Below are positions 1 to 40,199 of a DNA stretch of 40,199 nucleotides, piece after piece (within the stretch, counting starts at the first letter, position 1; the number at the start of each line of letters is the position of its first letter). Position numbers and translations under genes: made by a program. Below the pieces are notes generated by a model. It made no database searches. It worked only from the letters and a program-made list of their open reading frames with translations, and had not been told where the DNA came from. This DNA is from a virus (taxonomy: Duplodnaviria > Caudoviricetes), in the IMG/VR virus record IMGVR_UViG_3300032272_000036, positions 1 to 40,199 of that record; one strand, written 5' to 3'.

Positions 1-15
1 CAGCAAAAAGAGTTA

Positions 16-318
16 ATGCAGGTTCGGCACACTAAAGAGCTTAACTCTCTAGATGTAGATTATGCCACTGAGCACAACAAAATATCTACAGGAGACACAG
101 TATCTTCTGGATACGGGACAATAGTCGTCGATAAGATAGACGTTGCAAAAAGCAATATTTTTTCAAATATCCCATGCTGCATATACAGCGGCAGAGTGTT
201 AACAAAGTCAATGTCGTTGCGCAAAGATGGTCAAACCATGACGGTTTGGCAGCATAGCGTAATCAGACACCTAACCACTGAGACAGGAGGTTATGTCCCT
301 GGAGACTGTAAAAAATGA
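16..318 (+). CDS. hypothetical phage protein (true start may lie upstream of the window)
   Basis: 100-aa ORF co-oriented with the operon; no motif recognised. Confidence 0.55.
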   Translation: MQVRHTKELNSLDVDYATEHNKISTGDTVSSGYGTIVVDKIDVAKSNIFSNIPCCIYSGRVLTKSMSLRKDGQTMTVWQHSVIRHLTTETGGYVPGDCKK

Positions 319-428
319 CAACAATAGTCTCAATAATCCTGGCCGCATCGGTGGCCTACGGTGCTGTATTTGTGGATGTTGTTGAGCCGTTGCCAATAGT
401 TTATGAGATTGAAACTGTTTGTGATTAA
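315..428 (+). CDS. small hydrophobic protein (37 aa, MTTIVSIILAASVAYGAVFVDVV...)
   Basis: ATGA overlap with the upstream stop; hydrophobic N-terminus; below the ORF-track cutoff. Confidence 0.4.
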   Translation: MTTIVSIILAASVAYGAVFVDVVEPLPIVYEIETVCD

Positions 429-441
429 CCAACAAAACTCC

Positions 442-470
442 TTGCAAACAATCAGCAAATATGCGATAAT
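442..470 (+). promoter_or_regulatory. sigma70-type promoter for the replication operon
   Basis: TTGCAA(442-447)-17 bp-GATAAT(465-470), with TG extended -10 at 462-463. Confidence 0.6.
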
Positions 471-562
471 CTGGATATCAAGTGAAAGCCGGGGTGGTGC
501 CTGGCTGGATGATAAAAAAATAAAACGAAAGGTAAGAGAATTAAAATGTATCTGAAAATTTT

Positions 563-644
563 AGGGCAGCAAACAAATGGAAAGGGCTTTCGGATCTGTA
601 ACCGCAGATTATTCCCCCTGGATATTTGTTTGCTGCCCTTTTTT
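563..644 (+). terminator. long leader hairpin / intrinsic terminator or attenuator
   Basis: 16-bp perfect inverted repeat AGGGCAGCAAACAAAT(563-578)/ATTTGTTTGCTGCCCT(624-639) followed by a T-run; inner hairpin ATCTG-TAACCG-CAGAT. Confidence 0.65.
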
Positions 645-659
645 GTTGAGGTGCATTAA

Positions 660-1334
660 TTGAAGAATTTTTACGAACTATTTTTCCATACTATACGCCA
701 CTCTAGCAAGGCGGACCTTGAGTCGTTTAGGCGATACATCAACAACAATATTACCTCTGAGATAAAGCTAAGAGGCAAGAGAGGTGACGATGTAAAGCAG
801 AAGCTAAACGAAAGCAACTCAGTTTTGCCAATCCCATCCGGAAAGAAAAAATATACCCAAAGAATAAAATACATAGAATTTGTTTTAAATCAAAAGTGGG
901 AATACCTTTATTCTGGTGGTTCTTATGACGACTCTAAGGATTACTATGTCTATGCTCACGTTGACCCACTGTCAAAGGATTACAACCTTAAAGATAGACT
1001 AAACATTGTAGGTTTGCCTTTTTATATTGGCAAAGGAAAGGGTAATAGAGCTTGGGACCTGAACCGTAATCAAGGCCATGACGTAAGAATAAAATCAGTT
1101 CTCTCTAAAGGCTACGGCCCTTCCCATATAGTTAACATCGTTAGAAAAGGATTGTCTGAGGTTGAAGCGTTAGCCTTAGAATCTCAACTAGTTTATGTGT
1201 TCAGGACAGTATATGAGAATCAACAACACGGATTGCTTTATAATATTGATACAGGGAAAAGACCAGATTTCGAGGCTATTTCAGAAGTACCAGACAGGAA
1301 GCAATGTATCATCCGGAGAGGGCAGCAGTCGTGA
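660..1334 (+). CDS. GIY-YIG (LEM-3-like) endonuclease
   Basis: YYVYAHVDP...PFYIGKGKGNRA...LSEVEALALESQLV...LYN motifs; GAGG before a TTG start. Confidence 0.75.
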   Translation: MKNFYELFFHTIRHSSKADLESFRRYINNNITSEIKLRGKRGDDVKQKLNESNSVLPIPSGKKKYTQRIKYIEFVLNQKWEYLYSGGSYDDSKDYYVYAHVDPLSKDYNLKDRLNIVGLPFYIGKGKGNRAWDLNRNQGHDVRIKSVLSKGYGPSHIVNIVRKGLSEVEALALESQLVYVFRTVYENQQHGLLYNIDTGKRPDFEAISEVPDRKQCIIRRGQQS

Positions 1335-2035
1335 TAGGCTGGATCAAAGTCCATAGAGAATTACAAAACCACTGGGTGTTTGAAAATCCAGAACATCTGA
1401 AGGCATGGTTGACTATCATCATGGAGGTAAATCATACCGACCATAAAGTTGCGATAGGTGGAAAGCTATTCGAGTGCAAACGTGGTGAAAGTTTAAAGTC
1501 ATTGGACACATGGGCAAGGCTATTTGGTAAGTCGTGGAACAAATCGAAGGTTAGAAGGTTTTTCAAACTTCTCGAAACTGATTCAATGTTAGTCACTAAA
1601 AACGAATCAAAAACGACACGGCTAACAGTATGTAATTACTGCAAATACCAGTCAGAGCGAAACGCAGATGAAACGCAAGTGAAACGCACACGAAACGGAA
1701 GTGAAACGCAAGTGACACCAAACAACAATGATAAGAAGGTTAAGAATGAGAATAATGATAAGAAAGAAGCTGCAAAGCGTGTGATTGACCACCTAAACGA
1801 AAAAACATCCAAGAGATTTAAAAAAGTAGAAACAAATCTTTCACTGATTGTTTCAAGGATGGCAGAGGGATTTTCTGAGGACGACTGTATAGTGGCAATT
1901 AATAATCAAGTCGTTGCATGGGGGAATGATGAAAAGATGTCTGCTTTTCTCAGGCCACAAACATTGTTCTGTAAAAGCAAAATCGATGGGTATGTAAATA
2001 ACGAGCCTAAAAAAACTGGAGGGTCAAGGTTTTGA
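1331..2035 (+). CDS. phage replication initiator (lambda O/DnaD-like N-terminus, Phg_2220_C-like C-terminus)
   Basis: GWIKVHR N-terminal motif, LTVCNYCKYQ, C-terminal VIDHLNEKT...LRPQTLF..SKIDGYVN; GTG start overlaps the upstream stop; helicase lies directly downstream. Confidence 0.85.
   Translation: MIGWIKVHRELQNHWVFENPEHLKAWLTIIMEVNHTDHKVAIGGKLFECKRGESLKSLDTWARLFGKSWNKSKVRRFFKLLETDSMLVTKNESKTTRLTVCNYCKYQSERNADETQVKRTRNGSETQVTPNNNDKKVKNENNDKKEAAKRVIDHLNEKTSKRFKKVETNLSLIVSRMAEGFSEDDCIVAINNQVVAWGNDEKMSAFLRPQTLFCKSKIDGYVNNEPKKTGGSRF
1659..1713 (+). repeat. iteron array, probable replication origin
   Basis: five tandem 11-mers GAAACGCAGAT/GAAACGCAAGT/GAAACGCACAC/GAAACGGAAGT/GAAACGCAAGT inside the initiator gene, followed by an A-rich tract. 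Confidence 0.8.
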
Positions 2036-3252
2036 AAGAAACAGAACAAGCATTAATAGGGGCAATGATCGGAGACCCAAGCTGTATTCCTTCTGTTATT
2101 GGAATAGTAAAAGCTTCTGACATGGAGACAGAGAAAGGATATTTTGCGTTTGAAGCAATAGAAGAGCTTTTTCGTGAAGGGGCTGCAATTGATCCGGTAA
2201 CTGTTGGTACTAGTCCTGGAGTTGATTTTCTTTACGTCACATCATCGACAAGTATAGGGTTCTGGACTAGCGCAACACAGTATGCAGTAGAGATTGCAAC
2301 TGCATCAAAAATAAGAAGGATGAAAGACGGTTTAAACAACCTGATATCATGCAAGAAGGCAGAAGATATTTTGCGCGGGATAACTGATATCTACAACAAT
2401 GAGTCTGGAGGGAAAGGAAAGGAGCCTGAAATAGTAGATGTCATTGGCCGTTTTGACGCTCACGTAAAAGCCAACATTGCCCGCGGGTCGACTGGACTTG
2501 CTACCGGAATACAACGACTAGATAACTCAATGATTTATTACGTTAGCGGGCAAATTTGGGCTTTAGGCGGGTACACATCGACAGGTAAAACTGCCATGAT
2601 GGTGCAGATGATTGTTAACTTGTTCATGGCAAACAAAAAAGCAAGGGTTTGTGTCATTGCCACAGAGATGACAGAAGAACAAATGGTGGCAAGGATTTTG
2701 GGTAACATGACAGGTATTTATTCACAGAGGATTCTTGCCGGTGACGTGTGGCCAACAGACCAGGAAAAGTATTCAAAAGCATATAGTCAATTAAAATCGT
2801 GGAACCTTAAAATACACGATGATATAAATGAGCTTGCTGATATTGAATCTACAGCAAGAAGTCATGCAATGCGCGGGGGAATCGATGTCTGTTTTATTGA
2901 TTATGTTCAGAATTGCCATGTAAAAGGAATTGACAACTCGTACATGGAGCAGAAAACACTTGCTACAAACATTCAGCAGCTTGCGAAGACAACGAATTCG
3001 ACTATGGTGTGTTTAAGCCAAGTGAGCAACGCAGTAGGCCGTGGTGATGTCGGAACGTTTGAGTTGAAGGGCGCTGGTGAGTGGGCTGCTGTAGCAGATG
3101 TGGGAATGATGTTGAAACGTGGTAAAATTGATGAAAGAGAGTTATTGCTTGATGTTCCAAAAAATCGCCACGGAGTAAAGCCAAGTGTCATTTTTAAGTT
3201 CAGCAAGAACTACTCAAACATGGTTGAGATACCAGAGGACTCACCAATATAG
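2032..3252 (+). CDS. dnaB: replicative DNA helicase, DnaB-like
   Basis: Walker A GGYTSTGKT, ATEMTEEQM, FIDYVQ, LSQVS, KNRHG. Confidence 0.9.
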   Translation: MKETEQALIGAMIGDPSCIPSVIGIVKASDMETEKGYFAFEAIEELFREGAAIDPVTVGTSPGVDFLYVTSSTSIGFWTSATQYAVEIATASKIRRMKDGLNNLISCKKAEDILRGITDIYNNESGGKGKEPEIVDVIGRFDAHVKANIARGSTGLATGIQRLDNSMIYYVSGQIWALGGYTSTGKTAMMVQMIVNLFMANKKARVCVIATEMTEEQMVARILGNMTGIYSQRILAGDVWPTDQEKYSKAYSQLKSWNLKIHDDINELADIESTARSHAMRGGIDVCFIDYVQNCHVKGIDNSYMEQKTLATNIQQLAKTTNSTMVCLSQVSNAVGRGDVGTFELKGAGEWAAVADVGMMLKRGKIDERELLLDVPKNRHGVKPSVIFKFSKNYSNMVEIPEDSPI

Positions 3253-3287
3253 GCAAAAGCAAAGCATATTGAGCGTTTAATCAAGGA

Positions 3288-3401
3288 AAAGAACAAGTTT
3301 TCAGGTAGGATGGCTGGTTGCAGCGAATTTTTATGTGAGGAAATTATTATGGCAAAAATAGAATGTGTTGCAAAAAATACGATGAAACGTGTTGTTAACT
3401 C
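3288..3401 (-). repeat. degenerate attC-like site (array 1, site 0)
   Basis: GTTAACTC(3394-3401) is the exact complement of GAGTTAAC(3597-3604) at the gene end; AAC at 3292; arms decayed. Confidence 0.45.
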
Positions 3402-3603
3402 AAGTAAAAAACAAATGACATTTCCGTGGGCTGTTTTTTTGGTTGTTGTTATGACAATAGCATACGCCTACCATTGCGAAACTGGCGACAAACTAAGCGG
3501 ATTTTTCATTTATTTCTGCGCAGTTGTTGGATGTCTTTGTGTGTGGTCGATAGACACAAAAAATTATTATTACGTTAAGTACTTAAAAAGTAAAGAGAGT
3601 TAA
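3349..3603 (+). CDS. small membrane protein, cassette cargo
   Basis: GAGG RBS at 3337; two hydrophobic segments; stop TAA overlaps the TAAC core. Confidence 0.65.
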   Translation: MAKIECVAKNTMKRVVNSSKKQMTFPWAVFLVVVMTIAYAYHCETGDKLSGFFIYFCAVVGCLCVWSIDTKNYYYVKYLKSKES

Positions 3604-3662
3604 CGCTGAGGCAACTGGTTGCGTGGCAGTTTCAGTAATCCATGTTTAGAGTTTTATTATAC
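3598..3662 (-). repeat. attC-like site (array 1, site 1)
   Basis: + strand AGTTAAC GCTGAG GCAACTGG...T CCATGTTTAGA GTTTT ATTATAC. Confidence 0.7.
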
Positions 3663-3681
3663 ATTTTTGGAGGTAAAAAAC

Positions 3682-3924
3682 GTGTGCGAATGCGAAGAAA
3701 AAGACTGTGAATACAAAGAAGGTAAATTATACTGGCACGAAGCTCTTGATAGAGCCCATGTTGCTTGTGACCACTTTTACGAGTATGTGCAACAGCATAT
3801 AGCGGTGCAGCATGACGAGGCACTTGAAGAAGCTGCAACGGCTGTCACTGATGCTATGCGGGATTTTTATCAACTTGTTGGCCGCAAATCATACGATTTT
3901 GACCAAAGGGACGGAGAAGTATAA
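3682..3924 (+). CDS. hypothetical protein, cassette cargo
   Basis: GGAGG RBS at 3669 and GTG start; HEALDR motif; stop lies in TAAC. Confidence 0.7.
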   Translation: MCECEEKDCEYKEGKLYWHEALDRAHVACDHFYEYVQQHIAVQHDEALEEAATAVTDAMRDFYQLVGRKSYDFDQRDGEV

Positions 3925-4117
3925 CGCTGAGCTCAATTGCCCCAAGTGGCTTAAGGAGAAGTACGATGGCAATATGTGAACACAAAAGCAAATGTGAAAA
4001 TTATACAAGCGAATGTAATAGGCTGGCCCACCCTTTTATGAACGCAAAGAAAGGGTGCTTGGAATTACCAAGCAAAAAACCGCTGACCTTGGGGTCGATT
4101 GAAGCGCATTGTTCTAT
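3919..4117 (-). repeat. long attC-like site (array 1, site 2, 199 bp)
   Basis: GTATAAC GCTGA GCTCAATTG CCCAAG...CTTGGG G T CGATTGAAGC GCATT GTTCTAT; loop contains the RBS and ATG of the next gene. Confidence 0.75.
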
Positions 4118-4280
4118 TGATTGGGCTCTTTTTACGGATAAGCGCCCAGAGATAGGAGAGTGGATATTAGCATACACTAAAGGCAGAACACCACAGACAT
4201 CTTTCCACACGATTAAATATTATAAAGGTGACGAAACTCAATATACCCACTGGGCTTCATTGGAAGCGCCAAATCAATAG
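3966..4280 (+). CDS. DUF551-like domain protein, cassette cargo
   Basis: C-terminal W...DKRPE.G.WIL...THWASLEAP pattern; AAGGAG RBS. Confidence 0.65.
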   Translation: MAICEHKSKCENYTSECNRLAHPFMNAKKGCLELPSKKPLTLGSIEAHCSIDWALFTDKRPEIGEWILAYTKGRTPQTSFHTIKYYKGDETQYTHWASLEAPNQ

Positions 4281-4331
4281 AACGCTTGGATAAATGGCGA
4301 GGAACGAGTCCAATTAATTATTTTGTTGGTT
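4277..4331 (-). repeat. attC-like site (array 1, site 3, 55 bp)
   Basis: ATAGAAC GCTTGG ATAAATGG CGAGGAACGAG T CCAATTAAT TATTTT GTTGGTT. Confidence 0.8.
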
Positions 4332-4350
4332 TACGACAAGGAGCGAGAAA

Positions 4351-4554
4351 ATGACTGATACAGAAAGAGTTAAGAAGGCAATAGACTTCGCAGTAGAATG
4401 GGGAGGGGTAGACGGGGAGCACCATAAGGATTGGTGTATTGACCAAATGGTAAGGATTTTAGCAGGCGATGAATATGACAATGTCGTGAAGGACGCGTGC
4501 GCAGGAGAAGACGGACCTGATACGTTTGGCTGGGATTGTGGAATAGCGCCATAG
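4351..4554 (+). CDS. hypothetical phage protein, cassette cargo
   Basis: AAGGAG RBS; GGVDGEHHKDWCIDQMVRIL...WDCGIAP resembles a common small phage family. Confidence 0.75.
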   Translation: MTDTERVKKAIDFAVEWGGVDGEHHKDWCIDQMVRILAGDEYDNVVKDACAGEDGPDTFGWDCGIAP

Positions 4555-4556
4555 TA

Positions 4557-4688
4557 AACCAACGGTTGAATTAACTGGTTTGCGGACTTAGCGCAACCAA
4601 GGAGAATATAGCAATGAGTTATGAAAACAGTAACCAAGTTCCAGGAACCGACGCTGCCCGCAAATCCACGTTGAATGATTTGTTATAT
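4557..4688 (-). repeat. attC-like site (array 1, site 4, 132 bp)
   Basis: AACCAAC GGTTGA ATTAACTGG TTTGCGG...CCGCAAA T CCACGTTGAAT GATTT GTTATAT; extrahelical T and G on the + strand. Confidence 0.85.
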
Positions 4689-5054
4689 GTTTATTCTGGG
4701 AGGTGTAGGCAGTGTGAGGTAGGGCTGCCAACTGGTTTAAAAGATGACGCTGGAAACAGATTAAGAACCGGCGATATTGTAATGAGCTATACCGTTGACT
4801 CTTTTGGGGTGGCGAATTTCGATGGGCTGACGGTCGTGATAGCTGACCAGTGGCAGACATATAGCGACGGGAGTCATGTGTTACAGGAAGATAAGGCCAC
4901 CCCTTTTGTGATGGGGATAAAAAATGTGGATTTAGAGCTAGAGACAGGGGTTTACCCCGATCACGTATGGCGGGTGCGAAGATTGAAGGCATACGAAGAC
5001 GTTGTTGATGGTGAACACTGGAAAGATTTTGGCTTCAGTTTCAAGTCCATATAA
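4614..5054 (+). CDS. hypothetical protein (YopX-like TGLKD..G..L..GDIV segment), cassette cargo
   Basis: AAGGAG RBS inside the attC loop; stop lies in TAAC. Confidence 0.7.
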   Translation: MSYENSNQVPGTDAARKSTLNDLLYVYSGRCRQCEVGLPTGLKDDAGNRLRTGDIVMSYTVDSFGVANFDGLTVVIADQWQTYSDGSHVLQEDKATPFVMGIKNVDLELETGVYPDHVWRVRRLKAYEDVVDGEHWKDFGFSFKSI

Positions 5055-5181
5055 CGTTTTAAATCACGGGATTTTTGCAATTAAATCACAAAACGAGGAA
5101 CGAAGAAATGACCGATGATAACACAATAGACGAAGAACGAAGCCAGGACTGCAAAAATTCCGGTGAATTGCCTTGTTATAC
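5049..5181 (-). repeat. attC-like site (array 1, site 5, 133 bp)
   Basis: ATATAAC GTTTTA AATCACGGGA TTTTTGCA...TGCAAAAA TTCCGGTGAATT GCCTT GTTATAC. Confidence 0.8.
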
Positions 5182-5455
5182 ACGATGCAAGGTAAAAGCG
5201 TTGAATGTTTCCAGTGATATGGTTCTCGTTGATTATTCTGTCAGCCACAACAATGGGACAACCACAGTTGAGCAGTCTATGAGATTGGTAAAAGAGCGCG
5301 GAAAGTGGAAAGCAGAAATTCAATTATTTGATTTTCCAGAACAGGATACACCAGATCGTGCGGCAACTAAACTTTCTGAATGGCTAGGTAGATTGAGCTT
5401 GGCGATAGCTGGTGGGGAGTGCTCCAATATCTACCTGGATGATCTTGGCGTATAA
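5108..5455 (+). CDS. hypothetical protein, cassette cargo
   Basis: GAGGA RBS and ATG inside the attC loop; stop lies in TAAC. Confidence 0.7.
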   Translation: MTDDNTIDEERSQDCKNSGELPCYTRCKVKALNVSSDMVLVDYSVSHNNGTTTVEQSMRLVKERGKWKAEIQLFDFPEQDTPDRAATKLSEWLGRLSLAIAGGECSNIYLDDLGV

Positions 5456-5472
5456 CAGTGTTAATAAGTGGA
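5452..5472 (-). repeat. array-terminal attI-like site, copy 1
   Basis: ATAACAGTGTTAATAAGTGGA; near-identical to 9170-9190 and 12417-12437. Confidence 0.65.
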
Positions 5473-5541
5473 CAACTTTTCCACGCTTAACTTGGTTTTT
5501 TAGTTGATAAGTGGAAAATACAAAATAACAAAGGGCATAAA

Positions 5542-6141
5542 ATGACTTTCCAGACGAAGATATTTGTAGATGGAGATGACGGAGAAAAGTTATCATGTGC
5601 TGAAGCTGCTGCAATTTTAAGTGGCGAAGGTAAAAAGACGACAGCAAAACAAATACGCAACCATATTGCAGGGAAAAATATTACGACGATCGACGGATTG
5701 CGTAATCATAGAGAAAAAGTTGAGAGAAAACTAAAGTCATTTAAGCCAAAGCCACCGATAAGGGGAGACGATGGAAAAGTTATCAGTAACGCTGATGTTG
5801 TTAACACCCTAAAAGTAGAGGGGTATACCGCGTATGAGCAAAAGGTGAGCTATTACCGTGATCGTCATGGCGCTAAATCGCTCAACGATCTGAGACGGTT
5901 ATTTGGCGAGAATGTAAGAGTTGATAGTCCTCGTGGGATATTGTCTGGAGAGTTTGTAAAAATTGAAGATAAGATTTACAAAGTTGCAGAGGTCTTTGCC
6001 AACGGAGCCGGCCGACCTGATTTAATGTGCAACCCGGTAATGACCAATGGACAAGTTTTGACACGTACAACGAGATATATTAGCGGCACTGAAAAATGGC
6101 GTAAACTGAAGTATGACCCAAAGGTTTTTATTAAAAAGTAA
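5542..6141 (+). CDS. hypothetical basic protein, possibly DNA-binding with an internal repeat
   Basis: 199-aa K/R-rich ORF; two GDDG-led segments. Confidence 0.65.
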   Translation: MTFQTKIFVDGDDGEKLSCAEAAAILSGEGKKTTAKQIRNHIAGKNITTIDGLRNHREKVERKLKSFKPKPPIRGDDGKVISNADVVNTLKVEGYTAYEQKVSYYRDRHGAKSLNDLRRLFGENVRVDSPRGILSGEFVKIEDKIYKVAEVFANGAGRPDLMCNPVMTNGQVLTRTTRYISGTEKWRKLKYDPKVFIKK

Positions 6142-6159
6142 AAAAATGTGTTTTTACTG

Positions 6160-6188
6160 TTGACTTATATGTCCAATGGGTATATATT
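6160..6188 (+). promoter_or_regulatory. sigma70 promoter with overlapping imperfect palindrome (operator candidate)
   Basis: TTGACT(6160-6165)-17 bp-TATATT(6183-6188); TATATGTCCA-A-TGGGTATATA spans the spacer. Confidence 0.65.
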
Positions 6189-6245
6189 GTAGGTAAAGGA
6201 TGAGGCAATAAAGCCTTAAGCGACAAAGACAACAGGGAGAACATT

Positions 6246-6464
6246 ATGAAAGCTACAATTAACCCAGGAGCAGAATTTGATTGGACTGGAAAAACATGGG
6301 AAGAATTAGCAGTTGCCTACGGGATGGACGAGAAATCAATGAGAGAAGAAGCTATTGAGTTCCAGAATTGCGAAGGGTTTGACGACGAAGGTAATGAATC
6401 AGATGATTTACACGAGTGGTTGACTAATGAAAATGCCGCATTTGTAGACAATACACCTTTTTAA
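6246..6464 (+). CDS. small acidic hypothetical protein
   Basis: GGGAG RBS; 72 aa, very D/E-rich. Confidence 0.7.
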   Translation: MKATINPGAEFDWTGKTWEELAVAYGMDEKSMREEAIEFQNCEGFDDEGNESDDLHEWLTNENAAFVDNTPF

Positions 6465-6512
6465 CATAACCAACGGGGCTTGGAAACAGGCCCCACAACA
6501 AGGAGAGAGACG

Positions 6513-6704
6513 ATGAAACTTTATATTTTTAACAGAGAAACAATGAAAGTTATTGCTACAGTCGAAGGAGACAGGAACATTGACTGTGAGAGAATAGCAG
6601 AGGAAAACGGATCTTGTCCGGACGAGACAGTAGGCTGGACATACTCTCCTGGGTTTGGGTTTGAAGGTGGACTTGAGGAAAATGACAAAGTCGTAGAGCT
6701 TTGA
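6513..6704 (+). CDS. small acidic hypothetical protein
   Basis: AGGAGAG RBS, ATG at 6513; preceded by hairpin GGGGC...GCCCC (6475-6494). Confidence 0.65.
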   Translation: MKLYIFNRETMKVIATVEGDRNIDCERIAEENGSCPDETVGWTYSPGFGFEGGLEENDKVVEL

Positions 6705-6705
6705 A

Positions 6706-6903
6706 ATGAAAAATTTAACGATTGCAGAATTAAGAGGCAAAACAGGACTCACTCAGAAGGAATTCGGGAAACTGCTAGGCATGACACAGCCAGCAGTTAA
6801 CCGGATCGAGTCCGGTAGGCGCACTGAGACTAAAGGGCACCTCGCAACCTTGGCTGCGCTTGATCTTATTATCGAGAAAGGGATGCTCGATTTGTTGTTG
6901 TAA
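6706..6903 (+). CDS. XRE/Cro-family HTH regulator
   Basis: LRGKTGLTQKEFGKLLGMTQPAVNRIESGRR. Confidence 0.9.
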   Translation: MKNLTIAELRGKTGLTQKEFGKLLGMTQPAVNRIESGRRTETKGHLATLAALDLIIEKGMLDLLL

Positions 6904-6942
6904 AAAAATATAACGCCGTTTTAATAACGAGGAAAGATTATT

Positions 6943-7104
6943 ATGAAAAAGTATGAGAGCGTAAGGATGGCCGTTTTAATCCAGTTGATGTCAGAAATCA
7001 CCGGAAGCCAAGAAGGTGTGATTCTGGAGGCATTACAAGGCCATTGTATTGACGAAGAAGACGCTGGTGCTATTAAGAGAGAACTTGACGAAATCCAAGA
7101 GTGA
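6943..7104 (+). CDS. hypothetical protein (53 aa, MKKYESVRMAVLIQLM...)
   Basis: GAGG RBS; below the ORF-track cutoff. Confidence 0.5.
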   Translation: MKKYESVRMAVLIQLMSEITGSQEGVILEALQGHCIDEEDAGAIKRELDEIQE

Positions 7105-7226
7105 TATCTGGCAACCAAACGGCAATCTCACCAGTGCCGCCACCGGATGAGTAAAAATAACGCCAGCGTTCCAATAATCCGGTGCAACGACTGATCAAAA
7201 CAGCAACCAAGGAGGAAATATACACC

Positions 7227-7321
7227 TTGCAAAAACATGAGCGATAGAGTATAAAGTAATAGTCGCTTCATCTCCCTCCTAAACCCCATTGCCACCTGTG
7301 ATTCTCGGCAATGGGGTTTTT
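7227..7321 (+). ncRNA. candidate small RNA (promoter, anti-SD-like segment, intrinsic terminator)
   Basis: TTGCAA(7227)-17 bp-TATAAA(7250); CTCCCTCCT; 13-bp perfect stem 7281-7293/7307-7319 plus Ts. Confidence 0.4.
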
Positions 7322-7407
7322 CTCGTTTTGACCAAAAAATACATAGAATGCCAATTATTTTGTCAATTACATTGTAAATCTAAATATAATGTGTTATTTT
7401 ATATATT

Positions 7408-7587
7408 ATGAAAGAAGAAATTAAGCCAAGTAAATATTGTAAGCAGCAAGGTTTCAAAACTCTAACTGAATGTTCTAGAGTAGTGGACGTTAAAGTCCCA
7501 ACGCTTAGGAATTGGAGCAAATACCACCCTGTTCGTTTTAGGGCTGTTGTGGCTGGTGGTGTGTTTATTAAAAATAATAACCAATAA
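7408..7587 (+). CDS. small HTH-like protein (59 aa)
   Basis: PSKYCKQQGFKTLTECSRVVDVKVPTLRNW pattern; below the ORF-track cutoff. Confidence 0.55.
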   Translation: MKEEIKPSKYCKQQGFKTLTECSRVVDVKVPTLRNWSKYHPVRFRAVVAGGVFIKNNNQ

Positions 7588-7788
7588 TCATGGACAAAAG
7601 AATGGAAAAGACAGATCTCCATATGTATTTTTTTTGCTTGCCTTGGGTTTAGTGTGGTGGGTTTACTTGTTCCTGTTTTTAGTGGCGAGCCGTTTTTAGC
7701 CGCGGCGTTTGTAATTGCTGCGCTAATAGACAATGAAAAATAATTAGGGTTTGTTTTCAGGGTGAAGGATCGTGGTGAGGAGGGTGTT

Positions 7789-8109
7789 ATGAAAAGAGAA
7801 GTGAGAATTATTGTTTTTGAAGATGATGATATTGAAGATGATATTCCGACTGCTCCTGCCGAATTTATGGCGTTTTGGCGAGAGAAGATAGACTTAATCC
7901 CCCAGGAATTTATGGACACGGCCAATATAGATCTTGTAGGTGATTCGCGATGGGAGAGCGGATACCTTGAGGCTAGAATCAGCTTTACCAGGCTGGAGAC
8001 TGACGAAGAAGAGGCGGCAAGGTTGAAAAAAGAAGAAGACCGCAGAAAATTTATAGAGAACCAAGAGCTTTGTCAACTTGAAAATCTCAAGGCTAAGTAT
8101 GGGGTCTAA
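7789..8109 (+). CDS. hypothetical protein
   Basis: GAGGAGG RBS; stop lies in the TAAC of a degenerate attC-like site. Confidence 0.7.
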   Translation: MKREVRIIVFEDDDIEDDIPTAPAEFMAFWREKIDLIPQEFMDTANIDLVGDSRWESGYLEARISFTRLETDEEEAARLKKEEDRRKFIENQELCQLENLKAKYGV

Positions 8110-8192
8110 CCCAATAATAATCCGTGGCCCTCAATGTATATTCCAGTAGGGTCATTGACGTTCTAGCCATCCAGGTAATTTTGTTGTTAGCT
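8104..8192 (-). repeat. degenerate attC-like site
   Basis: GTCTAAC CCAATA ATAATCCG TGGC...GCCA T CCAGGTAATT TTGTT GTTAGCT; same layout, weak L-box pairing. Confidence 0.4.
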
Positions 8193-8306
8193 GAATATAT
8201 AAACAATATTATGCTATTGGAAAAATGATTATGAAAAAAGAAGAAGTTTTAAAAACTTGTGCAAAAGTAGTTATTGCTGGTGTCACAACCGTAAGAAGGC
8301 ATAAAA

Positions 8307-8900
8307 ATGACAAAGGATAAGAAGAAGAAGCCTGATTGGGAAGCGATATGGTGTGATTATCGTGCTGGTGTTTTGTCAGTAAGGGAAGTAGCAAGAGTCC
8401 ACAGTGTAGACGCTTCGTATTTGTTGCGTAAAGCCAATAAGTTAGGTGTTAAAAGAGACCTTACTAAAAGGGTAAAAGAGGCGGTAAATACTAAATTAGT
8501 CCACGGATCAGTCCACACTCCAGGGACAAGCGACGATGATATTGTCGAAAAGGAGAGCTCTAGAGTTGTTGATGTTGTCATGTTGCATAGAAAGGATATT
8601 CAGGATACACGGGAAGCAGTCAGGATATTGAGGGATCAGCTTATTGAGTCCACGCTGAACATTACTGAGATTGAGGAGGAGATTGTTAAAGAGACTGAAG
8701 ATGATAGAGGGGCAAACCGCAGGAACCAGATGTTGAAGGCAGTCTCATTACTTTCAAGCTCTTCAATTATTGGAAATCTTACTAATGCCATATCAAAGCT
8801 GATTCCCCTTGAGCGTCAGGCACACAACCTGAACGACGAAGAGGATACAGAAAAGAAACGTATTTTTGTTTCTAGGGTGAAGGCTGGGAGTGATGGTTGA
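8307..8900 (+). CDS. terS: terminase small subunit
   Basis: PDWEAI..DYRAG.LSVRE.A HTH, ..RDL.., LIPLERQA; upstream of terL. Confidence 0.8.
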   Translation: MTKDKKKKPDWEAIWCDYRAGVLSVREVARVHSVDASYLLRKANKLGVKRDLTKRVKEAVNTKLVHGSVHTPGTSDDDIVEKESSRVVDVVMLHRKDIQDTREAVRILRDQLIESTLNITEIEEEIVKETEDDRGANRRNQMLKAVSLLSSSSIIGNLTNAISKLIPLERQAHNLNDEEDTEKKRIFVSRVKAGSDG

Positions 8901-8980
8901 CGCCGTTATAAGCTGCCAGCCGACAAACTGACAGCTAAACCCCTGACCTCATTCTGGTCAGCTTTATAAAATTGTTATCT
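8895..8980 (-). repeat. attC-like site (array 2, 86 bp)
   Basis: GGTTGAC GCCGTT ATAAGCTG CCAG...CTGG T CAGCTTTAT AAAATT GTTATCT. Confidence 0.8.
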
Positions 8981-8999
8981 TTAAAATCAAGAGGATATT

Positions 9000-9173
9000 A
9001 TGGAAAAGTTTACAGTTAAACACTACATAGACCATGCTCACCCATCCATAAAAGGTTTTGGTTTTGATGGTCTTGTTGTCGGGGAATACAGGGAAGAGGC
9101 CGAAGAGTTTATTGAATTTATTAATGACATTCTTGATAAGTGCGAAAAGGCAGGGGTTAGCATAGAAAGATAA
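9000..9173 (+). CDS. hypothetical protein (57 aa, MEKFTVKHYIDHAHPSIKGFGFDGL...), cassette cargo between terS and terL
   Basis: GAGG RBS; stop lies in TAAC; below the ORF-track cutoff. Confidence 0.7.
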   Translation: MEKFTVKHYIDHAHPSIKGFGFDGLVVGEYREEAEEFIEFINDILDKCEKAGVSIER

Positions 9174-9190
9174 CAGTGTCAATAAGTGGA
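9170..9190 (-). repeat. array-terminal attI-like site, copy 2
   Basis: ATAACAGTGTCAATAAGTGGA. Confidence 0.65.
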
Positions 9191-9203
9191 AAATAGTATT
9201 TAG

Positions 9204-10478
9204 ATGATGAACAAACCGCAACTGAAATACGACTACGAACTCAAAATATGTGAGGACATGTACAACCCTATCTACCTCCCGTATTTAGACCAGTCAAGGT
9301 CAACAGAGATTTTTTACGGTGGTTCGTCATCAGGAAAATCAAACTTCATTGCACAGCGAACGATTGAGAATATCATGGAAGGCGGTCACAATTACCTGTG
9401 CTGCCGGAAGATGGGGAACTCGATCACCAAATCAGTATTCAACGAACTAACTAAAGCGATTTCGAAACTGAATGTTGGCCATTTATTTAACGCCGTCCCA
9501 TCCCAGGGTCACATAACTTGCGTAAACGGGTATCAAATATTATTTAGCGGCCTTGACGATGTTGAAAAAGTTAAGTCGATCACGCCAAAACTTGGCGTAA
9601 TTACAGACGTTTGGTGTGAAGAAGTGACAGAAATGTCTTACGCGGATATCAAGCAGCTGCGGAAAAGGTTGAGGGGGGTGGCCGTTTATGATGATCGCAG
9701 AATCCAAAAGCGCATAGTTATGACATTTAACCCAATTTACAAGACTCACTGGATCTATAAAGAGTATTTTGTCCCAATTGCCTGGAAGGATAACCAGAAA
9801 GAACACATTGACGAACGTCTTAGTGTTCTCAAGACAACCCACCTCGACAATGAGTTTCTCGATGACGAAGATCACTTGTTACTTGAAGAGGAAGAGGATG
9901 AGTATTGGTATCAAGTTTACACACTTGGAAACTTTGGTATACTTGGTGACGCAATCTTTACCAACTGGCGTACTGCAGATCTTTCAAAAATAAGTAAATC
10001 ATTCGACAGGATCAGAAACGGCCTTGATTTTGGTTATAGCTCTGACCCTAACGCTTACGTGCGGATGCACTACGACAAGCCTCACAAGAGAATATATATC
10101 TTCAAAGCATGGATGGCTAAAAAACTCACAAACCCAATGATTGCCGAAAAGCTCAAGCCTATAATTGGCAAGGAGCCAATCTTTTGCGACTGTGCAGAAC
10201 CAAAATCAATAGCAGAATTGCAAGCCGAAGGAATCGACGCTAGGCCGGTAAAAAAGGGCAAAGATTCAATCATGCACGGGATCAAGTGGTTACAAAAACA
10301 CGAGATCGTAGTTGATGAAGAATTGCAGCCAGTAATTAACGAGCTCAACACGTATCAGTGGAAAAAAGATAAAGACGGGAACGCGCTTCCAATCCCAGTT
10401 GGGGATGATGATTTTATTGACGCGACTAGATACGGAACAGAGATAGAACACACCGGATTCTTTGAGGGACTGGTTTAG
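9204..10478 (+). CDS. terL: terminase large subunit, PBSX family
   Basis: FYGGSSSGKS Walker A, VWCEE Walker B, TFNP, GLDFG, DCAEP, DDFIDATRY. Confidence 0.95.
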   Translation: MMNKPQLKYDYELKICEDMYNPIYLPYLDQSRSTEIFYGGSSSGKSNFIAQRTIENIMEGGHNYLCCRKMGNSITKSVFNELTKAISKLNVGHLFNAVPSQGHITCVNGYQILFSGLDDVEKVKSITPKLGVITDVWCEEVTEMSYADIKQLRKRLRGVAVYDDRRIQKRIVMTFNPIYKTHWIYKEYFVPIAWKDNQKEHIDERLSVLKTTHLDNEFLDDEDHLLLEEEEDEYWYQVYTLGNFGILGDAIFTNWRTADLSKISKSFDRIRNGLDFGYSSDPNAYVRMHYDKPHKRIYIFKAWMAKKLTNPMIAEKLKPIIGKEPIFCDCAEPKSIAELQAEGIDARPVKKGKDSIMHGIKWLQKHEIVVDEELQPVINELNTYQWKKDKDGNALPIPVGDDDFIDATRYGTEIEHTGFFEGLV

Positions 10479-10656
10479 GCCAGTAATGTTTATGTTGTGA
10501 AAGCTAAAATAATAAAGTTTCCAAACAAGAGACAACGAGAGCTGTCACTACTAAAAAAGCAACGATTACTTGATCAACAGTTTGATCTGGTGAATAGGAA
10601 GATTAATATCTCCAGGATCAAACGACGACAATAACCACCTATAAGGAGGGTGAAGT

Positions 10657-10890
10657 ATGTGCCACGAAAGATGTAAAAAGTGTGAGAATGTTGAAAACTG
10701 CATAGTAAAAGATAAAATCAGAAACCCTGGAATGTGTAATTTTTTCCTTCCTGCAGACAGCGAGGATGAACAGGGAGCGAGGGAATTTCTGGTTGATGTA
10801 CTTGATTCTAAATTCAACAACCATATTCTGGTTAAGATGCCGGGTGGTTTGGCTTGTGAGCTTGCAGGTTTTATTCAGAAACTTCAATAA
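10657..10890 (+). CDS. small Cys-rich hypothetical protein
   Basis: AAGGAGG RBS; CxxC-rich N-terminus. Confidence 0.6.
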   Translation: MCHERCKKCENVENCIVKDKIRNPGMCNFFLPADSEDEQGAREFLVDVLDSKFNNHILVKMPGGLACELAGFIQKLQ

Positions 10891-10973
10891 GTAGCGATTG
10901 AATTAAGCGGATGGCTAGTGAAGCCAGCTAAAACAGCAAAGTTTATTCCAGTTCGATTGAATACTGGTTGTGT
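10889..10973 (-). repeat. degenerate attC-like site (array 3, site 1)
   Basis: AGC(for AAC) GATTGA ATTAAGCGG...T TCGATTGAAT ACTG GTTGTGT. Confidence 0.55.
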
Positions 10974-10983
10974 GAGGTTATTT

Positions 10984-11181
10984 ATGTATACGTTAATTTT
11001 ATTTTTTATTGTGTGGCTTGTTTGGTTTTCCGTTGGATGTGCTGTTTTATCCTTCATTGACGATGAAAATAGCAGTTTGTTTAAGTGGGCCTCATCTTGT
11101 CCAATTCCGATTATAGGGTATCCGATGGTTGTAACTATGTGGCCTTTGTTGGCTTGGGCGTGGCTTCATAGGGAAGTCTAA
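10984..11181 (+). CDS. small membrane protein, cassette cargo
   Basis: GAGG RBS; two hydrophobic segments; stop lies in TAAC. Confidence 0.65.
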   Translation: MYTLILFFIVWLVWFSVGCAVLSFIDDENSSLFKWASSCPIPIIGYPMVVTMWPLLAWAWLHREV

Positions 11182-11262
11182 CGATTTAATCAGTGGTCCG
11201 CCACTGACTTGCAGATTTAATAAACTGGGTCTCTTCGTCTCCACTGAATTAACTTGTTGTAA
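11176..11262 (-). repeat. attC-like site (array 3, site 2, 87 bp)
   Basis: GTCTAAC GATT TAATCAGTGG...T CCACTGAATTA ACTT GTTGTAA. Confidence 0.75.
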
Positions 11263-11326
11263 TGTATAAGGATATTATGATTATAGAAAAAAATAAAGAT
11301 CAATATGAAACCAATGAGGTAAAAAA

Positions 11327-11512
11327 ATGGGACATCCGGCGAATGACAAAGCAACTTTAGAAGCTATTTTTAAGGCATTTAACCACGCTAAAGATTCTGG
11401 AGAGGATACTGTAGTGCAGACATGCAAAGGAGATGTAAGATTCAAGCCCGGTTTGACTGGGGTTAAAGTGCAAATAGAAGGTGCCAAAACAGCTAGAAAC
11501 AATTCTAGATAA
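11327..11512 (+). CDS. hypothetical protein, cassette cargo
   Basis: GAGG RBS; stop lies in TAAC. Confidence 0.6.
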   Translation: MGHPANDKATLEAIFKAFNHAKDSGEDTVVQTCKGDVRFKPGLTGVKVQIEGAKTARNNSR

Positions 11513-11564
11513 CGCGCCAATAACTGTCGAGCTTGCGAGTCCATGTTAATTGGACTTATTGGGC
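11507..11564 (-). repeat. attC-like site (array 3, site 3, 58 bp)
   Basis: 37/38 identical to 11951-11988 (ATAACTGkCGAGCTTGCGAGTCCATGTTAATTGGACTT). Confidence 0.85.
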
Positions 11565-11599
11565 GATTTGCCCGGAACCTTAATTTGAAAGGAAATATT

Positions 11600-11902
11600 A
11601 TGAGTGAGAAAGAAATTGAACAAGAGATCCAGGACAAAGGGTTGAACGCTCCAAGACTCCGCCCGGCAGATATCGACACCGTGATCGTTGGTGAGACCTT
11701 CACCACATTACCAAGCGGGAAGGCCATGGTCTGTGAGTTAACCCTTGCCAGTGGTTTTACCGTGCGGGGTGAATCGGCCTGTGTCAGTAAGGCGAATTTT
11801 GATGAGGGCATCGGCCAGAAGATAAGCAGGGAGAACGCACGAAATAAGGTTTGGGAACTCGAAGGCTACCGGTTGCAATGTGATTTGGCCCGTGGAATCT
11901 AA
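11600..11902 (+). CDS. N4 Gp49 / Sf6 gp66 family protein, cassette cargo
   Basis: IEQEIQDKGLNAPRL...GFTVRGESACVS..NFDEGIG...KVWELEGY signature. Confidence 0.85.
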   Translation: MSEKEIEQEIQDKGLNAPRLRPADIDTVIVGETFTTLPSGKAMVCELTLASGFTVRGESACVSKANFDEGIGQKISRENARNKVWELEGYRLQCDLARGI

Positions 11903-11936
11903 TTTTATCGGGCGGCAAGGTTGCAGAACTTTGACC

Positions 11937-11995
11937 GCCCAACGTTTGAGATAACTGGCGAGCTTGCGAGTCCATGTTAATTGGACTTGTTATAT
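11937..11995 (-). repeat. attC-like site (array 3, site 4, 59 bp)
   Basis: - strand reads ATATAAC...GTTGGGC (perfect GTTRRRY). Confidence 0.85.
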
Positions 11996-12016
11996 GCGTT
12001 TTTTACGGAGAACATT

Positions 12017-12208
12017 ATGAAATGGTTAAATTTTATACCTCTTGTTTTGTGGGCAATTGGTTTTTTATGCGCCACGGAATGGTCATTGCATCTTAGGCAA
12101 ATTGACGGGAGGGTGAGTGACCTTAAAACACAATCTGAAGCAGGAGCTAAACTGTGGCTTTATGGTTCAATACTGTTTTTGATTATCGGAATTTTATTGT
12201 CAATATAA
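12017..12208 (+). CDS. small two-TM membrane protein, cassette cargo
   Basis: GGAG RBS; stop lies in TAAC. Confidence 0.7.
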   Translation: MKWLNFIPLVLWAIGFLCATEWSLHLRQIDGRVSDLKTQSEAGAKLWLYGSILFLIIGILLSI

Positions 12209-12260
12209 CGTAGGATGTTCAACGGCGAGCTTGCGAGTCCGCTGTAACTTTTTGTTATCA
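12203..12260 (-). repeat. attC-like site (array 3, site 5, 58 bp)
   Basis: ATATAAC GTAGGAT GTTCAACGG CGAGCTTGCGAG T CCGCTGTAAC TTTTT GTTATCA. Confidence 0.85.
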
Positions 12261-12276
12261 AGCATAGAGGAAGAAG

Positions 12277-12417
12277 ATGATTAAATACTTCAAAGAATTA
12301 TTGACAACGCTGGTTAAGATTGAAAAACATCTGGAAAAGATATCAAAATGTGTAGCTGAAAAACATCATGGTCACGGTGACAGATTTAGTATTTCCACGA
12401 AACATTGGAATGATTGA
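12277..12417 (+). CDS. hypothetical protein (46 aa, MIKYFKELL...), cassette cargo
   Basis: GAGG RBS; below the ORF-track cutoff; ends TGA-TAAC. Confidence 0.6.
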   Translation: MIKYFKELLTTLVKIEKHLEKISKCVAEKHHGHGDRFSISTKHWND

Positions 12418-12437
12418 TAACAGTATCAATAAGTTGA
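12417..12437 (-). repeat. array-terminal attI-like site, copy 3
   Basis: ATAACAGTATCAATAAGTTGA. Confidence 0.65.
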
Positions 12438-12459
12438 AAGTTAATCACGCAATAACACT

Positions 12460-13179
12460 ATGACCCAAAAAATAACAATAGAAAAGCCAGATCACATAGA
12501 AGGAACCGCCGGAGCAAGAAAAGACTGGGCAGTGATAACCGGAAAAGAACTCACACTGAAACCAGCAGTGTTTCTTCACTCAAAAACCGGTGAATATTAT
12601 TGTCACCTCGTGGGCGGCGTGGCATATCCTGTTGCAACTGGGCAAGAGGTAAAGCCTGGAATTTTATTAATAGTTGGCATACAGAACGAACCAACTGTAA
12701 AATTCACCGTTCTCGAATCATATGAGGACAACAATGTTTTTAACCTGATTGAAAGAATGGTAACGTTGCGAAGAGATTACCTTTTTGGAAAAGATTCTCG
12801 TATCCTTCCGAACTGGTACGGCGATCAAGAAAAATATCAGACATTAATACTTAAAGCGTCAGAATCGCTTGAGAAACATAAAGGTAGTGAAGCTGGCCTA
12901 TACATTAAAGACACAGTTGATAGGAGAGAAAAGCACTGTTTCCCTTTGTATGTGCGTCAAATATTTAACGCATTGGAGAAAAAACAATTAGATATTAACG
13001 GTGACCGAATAGTTACCGGAGCACTACAGTCATTTCAACGAGAAGATGCGGAAAAAGGGGCACTTGACAATTTTCCGCTTGTAGGTTTGCTAGGCGGTAT
13101 GGTACACTCATTGCAGGTTGAAAGGCCCTGGCTTGAGGATGCCGATGGTGAGGGTACGGTTTTCAACGTTGAATTTTAA
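12460..13179 (+). CDS. hypothetical protein, possible terminase-nuclease (RNase H)-like fold
   Basis: 239-aa ORF; pattern of three strands, helix, W.GD, terminal helix (inference). Confidence 0.6.
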   Translation: MTQKITIEKPDHIEGTAGARKDWAVITGKELTLKPAVFLHSKTGEYYCHLVGGVAYPVATGQEVKPGILLIVGIQNEPTVKFTVLESYEDNNVFNLIERMVTLRRDYLFGKDSRILPNWYGDQEKYQTLILKASESLEKHKGSEAGLYIKDTVDRREKHCFPLYVRQIFNALEKKQLDINGDRIVTGALQSFQREDAEKGALDNFPLVGLLGGMVHSLQVERPWLEDADGEGTVFNVEF

Positions 13180-13278
13180 AAGTCATGATGGATAGAAACG
13201 GCTCGACTAAGTGGCCGGGTATCGGTAGTAGTCCTGATTGGCTAAAACTCTGAGGACTTAAATGTCTGGAGAAACAAA

Positions 13279-14475
13279 ATGTCAGTAGATAAATTAGTAG
13301 CAGTAATGTCTGGTAGGTCAACTTATAATGTCAGGGATGAAGACGACATGACATCCGATGACGCATTTGGAGTTCCGACTCAACAGAGCGTAAAGGCTTA
13401 TGCTGATGCCCTAGTGGTAGCAGGTTCGTCATCAACTCAGACACTAACAAATAAGACCTTGGATGATGCAACGTGCAAGTTCGCCGACACGGCAGACACA
13501 ACCAAAGACCTATTTGTAAGTCTTGGCGGAGCTACCACAGCGAAAACCATGACCATCATTTCGAGCCAAACAGACGATAGGTCGCTCACATTGCCTGACG
13601 CGACCGATACTCTGGTAGGTAAGGCAACAACCGATACACTAACCAACAAAACCTTAACAAGCTCAGTGTTGAACGCCGGAGTAAGTGGAACCGCAGTTCT
13701 CGACGAAGATACGATGTCTTCCGACTCTGACACTAAAATTGCCACACAGCAAAGCATCAAAGCCTATGTTGACACTCAGGTTGTAGCACAAAACATTTTC
13801 CTCCGTGGAGAGATAGCTGACATATCCAGCGCCGCAAGCACATGGGTCGTGTCCCCTGTGGCCGGTGACATTACCGGAATTACCACAGTTATTGATGGCG
13901 CTATCACTGTTGGTGACGCCGCTATTACTTTTGAGATTGGTGGTACACCAGTAACAGGCGGTGGAATCACAATTGCGTATTCAGGTTCAGCGGCAGGAAC
14001 CGTTGATTCTGCAACTCCCTCCGCAGCAAACACTGTAACGGCAGGGCAAGTAATCGAGATAATTACAGACGGCGGGTCTACTGACGCAGCAATGGCGGTT
14101 GTCACGCTTGAAATCACCCCGGCAGCAGCGGCCCCGAAGAAAGTTTATGTAACAGGAGAGATTGCAGACGTATCGACAGGTGCTTCCTCATGGGTGACTT
14201 CTCCAATTGCTGGTACAATCTCAAACTGGTGGAGTGTTATTGACGGTGCTATTGCGAGTGTTGACGCTGGGTTAAGCCTTGAGATTGCCACGGTCGCTGT
14301 GACAGGATCAGCTATCACCGTTGCATTCTCAGGGTCAGGTGCAGGAACAGTTGATACAGCTGCTCCAACAGCGGCGAATACTGTAACCGCTGGACAGGCG
14401 ATTGAGGTCATCACAGACGGGGCAAGCACAAACGCTGTTAAAGCTGTTGTCCTCCTGGAAATCACGGCGGCATAA
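13279..14475 (+). CDS. virion structural protein (fibre/decoration-like) with internal duplications
   Basis: two DED.M.SD....TQQS.KAY motifs, TLTNKTL repeats, two tandem ~110-aa Ala/Thr/Gly domains. Confidence 0.75.
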   Translation: MSVDKLVAVMSGRSTYNVRDEDDMTSDDAFGVPTQQSVKAYADALVVAGSSSTQTLTNKTLDDATCKFADTADTTKDLFVSLGGATTAKTMTIISSQTDDRSLTLPDATDTLVGKATTDTLTNKTLTSSVLNAGVSGTAVLDEDTMSSDSDTKIATQQSIKAYVDTQVVAQNIFLRGEIADISSAASTWVVSPVAGDITGITTVIDGAITVGDAAITFEIGGTPVTGGGITIAYSGSAAGTVDSATPSAANTVTAGQVIEIITDGGSTDAAMAVVTLEITPAAAAPKKVYVTGEIADVSTGASSWVTSPIAGTISNWWSVIDGAIASVDAGLSLEIATVAVTGSAITVAFSGSGAGTVDTAAPTAANTVTAGQAIEVITDGASTNAVKAVVLLEITAA

Positions 14476-14732
14476 TGGAAACACTGTATACCTTTTTGGC
14501 TGGCTGGCTCAGTACACTCTCAGGGGTGGCACTGGGCGGCTGGCTCGTGTACCGGACAAAGCGCGACCCTTATGATTCGTTGTTTTCAGCAAACGACAAT
14601 AATGGTGAAGTGTTCAATCTTGACGACGATCTTGCGCAGGACATTCCTATGCAGCAGGATATCCCGGAGCCAACAGCTAAAGCCCATAATGCTTTTATGG
14701 ATCAATTTGTGGAAGGGTTGGGTAAAAAATGA
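14475..14732 (+). CDS. small single-TM protein
   Basis: TAATG coupling; N-terminal hydrophobic helix. Confidence 0.7.
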   Translation: METLYTFLAGWLSTLSGVALGGWLVYRTKRDPYDSLFSANDNNGEVFNLDDDLAQDIPMQQDIPEPTAKAHNAFMDQFVEGLGKK

Positions 14733-15178
14733 CAGACAAAATACTATCAGCAAGGGGCGAACCGTTCAAACGCAAAGGCGATGCCCTGAACGCAATTAAA
14801 GACATGCCCGGTTACCATGTTGTAGAAGATGAAAACGGTTGCTATACAGGGGAGAAGGTGCAAAGTGTCAAAATCGCTGACTTAACACCTGATTACGAAT
14901 CTCCATGGTACGATATTAATTTCGGAAAAGAAGAAGAGAAAAAAAGTTACCCAACATCAGATGTAATTTGCCCTGGATGTGGGCAATGTTATCATTCGAC
15001 TACCGATGCCTACGACCCTGAGCGTTTTGCGAACCCTGCAATGATAGACCTGAAAGAGCCTTGGAAGGGCTGGGGTTGGGATAATCCGGTAAAAGATTTT
15101 TCAGCCGGATATGGGTGCATGGTTTGTCCTGATTGTGGTACGGCATTGGCTCCTTCTGGGAAGTTGAGGGTGAAGTGA
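14729..15178 (+). CDS. zinc-ribbon protein
   Basis: CPGC...CPDC. Confidence 0.7.
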   Translation: MTDKILSARGEPFKRKGDALNAIKDMPGYHVVEDENGCYTGEKVQSVKIADLTPDYESPWYDINFGKEEEKKSYPTSDVICPGCGQCYHSTTDAYDPERFANPAMIDLKEPWKGWGWDNPVKDFSAGYGCMVCPDCGTALAPSGKLRVK

Positions 15179-15300
15179 ACTGGATAGTAAAAACAATAAC
15201 TGACCTAATTGCTAGGCGTTTCTTCGGAAAGTTGACTATTGTTTTTGAAAATGGTAAAATAACACGAGCGATAAAAGAAGAATCTTTAAGACCTGAGTAG
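15175..15300 (+). CDS. YezD/DUF2292-like small protein (41 aa)
   Basis: RRFFGKLTIVFENGKITRAIKEESL pattern; GTGA overlap; below the ORF-track cutoff. Confidence 0.6.
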   Translation: MNWIVKTITDLIARRFFGKLTIVFENGKITRAIKEESLRPE

Positions 15301-15326
15301 TAAAACATATAGGCATTGGAACAACC

Positions 15327-15365
15327 AAGCCCACAGAGTGCAATACGCACCTGTGGGCTTTTTTT
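15327..15365 (+). terminator. intrinsic terminator upstream of the portal gene, overlapped by an alternative hairpin
   Basis: AAGCCCACAG-a-GTGC/GCAC-CTGTGGGCTT plus T-run. Confidence 0.8.
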
Positions 15366-15383
15366 GTGAAAAAAAGGGAAGAC

Positions 15384-17264
15384 ATGGCAGAAGAATTCAC
15401 ACTGGCGAATCCACCACCGAAAGGACACCCTGACCTAGCCGATTGGGTGTGGGGATTATTTGAGGATTCTTACGCCGAGAAAGAACGACTCGGCTTGATG
15501 GAGCGATGGAAATCGAGCTATCGTTTATTCCGGGGAAACCATTGGGGAGAAAAGGCCAGAAATAACCCAGACCGATTGAGTATCAACCTCACATTTGCAA
15601 ATATCCAACGAACAGTTGCGAATATCACCGCTAAAAACCCTGTAGCCCAAGTCATCGACCTTGACGGAAAGAAGGATAACGTTGATCAGATTCTTACCAT
15701 GAAAATGAAGAAGTGGTGGAACGAGACTGAGCAACAGGCTTTATTATCTAGGACATCGCTTAATAATGAAATTTATGGAATAACAATAGAAAAGGCAGTC
15801 TGGAACTCAAAGAAAAAAAAGTTTATTCCAGTTCTTCTCGATCCATATTCATATTTTCCAGCAAAAGGTTATTATCCTGAGCAAGAGGACATGCCTTATG
15901 AGATACACGCATTCGCCCTCCCAATATATCAAGTAAAAAACACATTCGATCCAAAAGAAGAGATAGTTGCAGACAATGTTTCACAGATTCTTGGCCGAGA
16001 AGATAGGGAAGAAGTGCGCCCCAACGCTATTTTATCTGACTCTGGTGTTGGTGTGGTCCTTGATCAAACTCGCAAAGACCTTGACGTAAGTGGAGACACT
16101 GGCGGAGAGGCTCTGGTTGTTGAGTGTTGGATTAGGGACAACAGTAAACATAAGGCAGATATTATAGATATTGACGAAGAAACAGGCAGTGAAACACTAA
16201 TTGCCGAAGCTGGGTCAATGATTTACCCGGACGGAGTCAGAGTAATAACGATCTGTAATAAGAACGTGTTTCTCAACGATATGCCTAACCCCAATGTTAA
16301 CTTTAATTTATCTGAAGAGTTAACAAGAAAATCATTTGCATGGGGACGACGACCTTTTTACAAAGCAAATTCTTACGAAGATACAACCTCCATATGGGGA
16401 TTCAGCGCCTCAGAACAGACAGCCGGAACCGAAAAGAAAATAGATGAGATTGTCTCCCGAGTTGCTAGATATTGCAATACAGTGTTGTCGCCTACTATCA
16501 TCGTTGAGAAAGGTTGTGGAATAACACCTGCAATGCTCAAGGAGAAAATAGGCAAGGGAAATCTTGTGCTGATGCCAACAAGGCCGAACGCAAGGATTGA
16601 ATACCTCACGCCACCAAACCTTCCTTCAAACTTTTTTAACACGATAAATATGCTGGTAGACTTCCACGACCGAGTTTACCAAATTGAAGACGCTGACCGT
16701 GGAGTCCAGCCAACTGGAGTGACCGCCGCTTCTGCGATCGCTCAACTACAAGAAAAAAACGCAGTCCTGATTAGACACAAGATCCGAGCAACAGAATTTA
16801 TGTGCCGGATGCGTGGCCGGTGGGATATTTCTTTCATGCAAAATTTCAGCGTAAAACCTGAAATGGTTATGCTCCAAGACGAAACGGTCTACGAGTTCAG
16901 CGGTATAGAGTTGGCAGGAAGGCAGTTTAATTACATCGTTGAGTCTGACTCTACGGTTGCTAGAACGAGCCTTGGCGACCAAGAACAAGCTATGGCCTTG
17001 TTTAATACCAAAGCTATTGACAGAACAGCACTGCTTGTTGACGCTCTCAATTATCCGAACGCTAAGAGAATCGTTGAAAGAATGGGAGAAACGCAGCTTG
17101 ACGAGGCGTTTAACGTGCTTATGCAAGCTGGCATGGACAAAGACGAGGCTCTGAGACTCAGACAATATCTGATGCAGCCACAGAATGGGCCCGAATCCGA
17201 ACAACCACAAGGTGAGCAGAGAGGCGTCCCAACAGGGCCACCAGAACAAGCGAGGGGAATGTAA
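15384..17264 (+). CDS. portal protein (P22/podovirus-like)
   Basis: about 626 aa; YRLFRGNHW, LSINLTFANI...ITAKNP, G......TAASAI motifs; first gene of the head module. Confidence 0.85.
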   Translation: MAEEFTLANPPPKGHPDLADWVWGLFEDSYAEKERLGLMERWKSSYRLFRGNHWGEKARNNPDRLSINLTFANIQRTVANITAKNPVAQVIDLDGKKDNVDQILTMKMKKWWNETEQQALLSRTSLNNEIYGITIEKAVWNSKKKKFIPVLLDPYSYFPAKGYYPEQEDMPYEIHAFALPIYQVKNTFDPKEEIVADNVSQILGREDREEVRPNAILSDSGVGVVLDQTRKDLDVSGDTGGEALVVECWIRDNSKHKADIIDIDEETGSETLIAEAGSMIYPDGVRVITICNKNVFLNDMPNPNVNFNLSEELTRKSFAWGRRPFYKANSYEDTTSIWGFSASEQTAGTEKKIDEIVSRVARYCNTVLSPTIIVEKGCGITPAMLKEKIGKGNLVLMPTRPNARIEYLTPPNLPSNFFNTINMLVDFHDRVYQIEDADRGVQPTGVTAASAIAQLQEKNAVLIRHKIRATEFMCRMRGRWDISFMQNFSVKPEMVMLQDETVYEFSGIELAGRQFNYIVESDSTVARTSLGDQEQAMALFNTKAIDRTALLVDALNYPNAKRIVERMGETQLDEAFNVLMQAGMDKDEALRLRQYLMQPQNGPESEQPQGEQRGVPTGPPEQARGM

Positions 17265-17539
17265 TGCCACTTTATCAGTACACTTGTGATAAATGCGATA
17301 AGGATTTCGACGAATTCCTTTCGCTGAAAGAATACAAAAAAGAAATGTCATGCCCAGAATGTAATGGCGTGGCCAGAAAAGTTTTTACACTCGGAGGTAT
17401 TCAAGACGATCACCCTCTTTGGCTCGACCAGTCGGTTAGAGACCAATTGCAGGACACTGATTCTCCACACATACCAATCGAGACGAGGACGCAGTACAAT
17501 CAATACTTGAAGGATACCGGCTTTATACCTTGCAGTTAG
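17264..17539 (+). CDS. FmdB-family zinc ribbon protein
   Basis: MPLYQYTCDKC...CPECNG.ARKVF. Confidence 0.85.
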   Translation: MPLYQYTCDKCDKDFDEFLSLKEYKKEMSCPECNGVARKVFTLGGIQDDHPLWLDQSVRDQLQDTDSPHIPIETRTQYNQYLKDTGFIPCS

Positions 17540-17588
17540 CCGCCCTTCGCATCAGGGACACCCAGAAATGGCCCCAACGGAGTTAGAA

Positions 17589-18428
17589 ATGGAAGAAGAT
17601 ATCTTACGTGCAGACCAAAACCCAACAGAAAGACAGCCATCACCACAAGAGCAACAGGTACCCGTGCAGGACGACATTGTTACGCCTCCTGAAGGGCAAG
17701 CACCAGCAGAAGAGCAACCACTTTTGGCAGGTAAATTCAAGGATGTTGCTGACCTGGAAAAGTCATACACTGAGTTGCAAGCTAAACTTGGAGACCAGGG
17801 AAGTAGACTTGGGAAAGCAGAAGAAGAAAGATCAGCCCTGCTACGACAACTTGATGTGATGCAAACAAAGAATCAAGAGGCCCCTATAGATAAAGGAAAA
17901 GCCGATGATTTGGAACAGCAGATCAACAATATTGCCCAACAGGTCGAGGATGGTGATTTGTCTATCGGCGATGGGATGAAACAGACTGCTTTAATTTCTG
18001 CCCAGATTGCCCAGAACGAAACGGTAAAAGGGATACACGAAGAACAAAGCAAGGCAACGGTCGCACAATCCAAAAAAGCATTTTCTGATGCTCACCCTGA
18101 CTTTTTCGAACTTCAGAAGTCCGGGGTTTTGGAGCCAATCAAAAATCAACTCCCAGGTTTCCATGATGACATATCGGCATACTACGCTTTAAAGGCTGAC
18201 ACGTTACAGACAGAAATGGCTGCAGCTGTTGAGTCAGCGAAGCAGGAAGGTATTGCACTGGGAAAAGCTGAAATGGCAAAAATAGCAGGGGGTGATGCAA
18301 ACACCCAAAAAGTCCTCCAGGGTGGAGGCAAATCAGCAGAGAAAATCGGGCGGAAAGCTGGCCCGATGAAACGAAACGAATTGGTTGAGTCAGGTCTTGC
18401 CGCATTACGTAGGGCAAGAGGTGAATAA
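17589..18428 (+). CDS. capsid scaffolding protein
   Basis: LAGKFKDVADLEKSYTELQAKLG motif; acidic coiled coil; precedes the capsid gene; GGAG RBS at 17579. Confidence 0.8.
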   Translation: MEEDILRADQNPTERQPSPQEQQVPVQDDIVTPPEGQAPAEEQPLLAGKFKDVADLEKSYTELQAKLGDQGSRLGKAEEERSALLRQLDVMQTKNQEAPIDKGKADDLEQQINNIAQQVEDGDLSIGDGMKQTALISAQIAQNETVKGIHEEQSKATVAQSKKAFSDAHPDFFELQKSGVLEPIKNQLPGFHDDISAYYALKADTLQTEMAAAVESAKQEGIALGKAEMAKIAGGDANTQKVLQGGGKSAEKIGRKAGPMKRNELVESGLAALRRARGE

Positions 18429-18450
18429 CTCAATATAAAGGAGTAACATT

Positions 18451-19419
18451 ATGGCTTTAACATTATCAGAAGTCCAAGCAGTAACAGACGATTACAACGT
18501 CAAAAAAACTACTGACATTTACGGTATCGACAATGTCTTGCTTTACATGCTTATGTCTGGCGGTAAATTCCAAGATTCCATCGTTGGCGCTGGCGAGACG
18601 GTAGATGGTGGTGAAATGATCCGAATCCCGATCGAGTACGCACGGACAAACACTGGATCATACGGTAACACCACGAAAATTCCACAGAGCAAAGTTGAAA
18701 TTTTGAACGCTGCTCGTTTTCGTTGGGCTGGAACTTACGCCGCAAACGCGATTGACCTTGACGACCAGCGCAAAAACACTGGAGACGCCGCGATTGTATC
18801 TCTGGTACAGTCAAAAATTGACAACATCCATAAGACTATCAGGGATACACAAGGAACTCAAGTTTATGCCTCGGCTTCTACCGATGACGATATCCTTGGC
18901 CTTGGTGATCTTTTCAGCGCATCAACCTCCACAGCTTACGGGTCAATAGCCGAAGACGATATGGCAAAGTGGGCGCATAACCTGAATGCTACAGGCGGGG
19001 CTATCTCTTACGCAATCATGCAAGAGATCCGCAGAACTGCAAAAGTTGGCCAAAGTATGGGGAAAAAACCTAACCTCTACATTACCACTGATGTCTTGAA
19101 AGATGGGTTTGAGCGGACAATCCAAGCAAACGTAAGACACAAAGACGGCAAGCTTGTTGATGTAGGATTTGACAATGTCCTCTTTGGTAGTGTCCCAGTT
19201 GTAGCCGATGACCGTCAAACTTCAGGGTATATGGATGCGCTCAATCTTGACTTCCTCTGGTTAAAGACGCACGCTGACTACCAGTATACAAAGCCAGTGT
19301 GGGAATACAGTAAGGATCAGCCTGACACCCTTGTTGCGAACACACGATGGATTGGGCAGTTGGTCACATCACATCGTGCGGCTCATGCTCGATTTACCGG
19401 ACTGACAGACCCATCATAA
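18451..19419 (+). CDS. major capsid protein
   Basis: 322 aa; DGGEMIRIPIEY, GLGDL, GFDNVLFGSVPVVAD; AAGGAG RBS; follows the scaffold gene. Confidence 0.85.
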   Translation: MALTLSEVQAVTDDYNVKKTTDIYGIDNVLLYMLMSGGKFQDSIVGAGETVDGGEMIRIPIEYARTNTGSYGNTTKIPQSKVEILNAARFRWAGTYAANAIDLDDQRKNTGDAAIVSLVQSKIDNIHKTIRDTQGTQVYASASTDDDILGLGDLFSASTSTAYGSIAEDDMAKWAHNLNATGGAISYAIMQEIRRTAKVGQSMGKKPNLYITTDVLKDGFERTIQANVRHKDGKLVDVGFDNVLFGSVPVVADDRQTSGYMDALNLDFLWLKTHADYQYTKPVWEYSKDQPDTLVANTRWIGQLVTSHRAAHARFTGLTDPS

Positions 19420-19468
19420 TATTTAACGGGGGTGTAAAAGCCCCCCATTAATTTCTTAGGGGAAAATA

Positions 19469-19831
19469 ATGGATCAGGATATACATTTTCAACACACAAC
19501 GGCCCTTGCCGCTGGAGCTGACACAACCACATACTTGCAGTTGCCCTACCGCTGCACTATGCGTGATGTCCGTGGAATAATCCAAGGGGCAAACGCCGCA
19601 GAGGAAACGGTCACAGTAACTTACGGGACAACTGTTGCCGCAGCTACTGCTATCGGAGTTTTGACATTTGCCATTGGTTCAGCCGGTGGGGTTGGAACTT
19701 GGGTGGCAGACTCCACCACTGGCGAAACAAAAATGGCAGCAGATGGATACCTAAAGTTTGTTGTGTCCTCTGTTGGTACTGACGCTGCTGCGATCAATCT
19801 CGATCTTGAGCTTGACCCTTACGCTCGATAA
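19469..19831 (+). CDS. capsid decoration-like protein, paralogue 1
   Basis: follows the capsid gene; MDQDIHFQ...LDPYAR shared with the next gene. Confidence 0.65.
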   Translation: MDQDIHFQHTTALAAGADTTTYLQLPYRCTMRDVRGIIQGANAAEETVTVTYGTTVAAATAIGVLTFAIGSAGGVGTWVADSTTGETKMAADGYLKFVVSSVGTDAAAINLDLELDPYAR

Positions 19832-19851
19832 TTCAACAAAAGGAGATCCAA

Positions 19852-20217
19852 ATGGATCAGGATATACATTTTCAAGTACCTATTGCATTCGCGGCAGGAG
19901 CACTCACTACATATTGGCAAGTCCCTTACAGATGCACAATGCGAAATTTGCGCGGAATTGTACAGGCCGACCCGGGAGATGGTGAGACTATTACCGTGAC
20001 TTACGGAACAACTGCAGCCGGGGCAACAACCGCAATCGGTGTGATGACATTCGGCACAACCATTGCAGCCGGTGCCGTTGGAACATGGGTCGCTGACACA
20101 ACCACAGGCAATACAGTCATGGCCGCAGATGGCTTTCTCAAGTTCGTAACCAGCACGGCCGCTACCGCTGTGTGTGATTTGGATATCGAACTTGACCCTT
20201 ACGCCAGAACCACATAA
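19852..20217 (+). CDS. capsid decoration-like protein, paralogue 2
   Basis: tandem paralogue of 19469-19831. Confidence 0.65.
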   Translation: MDQDIHFQVPIAFAAGALTTYWQVPYRCTMRNLRGIVQADPGDGETITVTYGTTAAGATTAIGVMTFGTTIAAGAVGTWVADTTTGNTVMAADGFLKFVTSTAATAVCDLDIELDPYARTT

Positions 20218-20258
20218 CAATAATGGCCCGGTGAGATCCCGGGCCCCAAGGTAATACT

Positions 20259-20927
20259 ATGCAACTCTCAGAGATTGTTACCGCTGTTGAAGACATTGTT
20301 CACGACTCAGACTATACGTCAACAATTATCAAATCGTTGGCAAACGAGGCTGTTTTAGTTGTGGCAACTGGTGTTTTGATTCCAGGTAGACGGCAACTTT
20401 CTCCACCGCTCCCAGATTTGTATACCACAAGCACAGTGACAACAGTTTTGAGTACAGGATATCTGAGTTTACCGGCAGACTATAACCGTGACGTAATAAT
20501 GCTTGTCAACTCTGACGGGGAGACGATTACCAAGATTGACTCTTGGCTGAGATTCATGAAAAGTTCGGCAGATCAAGCGGCAGGTACAGTTGATAGGTAC
20601 TGTGTCTCAGGTTCAAGGCTTCACTACCGGGACATACCAGCAGTAGCAACAAACCTTACTGCTCATTATTACAAAAACCCTACCACATTGACAGCAGATG
20701 CGGACATTCCTTCCTGTATTCCAACTGTTCTACATAGAGATCTGATTGTAGGATATGTTGCGAGGGAAATATTTAACAAGAAAGAACTTGGGATGGCTGG
20801 TCAAAAAGTTGACACAGCAAACTACGATAATATCTTCAACGGTGGAATATTAAAACTTGTTGACATTCTACCTGAAGATGGAGAGCCGATATACTGTGAC
20901 GGCTCAAGTGATCACATAGAGTGGTGA
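20259..20927 (+). CDS. head-tail adaptor protein
   Basis: position; M.LSEI...V....D, LPADY, YYKNP..L..D.D.P..IP..LH pattern. Confidence 0.7.
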   Translation: MQLSEIVTAVEDIVHDSDYTSTIIKSLANEAVLVVATGVLIPGRRQLSPPLPDLYTTSTVTTVLSTGYLSLPADYNRDVIMLVNSDGETITKIDSWLRFMKSSADQAAGTVDRYCVSGSRLHYRDIPAVATNLTAHYYKNPTTLTADADIPSCIPTVLHRDLIVGYVAREIFNKKELGMAGQKVDTANYDNIFNGGILKLVDILPEDGEPIYCDGSSDHIEW

Positions 20928-20928
20928 T

Positions 20929-21558
20929 ATGTCAAAGTTTTCAATAAAAGTTAAAAATTTAGCCAAGGGGTTGAGGCCGAGCAAACGCAATCCCCGTGGT
21001 AAAGGGTTTTTGACAACATGCTCAGGTGTAGTTGGGCGTGATGGCGTTCTGCAAGCACTGGACAACCTGACTCCTATAGTAGCTTATCCAATGCAAGTAA
21101 TCGGAACCGACACATTGAATTACACCTGCACAGCTGACCACGTAGCCGCCTCCGCAAACAAACCTATCACCGGAGCGAGTTGGGCATCGTACTGGACACA
21201 GAGCGGATCTGACGGGGTTACTTGGGTTGATGGAACAACTTACACAAAAGGGATAGCAGACGGTTTCCCTTACCCGCAGATTTTTGAGTTCAATAAGATG
21301 ACAATAGTTTGTGGAGAGACAAAGATTTACGAGTGGGTAAATGACACGTTGGTCCTAAAGCTCACCGTTTCAGCTGGAAGTACGTGGAGAGCACTTGATT
21401 TTAACGATTTTGTTTACATGAGCAATGGAGTGGTGTCTGTAACGAGAGACCCTTTTACAAAAGAGTACTCTGTTTCCGCGCAACCTTCTGCTTACGCTCT
21501 TTGTAACTATAACGGCCAGGTAGTTATTGGCGCACCTCAAGCAAATTATTGGGAATGA
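20929..21558 (+). CDS. tail nozzle/stabilisation-like protein, N-terminal part
   Basis: position after the adaptor; beta-propeller-like blades (DFNDFVYMSNG, NYNGQVVIG). Confidence 0.5.
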   Translation: MSKFSIKVKNLAKGLRPSKRNPRGKGFLTTCSGVVGRDGVLQALDNLTPIVAYPMQVIGTDTLNYTCTADHVAASANKPITGASWASYWTQSGSDGVTWVDGTTYTKGIADGFPYPQIFEFNKMTIVCGETKIYEWVNDTLVLKLTVSAGSTWRALDFNDFVYMSNGVVSVTRDPFTKEYSVSAQPSAYALCNYNGQVVIGAPQANYWE

Positions 21559-21561
21559 TCA

Positions 21562-24522
21562 ATGGCATGGACTGACGACAAAAACCTTGGTGCTTGGACT
21601 TTCGAGAAGGAAATAGATAAACCAAGATACAACGAAGGGACACACATCTCCACAGATGAAGACCCAACGTGGAGAAGCGCAACCAACGACCATACGCCAA
21701 TAACAGACACTCACGTACCATGTGGATACTGGCCTAGAATCCCAGAATATTCAAACCCGTCACCAGGAAACAACAGTAAGCAGTTACTTATTCCTGTGGT
21801 TAGGGCATATTCATCTCCGCTACTTGCCGATTGGGTTGGTTTTTTGGTTTGGGTAACTGGCAGTATTTACGACAGCCCGATCATGATTGAAAAGGACGAA
21901 ACAGATTCTCGAAACTGGGGAATGAATGACGATTGGATGGCGAGAGGAATTTACATAGCCCTTCATGGGACAGAAGGTGCCGGTGAAATATCTGTGCTGG
22001 ATAAATACCATCAACGTGTAAGAAGTGATGGGCTAGAGGCTGGAAGTGACGATATTACCATGGACTGCGACGGACTTAAGAACGGCCCCCCAGGTTTCAA
22101 CGTAACAGAGGGGCACACGCTCCCTGAATGGAACGCGAGTAGTTACGCAGACCCATGGCCAGGATTATGGAACCATGAATTTAATGGGTTTGAGCTACAC
22201 GCTGGGTATCCTGATCAGCCTATGATTTACACAGGGCCGTTTGATGATACGTATGGAGATAGTTTTTCTGATTCCACAAATATCCAATCAGTCTTATACG
22301 ATTGGAAAGATAATGACGACCCAATATGGGACGAGCCAGCGCCAGCAGACTACGGCCCGATGATAAATAGCGTGAGTGGAAAGGGTAACAATTATTACTA
22401 CGACGACTACATAGACGAACTACACCTAACTCCTATGGGGTACGACGGAACGTCTACCAATGTTTATTGCGCCAAAATGCACCAATTATGGGGATGGGGA
22501 ATACTTACTGTTGGAGGTGTTCCGCAAGATAATATATATATTGGAGGGTCTTACGACCCTGATAATTTACACATTGGTGCTGATTCAGGAAACCCAGATT
22601 ATTTTTATGGTGGTTGCGATTGGACAGACTATGGAGGTGGTGGAACTGTATCGGTTGGTGGAAACTGGTGGATACTCATGGATGCTTGGCCCGGTGGAAT
22701 AGCGCCAGTATTTAAGGAATGGGAATCTGCTGTAGGAAACGATTGGACGAGGGAACAGTATTTTGTGGTTGGTGGTAGCATATGGGATCTACCAGGGCAC
22801 CAATGGGGGACAAGTGAAGTATGGGAAGGTAAAAGTATCGTACAACTAAGTGAGTATTGGACTGATTATAATGTTGAGAATGGCCTTGCATACACCGACA
22901 GTCCAGTTGATCGTAAAGATACAGTTAGTAAAACCTATGAACAAATATTGATAGTATATCAACCTAAAGCCGTTTTTTATCACGCAGACGGGGGGAGAGT
23001 ATACTACGACTATTCTGGGTTATCGTCTATGACCGCAGACAAATATACAAACGATAACTACCCGGGATATGCTGGAGACACAATATCGCCAGTAGACGGT
23101 TTTAGCGAGGTAAACGTAACAGCTTACTATTCAATCGTTACTAATGGTGACAACTGGGAATGTTGGAGCGGAGCTATTGGCAGCACTTCTGCTGACAATT
23201 TCCTTATGCTGGCAAACAACTTCTACTGGGATCATGGCCAAACAGGAGACTCTAGCACTCTCAAAAGCTACACGTGGTTGAATTGGTACAATAGCTCCAA
23301 TAGGACTTTTGAGTCAAACATGCAAGATATTCCATCCGCTCAGATAGGTACGATCACTGAGCGATATCAAAAATATATAACTATTGAAGGAGATACATAT
23401 TATCACAATACAGCAGACGACGACCGAAGTTCTCGTGCTGGGGCCAGTCCTTCGTTAACTTATGCAAGAAAAAGATTTATTATTCAATATTCTGATGAAA
23501 CTCACTTTGATTCTATTAGCAGTTCACCATCCCCAGTCGTAGAGCTTCCGACTGAAACAACAACCCCATCTCCATCAGTTGGTATAACTGGAGAAATATT
23601 GATTCCAAAAGAGGCCGAATGGTCAGGTTGGTTTAAGACCACAGGCCTAAGCCTTGGATCAAATGGAACATGGGATGACCACGAACCTGAATCTCTTACT
23701 CCAAGTTGTGTTGTTAAGTTCGGCAGCAAGTACTTTATGTATTACATCGGTTCAGATAGCCCAAGGACAACTGACGGCGGCCCTGCACACAGAAAGCTAG
23801 GAGTCGCCACAAGTACTGATAAGGTGAACTGGACGAAATACGCAGGAAATCCAATAATGACACACTCCCCCGCCGGGAACCAGGAAGAAGGTATTTTTGG
23901 TTGCACCGCAATAGTTTATGAAGGGTTGGTGTATGTTTATATTACGGCTATTGTCGCAGACAACGCAACGACGGAAGAAGTACACGCTGACGTAAAAGTA
24001 ATTTTCTCTACCGATGGGTTTAGTTTCTCAGACCCAAGTTACGTGTTGGATCACAGCAACCCAAACTTAACAGGTTATGGGGACGAAATAGGTATCACAG
24101 GGGTTACGTATAAAGACTCAGTATGGACTATTTACTATTTTGCCAAAGGAACGCAGGTCGGTGGGTGGAGGATATGTAAGGCCACGGGGTCAACACCGTT
24201 TAATTTTTCAAACATTATTACAAGCCTTATTATAAACGAGCAGAATTTTTATGGAACTGGTGGTGATGTTATAGCGGTAAGTGCGGCAAAGAATGTCATG
24301 TTTTTCCAGAAGCGTAGCAACTGGGGAAGACTGGAGGTGTGGGAGGTTCCTGCAGCTTCACCTGGAAGCATGTCACTTGTCCAGGCAACAGACAACGTTT
24401 TGTATACTTTGGGCATGACTGTCTACCTAGATGTGGCCGCAGGGCTGTGGTACATGTACAACAGGGATTACATAACTGATACGGTGTACTGTAGAACTGC
24501 TTTAGTAAAATATAGAACTTAA
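21562..24522 (+). CDS. tail/receptor-binding protein with C-terminal five-bladed beta-propeller glycoside-hydrolase-like domain
   Basis: WDD....PSCVVKFGSKYFMYYIG...LGVATSTDKVNWTKYAGNPI after a Pro/Ser/Thr linker. Confidence 0.65.
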   Translation: MAWTDDKNLGAWTFEKEIDKPRYNEGTHISTDEDPTWRSATNDHTPITDTHVPCGYWPRIPEYSNPSPGNNSKQLLIPVVRAYSSPLLADWVGFLVWVTGSIYDSPIMIEKDETDSRNWGMNDDWMARGIYIALHGTEGAGEISVLDKYHQRVRSDGLEAGSDDITMDCDGLKNGPPGFNVTEGHTLPEWNASSYADPWPGLWNHEFNGFELHAGYPDQPMIYTGPFDDTYGDSFSDSTNIQSVLYDWKDNDDPIWDEPAPADYGPMINSVSGKGNNYYYDDYIDELHLTPMGYDGTSTNVYCAKMHQLWGWGILTVGGVPQDNIYIGGSYDPDNLHIGADSGNPDYFYGGCDWTDYGGGGTVSVGGNWWILMDAWPGGIAPVFKEWESAVGNDWTREQYFVVGGSIWDLPGHQWGTSEVWEGKSIVQLSEYWTDYNVENGLAYTDSPVDRKDTVSKTYEQILIVYQPKAVFYHADGGRVYYDYSGLSSMTADKYTNDNYPGYAGDTISPVDGFSEVNVTAYYSIVTNGDNWECWSGAIGSTSADNFLMLANNFYWDHGQTGDSSTLKSYTWLNWYNSSNRTFESNMQDIPSAQIGTITERYQKYITIEGDTYYHNTADDDRSSRAGASPSLTYARKRFIIQYSDETHFDSISSSPSPVVELPTETTTPSPSVGITGEILIPKEAEWSGWFKTTGLSLGSNGTWDDHEPESLTPSCVVKFGSKYFMYYIGSDSPRTTDGGPAHRKLGVATSTDKVNWTKYAGNPIMTHSPAGNQEEGIFGCTAIVYEGLVYVYITAIVADNATTEEVHADVKVIFSTDGFSFSDPSYVLDHSNPNLTGYGDEIGITGVTYKDSVWTIYYFAKGTQVGGWRICKATGSTPFNFSNIITSLIINEQNFYGTGGDVIAVSAAKNVMFFQKRSNWGRLEVWEVPAASPGSMSLVQATDNVLYTLGMTVYLDVAAGLWYMYNRDYITDTVYCRTALVKYRT

Positions 24523-24536
24523 AAAAGGTTTGTTAG

Positions 24537-24851
24537 ATGAGTACACTTGGCAAAATAGCGGCTGTAAACCTCAGCGCGACCACAAACACGCTTATTTACA
24601 CTGTCCCTGCAGGTAGTAGCGGTATTGATGCAACGGTTAATATTTGCAACCGCAACTCCGGTGATGTGGCCATAAGGCTCGCGATAGTTGACGGACTTGT
24701 TGCATCCCTGACAGTTGCGGATTGGATAGAGTACGACACAGTGATTGCAGCTGGAGGCGTTATCGAACGATCAGGGTTAAAAATTTATGTCGGTCAGTCT
24801 GTTGTTGCGTATTCAGATACAAGCAACGTCAGCGTCCAGGTATGGGGATAA
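24537..24851 (+). CDS. small virion protein
   Basis: ATTNTLIYTVPAG...VNICNR...IEYD...GVIERSGL pattern. Confidence 0.7.
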   Translation: MSTLGKIAAVNLSATTNTLIYTVPAGSSGIDATVNICNRNSGDVAIRLAIVDGLVASLTVADWIEYDTVIAAGGVIERSGLKIYVGQSVVAYSDTSNVSVQVWG

Positions 24852-24854
24852 CTT

Positions 24855-25433
24855 ATGGAACGATCACAATGGCCACTAGAAGGAAGATTTGTGTTATACG
24901 ACAATGCTGGAAATGCTGTAGCAGTTGACAGTACCACACTTTGTTTGGAAACAGTAGACCACTCAAGAAGTGCAATTCACAACGGTGAACATTATTACTA
25001 TAGCGATTATCATGATATTGTGCAAAACACTGTTGACGAACATCTCATAATTACCCCAAATACTACAGCGTGGGCGCATATGTCTTTTGAAATTTCTTCT
25101 TCTGCAGGTCAAGTAATTATTGAGCTTTCCGAAGGAGCAACAGTGTCAAGCAATGGGACACCGGAGAGTATATTTAACAGAAATAGGAATTTTGCAGCCA
25201 ACAACACAACCCTAATATATTCCGCCCCAACTGTTTTAACTCAAGGAACTGTTATCGGAGCTGCGAAGTTTGGGGTGGGTGATAAAAAAATAACTGCAGG
25301 TGAGATAAGTACTTCCGAATCAGAAATGGTAATGAAACAGAATACAATTTACCTATTAAGAATTACAGAATTAAATATAGCAAACACAACGGTAAATCTT
25401 AGCATTGACTGGCACGAGCACACAAATATGTAA
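24855..25433 (+). CDS. hypothetical virion protein
   Basis: beta-rich 192-aa ORF in the tail module. Confidence 0.65.
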   Translation: MERSQWPLEGRFVLYDNAGNAVAVDSTTLCLETVDHSRSAIHNGEHYYYSDYHDIVQNTVDEHLIITPNTTAWAHMSFEISSSAGQVIIELSEGATVSSNGTPESIFNRNRNFAANNTTLIYSAPTVLTQGTVIGAAKFGVGDKKITAGEISTSESEMVMKQNTIYLLRITELNIANTTVNLSIDWHEHTNM

Positions 25434-25443
25434 GGAGAACACA

Positions 25444-25905
25444 ATGGCAAATGCAGTCCCAAATAGTACAAAAGTGATGTATCAGAAAGGGCAAATACAC
25501 CTGACCGACAAAGCTGGAACCAGCGCGGTTGACGTGTGTAAGGTTATCTTAATGCAACCTGGCTTCGTGTTCGACAAGGATAGCCACCACGCTTACGCTG
25601 ACGTTATAGCCTCAGAGGTTGCGAGCGGCAATGGATACACAGCGGGGGGGGCAACATTAACTGGGGCCACTACCGCGGTAAACAATACTACAGATCAGTC
25701 GGTAACAACATGGAGTAACGTGACATGGACTGCTTCAGGTGGTAGTATATCGGCATCAGGGGCAATCGTTATTGATGACACTACGGATTCAGCAACAGAC
25801 GATTATACCGATGCGATAATCAGCTACAAAGACGCAGGAGGGACTATCACCGCAGTCGATGGAGCTCCAATTGTTTTCAGTTCAATGAAAGAGACACTCA
25901 GTTAA
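25444..25905 (+). CDS. phage tail-associated protein
   Basis: AAGGAG RBS; SEVASGNGYTAGGATL...VTWTASGG motif. Confidence 0.7.
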   Translation: MANAVPNSTKVMYQKGQIHLTDKAGTSAVDVCKVILMQPGFVFDKDSHHAYADVIASEVASGNGYTAGGATLTGATTAVNNTTDQSVTTWSNVTWTASGGSISASGAIVIDDTTDSATDDYTDAIISYKDAGGTITAVDGAPIVFSSMKETLS

Positions 25906-25917
25906 AGGGGAATTGTT

Positions 25918-26352
25918 ATGATCGTATCATTAGGCGCAAGGACAACGGACGGCACGAATGCTGCAGCCGCATGGGAAATAAGCACTGCAGCAACACCAGG
26001 GAGAGCAAGAGTTGTTGAAATTGGATTCTTTCTCGCTGCTGCTACTACCACGACAATAGGCCTAGGCCGTCCCGCCGCAATTGGAGTCACACCAACAAGT
26101 CCGGTTGATTTTTTGCCAGAAGATCCAAACGATGTTTTGGCGTCAGGAGTTGTCCAATCGGCAGTGGCTTGGGGAACTGGTCCAACAGTCCCAACCGCAT
26201 TTTTGCGGAGAATAAGTTTCCCGGCCACAATCGGAACCGGTGTTATTTGGACATTTCCTGAAGGATTGGTTATCCCTGTTTCGTCAAGCATAGTCCTGTG
26301 GAATCTTGACACAAATAGCGTTTTGGATGTGTATGCGAGGGTGGAGATTTAA
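25918..26352 (+). CDS. hypothetical virion protein
   Basis: 144-aa ORF with GGGGA RBS. Confidence 0.65.
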   Translation: MIVSLGARTTDGTNAAAAWEISTAATPGRARVVEIGFFLAAATTTTIGLGRPAAIGVTPTSPVDFLPEDPNDVLASGVVQSAVAWGTGPTVPTAFLRRISFPATIGTGVIWTFPEGLVIPVSSSIVLWNLDTNSVLDVYARVEI

Positions 26353-26355
26353 GCC

Positions 26356-27552
26356 GTGGGACTCTTGCCACCAACAATATTCAGGCCAATTAGCCGGGCA
26401 ACTGTCTCCCCAAGGCCGTCAACGCTAATCCTGAAGACGTTCGCAGGATACGCAGACGCAAGTTATGATACCAGCTTGTCAAGCAATACCACAAACCTTA
26501 CAGCTGGATCTGTTGGTATAGCAAGCGTATATCCTGCCGCTCAAGTAGACACAACAAGAACACTGTACTTTGAGTGGTATTCATCTGGCGACGGGATAAC
26601 AGCTGGATCGGATGGGGTTTTTAGCCCAATACTCTCCTCTAACACGTCAGATATTGTTACAGGCACCTCTGGAACGTACCTAGAGGCTACATTTTTAAGC
26701 TCCAACACCTCAGACATAACAGCTAGTACTTACGGTGACTTGTGGCTTGATAGCGCAAAGAAAAACTGGATAGCATGGTCTGATGTGGGTAGCCTTGATT
26801 TCTCCATTAAGCAATCAAACGTTGCCGGTAACATGCCACTTGATTGGGAGGGATATGTCCATAATATTCACAAATTAAACGACAAGGTTATCGCTTATGG
26901 CGTGAATGGGGTTTCAATTCTTACGCCAGCTGGTAAGGCATACGGACTAAACACAATCCACAAGTCAGGGCTTAAGGGACGTGATGCTTTTGCAGGAAAT
27001 GACTTTGTGCATTATTTTATTGATAATCTTGGGTGCTTATACAGCCTTTCTGATCAGCTCAGGAAACATGATTACAGGGAATATTTATCCCTGTTGACCA
27101 ATCCAGTGTTAACCCTGGATGAAGACAACAACCTGCTTTATATCTGTGACGGGACAACCGGGTATGTTTACTCTCCTGAAGATAAAAGTCTTGGCAAAGG
27201 CCCTGTGAATGTTACTGGTGTTGGTAGGTCGTTAACCGCATCGTCAGGAATCGTGACTACCCCTGTGTTTGAAATATGCACAGACATTTTCGATTTTGGA
27301 ACACGTAGGATGAAATCAGTATACCAACTTGAATTTAGTACTGACGTATCTGGGGTGTTGTCTGCGGCTATTGATTACAGAGAAAGCAAATCTGCATCAT
27401 TCACAACAACACCATGGGAAACTGTGCATGAACGTGGTATAGTGAAGATAATTAGAAAAGGAATCGAGTTTAGATTTAGAGCTAAACTTGCAGCGTATGA
27501 ATATTTTGAAATGGACAGCCTGACAATTGACGGGCATGTCCACGTTCATTGA
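26356..27552 (+). CDS. tail nozzle/stabilisation-like protein, C-terminal part
   Basis: NWIAWSDVG...propeller blades...TDIFDFGT...FRFR tail; SSNT repeats in the N-terminal third. Confidence 0.55.
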   Translation: MGLLPPTIFRPISRATVSPRPSTLILKTFAGYADASYDTSLSSNTTNLTAGSVGIASVYPAAQVDTTRTLYFEWYSSGDGITAGSDGVFSPILSSNTSDIVTGTSGTYLEATFLSSNTSDITASTYGDLWLDSAKKNWIAWSDVGSLDFSIKQSNVAGNMPLDWEGYVHNIHKLNDKVIAYGVNGVSILTPAGKAYGLNTIHKSGLKGRDAFAGNDFVHYFIDNLGCLYSLSDQLRKHDYREYLSLLTNPVLTLDEDNNLLYICDGTTGYVYSPEDKSLGKGPVNVTGVGRSLTASSGIVTTPVFEICTDIFDFGTRRMKSVYQLEFSTDVSGVLSAAIDYRESKSASFTTTPWETVHERGIVKIIRKGIEFRFRAKLAAYEYFEMDSLTIDGHVHVH

Positions 27553-27561
27553 GGAGAGATA

Positions 27562-27894
27562 ATGGATCAGGAAATAAAAGATTATATCGACCAAAAGATT
27601 GAGGGTATCTACTTATCTCTCACTGAAATAGTCGGAAGCGCAATGGCTCACCAAGCTTTTTGCAACAAGACAAACACGAAGTTTTACAAAGACCATCCTG
27701 AATTTAAGGAACATAAGGAGATTGTCGCTTCTGTTGTAGAGATGGTTGACGGTGAGAATCCAGGAATTAAATATGATGAAATCTTGGAGAAAGCTATTCC
27801 AAAAATCAGGGAAAGAATATTCATGACAAAAAACATGAACGTTTCAACCGTAGAACCTCCCAAGAATATGGACTTTGGCAACGGAGAAATATAA
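27562..27894 (+). CDS. hypothetical protein
   Basis: GAGGAG RBS; FYKDHPEF. Confidence 0.7.
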   Translation: MDQEIKDYIDQKIEGIYLSLTEIVGSAMAHQAFCNKTNTKFYKDHPEFKEHKEIVASVVEMVDGENPGIKYDEILEKAIPKIRERIFMTKNMNVSTVEPPKNMDFGNGEI

Positions 27895-28331
27895 TGTTGA
27901 TCAAACTCATACCTAAGCAAATACCTGTTTTTTGGGATGTGATAAAATATGGATGCAAGAACGCTGACACCTTACACCATGAAAATTACCAGCCATATTT
28001 TAACGAACTACTTCATGCCCTACTATCAGACAAGGCCCAGTGTTTTGTTAGGTTGAGCGACGATAGGAGGATTGTAGCTGTTTTAGTTACTCGTTTTATC
28101 GGCAACAAGATCACCGGAGAAAAACACTTCCATCTACAATGTGCTTATTCTTTCCAGGCAGAACCAAAATCAACATGGGAGGAAGACCATAAAGTATTAT
28201 TGGATATAGCACTAAAGTCAAAATGCACAAAAATCACCTTTGACACAAGCAACCCAAAGCTAGGAAGGCTCGCTATGGGGTTAGGGTTTAAAGAGGTTTC
28301 CAGATCGTATTGCTATATGATAGGGGGTTGA
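27894..28331 (+). CDS. GNAT-like virion assembly protein (P22 gp14/T7 gp13 position)
   Basis: size, position before the ejection genes, C-terminal LAMGLGFKE. Confidence 0.55.
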   Translation: MLIKLIPKQIPVFWDVIKYGCKNADTLHHENYQPYFNELLHALLSDKAQCFVRLSDDRRIVAVLVTRFIGNKITGEKHFHLQCAYSFQAEPKSTWEEDHKVLLDIALKSKCTKITFDTSNPKLGRLAMGLGFKEVSRSYCYMIGG

Positions 28332-28332
28332 T

Positions 28333-29241
28333 ATGGGTGGAAGCAGTAGTGGAGGGGACAGCGAACAGACAATTAGATACGCTCCTTATATTGAAGAAAA
28401 GCACACCTCGTTTCTTGATGAAGTTCAGTCACAACGTATAACTGCCGTAGCTAACGACCCATTTTCTGGCTACACCGACATTGAAGTAGATGACGCGTTT
28501 TTTGGAACTGGATACACAATAACGTCTTTTCCTTCTCTGTACGATATGTATGGCAAGTTCATGGCAGGTCTGGACATTGACGCGCTCTATACTGAAACAT
28601 TTGAAAACGTAGTAAACTCCCCTGTTGTGAATGATTTAGTTTCAGCCGAGTCTGCTTTGATGGATGATGACATAGAGGAGAACTCATATCCCAGGTTAGA
28701 GTTGGGGTCTAGAGACCTGAACGCCTATAACGGCAGCACAATGTTGATAGCCAAGGCACTTATTGAATCTGGAAAAGTAAAGGCAATTGAAAAGTTTTCC
28801 GCTCAACTAAAGTACAACCTTATTCCTGTAGCACAAAGCACATGGCAAACGCATCTCCAGTGGAACCAAAAAGTGGTTGGTGTTTATTCAGAGATAATGA
28901 AATTTTACTTCTCGGCTAGGGCAGACATTGACGAGGTGAATTATGCCATGGCTGCCAAAAGTGCACTTTGGCCTTTCACCGTTCTTGACTTTGAACGTGC
29001 AGCCTTGGGAGCGTTACAGGGCGCAACTGTGCAGAAAACAGACGTTGCTGGAGCATCTACCGCCTCACGGGTATTAAGTGGTGCTTTGAGCGGTGCAGCC
29101 ATGGGTGCGATGGTTGGTAATCAGATCGCACCAGCAACAACTGCAGGAGTTGCCGGGGCAACAGCGACCTCTGCTGGAGGTGCTGGATGGGGAGCTCTTG
29201 GTGGCGCGGTGTTGGGTATTGGTGCAGCTCTTACATATTAA
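28333..29241 (+). CDS. ejection (internal virion) protein, paralogue 1
   Basis: MGGSSSGG start; C-terminal Gly/Ala zipper. Confidence 0.65.
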   Translation: MGGSSSGGDSEQTIRYAPYIEEKHTSFLDEVQSQRITAVANDPFSGYTDIEVDDAFFGTGYTITSFPSLYDMYGKFMAGLDIDALYTETFENVVNSPVVNDLVSAESALMDDDIEENSYPRLELGSRDLNAYNGSTMLIAKALIESGKVKAIEKFSAQLKYNLIPVAQSTWQTHLQWNQKVVGVYSEIMKFYFSARADIDEVNYAMAAKSALWPFTVLDFERAALGALQGATVQKTDVAGASTASRVLSGALSGAAMGAMVGNQIAPATTAGVAGATATSAGGAGWGALGGAVLGIGAALTY

Positions 29242-29254
29242 GACAAGGTGAAAA

Positions 29255-30109
29255 ATGGGAAGCAGTAGCAGCTCAAGCGATCAGGAAACAACCTTAAGAT
29301 TCGCCCCATATCTTGAAGAGAAGCACTCTTCCGCCCTCGAGCTGTCGTTTAGCACTGGAGCAGCGGTAATAGACAACTCCCCTTTCGCCTCATACGATCC
29401 ACCTTCAGCAGACGACGCATTTTTTGGCGTTGGGTTTATGTTAACAAGCTTTCCAGGGATGTACGATTCTTTTGGAAAATTTATGGCTGGTCTTGACCTA
29501 GACTCGTTATTTACTCAGACATTTATTGACAAAGTATTAAACGCAGACGATCCAGTTCCTACTGAGGTGGCAATACTTGAAGATGCTATTGAGCAGGGTC
29601 AGGAACAAAAAATACTAGCAAGAAGCTTGAATGCGTCAACCGGAAGCACGTTTGTGGTTTCACAGGCAAACATTGAACAAAGTAGAGTGAAAAGGATAGC
29701 AGAGCTTAGGTTGACCATAAGATATGGCTTAGTTGCTGGCGCTGTTAAGGCGTGGAACGATACGCTTAGATGGCAGGATGACCTTGTTACAAGATATGCT
29801 GAATCGTTAAAAGATTATTACCTTTGCAGGATTAACGCGAACGATTTTGGTTACAAGATGAATTCCAATAGCGCACTATGGCCTTTCAACGTCCTTGGGT
29901 TTGAAATGGACATGCTGGCGTCAATGCGTGGGTCTAGAGCTATAAGGACGATGACCGAACGGGAAAGGTCTAAAGTATCGAAAGGACTATTGGTTGCAAG
30001 TTACACATGGTCAGGTGCCCAGATAGGTTCATATTTTCCCCCATACGGAACAATAATTGGAGCAGTAGTTGGTTTTGTCGTAGGTGTAGCAATTATGTTA
30101 TTAGAGTAA
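29255..30109 (+). CDS. ejection (internal virion) protein, paralogue 2
   Basis: shares R.APY.EEKH, DDAFFG.G, FGKFMAGLD and SALWPF with paralogue 1. Confidence 0.65.
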   Translation: MGSSSSSSDQETTLRFAPYLEEKHSSALELSFSTGAAVIDNSPFASYDPPSADDAFFGVGFMLTSFPGMYDSFGKFMAGLDLDSLFTQTFIDKVLNADDPVPTEVAILEDAIEQGQEQKILARSLNASTGSTFVVSQANIEQSRVKRIAELRLTIRYGLVAGAVKAWNDTLRWQDDLVTRYAESLKDYYLCRINANDFGYKMNSNSALWPFNVLGFEMDMLASMRGSRAIRTMTERERSKVSKGLLVASYTWSGAQIGSYFPPYGTIIGAVVGFVVGVAIMLLE

Positions 30110-30121
30110 CAGGAGAAAAAA

Positions 30122-31174
30122 ATGGCTTATTCAGATTATAATGGCCGGAGTTCAGCACTGAAGAGAATAGGTGGCATAGACAGAGAGAAAGAAAAAGCGA
30201 ACTTCCTGGCACTATCGAAACCAGGAGACAACACTGCCCAACCGGTCCGCTCAATAACTCCACCAACAACGCCACCAGAGGAGGAAGTAGAGCAACCATT
30301 GCAACCGATGTCCAGGGATGCGTTGGGAGAACCAACAACTCCAGATAAGAACACTGTGCCTGATCGTGGCGCAACTGTACTTGGAATTCCAGTTGACAAG
30401 TTTGCGCAGATAGCCGGCGGATTGGGTTCCGCGTTTGCTCCTAATACCCCAATGGGAAGAGTTGGAGCATTCGCCTCAAACCTCGCTGGACAGAACATCG
30501 CTGAAAAGTCGCGCAGTGATGCTATGGAGGCAAACAGGGCACAGCTAATAGCAGACAGAAACGCTGCCCGTGCAATAACTGTTGAAGATAGGGCAGATGC
30601 GCGTAGATACCAGGAAGATATCACGACAAAGAACAGGGAAGATGTCAGAAGATACAATGAAGAGTTGACCGCAGAAACTAGAGCATACAACGAACCTCTC
30701 CGAGAATTACAGATAAAAAATGCTGAGAGGCAATTGAGCAAAAAAGAAACCCCAACAGAGTTCGGGGCGTTCAGGTCTGGGCAGATCCAAAAAGGAATAA
30801 CAGACGAGTCCAAAATAGTTGAGAATTACAAGGCTCTAAGCAAGACCGGTGCCTCCAAGACAGGTGGAGAAAAGTATCCTGCAATCCTGAAGAGATGGGA
30901 GAACCAAGATAATATTGACGATAATGGAAACGTTAAAAGCGGCCTCGCCCAGCTAAAAGAAGGAGTTGCGCAAGGAGATCCTGTAGCCTTGAAAGAATAC
31001 CCGGAAGTGGCCCAACAACTAGGCAGATTGCCAAAGGGTGAAGTACGGCCAATTGTTAAAAGCGATACCGGAGAAATAGTGTATTTTTACCCAAAAAATG
31101 GTAAGATTTATGACGTAGATGGAAAACAAATAAAAACGTCAAAATTAGAAAACACTCTCATAAAGGCGCATTAA
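30122..31174 (+). CDS. ejection protein (gp20-like position)
   Basis: Gly-rich segment plus coiled coil; lies between the small and giant ejection genes. Confidence 0.6.
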   Translation: MAYSDYNGRSSALKRIGGIDREKEKANFLALSKPGDNTAQPVRSITPPTTPPEEEVEQPLQPMSRDALGEPTTPDKNTVPDRGATVLGIPVDKFAQIAGGLGSAFAPNTPMGRVGAFASNLAGQNIAEKSRSDAMEANRAQLIADRNAARAITVEDRADARRYQEDITTKNREDVRRYNEELTAETRAYNEPLRELQIKNAERQLSKKETPTEFGAFRSGQIQKGITDESKIVENYKALSKTGASKTGGEKYPAILKRWENQDNIDDNGNVKSGLAQLKEGVAQGDPVALKEYPEVAQQLGRLPKGEVRPIVKSDTGEIVYFYPKNGKIYDVDGKQIKTSKLENTLIKAH

Positions 31175-34100
31175 ATGGCACTTCCACAAGGGTTCAGCGA
31201 AATCGGTTCACCTCCAGCAGAAGAGCAAAGCACAATAGAGCCACAAGGCTCTTCAGGGCTCCCCTCTGGCTTTACGGAGATAGGAGACGTTCAGGCTAAA
31301 GTTGAACCATTGCCTGAATTAGAAGCAAAAACAGGGACAACGGCTGGAGACTACGGAAGGTCGTTGGCTGTTGGACTAAACAGGTTTGGGCAGACAATTG
31401 GTCGTACTATTGATGTTGTTGGCAATATTGACCCCACAGGACTGTTAGACAAGGCAGGGCAGGGGATAGAATCATTTTATAAAGAAAAAGAAGCAGAAGA
31501 TCTGGCCGCAATGTCACCGGCAATGAAGGAAGCCCAGTCATTAAAGTATACCACAGACGTTAAAGAGTCATGGAGAGACGCGCCACTCAAGAACTTCAAG
31601 AGCATTTTTCAAGGCGAAGCATGGAAGAGCCCTACAAAGATAGTTAGCAGTTTGCTACAATCTGCACCAAGTACCGTTGTGGGTATGGGTACTGGAGTTG
31701 GTATAACCGGAAGTCTAATCAAGAAGGGTGTTTCATCTGGACTTGCTGGAGTAATTGGTGGGTTTGTGGGTGAGGGCGGAACCGCTGCGATTGAGTCTGG
31801 AAAAGATGTTTACGACTTGGTTATAAGCGCTCCTACTGACATAATTTCAAAAACTCCAGAGTTCCAGAAGGCCATGCAAGCACTTTCGTCTGAGCAATTA
31901 ACGGACGAGGAAAAAGAAAAGCAAGTAAGAGAACTTATAGCAGATCATGCGGCGATGAAATCTATGGCAAAAGTTTTCACAGCCACCGGATTACTTGGCA
32001 GCGTATCTGGCCACTACATGGGAAAACTGCTTGGCGGTGAAGCAACTGGTGGACTTTCCAGAAAAGCACTTACTGAGGGTAGTCTTGAGGCTTTACAGGA
32101 GACCCCGCAGAGTGGATATGAAGTACTCGAACAAAACTTCCAAAAGAAAAAGTTTGTAGATCCAAACCAAGATATATGGCAAGGCGTAAAGGAAGCCAGT
32201 GTTGAGGGAGGTGTGCAGGGGTTTGTGATGGGTACCGGTATGGGAGGTGGAGCTGCTGCCATGACTTCACCACGTGCCGTTGTAAGTCAAAAACAAGCCG
32301 ACACCGCAGCAACCACAAACATGAAAGTAAATGGGTTTGTTTCTTCTGACGATTCCGCAGCCGGTGTTGATATTGTGGGAGGGTTTGGTTTTGTCAACGA
32401 ACCTCTGGAAAAAGTAATAGATACCCTCACCAGCGCTCCCATGAACGTGCTTACCGATCAACTAACAGACGATGTACTTTCCTCAGAACATTTCCAGCGT
32501 ATTATCAGAGAGCTTTCCCAATCAGGAGTAGCACCAGAAGACATGAAGGCTGCAATCATTGAAAGAGTAGTACCAACAATGACTGCAAGTTTACAGCTCG
32601 GCATTGCGCTGAGAGAGACGACAACCGTACAGAGGAGACAATTACTCTCAGACCTAAATAACGTTCAAGATCCAAAGTCAAGAATCAAAGCCGTTGAACA
32701 GATAGAAAAGGGTATTTCAGATCAAAGACTTGCAAAGTCATGGGCTAACTCCGCAATTGATAGAATAAATGCAGGTTCCCAGATAAGCTACGACCAATCA
32801 TTAATTGACTTCGCCTCCCAAGATGAAGAGTCATTAAAAGCAATGCGTGAAGCAACAGTTGATACTGCAAATGCCAATTTCAAGGAAGACCTACGGCGAA
32901 AACTAGACAACCTGAAAAAACACAAAAAGCCTACTGACAGAGTAAAATCAAATATAATCACCATCGAGCACCAACTTGGGCAAATAGAACAGGAAGAGGC
33001 AAGCAGTGCTACGTCACAAGTTGAATCTCAGCCATCAACCCAGCAAGAGGAAAAAGAATCTCAGCCATCCTCAGAGCTCCAAAAGGCACAAGAGGGAAAC
33101 CAGAGAGGAGCTGAAGAAGAAATACTAAATTCTATGGCAGACACTCAACAGTCCATAAATGTCCAAGACGAAGTAAAAGGACGCCGCCAACGATTCAACA
33201 AGTTGCAAGATGACGCTCTGATGGATCAGTTTGTGGATGATGCTGAAGAAATAAAGAGACAGAACGACCCGGTGAAATTGGCACAGGAAAACGCAAATCT
33301 GCACAACAGCGTTATGAACAAGCTAAAGTCTGACCAGCCTTTAAGCGAAAAGGAAGAAGCGTACAAACAGGAATACCTTACAGCACAGCGTGAACAGAAG
33401 AATAAAACAGAGAAGTTGAAGAAAGAGCGGGAAGAGCTTCTTGCTTACGAAAACTCATACTCACCAATGCCAGGAGAACAAGCTGCAAGAGACAGAAATT
33501 TAGAGAACCAGTTCGTAGACGATGCCATCGACATTGAACAGCAGGACACCGACAAGACATTTCCCCGGGAAATAAAAGCCCACGAGCAGAATGTAAAGCA
33601 GCAACGCCAAGAGTTCATCGACAAGAATAAGAAAGCAAGAACCAAAAAGATCCACGACGAACTAAACAAGAAGTACAGCGACAAAGAATCTGCCGGCGTT
33701 ATTGCCATGGCCGACCCTGAGATGTTGAAACAGGCGAAGAAAGAAGCTGATACCATAGTTAGGTCAAATCCTGTTTACGAGCAAAAAGCAGCTATCAAGA
33801 AGAGTGGTGGGCTAAATCTCTCACAAGCCAAGGAACTTTACGGTGACAGCGTGACAGGTGCATACCCTGGCCTATTTTCCATGAAAGTTCCAGGCGGCCC
33901 CACCCCACTCGACATAGACACCACAGCAACCGAATACGGATACAAGAACGCAGATGAAATGTTCAAAGCGTTCGCACAGGCTCCTACAATAAAGAGTGAG
34001 ACAGCAAAGCTCGTGCAGCAATACGAGCAAGAGTGGTCAAGAGCCCAGGCTGACCAAGAAGCTGCTGGAGTAGTAACAGCCAAAGAAATACGAAAAGAGG

Positions 34101-37100
34101 CAGAAGCAGCAGGTGTTCAGACAAAGCAAAGTATAGCGCAAGAAGAGCTCCTACAGCCTACCGACAAGATAAGCGGAGAAAAAGGAATAACAGCAAACAA
34201 AGCTATTGAGATGTTTGCCGCAGGTGACTCTACTGTTATGGGTCACGTAGAGGAAGAAATAAAGCGGCATGGTGTCAAAGCTATGCAAGACGTATTGCTT
34301 AACAAACTAATGCTTAAAGTTGCACAAACTCCCAAAGGAGAAGCGCGTCAAAAAATACTTAAAAACATATCACCCTTGGAGGCTAAGGCTAAAGAATTAT
34401 TTTCTCTTGCAGAGGCAGCCGAGGAAGTAGAACCAACCACCAAGCGCCAACGCATAAAAGAGAAGTTGGCAGCAAAAACAACAGCCAAACCAACGGCTAA
34501 ACCAGAAAAAGTTGCCACCAGTTTATCTGATGAAAAAACGCCAACGATAGCAGAGGTTGACGCTGACATTAAGTTTTCAAAGTCAAGACCTGAATCCAAA
34601 GCCTCAAACCAATCCGACATAAGATCCGAGCTGTCCCAACCCGGCAACTTAGGCCGACTAGGAGTGCGTAACTTAGAAAGCAAGGGGCTGTTAGAAATAA
34701 TAAACCCAGAAAAAGCAAAAGAGATACTCGTTGCTACCGGAGAGTTTTCGGAGAGAGACGACGCGGTAATGCAAGGATTTACCATGCCAGTGAACGGTAA
34801 GCCAAAGACTTTCCTGATTCAAGGCAACATAAAGAACGGCAGGGCAATGTCCGTAATGTTACACGAATTATCTGAACACGTATTTGAACTTGGGTTTATC
34901 GACTCAACACAGTATGGAAAAGTTCTTTCTCAACTAAAAAGAAAATCTAAACTCAACAGTAAAGAAGGATCAGAGATAAGGGCGGCATACGATGCAGTGC
35001 CAAAAGAGACGGACCCTAATCATGTTGACCGTGAGGTCATGGCCTACCTTATCGAACAGGGCAAGACAAACTTATCCATAGTCCGCAGATTCATAGCCGA
35101 GATAAAGAAAATCCTAGTCGAGAAGATGGGTATTAGCCCTGTAATCCTGAAAAACATTGACCTCCAAGCATTGGCGTTGAACGTGGTTAAGCGGGAGGCG
35201 CGGGGAACTGTTGGGGAATCATTACAGAATGGGATAAATGAATTTGCTCAAAACACAAACTTAGCGTTCAGCGAAGCGAAGAAGGCCATAACCTACAATC
35301 CAGCGTTCAGAAAGTGGTTTGGTGACAGTAAAGTTGTGGATGATAATGGGGAACCTTTGGTTGTTTATCATGGGACTGGTGCTGAGATATCCATTGAAGA
35401 TGGTTTCATCTTTGATTATGACAAAATAGGTGAGCAAGGCAGGTCTGAAGGAGCAGGTTTCTATTTCACATCTAATCGTAGAGTCGCTGAAGGGTATGGC
35501 GCAGATGGAACTATTATTGAAGCATACATGAGTATTCAAAAACCACTTGCTTATGACTCGCCCCCCTTTGATATTGATACTGTAGAAAAAATTATTAGTC
35601 GTATAGCTGAGATTGAGGCCAAAGACTACGAGATTGATATCGAAGATGGATTTTTGTCGAACTATGGCGACACACGATATGACGGTCTTGAAAATGTGGT
35701 TGCCTCAGCTGCTGAGGCTATAGCCGATGAGGAAACTGCATTAGATCAGCTTGGTGGATTTATTGGGTCTGGTGTCGAAGCATCACATGTTAACCAGGCG
35801 GTGAGGGATATCACTGGATATGATGGTGTAATAACAGGTGGCTTCGGTGGCAAAGGAAGTGAGGTGCCGATCTATGTTGCATTTTTCCCTGAACAAATAA
35901 AATCAATCTACAACACTGGAACATTCGACGCGAACAACCCAGACATAAGATTTTCCAAGACCGGCGAAAAAGTAACCGACAAACTAAGACGCTGGTTCGG
36001 TGCGTCAAAACTAAAAGACAAGTCGGGCAACCCCATTGTAGCCTACCACGGCTCACCAGAAGAGTTTTACGAGTTCGGCAATACCAATAAGCGAGGAAAG
36101 ACCGGACACACCTCTTCGGGGCTTGGAGACTTCTTCTCGCTCAACAAAAAAACATCATCAAAATACGGGAACGTAAAACCATTCTTTCTGAAGATGGAAA
36201 ACCCCTACATGATGTCCCTCGAAGAAAGCCAAAGTTTTAATACCCTGGCCGACTCGGTAAAAAGGCGAGAAGAGTTGCAAGGGCAAGGATACGATTCAAT
36301 CCTTATCAAAGTACCAGGGCTGAAAGAAGGTTCAATGAATCCATACCTGATTACTTTTGAGGGTAACCAAGTAAAGAGCGCGGATAATAACACCGGAGAG
36401 TATAGTCTTACTGATAACGATGTGCGGTATTCTATCGCAAAACAAGATTCCCCAGCACCGCAAGAGTCGATAGAAAACATAATGTCAAAACTCCGCAGCA
36501 CATCCACCACCAAGGCCGATGCTGCTAAATACGGAACGGAAAAAGAGCAAAATATGGTTGCCGAGTATCGGAAGCTTGCCTCTTTGGCAAAGGATTCACA
36601 CTCTTCCATAGCAACCAAACAGAAGATGATAGCATCATTTTTGAAAGTTGTCCCACCAGAAGTACGCGCCAAAGTTATTGCACCGTTGACTTTTATCAGC
36701 CGCTTTATGCAAGTAGGTGCACACGAAAAAAGGCTTGCAGAAACCATTGCACGCGCAGAAAAAGAACTTACCACGTACCTTAGAAAAGGTTTAATCTCAG
36801 ATATTCAAAAAGGAGTTAAGCCGAGCAAGCTTGCTAAAAACAGAGTTAAAAAATCAACTCTTGGTTATGAGGCTTCACGGGATCTTGACTTTATCAGGGA
36901 GACCTTAAAAGAAAAAGATATTCCCGGGAAGATTGCGTATATTGATAACCAAATTGTAGAGAAAGAACTTGAGATTGAAGAAAACGGAACAAAAAAGGCA
37001 GAGGAAGAATTGGCAGACCTTGAATCTCACAGAAACATCCTTGAAACATTTGGTAACATCAAAGAACAGAACCTTGAGGACTTGATTTTTGCAAAAGAAG

Positions 37101-39550
37101 CGCTTGCCTCAATTATCCAAGATGGTAGAGCGTTATGGCGATTGCAGCAAGAAGCCTTTAAGGCTGCAATGTTGCCAATAATAACAAACGTACAGCAAGA
37201 TATCTCAGGCGAAGAAGAGCCTGTTGTTGAAACTGCAGCCCAGGCCACAAAGCGGAGAGAAAAAGAGGCAACCGTAAAGGGGAAGGTCAAGAAGACATGG
37301 GACGCGGTAGAGGACTCACTGCTTTCCTGGGAATTTTTAATGAACAAACTCTCTTCTAAGTCTGGCTATAAAATACTTCAATCGTTCACGACCAAAAGTA
37401 TGCTTGATGTTGCAAAAAAAGCGACAGACGAGGAAATAAGGCTCAAGCTCGAAAGTGACAAAGAGATACATGAGAAAGCAATGGAGATATTCAACGCCAA
37501 GAAAGACTCTGAATTGAATAAGAAGTTCATGGCCCAGGAAGAAAGACAGCATGGGAAAGTGTTTTCCTACGATGAAAAAGGAAAGAGGTTAGGTGACTTC
37601 ACGATGTCGCAACAAGAAGCTGCCTACATGTATGCTATCAGAAAGAATGATGATAGTATACCTACTTTTGAACGAATGGACATGACGGACAAAACGTTTG
37701 AAGAAATTGAAAAGTTTATTGCCCCAGAGCTTAAAGCGTTTGTTGACTACAACGTTGACACATATTTGCAGGATTTTCATTTTGATGTGAACCAGGTTTA
37801 CCGCCAAGTTTACGGCACAAACCTAACAAAAACGCCAGGGTATATTTCATGGTATAGAGATCTTCCAGGGAAAACGCAAGACAAAGGGATTGCTGCGGCA
37901 CCAGCAGAAACAGGCGCTAAAGGCATGTCAAAAGGTGCATTTAAGGAGAGGGTAAAGAATACAAACCCATACCGATTCATGAGTTTTAACGATGTCCTAA
38001 TAAAGCACGTTGACGAAATGAACAACTTCAGGGCGTGGGCAATGCCTACTAAAATTATAAATGCAGTTTTTAACAATAGGAACACCAGACGATTAATCAC
38101 ACAGCACCACGGAAGCAGCATGTCAAAGAACGTAGCTCGCTTTCAATCTGACTTTACCAAGTCACCAACGGAGCTACGTGGTGACCTTCCATGGCTCGAC
38201 AAACTTAGGGGGAATATTACCACAGCTATGACTGCCCTTAACCCAACTATTTTCCTGAAGCAGTTAACCTCTATTCCTGCCATGGCAGAGTCTATTCCAA
38301 CTGCGGAATGGTTAAAAAATTCTGGGGCATTTTGGGCTAATCCATTAAAGGCGTGGAATACATTGCAGAAGTCGAAAGCATGGGAGGGGAGAAGACAGAT
38401 GGGCATGGAGCGGGATATTAGAACCGCACAAGCCGTTTCCGGTTCACAAGCTATAGCCAACATGCAGAACATCAAAAACAGGGCGATGTTCCTTGTAAAA
38501 TGGGGTGACGGTGCTGCTATCTTGGTTGGCGGGTATCCTGTTTATAAATACCATTATGATAAAAATTTAGCAGGTAAAGGACACGATCAGGCGCACAGGA
38601 TTGCTCTCGACGAGTTTGAAAAAGCAATGGATAGAACCCAGCAGTCCAGCGGAATAAAAGACCAAGGAAACATTCAGAGAAGTGGCAGCTACGCAAAACT
38701 TTTCACCATGTTTATAACCTCTCCAAAACAATACACTTCACAAATAACTGCAGCAATTAGAGGTATAAAAAACAATCCTGCAGACGGAGACGCATATAAG
38801 CGATTGTTTATCTTTGGGGTTCTCATGCCGTCACTGTTCCAGGCAACAGCTACGGGAATGCTTGGGCTTATCGGTGGAGACGCAGACGAAAAAGAAAAAG
38901 CCATAAACGACCAGATAAAAGCTATCGTCACAGCACCTCTGAACGGTATCCCTATAATTCGTGACCTTCAAAAAGCAGCTCTTGAGTCTGCTATGGGAAA
39001 CTGGTACGGAACTGACGTGGACTACTCACCGGTAACACAAGCAGGGAAGTCGTTAATGGGTGCAATCTATAACGGTGCCAAACTATTCACAGGCGAGAAC
39101 GAGGAAGATTATAAAAAACACGGTAACGCAGCGTTAATGAACCTATGGGAAACTATCGGTTACGCAACAGGCCTTCCAGCGAACACTGTGCGAAAGACTG
39201 TTGCAGAAAATTGGCGCGACGTTATAGAAGGACAAACTGAGTACCCATTACGCAGGTCGTTGGGTTATAGCCGTGCAGCAATGGGGGAACGTGGAAGTAG
39301 ATTTGAAAGAAATAAAAAGAAGGTAAAAAATGCAATAGATAGACAAAAAAACAAAGAGGCTAGACCCGGTGACATTGAACTGCTGAGACTTAGTGTAGCG
39401 CTGAAAAAAGCAGAATCAAGTGAACGTAACCTCAAAAAGCTGTTAAAAAACGCCAAGACAGATGCAGCAAGAAAGGCAATAAATGCTAAAATAGAAAAGG
39501 TTAGGGAACAATTTAACAATAGATTTTCGTCACAAAAAATGATACAATAG
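31175..39550 (+). CDS. giant polyvalent ejection protein with two ADP-ribosyltransferase (ART-PolyVal-like) domains and a zincin-like motif
   Basis: two WFG.SK..D..G.P.V.YHG...G.FF/YF...GYD...Q.KS...D.R(F/Y)S units; HELSEH...EVMAY. Confidence 0.8.
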   Translation: MALPQGFSEIGSPPAEEQSTIEPQGSSGLPSGFTEIGDVQAKVEPLPELEAKTGTTAGDYGRSLAVGLNRFGQTIGRTIDVVGNIDPTGLLDKAGQGIESFYKEKEAEDLAAMSPAMKEAQSLKYTTDVKESWRDAPLKNFKSIFQGEAWKSPTKIVSSLLQSAPSTVVGMGTGVGITGSLIKKGVSSGLAGVIGGFVGEGGTAAIESGKDVYDLVISAPTDIISKTPEFQKAMQALSSEQLTDEEKEKQVRELIADHAAMKSMAKVFTATGLLGSVSGHYMGKLLGGEATGGLSRKALTEGSLEALQETPQSGYEVLEQNFQKKKFVDPNQDIWQGVKEASVEGGVQGFVMGTGMGGGAAAMTSPRAVVSQKQADTAATTNMKVNGFVSSDDSAAGVDIVGGFGFVNEPLEKVIDTLTSAPMNVLTDQLTDDVLSSEHFQRIIRELSQSGVAPEDMKAAIIERVVPTMTASLQLGIALRETTTVQRRQLLSDLNNVQDPKSRIKAVEQIEKGISDQRLAKSWANSAIDRINAGSQISYDQSLIDFASQDEESLKAMREATVDTANANFKEDLRRKLDNLKKHKKPTDRVKSNIITIEHQLGQIEQEEASSATSQVESQPSTQQEEKESQPSSELQKAQEGNQRGAEEEILNSMADTQQSINVQDEVKGRRQRFNKLQDDALMDQFVDDAEEIKRQNDPVKLAQENANLHNSVMNKLKSDQPLSEKEEAYKQEYLTAQREQKNKTEKLKKEREELLAYENSYSPMPGEQAARDRNLENQFVDDAIDIEQQDTDKTFPREIKAHEQNVKQQRQEFIDKNKKARTKKIHDELNKKYSDKESAGVIAMADPEMLKQAKKEADTIVRSNPVYEQKAAIKKSGGLNLSQAKELYGDSVTGAYPGLFSMKVPGGPTPLDIDTTATEYGYKNADEMFKAFAQAPTIKSETAKLVQQYEQEWSRAQADQEAAGVVTAKEIRKEAEAAGVQTKQSIAQEELLQPTDKISGEKGITANKAIEMFAAGDSTVMGHVEEEIKRHGVKAMQDVLLNKLMLKVAQTPKGEARQKILKNISPLEAKAKELFSLAEAAEEVEPTTKRQRIKEKLAAKTTAKPTAKPEKVATSLSDEKTPTIAEVDADIKFSKSRPESKASNQSDIRSELSQPGNLGRLGVRNLESKGLLEIINPEKAKEILVATGEFSERDDAVMQGFTMPVNGKPKTFLIQGNIKNGRAMSVMLHELSEHVFELGFIDSTQYGKVLSQLKRKSKLNSKEGSEIRAAYDAVPKETDPNHVDREVMAYLIEQGKTNLSIVRRFIAEIKKILVEKMGISPVILKNIDLQALALNVVKREARGTVGESLQNGINEFAQNTNLAFSEAKKAITYNPAFRKWFGDSKVVDDNGEPLVVYHGTGAEISIEDGFIFDYDKIGEQGRSEGAGFYFTSNRRVAEGYGADGTIIEAYMSIQKPLAYDSPPFDIDTVEKIISRIAEIEAKDYEIDIEDGFLSNYGDTRYDGLENVVASAAEAIADEETALDQLGGFIGSGVEASHVNQAVRDITGYDGVITGGFGGKGSEVPIYVAFFPEQIKSIYNTGTFDANNPDIRFSKTGEKVTDKLRRWFGASKLKDKSGNPIVAYHGSPEEFYEFGNTNKRGKTGHTSSGLGDFFSLNKKTSSKYGNVKPFFLKMENPYMMSLEESQSFNTLADSVKRREELQGQGYDSILIKVPGLKEGSMNPYLITFEGNQVKSADNNTGEYSLTDNDVRYSIAKQDSPAPQESIENIMSKLRSTSTTKADAAKYGTEKEQNMVAEYRKLASLAKDSHSSIATKQKMIASFLKVVPPEVRAKVIAPLTFISRFMQVGAHEKRLAETIARAEKELTTYLRKGLISDIQKGVKPSKLAKNRVKKSTLGYEASRDLDFIRETLKEKDIPGKIAYIDNQIVEKELEIEENGTKKAEEELADLESHRNILETFGNIKEQNLEDLIFAKEALASIIQDGRALWRLQQEAFKAAMLPIITNVQQDISGEEEPVVETAAQATKRREKEATVKGKVKKTWDAVEDSLLSWEFLMNKLSSKSGYKILQSFTTKSMLDVAKKATDEEIRLKLESDKEIHEKAMEIFNAKKDSELNKKFMAQEERQHGKVFSYDEKGKRLGDFTMSQQEAAYMYAIRKNDDSIPTFERMDMTDKTFEEIEKFIAPELKAFVDYNVDTYLQDFHFDVNQVYRQVYGTNLTKTPGYISWYRDLPGKTQDKGIAAAPAETGAKGMSKGAFKERVKNTNPYRFMSFNDVLIKHVDEMNNFRAWAMPTKIINAVFNNRNTRRLITQHHGSSMSKNVARFQSDFTKSPTELRGDLPWLDKLRGNITTAMTALNPTIFLKQLTSIPAMAESIPTAEWLKNSGAFWANPLKAWNTLQKSKAWEGRRQMGMERDIRTAQAVSGSQAIANMQNIKNRAMFLVKWGDGAAILVGGYPVYKYHYDKNLAGKGHDQAHRIALDEFEKAMDRTQQSSGIKDQGNIQRSGSYAKLFTMFITSPKQYTSQITAAIRGIKNNPADGDAYKRLFIFGVLMPSLFQATATGMLGLIGGDADEKEKAINDQIKAIVTAPLNGIPIIRDLQKAALESAMGNWYGTDVDYSPVTQAGKSLMGAIYNGAKLFTGENEEDYKKHGNAALMNLWETIGYATGLPANTVRKTVAENWRDVIEGQTEYPLRRSLGYSRAAMGERGSRFERNKKKVKNAIDRQKNKEARPGDIELLRLSVALKKAESSERNLKKLLKNAKTDAARKAINAKIEKVREQFNNRFSSQKMIQ

Positions 39551-39577
39551 CAATTAAATAATACAGGAGTACACCCC

Positions 39578-39916
39578 ATGACAACTGCAGCTTTATCTGT
39601 AAGGAATACAGCAGCAATCGAAAAAGGATACCATTATTCTGGCACAATAGCGACCGGAGTAACGGGCCCATCAGTACTTATCCCAGCACTACCATTAGGA
39701 AAAAACGTTACACTAACCCTAATCGCCGGTGCGAACACAGGGAGCTTCCAGGTTTCGACGTCAAGTGACGCCGCAGTGGTCGCTGGAACCGCAACATGGC
39801 AAACGTGGGTAACAGGAGTAACCACAGGAACAGTCAGCGACGTGATTTTAGGTCAAGTTACAGCTGTTAGGGGCGTAAGCGCGGCAGGCGAAATCTCCAT
39901 AGAAATAGTGATATAA
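39578..39916 (+). CDS. small virion protein
   Basis: AGGAG RBS; beta-rich, Thr/Gly/Val-rich. Confidence 0.65.
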   Translation: MTTAALSVRNTAAIEKGYHYSGTIATGVTGPSVLIPALPLGKNVTLTLIAGANTGSFQVSTSSDAAVVAGTATWQTWVTGVTTGTVSDVILGQVTAVRGVSAAGEISIEIVI

Positions 39917-39918
39917 TC

Positions 39919-40199
39919 ATGTCTTTATGGAAAGAATCACTATGGCAAGGCTCACTATGGCAAGGCTCCCTGTGGCAACGTTCATTGTGGGAATACGCCG
40001 AGTATTTTCTAGCCAACTTCAACGTAACCCTAGACGTAACCAAAGGCACCGGCCCGATAACTTACTCCAGAGCAAGTGCGTATTACAACATTCAGGATGC
40101 TTATTGGACAAAAGTTTTATCTGGTGTTCCTGGGTATACCGATTTACTTGGTATCGACATCCACCCCCTGAGTACGAACAAGTGCGAGTGCTGGGGATT
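39919..40199 (+). CDS. partial fibre/spike-like protein running off the window
   Basis: MSLWKESLWQGSLWQGSLWQRSLWE...ITYSRASA; open to the end of the window. Confidence 0.55.
   Translation, partial: MSLWKESLWQGSLWQGSLWQRSLWEYAEYFLANFNVTLDVTKGTGPITYSRASAYYNIQDAYWTKVLSGVPGYTDLLGIDIHPLSTNKCECWG

Follow-up and report, generated by a model that had tools for sequence, protein, structure and literature searches.

Reversed attC cassettes beside Desulfobacterota-type attI sites in the operons of a tailed phage

Phage accessory genes are usually ascribed to illegitimate or homologous recombination. The 40,199-nt window analysed here, from a linear Caudoviricetes record of a sediment phage that is 73% complete (G000), raises the question of whether small genes in phage operons can also be exchanged by integron-type recombination. 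A first-pass annotation had described about 11 clear and several decayed intergenic elements laid out like the bottom strand of attC sites. It placed them in three arrays and proposed that the phage reshuffles genes by IntI-type recombination.

attC sites and cassettes at three phage loci

Training a profile on 23 attC sites from bacteria and applying it to the window gave nine clear attC sites on the + strand in bottom-strand layout, with the first base of the core triplet at 3923, 4281, 4561, 5053, 8899, 11180, 11511, 11941, and 12207. The strand was assigned by comparison with bacterial integrons. On the bottom strand, all nine show R and L boxes, extrahelical bases, and a spacer that stays unpaired. 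Each forms 8 or 9 of 9 L-box pairs, carries on the right arm a T left unpaired at its inner end plus one or two further unpaired bases, and scores 21.8–38.3 bits, which bears out the layout first proposed. The lengths given earlier also hold (47–191 nt core to core, or 55–199 nt with 4-nt flanks), as does the observation that every clear site precedes one small + strand ORF. Searched on both strands, the rest of the 40 kb window contained no site of 20 bits or more, the top score in 100 shuffles of 3201–12500 was 18.3 bits with none at attC level, and no attC was found by profile in 40 terminase-relative loci (388 kb). The profile is our own model rather than that of IntegronFinder, its training set comprises bacterial sites only, and the architecture test is not fully independent, since the scanner that chose those sites was designed after the window elements had been seen. 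A first crude scanner was discarded as unspecific, and MAFFT alignments of bacterial attC sites were poor.

All features described below lie on the + strand. The first locus follows a core gene for a DnaB-like helicase (2032..3252; PHROG 19, E 3e-59). It begins with a decayed attC in bottom-strand layout at 3598..3662 (10.4 bits, 6/9 L pairs, right core ATT) and a probable old cassette at 3604..3924, whose ORF (3682–3924, 80 aa) ends in TAA|C. The attC at 3919..4117 (26.7 bits, pfold 0.13) has a long loop in which the following gene begins (start codon at 3966), and heads the cassette 3925..4282 (ORF 3966–4280, 104 aa). A short attC at 4277..4331 (21.8 bits, pfold 6e-5) is followed by the cassette 4283..4562 (ORF 4351–4554, 67 aa, weak match to PHROG 23179). 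In the attC at 4557..4688 (38.3 bits, 9/9 pairs), three bases (G, C, T) are unpaired, and the loop and right arm encode, by homolog alignment, residues 1–24 of the protein that follows; the cassette of this site spans 4563..5054 (ORF 4614–5054, 146 aa, end TAA|C). The last attC, at 5049..5181 (37.0 bits), also takes in a start codon, at 5108, which belongs to the gene of the cassette 5055..5455 (ORF 5108–5455, 115 aa, PHROG 1258/30735). This cassette adjoins an attI (attI-1, 5453..5525; predicted crossover 5455|5456), a long form in which the L-box motif occurs twice; it precedes ORF 5542–6141, and the long form also occurs in phage contig L098. Start codons lie inside three attC sites.

The middle locus is a single cassette between terS and terL, so only part of the earlier three-array description stands: the loci are separate, but this one has one clear cassette. 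The terS gene (8307..8900; PHROG 1206) encodes a protein 31% identical to the TerS of L001, in which TerS abuts TerL. Its TGA stop forms the left junction of the cassette 8901..9173 (ORF 9000–9173, 57 aa), and the attC at 8895..8980 (27.3 bits, 9/9 pairs) therefore begins with GAC instead of a canonical core. A short-form attI-2 at 9171..9195 (predicted crossover 9173|9174) ends the unit approximately 30 nt before the start of terL (9204..10478; PHROG 3717/2).

Behind terL, three small ORFs at 10479..11181 without a recognisable attC lie within a 2-kb insert that is absent in relatives, and they are possibly decayed old cassettes. The third run then begins with the attC at 11176..11262 (33.2 bits, pfold 0.15) and the cassette 11182..11512 (ORF 11327–11512, 61 aa). 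The attC at 11507..11564 (23.8 bits) has a non-canonical right core, ATT, and is a near copy of the 11941 site, with approximately 40 nt in common. Its cassette 11513..11942 carries a gene of the N4 Gp49/Sf6 gp66 family (ORF 11600–11902; PF13876, E 1e-24), which has matches in 686 phage records. Next come the attC at 11937..11995 (36.4 bits, pfold 1e-6), with three unpaired bases (A, T, T), and the cassette 11943..12208 (ORF 12017–12208, 63 aa). The final attC at 12203..12260 (30.4 bits) belongs to the cassette 12209..12420 (ORF 12277–12417, 46 aa), of which contig L066 holds a 99% identical copy. It adjoins the short-form attI-3 at 12418..12440 (2 mismatches, predicted crossover 12420|12421), before the core gene 12460–13179. 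Two stretches thus hold at least two attC sites within a few kb, as in CALINs (attC clusters without integrase): four clear sites in 3923–5177 and four in 11180–12256.

The decayed elements fared unevenly. The 3602 site stands, whereas a possible decayed attC at 8104..8192 (core at 8108) is below threshold (<6 bits; hairpin shape, z -0.4), and remnants in 6930–7160 are not above background by left-arm score, the one at 7118 being equalled or exceeded by 2.4% of background AAC. Candidates at 6462 and 10634 were rejected as TAA|C without arms. Folding of the + strand elements gave a mixed picture, with weak folding at many sites: pfold ranges from 1e-6 to 0.15, with 8 of 9 sites at 1e-5 or above, but the median is 7e-4, compared to 0.21 for 24 bacterial sites and 0.049 for 16 other phage sites, and minimum-energy folds are mostly not attC-shaped (z -0.07 to -2.4). 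The cargo consists mostly of small phage proteins without an assigned function, as Pfam and PHROG gave none for most of it.

The attI sites, their bacterial counterparts, and gene polarity

Three elements first counted as attC (5454, 9172, and 12419) are attI sites; a reading as decayed attC was rejected, and they match an attI motif found beside bacterial intI genes. The window contains three copies against 0.04 expected, each closing a cassette run on its downstream side, and they head five, one, and four cassettes, respectively. Two of the three retain only about 20–25 nt. The exact 20-nt core occurs at 21 genome loci, 15 of which are titled as Desulfobacterota groups; few genomes of the phylum carry the motif (7 of 401). 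At 8 of the 21 loci, intI sequence lies 89–171 nt downstream on the same strand. With 428 and 408 bits, two of the intI ORFs exceed the TIGR02249 cut-off; a third, partial ORF reaches 246 bits. At the other 13 loci, no intI sequence follows within 1.5 kb; they include two likely chance matches and three with less than 1 kb of downstream sequence. Bacterial genomes carry several attI copies each, some of them away from an intact intI. An identity as dif was rejected after a by-eye comparison with the dif consensus, and GenBank phages contain no copy of attI-1 apart from one 25-nt chance match.

Among 39 relaxed matches to the motif in viral sequences, attC occurs within 2.5 kb upstream in six and downstream in none; the remaining 33 have no attC nearby. 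In the window and six other carriers, no further scoring attC follows attI, and the window genes behind attI are core phage genes rather than cassettes, with terL and the gene for a 239-aa protein belonging to the conserved core. Read from the attI motif alone, the phage host would be a member of the Desulfobacterota. Non-cognate attI/IntI pairs are described as generally inefficient (PMC8946536, available text), which suggests that this attI is tied to its own IntI clade.

In the window, the cassette genes are reversed relative to bacterial ones: all nine lie on the attC bottom strand and point towards attI, and not on the top strand to be read from a Pc promoter at attI as in a standard integron. 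Six other phage contigs with 16 cassettes gave 13 of the same polarity, two opposite, and one without a call, compared to one, 16, and five among 22 bacterial cassettes (Fisher p 2e-8 with ties left out; the cassettes are not independent). A canonical-polarity cassette occurs at the same attI in L087. The GC skew of the window is positive but too weak to tell which way replication runs.

Cassette movement and competing explanations

The cassette 12209–12420 recurs in L066 with both ends at AA|C and with other neighbours. The two contigs have only 12207–12421 in common (99%, 215 nt), and the neighbours have no arm sequence in common across the junctions. These two ends indirectly support exchange of the IntI type with breakpoints at AA|C. 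The cassette is the only one caught in transfer, and inside one sequencing run (X1), which contains both sets of flanks. Contig L066 is likely a separate phage from G000; its lower depth (8.7 vs 12.6–14.8) and different CpG ratio (0.48 vs 0.76–0.81) favour another phage, and L001 and L007, which were compared to see whether L066 is the missing part of G000, lack both test genes. Positions 4412–12240 form one X1 contig without differences, which makes an assembly chimera unlikely; X1, in which a contig break falls at 4412–4439, may be the source sample.

Close relatives show the empty state: terS overlaps terL in seven of seven and terL overlaps the 239-aa gene in six of seven, and both inserts beside terL are absent. 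No relative nearly identical in sequence but different in its array turned up, and no reordering was seen within this phage lineage. Viral contig searches with the DnaB-like helicase, the cassette protein starting at 4351, and the attC motif of 11511/11941 had no match, and the cassette protein starting at 5108 had one weak match. The shared cassette is proximal to attI-3 and the decayed 3602 site is the most distant from attI-1, which is the order of age expected from insertion at attI.

The explanation we favour, with a probability of roughly two in three, is that three shortened copies of a Desulfobacterota attI sit in phage operons at the head of reversed attC cassettes, which a host IntI likely inserts and excises during infection. 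The enzyme is likely a host IntI acting in trans, given that no tyrosine recombinase is encoded in the sequenced 73% of the genome. The folded + strand of an attC would recombine with double-stranded attI, which would place each incoming cassette immediately before the core gene, on its upstream side. Because a cassette runs from the core C to the TAA stop of its own gene, insertion would spare the stop codon of the upstream gene. The inserted gene would be transcribed from the operon promoter, with no need for an integron Pc. Ordinary phage genes probably turned into cassettes once attC sites had come to lie on either side of them.

A phage-encoded integron integrase, or a Xer-like enzyme, could instead lie in the missing 27% of this linear record and serve all three attI sites as a split phage integron, much as bacterial genomes have attI copies distant from intact intI. 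This seems distinctly unlikely. PF00589 has no match in G000, there is no intI beside any attI, and all six carrier records including G000 (~250 kb; the other five 28–68% complete) are likewise negative. The attI core is an exact match to bacterial loci, and the bacterial intI position is taken by unrelated core genes, namely terL in the window and in L043 and an endonuclease in L066. More remote is the idea that the elements resemble attC only by chance and are in fact terminators, hairpins for translation coupling, or intergenic phage repeats of another kind. Start codons within three sites would fit this, and TAA|C also ends 4 of 31 genes outside the region; such a likeness is nevertheless highly improbable in view of the profile specificity and the attI match beside intI. 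Terminator-like sites are not in excess (7 found vs 7.6 expected) and none falls at the element positions, and Rfam has no family matching the elements.

The sites may also be past IntI targets that are now mostly inert, with the attI remnants as passengers and homologous recombination between site arms moving the genes. The low pfold of most window sites, the broken cores at 3602, 8899, and 11511, and the short attI copies would agree with this, and the sequence common to 11511 and 11941 could seed homologous exchange. Truncated attI is known inside class 1 and 2 arrays, but it was functional with IntI1 (PMC12901181, available text). We consider decay of this kind unlikely, because the nearly identical cassette ends exactly at both cores without shared arm sequence and because attC sites and cassettes stop at attI.

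Relation to known integron systems and significance

Cassette arrays in phages are not new, contrary to the first impression that such a system was undescribed. Phage-borne CALINs and integrons were published by Qi et al. 2023 (PMC9892861), who, in the text available, found five of six phage attC sites to recombine with IntI1 and attI1, bottom strand more than top. In their prophage M16-3, which encodes its own IntI, a CALIN is headed by an attI of host type; TJE1 is given as a typical array. The window resembles these phages in its attC clusters without intI; unlike it, the integrase-less phages there, as far as that text goes, lack attI, reversed polarity, and phage-to-phage cassette transfer. 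In the chromosomal integrons of Desulfobacterota (L060, L063, L064, and related loci), the attI core is the same, attC sites of the same architecture lie on the matching strand with respect to attI, and a genome has several attI copies. These integrons differ in that intI follows a longer attI, cassette genes start at attI on the top strand instead of lying on the bottom strand, and cassettes measure 360–1500 nt rather than 212–492 nt.

The delta-attI cassettes of class 1 and 2 integrons likewise have short attI fragments away from intI, which are still recombined by IntI1. In those arrays, a resistance cassette has the fragment in place of its attC, whereas in the window attI ends the array and precedes a core gene (PMC12901181, available text). 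IntI also inserts attC cassettes at short GWT sites (attG) outside integrons, and TAA|C at a stop codon fits attG insertion on the other strand. However, the GWT consensus for secondary sites does not accommodate the terS junction (GAC), attI1 showed hardly any recombination with sites in the genome, and attG sites are unlike attI, while the window arrays each end in a conserved host attI (bioRxiv 10.1101/2022.09.11.507474, available text). We have not found the form with a host attI and reversed genes in print.

A wider reading, judged on sequence data and held tentatively, at somewhat less than even odds, is that unrelated phages of Desulfobacterota (sulfate-reducing and related) each planted the host attI in their own operons. 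The host integrase would then move a phage-specific pool of reversed cassettes between co-occurring phages, and attC sites at stop (TAA|C) and start codons would mint cassettes from phage genes. One gene family is a plain operon gene in L125 and an attC-fused cassette in the window, so the cargo bears on cassette origin. If this reading is true, it would make visible one way in which integron cassettes arise, long an open question, and reversed polarity would make the coding strand the recombinogenic one, with higher turnover as a result. A host enzyme, a docking site, and one caught transfer would together point to site-specific gene traffic between phages, even at the terS–terL junction.

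attC sites in the phage operons

The window spans the whole of the linear virus record G000, which has 40,199 bases and is estimated to be 73% complete. Almost all long ORFs of the window lie on the + strand, which carries DnaB (ending at 3252), terS (8307-8900), and terL (9204-10478); a P22-like portal gene is found at 15366. A structural scanner, built after the window elements were known, gave 9 + strand matches in 3201-12500 against 1.1 in 60 shuffles. A less circular test used a profile trained on 23 attC sites of bacterial loci (25 scanner-found sites minus 2 that were overlapping or doubtful). Nine attC sites scored 21.8-38.3 bits, every one on the + strand, and the best score among 100 shuffles was 18.3 bits. 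This bears out the shared attC bottom-strand layout described in the first-pass annotation. Neither window strand held a further site of at least 20 bits, and the profile identified no attC site in 40 terminase-relative loci (388 kb). In each site, 8-9 of 9 L-box positions pair and the right arm has two or three unpaired bases. The same annotation counted about 11 clear and several decayed elements. Nine clear sites and a decayed one at 3602 stand; 8108 falls under the profile threshold, and the supposed remnants around 6930-7160 show no excess over background. Genes end in TAA|C more often inside the array region (11/24) than outside (4/31; p 0.013).

Other features of the window were also recorded. 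In 6160-7104, a promoter-like site (10/12) precedes a group of four small genes, one of which encodes an HTH regulator, and ORF 6513-6704 has a homolog directly upstream of the attC array of locus L042. A 398-aa virion-like ORF occupies 13279-14475, a variable slot without attC sites; this insert is absent from the terminase relatives L001, L004, and L006, and another ORF occupies the slot in L003, L005, and L007. A polyvalent protein of 2791 aa (31175-39550) has two ART-PolyVal matches (PF18760).

Bacterial attI at the array ends

Elements at 5454, 9172, and 12419, previously taken as attC, instead share one 19-nt motif (0.04 expected), each copy with the last cassette gene immediately before it and a larger gene after it. 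An exact search with a 20-letter string in 185,579 species genomes returned 21 loci, 15 of them titled as Desulfobacterota groups. In 8 of the 21, intI sequence (query: the bacterial locus L063) begins on the motif's own strand, 89-171 nt downstream; L063 and a second bacterial locus, L064, pass the TIGR02249 cut-off. An opposite-strand ORF begins at the motif in 14/21, and attC lies upstream in 10/21, 8 of which gave training sites, and downstream in 1. This bacterial layout, with intI downstream and attC upstream, identifies the motif as attI seen from its bottom strand and settles which strand the attC sites occupy. Since it is rare within its phylum (7/401 genomes), the motif marks one integron clade.

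The phage copies retain the R and L boxes. About 70 nt remain in the copy at 5454, and another phage contig, L098, has this form too. Most attI sites in marine sediment are simple sites without direct repeats (PMC3146285), so a short phage attI need not be dead; truncated attI sites are reportedly active with IntI1 (PMC12901181). Four of five genomes checked carry 2-8 attI copies. Genomes G007 and G010 contain several copies with broken intI fragments behind them, and in the host too, several platforms may be served by one intact IntI. The sequence of the bacterial attI forms an imperfect palindrome, an attC-like hairpin (8.8 bits) can be drawn from the long phage form (window 5454-5505; L098:4001-4070), and an attC left arm in the phage contig L066 (1747-1792) differs from the attI core by one mismatch in 18 bases. 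Interconversion or hybrids of attI and attC may occur in this clade.

A relaxed motif found 39 viral loci, including 6 duplicates. Six have attC upstream of the motif and none downstream, and their gene contexts differ (helicase, DNA polymerase, terminase, recombination exonuclease, and endonuclease regions); the other 33 probably matched by chance or within coding sequence. Nine loci (L068, L070, L071, L075, L079, L086, L088, L090, and L096) have the same variant of the motif and the same surrounding context, with no attC sites; this is probably an unrelated sequence that is conserved.

Cassette exchange and gene polarity

The window occurs in just one public run, X1, which is labelled as sediment metagenome and may be the source of the record. 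Its contigs break off on either side of cassette 12209-12420, and different letters occur before 12207 and after 12421. A metagenome search placed its second context in L066. The common stretch is 12207-12421 only, 99% identical over 215 nt, and extends between two successive AAC cores, agreeing with the breakpoints at AA|C expected in the first-pass annotation. In L066 the cassette has different neighbours and sits one place off that contig's own attI. Depth and composition suggest that L066 is another phage; the alternative is that it belongs to the same genome as the window. X1 contigs also break inside ORF 4351 (4412-4439), and another matches up to 11274, just beyond attC 11180, before diverging; further cassettes may be shared in this sample.

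Empty sites were compared for the middle and right platforms, as the relatives do not reach platform 1. Among close relatives, whose TerL is 82-87% identical, terS and terL overlap in 7/7, and terL and a 239-aa gene do so in 6/7, the seventh having one ORF and no site between terL and that gene. Thus, the two platforms are insertions of roughly 0.3 and 2.0 kb.

Each cassette was assigned the polarity of its longest ORF that had a ribosome-binding-like site. In the window, 9/9 cassette genes are on the bottom strand, 8 with a stop 0-8 nt ahead of the crossover. Of 16 cassettes in other phages, 13 share this polarity, 2 are opposite, and 1 gave no call; for 22 bacterial cassettes, with two long intervals skipped, the counts are 1, 16, and 5. 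A cruder call gave the same strand in 10/10, 7/12, and 5/22, respectively. Hence attC sites face attI as in any integron, and the genes alone are reversed. A canonical-polarity cassette (160 aa, PHROG 1244) occurs at the same short attI in the prophage-like contig L087 (3339-4020). Three genes start within the attC loop. Five of ten ORF 4614 homologs start at a codon overlapping the right core; the preceding 24 residues of the ORF 4614 protein are coded by attC, two other homologs have different extensions of similar length, and in L125 a relative is a plain operon gene without a site. At L124:2908-2975 and nearby, a homolog of ORF 4614 ends TAA|C before a different AAC...GTT hairpin, unscored by the profile and possibly another attC family. 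A radical SAM family gene of 302 aa (PHROG 9298; L041:3701 onward, in L089 coordinates 2753-3701) forms a reversed cassette and has its start within its attC.

Proposed mechanism and known systems

In established integron biology, IntI recombines the bottom strand of a folded attC with double-stranded attI at AA|C, and each attI performs best with its own integrase (PMC8946536; bioRxiv 10.1101/2022.09.11.507474). We predict, with a probability of about 0.68, that host IntI acts in trans on phage DNA. Incoming cassettes would land directly upstream of the core gene; entry at attI fits the attI-proximal position of the 99% identical cassette and the distal position of decayed site 3602. Reversed polarity would be selected because operon transcription runs towards attI and only bottom-strand genes would be expressed, and a stop codon at the crossover would leave neighbouring genes intact. 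If replication runs with transcription, which is speculation, the bottom strand would serve as template for the lagging strand, an orientation that favours excision (PMC5371416).

That the sites are mostly inert relics is unlikely, set beside the cassette shared with L066. It would accord with weak folding of the window attC sites (median pfold 7e-4 vs 0.21 in bacterial sites); low-pfold sites are reported to be excised less (Loot et al., PMC5371416). Slightly less likely still is a phage integrase encoded in the missing genome part: PF00589 has no match in G000 or five other carriers, all six being incomplete genomes, and the attI is that of bacterial integrons. Chance likeness to attC is very improbable given the profile and shuffle scores.

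The proposed host-driven system would work like an integron, though an incomplete one: the phage has no intI beside attI, and its genes are reversed. The system fits the CALIN definition. The first-pass annotation did not know of a description of such an organised phage system; Qi et al. 2023 (PMC9892861) had already published 17 phage CALINs, with IntI1 active on 5/6 phage attC sites. In the available part of that paper, the sole attI-headed CALIN belongs to a prophage that encodes its own IntI, whereas G000 is without a PF00589 match. Phages that lack an integrase yet carry host attI sites and reversed cassettes were not found in a literature search largely at abstract level, with little coverage of subscription papers, figures, and preprint supplements. 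The anatomy of phage arrays built on host attI is well supported and one cassette transfer was caught, with host IntI as the predicted acting enzyme.

What the first reader, a model, noticed from the sequence alone, without database searches (positions are those of the whole stretch)
3294..5455. Array 1: six consecutive units with self-complementary ends
Seen: the GTT end of the site before each gene is the reverse complement of the AAC end after the same gene, not of its own site. Pairs: GTTAACTC 3394/GAGTTAAC 3597 (8 bp); ATTATAC 3656/GTATAAC 3919 (6/7); GTTCTATTGATT 4111/AATCAATAGAAC 4272 (12 bp); GTTGGTTTAC 4325/GTAAACCAAC 4554 (10 bp); GTTATATG 4682/CATATAAC 5048 (8 bp); GTTATAC 5175/GTATAAC 5450 (7 bp). 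Established: this is the hallmark of cassettes whose R' and R'' boxes pair in the circular form. Predicted units: about 3294-3603, 3604-3924, 3925-4282, 4283-4562, 4563-5054, 5055-5455.
Basis: seen in the sequence. Interest (0 to 1): 0.88.

Follow-up and report, generated by a model that had tools for sequence, protein, structure and literature searches.

The report
Phage integron cassettes with reversed genes
This phage carries six small genes as units bounded by integron-type DNA hairpins, each gene facing the opposite way to bacterial cassettes and the row ending in a copy of a bacterial integron's landing site, so it likely swaps genes using its host's enzyme rather than one of its own.

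Summary
In detail: all six end pairs are present and beat shuffled pairings. The units are integron-type gene cassettes in a 40-kb phage contig, inverted relative to bacterial cassettes. Profiles trained on bacterial attC sites place the recombining strand on the coding strand, and four genes start inside the hairpin. The row ends in a 20-bp motif that also ends two other arrays in this phage. In Desulfobacterota genomes the same motif is the attI beside one clade of IntI integrases. No integrase was found in this 73%-complete record. A cassette of another array here recurs at 99% identity in a second viral contig, AAC to AAC, with different neighbours. None of the six units was found elsewhere as the same cassette, and sites 0 and 1 are decayed. 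Phage attC clusters are published (Qi 2023); the inversion and the host-type attI were not found in my searches. This scan has noted inverted phage cassettes before on other DNA. Verdict: new variant of a known kind, likely run by host IntI in trans.

The parts
3292..3396 (-). Site 0: decayed distal attC-like site; right arm and R box recognisable, left arm not
   Evidence: Host-trained profile -1.5 (minus as top strand) against -11.3; arms do not align; 8-bp complement to 3597-3604
3349..3603 (+). Unit 1 ORF, 84 aa, unknown function; start chosen by ribosome-binding site lies inside site 0 (GTT box at residue 16)
   Evidence: no PHROG or Pfam family at E 0.001
3602..3658 (-). Site 1: 57-bp attC with ATT for GTT; an 82%-identical site with intact GTT lies in a canonical cassette in genome G574
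   Evidence: Profile 12.5 against -27.3
3682..3924 (+). Unit 2 ORF, 80 aa, unknown family with 109 relatives at E 0.001; starts after the site
3923..4113 (-). Site 2: 191-bp attC, two extra bases in the 3' arm on the + strand
   Evidence: Profile 31.6 against 1.6; not hit by the covariance model
3966..4280 (+). Unit 3 ORF, 104 aa; first 48 residues are encoded by site 2; weak DUF551 lead (E 0.13, under cut-off)
4281..4327 (-). Site 3: 47-bp attC
   Evidence: Profile 20.7 against 2.2; covariance model 13.6 bits, E 0.42
4351..4554 (+). Unit 4 ORF, 67 aa, common small phage gene (phrog_23179); starts after the site
   Evidence: 1 of 80 viral homologue loci shows cassette ends
4561..4684 (-). Site 4: 124-bp attC
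   Evidence: Profile 33.0 against 3.5; covariance model 26.3 bits
4614..5054 (+). Unit 5 ORF, 146 aa; first 22 residues come from site 4, and a non-cassette homologue aligns from residue 24
5053..5177 (-). Site 5: 125-bp attC
   Evidence: Profile 37.1 against 7.9; covariance model 29.0 bits
5108..5455 (+). Unit 6 ORF, 115 aa (phrog_30735/1258, unknown); first 22 residues come from site 5, and a homologue aligns from residue 24
5453..5519 (-). attI-type entry site: 20-bp core (5453-5472, crossover triplet 5454-5456) matching the host attI, plus a partial extension shared with phage G002
8899..9190 (-). Array B: one inverted cassette (8901-9173, ORF 9000-9173 on +) and a second attI core (9171-9190), between TerS and TerL
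   Evidence: TerS abuts TerL with no such insert in relative G497
11180..12437 (-). Array C: four sites (11180, 11511, 11941, 12207) and a third attI core (12418-12437); last cassette 12209-12420 is shared with viral contig G029

Best explanation
The six units are integron-type gene cassettes whose genes lie reversed relative to their attC hairpins, in a row that ends in a copy of a bacterial attI core, and they are likely inserted and excised by the host's IntI integrase acting in trans. Shown by sequence: each unit is a hairpin followed by its gene; the coding strand carries the features of the attC bottom strand; the core at 5453-5472 equals the attI core beside one IntI clade in Desulfobacterota; one cassette of array C has moved as an AAC-to-AAC unit between two viral contigs. 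Inferred: the coding strand folds and is cut at AA|C; excised circles re-enter at the attI, so unit 6 is the newest and unit 1 the oldest. The genes would be transcribed by read-through from the phage replication operon rather than from an integron promoter, and long hairpins supply the ribosome-binding site and first residues. Reversal would be selected because a normal host cassette entering this attI lands antisense to phage transcription.
For: End complementarity. Extra bases in the 3' arm on + at sites 1, 2, 4, 5, B and C1-C4. A profile from 24 bacterial attC sites (leave-one-out 24 of 24 correct) scores sites 1-5 with minus as top strand. A covariance model from 18 bacterial bottom strands gives 8 hits at E 1 or less, all on +, 7 in the arrays. 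A combined scan finds 23 sites in six phage records, all opposite to the local genes, and 0 in 10 simulated controls. The terminal motif occurs 3 times here (0.01 expected; pattern drawn from these three). It hits 44 genome loci, 28 titled with Desulfobacterales, Desulfobulbales or Syntrophaceae names. It lies just upstream of intI at 10 places in 9 of 24 genomes searched (8 over the TIGR02249 cut-off, 2 partial). 8 of 14 IntIs examined have it, and these 8 form one clade, 67-97% identical and at most 58% to the other six. Host first cassettes read away from it in 20 of 31 loci (1 toward, 5 unclear, 5 too short). It ends inverted arrays in five other viral records that share no core gene with this phage by tblastn. 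Cassette 12209-12420 differs at 2 of 215 bases in G029, with different neighbours on both sides. No tyrosine recombinase in five records by PF00589 or in six by an IntI profile (best E 1.3). A TerL 66% identical lies in a Desulfobulbales-order genome. IntI1 recombines PH101 attC sites (PMC9892861), which are inverted in the same way.
Against: No recombination was observed: no joints in the one run laid, which holds contigs only and may be the source of this DNA. None of the six units was found elsewhere as the same cassette. The record is about 73% complete and the others 7-68%, so a phage recombinase may lie in missing DNA. The phage attI copies lack most of the roughly 100-bp host extension. 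Sites 0 and 1 are decayed. The motif is in only 7 of 401 sampled genomes of the phylum. Complete genome G016 has two copies far from its only over-cut-off IntI, which belongs to another clade, so motif and enzyme are not one to one. The host is inferred, not shown. Two phage loci hold normally oriented cassettes, so inversion is not universal.
Confidence: 0.75

Rival explanations
1. Same cassettes and polarity, but a phage-encoded recombinase (for example a short Xer-like enzyme) in the unassembled part, or in relatives, does the work.
For: Records are incomplete. Earlier scan notes on Bacteroidota phages report such an enzyme beside inverted arrays (unchecked notes). Viral record L193 has an attI core and a 420-aa phage integrase about 2.9 kb away.
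Against: No hit in six records. The genes after the three attI cores are an unknown 199-aa protein with no recombinase lead, TerL, and a terminase-RNaseH-like lead. The attI core equals that of a bona fide IntI clade.
Confidence: 0.13
2. The array is a relic of past IntI insertions, and any present change comes from homologous or illegitimate recombination between similar hairpins.
For: Distal sites are decayed; no joints seen; one unit of array C has mismatched ends.
Against: The shared cassette is 99% identical, and identity stops at the AAC triplets on both sides, leaving no homology for crossing over. Proximal sites and three attI cores are intact.
Confidence: 0.08
3. The hairpins act in mRNA (translation control, termination or processing) and the end complementarity is a by-product.
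For: Hairpins lie on the coding strand and four contain the start codon.
Against: The complementary ends are 170-370 bases apart across a gene. The same site family occurs on the non-coding strand in bacteria. No Rfam match and no excess of terminators (2 found, 2.0 expected).
Confidence: 0.03
4. Ordinary cassettes in normal polarity, cut at G|TT on the + strand, each site belonging to the gene before it.
For: End complementarity alone fits both polarities.
Against: Strand scores; such a cut would remove the start codon from units 1, 3, 5 and 6; the shared cassette carries the site in front of its gene.
Confidence: 0.01

Closest known systems
Phage CALINs (attC clusters lacking an integrase), Qi et al. 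2023, PMC9892861 (read: parts 1-4 of 7 of the text, keyword passages, part 1 of 2 of the supplement; figures not seen)
   Same: attC arrays in phage genomes without intI; 5 of 6 tested sites recombined with attI1 by IntI1. Their PH101 sites are inverted like these by my check.
   Different: The text does not remark on genes reversed relative to attC and reports phage attI only in the Shewanella prophage beside a captured integron. Their TJE1 array is in normal polarity. Here three host-type attI cores end three arrays.
Sedentary chromosomal integrons (intI, attI, Pc, attC cassettes); Cury 2016, 10.1101/030866, and Loot 2017, PMC5371416 (passages read)
   Same: attC anatomy, R-box complementarity of each cassette, attI at one end, same site families as Desulfobacterota arrays.
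   Different: No intI or Pc; genes face the attI; cargo is small phage-type genes; one site is 191 bp, above the 57-141 bp given in Loot 2017.
Truncated-attI (delta-attI) cassettes, PMC12901181 (abstract and first part of the introduction read)
   Same: Short attI pieces can remain IntI substrates.
   Different: There the piece replaces an attC inside a class 1 or 2 integron; here it ends a phage array and varies little while the cassettes next to it change.
attG insertions and SALINs, 10.1101/2022.09.11.507474 (passages read)
   Same: IntI acts in trans on DNA away from its own integron.
   Different: attG sites have a minimal consensus; here the target is a 20-bp attI core conserved across unrelated phages.

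Membership tests
Integron gene cassette (attC-bounded) | Imperfect inverted repeats R''-L''...L'-R' with AAC/GTT triplet | tested here: met
   Sites 2-5; site 1 has ATT; site 0 not met
Integron gene cassette (attC-bounded) | Extrahelical bases on one arm that define a bottom strand | tested here: met
   Extra bases in the 3' arm on + at sites 1, 2, 4, 5; unclear at site 3
Integron gene cassette (attC-bounded) | R' and R'' of one cassette complementary in the circle | tested here: met
Integron gene cassette (attC-bounded) | Moves as a unit bounded by the crossover triplet | tested here: inconclusive
   Met for cassette 12209-12420; not found for the six units
Integron gene cassette (attC-bounded) | Gene on the top strand, attC downstream of its gene (usual layout) | tested here: not met
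   Genes are on the bottom strand and the site precedes its gene
Integron gene cassette (attC-bounded) | Recombined by IntI as a folded single strand | not testable with these tools
   Shown for similar PH101 sites in PMC9892861 only
Complete integron | Adjacent intI gene | tested here: not met
   record 73% complete
Complete integron | attI at the entry end of the array | tested here: met
   Core identical to the attI beside host intI; function untested
Complete integron | Pc promoter reading from attI into the cassettes | tested here: inconclusive
   No promoter-like site pointing from the attI into the array and no excess overall (9 found, 7.0 expected); consensus scan only
CALIN | [quoted passage not shown] | tested here: met
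   definition from 10.1101/030866

The most novel reading that the evidence does not exclude
Unrelated phages of Desulfobacterota have copied the host's attI core, some several times per genome, and run their own mirror-image cassette pool on the host's integrase. Ordinary phage genes become cassettes when an attC hairpin is fused in front of them and supplies the ribosome-binding site and first codons. Phages would then be a place where new integron cassettes are made, and one host enzyme would serve both sides of the phage-host conflict.
Probability: 0.45. Interest if true: 0.88.

Novelty: new variant of a known kind. Interest (0 to 1): 0.72.

Why it matters
Integrons are studied as bacterial tools, lately as stores of anti-phage genes (search listing). 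A phage that carries only the landing site and reversed cassettes would be using that enzyme for its own gene exchange. The link to one named IntI clade makes this directly testable with standard attC x attI assays. Cury 2016 states that the mechanism that creates new cassettes is unknown. Here the homology of cassette proteins to other proteins begins at the R'' box and the leader comes from the hairpin, which gives a concrete handle on that question. The attI core also serves as a host marker for uncultured phages, and tools that assign each attC to the gene upstream will mis-cut such cassettes.

Tried and rejected
A loose arm-pairing scan was unspecific (15 and 6 hits against 1-12 in controls) and was replaced. 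Single-protein scans of viral contigs for DnaB and unit 4 found nothing, nor did the unit 6 alignment. No match of the array in GenBank phages. The replication initiator was not found in 401 genomes of the phylum at E 1e-15. Window 1-13400 matched 2 of 201 and 0 of 201 genomes in two orders; only two candidates per genome were scored, so short matches such as CRISPR spacers could be missed. No RNA holder listed. No joints in run X1, which is no evidence of absence because contigs drop rare variants. A replication-strand argument for the inversion (bottom strand on the lagging-strand template, Loot 2017) was considered: the G-over-C skew comes mostly from first codon positions, so it stays unsupported. 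Two 'inverted' calls in host arrays (L023, L050) look like shadow frames, and two 'sense' calls for the G004 cassette are errors of my length rule, since a 301-aa methyltransferase lies on the other strand. Motif hits set aside as chance or unrelated: 4 of 8, 4 of 6, 13 of 44 core-only (3 of these 13 bear Desulfobacterota-type titles), plus L014, a false positive of the fuzzy pattern. The scan for a common attC loop gave 6 viral loci; only L148 was followed up. Atlas and PDB searches gave no usable lead for the 199-aa protein.

Full report
Setting. The window is a whole 40,199-bp viral record, about 73% complete. It encodes a replication initiator, DnaB (2032-3252), TerS, TerL, portal and major head protein, nearly all on +. 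The finding lies directly after DnaB.

Observation. All quoted motifs are present. The same-gene pairing scores 34 against a permutation mean of 10.0; 2 of 720 permutations reach it, the second being the swap of units 2 and 6, which end alike. A blind version, with ends fixed by hairpin position, gives 80 against 26 for 16 cassettes in five phage records (0 of 200,000 permutations; pairing with the own site gives 25). Two of the 16 fail. Joining each unit at AA|C makes the core pair in five of six units, with unit 2 weak and unit 6 already partly paired. Site 0 has no convincing left arm and site 1 has ATT for GTT.

Polarity. Complementary ends fit either polarity, so I tested it. Extra bases sit in the 3' arm of the + strand, as in the attC bottom strands listed in PMC9892861 Table S3. 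A two-arm profile from 24 bacterial sites scores sites 1-5 at 12.5, 31.6, 20.7, 33.0 and 37.1 with minus as top strand, against -27.3 to 7.9 the other way. A covariance model from 18 bacterial bottom strands (stem covariation above all 500 shuffles, structure set by hand) hits only +: 8 hits at E 1 or less, 7 in arrays, including sites 3, 4 and 5 but not 0, 1 or 2. The genes are therefore on the bottom strand, the reverse of bacterial cassettes. Units 1, 3, 5 and 6 have their likely start and ribosome-binding site inside the hairpin. For units 5 and 6 the homologues align from residue 24, where the GTT box falls. Several relatives of unit 2 carry different leaders that resemble hairpin-coded peptides, but I did not see their DNA.

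The end of the array. A 20-bp motif follows the last AAC at 5453 and recurs at 9171 and 12418, each time after an inverted cassette. In species genomes it hits 44 loci, 28 titled with Desulfobacterales, Desulfobulbales or Syntrophaceae names (their placement in Desulfobacterota is my knowledge). In 31 loci a fuzzy pattern finds a longer element (one false positive), and the neighbouring gene reads away from the motif in 20, toward it in 1, unclear in 5, too short in 5. First cassettes show up to 13 bp of end complement. I searched 24 of these genomes: 13 have an IntI over the cut-off, and the motif lies just upstream of intI at 10 places in 9 genomes. Of 14 IntIs examined, the 8 with the motif form one clade. 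The motif is thus an attI core. The phage copies keep about 21 bp, some a little more. Against a simple link: the motif is in 7 of 401 sampled genomes of the phylum, and G016 has solo copies and an IntI of another clade.

Other phages. The motif ends inverted arrays in 4 of 8 and 1 of 6 viral hits and in two short metagenome contigs. These records share no replication, terminase, portal or capsid protein with this phage at E 1e-4. A strict scan finds 23 sites in six records, all opposite to local genes, and none in 10 controls. Their cargo includes a DNA methyltransferase, a radical SAM protein and a Lar-like protein. The unit 4 gene is an ordinary phage gene: 1 of 80 homologue loci shows cassette ends.

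Mobility. Window 12207-12421 matches viral contig G029 at 213 of 215 bases. Identity starts at one AAC and stops at the next; the cassette is first from the attI here and second there, with different neighbours on both sides. Run X1 holds both contexts but may be the source of both records. This fixes the unit as site plus following gene; the exact bond within the triplet is taken from known IntI chemistry. For the six units of this finding no such second occurrence and no joint was found.

Enzyme and host. No tyrosine recombinase was found. A contig in a Desulfobulbales-order genome has TerL at 66% identity with portal and capsid genes, and its TerS abuts TerL with no cassette; bins can hold free phage, so this is a lead for the host. 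Two phage loci hold normal host-type cassettes, antisense to the phage genes but with the same attC polarity as here: a prophage head module in G574 with seven sites and viral record L193 with the attI core and one cassette. They show that inversion is not universal, and they suggest that phage DNA receives host cassettes too.

Mechanism. Best reading (0.75): host IntI acts in trans on a phage attI and on coding-strand hairpins. New cassettes would enter at 5455, which fits the decay at the far end, though the gradient is not monotonic. Expression would come from phage read-through. All enzymatic steps are inferred. Rivals: a phage recombinase in missing DNA (0.13), a relic (0.08), RNA hairpins (0.03), normal polarity (0.01).

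Prior knowledge. Qi 2023 found 17 CALINs among 10,705 phages and showed that IntI1 recombines 5 of 6 sites. By my check its PH101 sites are inverted and its TJE1 sites are not; the text does not mention gene inversion, and I could not see its figures or the Dryad file. Eight searches listed no paper on reversed phage cassettes with a host attI; the library lacks most subscription journals. This scan has noted inverted phage cassettes in other genomes, mostly Bacteroidota phages with a short recombinase; none was listed for this genome or this motif. My reading was recorded before those look-ups.

Verdict. Real feature, a CALIN by definition and not a complete integron. It works like an integron with reversed cargo and a borrowed enzyme. 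New variant of a known kind; interest 0.72.

Noticed in passing
window 8899-9190 and 11180-12437: Two further inverted arrays, each ending in the attI core; a more decayed site may lie at 10889-10969.
   Followed up: yes
L182:785-806; L008 (G004:C1:6403); window 9171: The attI core lies directly before a terminase large subunit gene in three phage contigs; in L182 no hairpin was seen upstream, possibly an empty site.
   Followed up: partly
G016:C1:1639340 and 2327381; G010, G018, G022: Bacterial genomes carry several copies of this attI heading arrays without an adjacent intI (solo attI arrays).
   Followed up: partly
L227 (G574:C9:10000-25364): Prophage head module interrupted by normally oriented host cassettes at two places; the contig end resembles the 3' end of a group II intron inserted in an attC (recognised from recall, not tested).
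   Followed up: partly
L190:1747-1792 (G029): An attC arm differs from the attI core by one base, so this attI resembles half an attC.
   Followed up: no
KR534323 75919-77987 (phage PH101): The published, experimentally tested phage attC sites are inverted relative to their genes.
   Followed up: yes
window 6911 and 7158: Lone attC-like left arms after stop codons, without a partner arm; possibly eroded cassettes.
   Followed up: no
window 31175-39550: 2791-aa protein with an ART-PolyVal domain (PF18760), a phage polyvalent protein.
   Followed up: no
window 12460-13179: 239-aa protein with a terminase RNaseH-like lead, separate from TerL; one look-alike cluster is mostly Thermodesulfobacteriota.
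   Followed up: partly
L010:2980-3400: The unit 5 homologue sits among small genes separated by a short direct repeat that overlaps each start codon, a different modular layout.
   Followed up: no
window 660-1334: 224-aa ORF before the replication initiator with a weak PHROG hit; it looks like a GIY-YIG-type endonuclease (recalled motif, untested).
   Followed up: no

Follow-up and report, generated by a model that had tools for sequence, protein, structure and literature searches.

This phage genome carries three rows of gene cassettes, each closed by an attI of bacterial type, and the integron integrase of the host likely inserts new units at these points. The window, that is, the whole stretch of DNA analysed, is virus record IMGVR_UViG_3300032272_000036 in full (G000), a linear sequence of 40,199 nt rated 73% complete by CheckV. 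Comparison at the level of sequence establishes the sites, their polarity, the identity of the attI, the AA|C borders of the unit and the empty sites in relatives. The arrangement works like an integron and has integron sites, but it is not a complete integron: phage genes, not intI, follow each attI in G000, and the cassette genes are inverted instead of lying on the top strand upstream of their attC and being read from Pc.

attC sites in the small-gene region

A replication initiator and a DnaB-like helicase are encoded at 1304-3252, and family searches identified the terminase large subunit at 9204-10478 as well as a portal-like protein; the interval 3253-12460 is filled by small genes without families, all on the + strand. 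attC sites were sought with a box-and-pairing profile trained on bacterial attC only (18 sites, 19 having been found and one duplicate dropped). The profile admits GAC/AGC and ATT variants, which were chosen after the window had been seen, and its thresholds are our own; shuffles were run under identical rules. At a score of at least 15, it returned nine sites on the + strand of 3253-12460, none on the - strand and none in 60 dinucleotide shuffles. The remainder, 12461-40199, gave none on the + strand, one on the - strand and none in 12 shuffles, the single match (18975-19051, score 32) lying inside a probable capsid gene and being taken as a false positive. On a held-out Reinekea array, the profile made four matches in the expected polarity and none in the opposite one. 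The nine scored sites, preceded by a decayed one, are the following.

3598..3662, + strand: decayed attC, score 6.7; R' intact, L box unpaired, GTT of R'' changed
3919..4117, + strand: attC bottom strand, 199 nt, score 22; extra base A; crossover 3924|3925
4277..4331, + strand: short attC, 55 nt, score 16; the next gene starts past the site
4557..4688, + strand: attC bottom strand, 132 nt, score 21; extra G and C on the 3' arm
5049..5181, + strand: attC bottom strand, 133 nt, score 46, the best; extra A and G; adjoins attI
8895..8980, + strand: attC, score 24; after the stop of a probable terminase small subunit; TGA|C replaces AA|C
11176..11262, + strand: attC, 87 nt, score 36
11507..11564, + strand: attC, 58 nt, score 22; GTT of R'' changed to ATT
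11937..11995, + strand: attC, 59 nt; loop word common to bacterial attC
12203..12260, + strand: attC, score 38

Six of these (3919, 4277, 4557, 5049, 11176 and 11937) have an R' ending in AAC, an R'' starting with GTT, paired L boxes and spacers of 5-6 nt, and the deviations in the others are a 7-nt left spacer at 12203, GAC at 8895 and ATT at 11507. Extrahelical bases lie on the 3' (L'') arm at all nine, which is the bottom polarity on the + strand, and the box layout of 4557-4688 is that of the published attC aadA7 bottom strand. The three hairpins on which the original prediction was built (3919-4117, 4557-4688 and 5049-5181) thus stand, with R', L', L'' and R'' on the + strand; it overlooked the attC at 4277-4331 and the attI at the row ends, and its probable attC at 3288-3401 is dropped, being unscored by the profile. 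As it had also remarked, the 199-nt site lies beyond the attC range of 57-141 nt given in passages of PMC5027507. The 55-nt site at 4277-4331 falls short of that range, and the other seven measure 58-133 nt. Since 8 of 18 host attC measure 125-135 nt, the 132- and 133-nt sites are of usual length within the family. Two rows of neighbouring attC without an integrase, 3919-5181 and 11176-12260 (four sites each), qualify as CALINs in this incomplete record. The attC loop word has 25 genome matches, six of which are attC.

Folding gives a more mixed picture. Compared with shuffles, folding energy does not set the three hairpins at 3919, 4557 and 5049 apart from background (z -0.2 to -2.1), and log10 pfold is -3 to -6 at five of the nine window attC, with a host median of -0.75. 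pfold is higher on the + than on the - strand at seven of nine sites, and at 3919 its log10 is -0.8 on +, equal to the host median, and -2.3 on -. Several further candidates were rejected: 6908, 7112-7165 and about 10886 were unscored by the profile, 8104-8192, at a score of 15 but with no more than 5.5 of 9 pairs, is regarded as decayed, and 10617-10811 (score 16, 7 pairs) was removed by a 7.5-pair rule. The stretch 6900-8200 holds decayed attC-like pieces (6911, 7112-7200, 8104-8192) without attI, together with a long hairpin at 7155-7345 (z about -3).

Of 12 crossover points, 8 have a stop codon on the core and one more has it there as the second of two tandem stops; the upstream stop lies off the core at 4277, 4557 and 11937. 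A unit often ends in a TAA stop, since R' (RYYYAA|C) allows such a reading on the bottom strand. All eight TAA|C cores listed in the original prediction are in-frame stops; those at 5453 and 9171 are attI cores and not attC, and the one at 3601, where ORF 3349-3603 ends, heads the decayed 3598 site. Across the region, 12 of 23 hand-listed genes have a stop followed by C, compared with 6 of 30 elsewhere (Fisher p = 0.02), a modest signal when taken alone.

attI copies and bacterial integron loci

The repeat at 5453, 9171 and 12418 has no 3' arm, and its 21-mer motif has three matches in the window against 0.04 expected. The extension of the host site is missing from two of the three copies, which consist of the 21-nt core alone.

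5454..5518, + strand: attI copy 1; core 5454-5474 with partial host-like extension; crossover 5455|5456
9172..9192, + strand: attI copy 2, core only; directly ahead of the terminase large subunit
12419..12439, + strand: attI copy 3, core only; closes the row after the terminase

Among metagenome contigs, the motif has 52 matches in 51 loci, two of which are the window itself. An integrase starts 47-159 nt past the motif AAC in 11 of the 51, of which one integrase is stop-interrupted and several are near-identical, leaving about six lineages, and all seven integrases scanned pass the TIGR02249 cut-off. Loci with common sequence after AAC have unrelated sequence before it and, by our reading of the coordinates, locus L138 equals L101 plus one extra 812-nt cassette at the AAC point. 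In bacterial loci, the motif immediately precedes intI and the cassettes are on its opposite side; new cassettes enter at AAC, as the variable sequence before it, the constant sequence after it and the L138/L101 pair indicate. Judged by its sequence, the window repeat is an attI read on the bottom strand. Across 34 loci that we selected as bacterial, the top strand carries 65 of the 76 ORFs upstream and 19 of 19 attC matches are in the bottom polarity, none being in the other, which is the classical layout. The + strand of the window is the attC bottom strand and the window genes are inverted, as follows from the attI beside intI, the loop word common with bacterial attC and the extra-base polarity of the profile matches; the original prediction that the cargo genes run opposite to the classical orientation is borne out by the first two.

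Unrelated phages have the same attI core, base for base. A promoter role for the motif was rejected, the -35-like hexamer varying among copies, as was a terminator role for attI or attC, which are absent from seven terminator-like matches, a count equal to chance. Of 13 and 9 viral motif matches, the 9 and 5 that fall inside coding regions were treated as chance, and no match was found in cultured phage records. Some attI-bearing loci of bacterial type have classical cassettes and no intI in the fetched flank (L103, L113, L114, L124, L127, L134, L135 and L137), and further such loci occur in G127 (L146, L152), where one copy has intI and one does not, and in G249 (L147, L153). A single integrase acting in trans may already serve several dispersed attI sites in the hosts. 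In two other phages (L013/L125 and L111), attI stands ahead of genes of 640-660 aa without an NCBIfam match, which we take, by resemblance, to be GpA-type terminases.

Probable starts within attC loops

The cargo genes that bear on the reading of the loops, and others from the region, are given below.

3682..3924, + strand: cargo ORF, 80 aa; GTG start; stop TAA on the 3919-site core; no family
3966..4280, + strand: ORF, 104 aa; residues 1-50 attC-encoded, 51-104 a small domain found alone elsewhere
4351..4554, + strand: cargo ORF, 67 aa; own SD past the GTT box; stop off the next core
4614..5054, + strand: ORF, 146 aa; residues 1-24 attC-encoded; homologues mostly begin at the position of residue 24
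5108..5455, + strand: ORF, 115 aa; conserved part from the GTT box (residue 24); stop TAA on the attI core
9000..9173, + strand: cargo ORF, 57 aa; 75% homologue in an ordinary phage operon without attC
11600..11902, + strand: cargo ORF of the Phage_gp49_66 family (PF13876), by family search

The three long sites each hold, within the loop, an SD-like word and an ATG from which the frame crosses the 3' arm and the GTT box, as had been proposed: SD 3953-3958 and ATG 3966 (about 45 codons) in the 3919 site, SD 4599-4604 and ATG 4614 in the 4557 site, and SD 5095-5099 and ATG 5108 in the 5049 site. The proposed check, whether homologues lack the loop-encoded N-termini, came out positively for all three ORFs, in the case of 5108 on one homologue. 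The C-terminal domain of ORF 3966 aligns from residue 51, just past R'', and contains no Met, and residues 1-45 have a 47% match to a protein with a different C-terminus; a word search gave no relatives of this ORF, and none were found for ORF 3682. The 3919 loop thus contains a small mobile domain, which accounts for the 199-nt length of the site. The alignment of ORF 4614 with ten homologues begins at the GTT box, which is the exact start of five of them; two more start no further than two residues away, and three have other leaders. Two viral loci concur with a start at the GTT box, and the frame has no ATG from that box to residue 58. Two of the homologues (P0008 and P0011) have leaders that look like read-through of another attC family. 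Conservation of ORF 5108 begins at residue 24, in R'' (one protein homologue), and no credible viral locus was found for it. ATG 3966, 4614 and 5108 are best read as start codons, a reading drawn from alignments and loop signals. Loop starts of this kind would apply to three of the nine scored sites and are not the general rule; at the six sites shorter than 100 nt, the next genes carry their own SD past the GTT box. A phage locus with an ORF 4614 homologue (L079) shows hairpins after TAA|C at about 1905-1990 and 3240-3300 that look top-strand-like by eye, and from this locus classical polarity may be present in some phages.

The cassette unit and empty sites

One unit can be delimited at both ends.

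12207..12421, + strand: complete cassette; attC 12203-12260 plus ORF 12277-12417; 99% identical in phage locus L128

The identity extends over 215 nt, from AAC to the next AAC, with both flanks unrelated, and a viral scan gave no record with this cassette other than L128. In this one case, crossover at AA|C, as originally predicted, is supported, and the borders of the cassette common to the window and L128 also bear out a unit made of an attC and the gene downstream. The cassette borders were seen as loose ends in run X1, which is possibly the source sample and so not independent. No AA|C joints were seen in one DNA run, again possibly the source, and contigs cannot exclude such joints; among the sequencing runs listed as containing the sequence, none was an RNA run.

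Relatives of the phage show the sites empty. Where terminase identity is 82%, nothing separates the flanking genes to either side of the terminase; in the one with 87% identity, there is one small gene after the terminase, and attI, scored attC and PF00589 are all absent from that record, which is 95% complete.

The same layout in other phages

A bottom-strand attC row followed by attI recurs in L006, L010, L011, L013, L095, L107, L119 and L128. An ORF ends on the attI TAA at 8 of 12 phage-type copies outside the window versus 0 of 11 intI-adjacent loci, the copies without such an end being L097, L111, L128 and the second of L119; L107, L111, L119, L141 and L097 were classed as phage-type by gene content only. 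Four records, G405-G408, hold 17 attC at a score of at least 20 (G405 and G406 being covered to 40,000 of their 41,485 and 42,740 bases), and at 15 of the 17 the longer of the downstream ORFs is on the bottom strand. Ten show an in-frame stop on the core, two a loop start and three a start in R''. In G409, attI is present three times, and no attC reaches a score of 20. In the arrays of L006, L011 and L095, a third class of start occurs in which the ATG is part of R'' (GTT ATG). In L119, attI copies at 898 and 1817 flank a cytosine methyltransferase-like gene. In G406 (L170), both strands of 11680-18336 carry attC rows; every row shares the coding strand with its genes, and one converges on attI from the other side.

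Host, mechanism and alternative explanations

The enzyme is likely a host IntI, probably of Desulfobacterota, since no tyrosine recombinase (PF00589) was found by profile search in the record, 73% complete as it is. Of 401 genomes from the phylum that includes a Desulfobulbaceae MAG, 8 contain the attI motif with one mismatch allowed; two of these matches are chance-like, two have an adjacent intI (one truncated) and the rest are attI-like without intI in a 1.5-kb flank. One IntI cluster member is labelled Thermodesulfobacteriota. The motif search covered this one phylum, so the host assignment is not exclusive.

The unit consists of an attC followed by a small gene whose coding strand is the attC bottom strand. 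We propose that the IntI of a Desulfobacterota host, acting in trans during infection, would recombine a circular cassette, as its folded + strand, with the attI of the phage. Rows would take in new units at attI, and so at their downstream end, where the bottom-strand genes would come under the rightward transcription of the phage itself, and older, upstream sites would decay (3598, about 10886). Such upstream decay is in line with the scores, which peak next to attI in rows 1 and 3 (46 and 38), among few sites. In the long sites, the variable loop may have turned coding and would supply the SD, the start and 23-50 N-terminal residues, the short sites being plain spacers; at three sites, swaps would thus change the front ends of proteins as well as genes. 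Taken further, phages of Desulfobacterota would operate a parasitic integron, with copies of the host attI in core operons, host IntI acting in trans, exchange within a separate mirror-image cassette pool made from phage genes, and attC loops serving as start signals and swappable N-terminal domains; for this wider view, the chances appear evenly balanced. Against insertion by the host integrase stand the bare attI cores, low pfold at five of nine sites, several decayed sites, the incomplete genomes and the single cassette in common, which was found in one other phage and may come from the same source sample. The bare cores count here because direct repeats in attI1 favour attI x attC reactions, according to passages of PMC8946536.

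The alternative that survives best, and is still unlikely, is that these are relics: pieces of a host integron captured once, spread from phage to phage by general recombination and now non-substrates, with the genes being ordinary phage genes. Decay at 3598, 8104, 11507 and about 10886, the TGA|C at 8898, low pfold at five of nine sites and the truncated attI cores would all fit relics. General recombination does not, however, predict a 215-nt unit with only AAC common at its borders in the window and L128, and relics are also at odds with an attI core conserved base for base across unrelated phages and with the highest scores lying beside attI in rows 1 and 3. Somewhat less probable again is that cassettes and polarity are as we describe and the enzyme is a phage tyrosine recombinase encoded in the missing 27% of the genome. 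G000 is 73% complete, a distant terminase relative, provirus G414, carries a PF00589 gene, and all six attI-bearing phage records are incomplete (36-73%), which leaves room for such an enzyme; yet what follows each window attI is a phage gene and not a recombinase, PF00589 is found in none of the six (G405-G409, 36-68% complete, included), and the attI sequence matches that beside genuine IntI genes.

It is very improbable that classical host cassettes were inserted the wrong way round by top-strand (R'') recombination (Nivina et al. 2016). That route is documented, and in passages of PMC5027507 it also yields a gene on the attI bottom strand and a TAA|C junction, but it predicts the attC top strand on + and extra bases on the 5' arm, whereas nine of nine sites have them on the 3' arm, no site scores in the other polarity and the cargo has its homologues among phage genes. 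Terminators or chance hairpins in the gaps between small genes, for which the weak folding z-scores, the score-32 match in the capsid gene and the stop-then-C arrangement at 6 of 30 genes elsewhere could be cited, are the least credible of all, given nine sites observed versus none in 60 shuffles, a loop word and arms common to bacterial attC, and no site among the seven terminator-like matches, themselves no more numerous than chance.

Relation to known integron systems

The phage rows have much in common with integrons as treated in passages of PMC5027507: the R'/L'/L''/R'' boxes, the 5-6 nt unpaired spacer, the extra L'' bases on the bottom strand, crossover in AAC and insertion at attI. 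The phage differs in having no intI beside attI, three attI copies in one 40-kb record, bottom-strand genes that follow their own attC instead of preceding it, and one attC of 199 nt, against a published 57-141. A Pc upstream of attI would not be needed, because phage transcription runs towards attI. The same passages describe SOS control of intI, which might bear on the phage.

Clusters of attC without integrase (CALINs) have been reported in phage genomes by Qi et al. 2023 (PMC9892861), where IntI1 recombined five of six tested phage attC, a Shewanella prophage CALIN was headed by its own attI, and cassette uptake by phages was ascribed to illegitimate recombination. The rows in G000 are likewise integrase-less attC clusters in a phage genome; the main text of that paper makes no mention of bottom-strand genes, loop starts, stops on R' or multiple row-closing attI within core operons of a phage. 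Loot et al. (bioRxiv 10.1101/2022.09.11.507474, in part) report that IntI acts off-platform, that small integrase-less clusters (SALINs) may come from cassette insertion and that attI1 itself is not inserted into genomes at a significant rate; the target in that attG insertion is a GWT word, whereas the phage carries a conserved 21-nt attI. Synthetic attC in protein linkers (Nivina et al. 2020, PMC7439510) resemble the long sites in being read through as protein, with the difference that they were engineered, whereas here loop-encoded N-termini occur naturally on different C-terminal domains. The attC bottom strand on the lagging-strand template is the better-recombining orientation in passages of PMC5371416, and with bottom and coding strand coinciding in the phage, replication in the direction of transcription would put its sites on that template too. 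A literature library with few subscription journals yielded no paper on phage cassettes in inverted orientation or on trans use of an attI carried by a phage.

If the proposal is true, the integron, a bacterial device for adaptation and against phages, becomes a tool that phages use on themselves, and phage mosaicism gains a site-specific route. Host IntI, host attI, phage attI and a phage cassette whose borders are exact form a matched set, with which a standard laboratory assay could test the claim. The mirror layout, with gene starts at R'' and stops at R', and the cargo homologues in ordinary phage operons would also bear on how cassettes arise.

Other features of the record

Four repeats at 11-nt spacing lie inside the replication initiator gene (1658-1718) and are probably origin iterons. 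A 34-nt inverted repeat at 545-657 stands ahead of ORF 660-1334, which carries a GIY-YIG-like motif and has no Pfam match. The structural region contains two tandem paralogous gene pairs, at 19469-20217 and 28333-30109, and 31175-39550 encodes a protein of 2791 aa with an internally repeated domain.

Follow-up and report, generated by a model that had tools for sequence, protein, structure and literature searches.

Shortened Desulfobacterota attI cores probably head cassette arrays in a phage contig in which no integrase was found

Introduction

Integron-like cassette arrays are already known from phages. Clusters of attC sites lacking an integron integrase gene (CALINs) occur in phage genomes, and the available text of Qi et al. 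2023 (PMC9892861) reports that IntI1 recombined five of six phage attC sites with attI1 and that phage M16-3 carries its own intI. Short attI pieces have also been described. In the part of PMC12901181 available, delta-attI of class 1 and 2 integrons comprise 14–18 nt attI pieces usable by IntI1, and a figure legend of the same paper gives excision at an 11-nt truncated attI1 as not significant over the no-integrase control, so short sites may be weak. For attG and SALINs, the accessible portion of a preprint (bioRxiv 10.1101/2022.09.11.507474) describes the insertion of cassettes outside integrons by IntI and an attG unlike attI. Phage CALINs and truncated attI sites have thus each been published; the combination reported here was not found in our literature search.

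We analyzed a 40,199-nucleotide stretch of DNA (hereafter the window), comprising positions 1 to 40,199 of the IMG/VR record IMGVR_UViG_3300032272_000036, a virus of the class Caudoviricetes. An initial annotation of the sequence had proposed that one 21-bp attI-like site caps three cassette arrays in this genome and would be their primary insertion site.

Methods

attC sites were compiled from a curated list and from a covariance model built only from 25 host attC sites with a covarying stem; structure-only attC scanners were dropped as too noisy or too rigid. Two entries of the locus collection (L140 and L180) are the window itself. They were removed before phage loci, gene orientations and backbone relatives were counted, and remain as non-intI rows among the 122 loci of the intI-linkage scan. 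Motif matches without an array or a host tail (9/15, 18/25, and 14/67 in three sets) were counted as chance, with ~17 expected in GTDB from its size.

Results

The host-trained model detected seven attC sites in the window at E<0.001; each lies within an array and on the minus strand. By this model the window hairpins show the R''-L''-L'-R' architecture with strand-setting extrahelical bases. Array 1 (3604–5455, plus strand) comprises five cassettes (3604–3924, 3925–4282, 4283–4562, 4563–5054, and 5055–5455), each with a small plus-strand ORF reversed relative to attC. Its minus-strand attC sites are a1 at the tail of the array (3602–3658; degenerate with an altered R'', curated by eye, no model match), a2 (3923–4113; 191 bp, exceeding the model length, arm score 15.3–15.8), a3 (4281–4327; E 4e-5), a4 (4561–4684; E 4e-4), and a5 of the lead cassette (5053–5177; E 1e-7). 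Relatives of the cassette protein at 5111–5455 were not found, the one at 4614–5054 had three at 44–50% (the motif in none), and the protein at 5542–6141 matched itself only.

The second array is a single plus-strand cassette (8901–9173) with a 57-aa ORF (9000–9173), lying between the genes of the small (terS, 8307–8900, plus strand) and large terminase subunit (terL, 9204–10478, plus strand), the latter a backbone gene. Its minus-strand attC b2 (8899–8976; E 9e-6) has R' = G|TC instead of G|TT, and the degenerate b1 upstream of terS (8108–8188, minus strand; E 0.1) is unpaired with any cassette end. Array 3 (11182–12420) holds four cassettes with plus-strand ORFs (11182–11512, 11513–11942, 11943–12208, and 12209–12420); the ORF at 11543–11902 belongs to PF13876 (Phage_gp49_66). 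On the minus strand it carries attC c1 at its tail (11180–11258; E 2e-5), c2 (11511–11560; E 4.8), which is a degenerate near-copy of c3 (11941–11991; E 5e-6), and c4 of the lead cassette (12207–12256; E 4e-4). Arrays 1 and 3 qualify as CALINs; array 2 has one intact attC.

Across the window, the ORFs point towards attI in all ten cassette units, with the stop codon ending at the crossover in six. For nine of 11 attC ends, 4–9 nt are complementary to the junction that follows, a count reached in 0/100,000 permutations, and complementarity is zero at the junction from c1 to c2 in array 3. At all three motif sites, R'' of the lead cassette complements the junction beyond the core, by 4, 6, and 5 nt.

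The three 21-mers of the initial annotation were recovered at 5452, 9170, and 12417 with 18/21 positions in common (match in 0/100 shuffles), as was its 14-mer repeat at 5507–5520 and 9182–9195. Each copy adjoins a larger downstream gene, as had been noted: 5542 (199 aa), terL at 9204, and 12460 (239 aa). The view that the motif caps three arrays holds insofar as copies lie at array ends only, but "array 2" amounts to one intact cassette and the degenerate attC upstream of terS. Likewise, the 21-mer is attI-like from the C of AA|C onward, whereas the ATAA at its start comes from the incoming cassette and is variable among relatives. The minus-strand reading was right: an L box, a 5-nt spacer and G|TT stand at the head of each array, the head because the canonical top strand of the attC sites is the minus strand. 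Further copies of the 17-nt site-side part were absent from the window at ≤3 mismatches, and outside arrays the motif occurs neither in the window nor in the seven scanned backbone relatives, in agreement with an attI.

We term these sites mini-attI (all on the minus strand). Mini-attI 1 (5450–5518) is a ~65-bp deleted form of the host attI described below, with the same layout in the phage loci L011 and L174: an R box (5450–5456, crossover 5455/5456), a spacer (5457–5461), an L box (5462–5468), and a second repeat (5507–5518). Mini-attI 2 (9168–9195, crossover 9173/9174), directly before terL, and mini-attI 3 (12415–12440, crossover 12420/12421), with one change just outside the L box, consist of the core only (~20 bp); backbone genes begin 11–23 nt past both. 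All three sites retain an intact L box and spacer, arranged as at host sites linked to intI, and the letters past TT are cassette-derived, with only a partial fit to RRRY. The second repeat, 43–45 nt from the first, is kept in site 1, L011, and L174 and missing from sites 2 and 3; it may correspond to the accessory direct-repeat binding sites, which attI1 has and which vary among other attI. Mini-attI 2 looks as if form 1 had collapsed between its two repeats. The tail of site 1 resembles host attI tails (0/60 shuffles as good), as do those of L012 and L174 (0/60 each) and L011 (1/60). The host tail is absent from sites 2 and 3, where 17/60 and 49/60 shuffles scored as well.

Sequence comparison confirmed that the window motif corresponds to the core of the predicted attI adjoining the gene for the integron integrase in sulfate reducers and cable bacteria. 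Among the GTDB motif matches, 46/67 carry Desulfobacterota titles, so titled in the database. The search of host integron attI regions suggested by the initial annotation revealed a constant spacing between the core and true intI genes: intI lies downstream on the same strand in 44/189 genome and metagenome loci (not deduplicated; 36/89 among distinct full-length sites), 30 of them at +157 to +161 bp, and all six host proteins tested passed TIGR02249 (413–435 bits, cut-off 265). In 89 distinct host sites, information content at positions outside the search pattern is 0.16 bits left of the junction versus 0.96 right of it. Conservation thus starts at AA|C, with a constant integrase side and a variable cassette side; ATC variants of the site retain just the C. 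Cutting of modules by IntI at a G|TT inside the host site was considered but found no support beyond baseline: AAC follows the repeat in 30/84 and 18/42 host sites and in roughly half the phage forms.

Ten further distinct phage-type loci combine a short site with a lead cassette whose R'' pairs with the junction by complementarity (null 0/204), and same-strand attC model matches around phage sites lie on the cassette side in 30/30 cases. ORFs are reversed in 6/7 short-site loci versus 3/40 host loci (Fisher p=5e-5), and in 3/3 later loci. Two short-site phage-type loci (L144 and L185) have no attC. A scan with the attC-family pattern gave six loci, namely L001 (already known), L127 (two attC, the motif absent nearby), and four without arrays. 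Other phage records have one motif each; two also show a weak additional match, identified in L001 as an attC arm, and three copies per genome are so far peculiar to this window. Other phages have unrelated genes downstream of the motif (endonuclease, SSB, endolysin, and head morphogenesis), with the motif directly before terL also in L014 and L185. Cargo of related arrays includes DNA methyltransferases, radical SAM proteins, and a dCMP deaminase.

Units of relatives join at AA|C, the opposite of what would speak against an insertion site. The cassette at 12209–12420 recurs in L001 with 2/212 nt mismatches and flanks that differ from AA|C on both sides; there it stands second, behind a newer lead cassette. 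L001 and the window stem from the same run, in which no contig bridges the shared cassette, and their flanks around it are paired by depth alone (12.6/14.8 versus 8.7/8.5). Variant joints were absent from the public run X1, which may be the source of the window and is hence not independent. L006 and L213 share 41/45 nt downstream of AAC and differ upstream of it.

The phage backbone gives a view of the insertion points. terS and terL abut or overlap in 7/7 relatives, and in the window the array 2 cassette separates them, the terS stop codon ending exactly at the b2 crossover. By analogy, the G|TC junction at this stop codon may represent an attG-like secondary insertion event. A module at 8901–9211, placed where terS and terL overlap in relatives, is bounded at either end by a (G/A)A|C junction that lies 8 nt past an ATG in the terL frame. 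Downstream, the 239-aa backbone gene (12460–13179, plus strand), which follows array 3 in the window, starts 0–6 bp after terL in 9/10 relatives. The relative L017 has one attC-like match (E 0.002), away from the terminase junctions.

No tyrosine recombinase was found in the window contig (73% complete), nor an IntI over the cut-off in the nine motif-bearing phage records (the others 7–82% complete). With no intI in cis and no Pc reading into sense cassette genes, the window does not constitute a complete integron; the missing intI places the sites among host-derived attI cores without intI. Among 401 genomes of the phylum, none had a terL relative at E≤1e-60, leaving the phage without a prophage link to a host there.

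Discussion

We propose, with a probability of roughly 0.78, that the motifs are shortened Desulfobacterota attI cores heading integrase-less phage arrays, at which the host IntI likely inserts cassettes at G|TT. The attI copies beside reversed-gene arrays suggest that the phage borrows the host integrase to gain and swap accessory genes. IntI would be supplied in trans during infection or lysogeny, and the folded plus strand of a circular cassette would recombine with the double-stranded mini-attI, the shortened sites being presumed active. New genes would thereby enter at the downstream end of each array and, because they are reversed, would be transcribed rightward by the phage itself and not from an integron Pc. 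How the mini-attI came to three gene junctions is the weakest step of the scheme; recombination most likely carried short site-plus-cassette modules there, with trimming between the host-site repeats. More tentatively, and with rather less than even odds, attI itself could be portable: IntI would free a circle of attI core plus cassette and insert it at secondary sites on gene junctions. The module at 8901–9211 fits such an event as judged from its borders, and a portable attI, if true, would seed new landing pads inside essential operons.

The sites could instead be genuine attI remnants no longer used, with arrays changing by attC × attC recombination or by homologous exchange between phages. 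The motifs would then have come along with captured array pieces, in keeping with the missing host tail at sites 2 and 3, the degenerate attC a1, b1, and c2, and the weakness of truncated attI1 as a substrate in one published assay (PMC12901181, from the portion available). Yet each of the three lead cassettes shows the reversed orientation typical of the phages and seldom seen in hosts (3/40), which implies that they were probably joined in a phage; the nearly identical lead cassette of site 3 sits behind a newer lead in L001, L006 and L213 diverge exactly at the junction, and every site has kept its L box and spacer intact. We therefore regard disuse as unlikely. It is less likely still that the sites are active but served by an integron integrase or other tyrosine recombinase encoded in the unassembled part of the phage genome. 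The contig is ~73% complete and the record G647 encodes a 384-aa tyrosine recombinase weakly similar to TIGR02249, but IntI over the cut-off was found in 0/9 motif-bearing records, and where host intI starts, ~158 bp from the site, other genes stand at all three window sites.

The motif also resembles the L'-R' half of local attC sites, an L001 attC has a nearly identical arm, and site 1 has a weak partial inverted arm, so that an attC whose partner arm was lost might be envisaged. We consider this very improbable. The absence of a proper partner arm in the initial annotation stands in that no site folds as attC from the motif's AAC (z = −0.17, +1.24, and −0.29 for sites 1, 2, and 3), the host-trained model matches none of the three, and no attC partner arm lies within ~300 nt (best scores 6.1, 1.9, and 4.9); it needs qualifying at site 1, whose inverted arm scores 6.1 versus 8.3–15.3 in the six best attC and corresponds to the host attI inverted repeat. 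Past the core, site 1, L012, L174, and L011 match host attI tails, and the same core adjoins intI in 44 loci, which largely refutes a lost arm. Least credible is an operator or promoter box for terL and the two other downstream genes. Every copy precedes a larger gene, and L014 and L185 repeat the arrangement before terL, but the motif is missing from 7/7 scanned backbone relatives and from the 95%-complete relative G650, no sigma-70 promoter match (and no Pc) was found at the three sites, the downstream genes of other phages are unrelated, and the cassette-end complementarity would be left unexplained.

If attI is portable in this way, phages would run a multi-site, integrase-free integron on a host enzyme with their own pool of reversed-gene cassettes. 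Use of the host enzyme would in itself provide a site-specific route to phage mosaicism, in which a host integrase rather than random recombination brings in small accessory genes at defined points. The reversal of the genes suggests a cassette pool adapted to phage transcription, a point of relevance to the question of where integron cassettes are produced. The sites form a natural series of attI deletions, at about 140, 65, and 20 bp, for which cognate integrases have been identified, and the motif points to Desulfobacterota as the likely host group of an uncultured phage.

Compared with known systems, the window resembles the phage CALINs and integrons of PMC9892861 in having attC clusters without intI. 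Unlike the phages in the available text of that paper, it has shortened attI sites without an integrase, three sites between core genes, and systematically reversed cassettes. L box, 5-nt spacer, and G|TT are those of integron attI in the available parts of PMC12901181 (model attI1) and PMC3146285 (environmental attI). With Desulfobacterota attI the sites share the core, next to attC of the same type and polarity; they differ in being cut to ~20 or ~65 bp, in that neither intI nor a Pc was found, and in the opposite strand of the cassette genes. A delta-attI, as the available text has it, replaces attC at a cassette end inside an array, whereas the short sites head the array and are flanked by phage backbone; a delta-attI-type cassette was rejected, with no matching cassette start right of site 1 and backbone genes following sites 2 and 3. 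Finally, unlike attG as described in the accessible part of the preprint, the window sites are sequence copies of the host attI.

Three 21-mers in the window, at 5452, 9170 and 12417 (sites 1, 2 and 3), are the core of a host attI, that of Desulfobacterota integrons. All were present as first described, with 18/21 positions common to the three, a match that 0/100 shuffles yielded, and the site-side 17-mer had no further copy in the rest of the window at ≤3 mismatches. A 14-mer repeat occurs at 5507-5520 and again at 9182-9195. The motifs have no proper partner arm (best arm scores 6.1, 1.9 and 4.9 for sites 1, 2 and 3), and none folds as attC when tested for attC-type folding. Their initial annotation as attI-like sites heading arrays is supported by attC polarity, a cassette-end test and identity with host sites.

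We curated 11 attC-like sites in the window. A covariance model built from 25 bacterial attC only recovered seven of them at E<0.001 and two more weakly; it missed the 191-bp attC and the degenerate a1, and its remaining two rows were one weak palindrome (window 269-296). Because all nine modelled attC lie on the minus strand, this is the canonical top strand and the arrays start at their right end, so that the motif does head each array when read on the minus strand. In the cassette test, 9/11 attC ends complemented the next junction over 4-9 nt beyond the core (own left flank, 0-3 nt), a score equalled in 0/100,000 permutations; the failures were b1 to b2, with terS in between, and c1 to c2. 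The motifs themselves passed in every case, with complementarity of 4, 6 and 5 nt (sites 1, 2 and 3). The ORF was on the + strand in 10/10 window units (with a non-ATG start in unit a1), and its stop codon ended at the crossover in six. ORFs left of the trailing attC (3310-3603, 7762-8109 and 10918-11181) likewise end at the crossover and may be older cassettes after attC loss. A phage without the motif carries a homologue of the cassette gene at 4614-5054, followed by a hairpin of a different type (L258:4390-4480).

A motif scan of GTDB returned 67 loci, whose record titles name 46 Desulfobacterota taxa (including Desulfobulbaceae, Ca. Electrothrix, Desulfobacula and Desulfobacteraceae), 6 unspecified Proteobacteria, 3 Bacteroidota and 12 unrelated taxa; a metagenome scan added at least 122 loci. 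Among the matches listed, a host-tail profile called full-length sites in 46/67 GTDB and 57/122 metagenome loci, and 20 and 24 of these, respectively, had a same-strand downstream intI match. The intI start lay at +157 to +161 in 30/44 intI-linked loci (rows not deduplicated; metagenome part from the matches listed), and 6/6 intI proteins tested passed the integron integrase model TIGR02249. The motif, sought in host integrons, thus matches the core of intI-linked Desulfobacterota attI; in the minus-strand reading, window and host sites agree in L box, spacer and G|TT. Over 89 distinct full sites among the matches listed, information was 0.16 bits to the left of the junction, as against 0.96 bits on the right, beyond the search pattern. 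Variants in which ATC replaces AAC retain the remainder of the site, so only the C of AAC belongs to it; a full or partial intI stood at the usual place in 4/7 fetched. In 6/7 fetched loci of these variants (L266-L271), a palindromic unit that carries no gene and is bounded by GAT...ATC lies directly against the attI crossover; in G619 this unit is identical at three places. The L-box flank is also repeated several times in inverted orientation within host attI, which, judging from sequence, could form a hairpin lacking extrahelical bases.

Insertion of units at AA|C was seen in relatives. Cassette 12209-12420 reappears with two mismatches in another contig, L001, second in order behind a different lead cassette, and its flanks change at AA|C on both sides. 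Both contigs are present in run X1, a possible source of the window, with loose ends at both junctions; none of its contigs bridges the shared cassette, and the flanks were paired by depth. Similarly, L006 and L213 have 41/45 nt in common downstream of the motif and no shared sequence upstream of AAC. Backbone relatives have terS and terL adjoining or overlapping (7/7) and the homologue of the gene at 12460 placed 0-6 bp beyond terL (9/10), and they lack the motif (0/7 scanned), which identifies arrays 2 and 3 as sequence inserted in the packaging operon. The module at 8901-9211 has a (G/A)A|C junction at either end, and both junctions lie 8 nt downstream of an ATG that is in frame with terL. 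This single case would fit insertion, where terS and terL overlap, of a circle made up of a site and a cassette.

Ten phage-type loci likewise pair a short site with a lead cassette whose end complements it: 6/15 viral matches, L174 from the metagenomes, and three loci added by a less stringent scan (25 matches). The null for this test was 0/204 random AAC positions. Applied to the ten loci and to L144 and L185, the attC model gave 31 matches, of which 30 were array-strand and cassette-side and one was a weak opposite-strand shadow; none fell in L144 or L185. The lead ORF was reversed in 9/10 phage loci vs 3/40 host-type loci. Site neighbours in the other phages include terL, SSB, endolysin, head morphogenesis and endonuclease genes, and among the products encoded in the arrays are methyltransferases, radical SAM proteins and dCMP deaminase. 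Among the records checked, only the window has three copies in one genome. Two short motifs have no attC nearby: L144, and L185:776-800, which lies after terS between a small gene and terL and is apparently an empty or eroded landing site.

Shortening takes several forms. The ~65-bp layout of site 1 is common to L011 and L174; its tail is host-like (0/60 shuffles as good), it can be aligned with host site L214 by allowing one internal gap, and host-type loci such as L190 and L195 show comparable deletions within the site. Tails of sites 2 and 3 showed no resemblance to host tails. A cut by IntI at an internal G|TT of the host site was not supported, the test not exceeding baseline. Hosts also carry attI without intI: 25/46 full-length genome sites have none in reach, up to nine motif matches occur per host genome (G596, G576, G619), and G008 has two plus a full intI elsewhere. 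Copies of the core in host genomes (L056-L122) often have no adjoining intI, and such solo copies keep 60-220 bp of the site. In L137, L160, L184 and L188, the core gives way after ~40 bp to AAC-initial, attC-arm-like sequence, possibly cassette-borne attI, and the attC at L001:1743-1796, whose L'-R' arm nearly equals the attI core, is possibly an attI/attC hybrid.

The window contig is linear (40,199 bp, 73% complete) and no tyrosine recombinase was found in it; among nine other phage records searched (7-82% complete), none had an IntI over cut-off. PHROGs names cover a replication initiator, a DnaB-like helicase, terS (8307-8900), terL (9204-10478), portal and major head protein, and small + strand ORFs run at 3600-5455, 8900-9173 and 10650-12420. 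Between arrays 1 and 2 lie a sigma-70-like match (6160-6188) and a small HTH_3 gene (6706-6903); a 2791-aa protein (31175-39550) has PHROG matches all of unknown function. Four 11-nt-spaced repeats in the initiator gene (1658-1718) are likely iterons of an origin.

The identity of the site, its crossover, the type and polarity of attC, the movement of cassettes and the reversal of their genes were all observed. IntI is described as recombining the folded bottom strand of a cassette attC with double-stranded attI at G|TT (excerpts of PMC9892861, PMC12901181 and PMC2727003). We hypothesize that host IntI acts in trans on the phage sites, that new genes would enter at the downstream end of each array, and that phage transcription would read them. 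The bottom strand of window attC is the + strand, and the arrays show positive GC skew; should the fork move rightwards, the + strand would be the lagging-strand template, a position that favours attC folding (excerpt of PMC5371416). A close terL sought in 401 genomes of the phylum gave no direct host link for the window phage.

We found no paper on integrase-less phages with a shortened host attI and reversed cassettes in the open literature, subscription journals being mostly outside coverage. An 11-nt attI1 fragment gave no significant excision in one published assay (excerpt of PMC12901181), a result that counts against activity of the shortened phage sites. The phage cassettes do have a host counterpart: in an intI-linked integron (L073 and L207), the 360-bp first cassette holds a 105-aa ORF that is reversed and stops at the crossover, and so resembles them. 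In the available part of Bouvier 2009 (PMC2727003), no attI L box conforms to the R consensus, and the L box of the window sites likewise departs from it.
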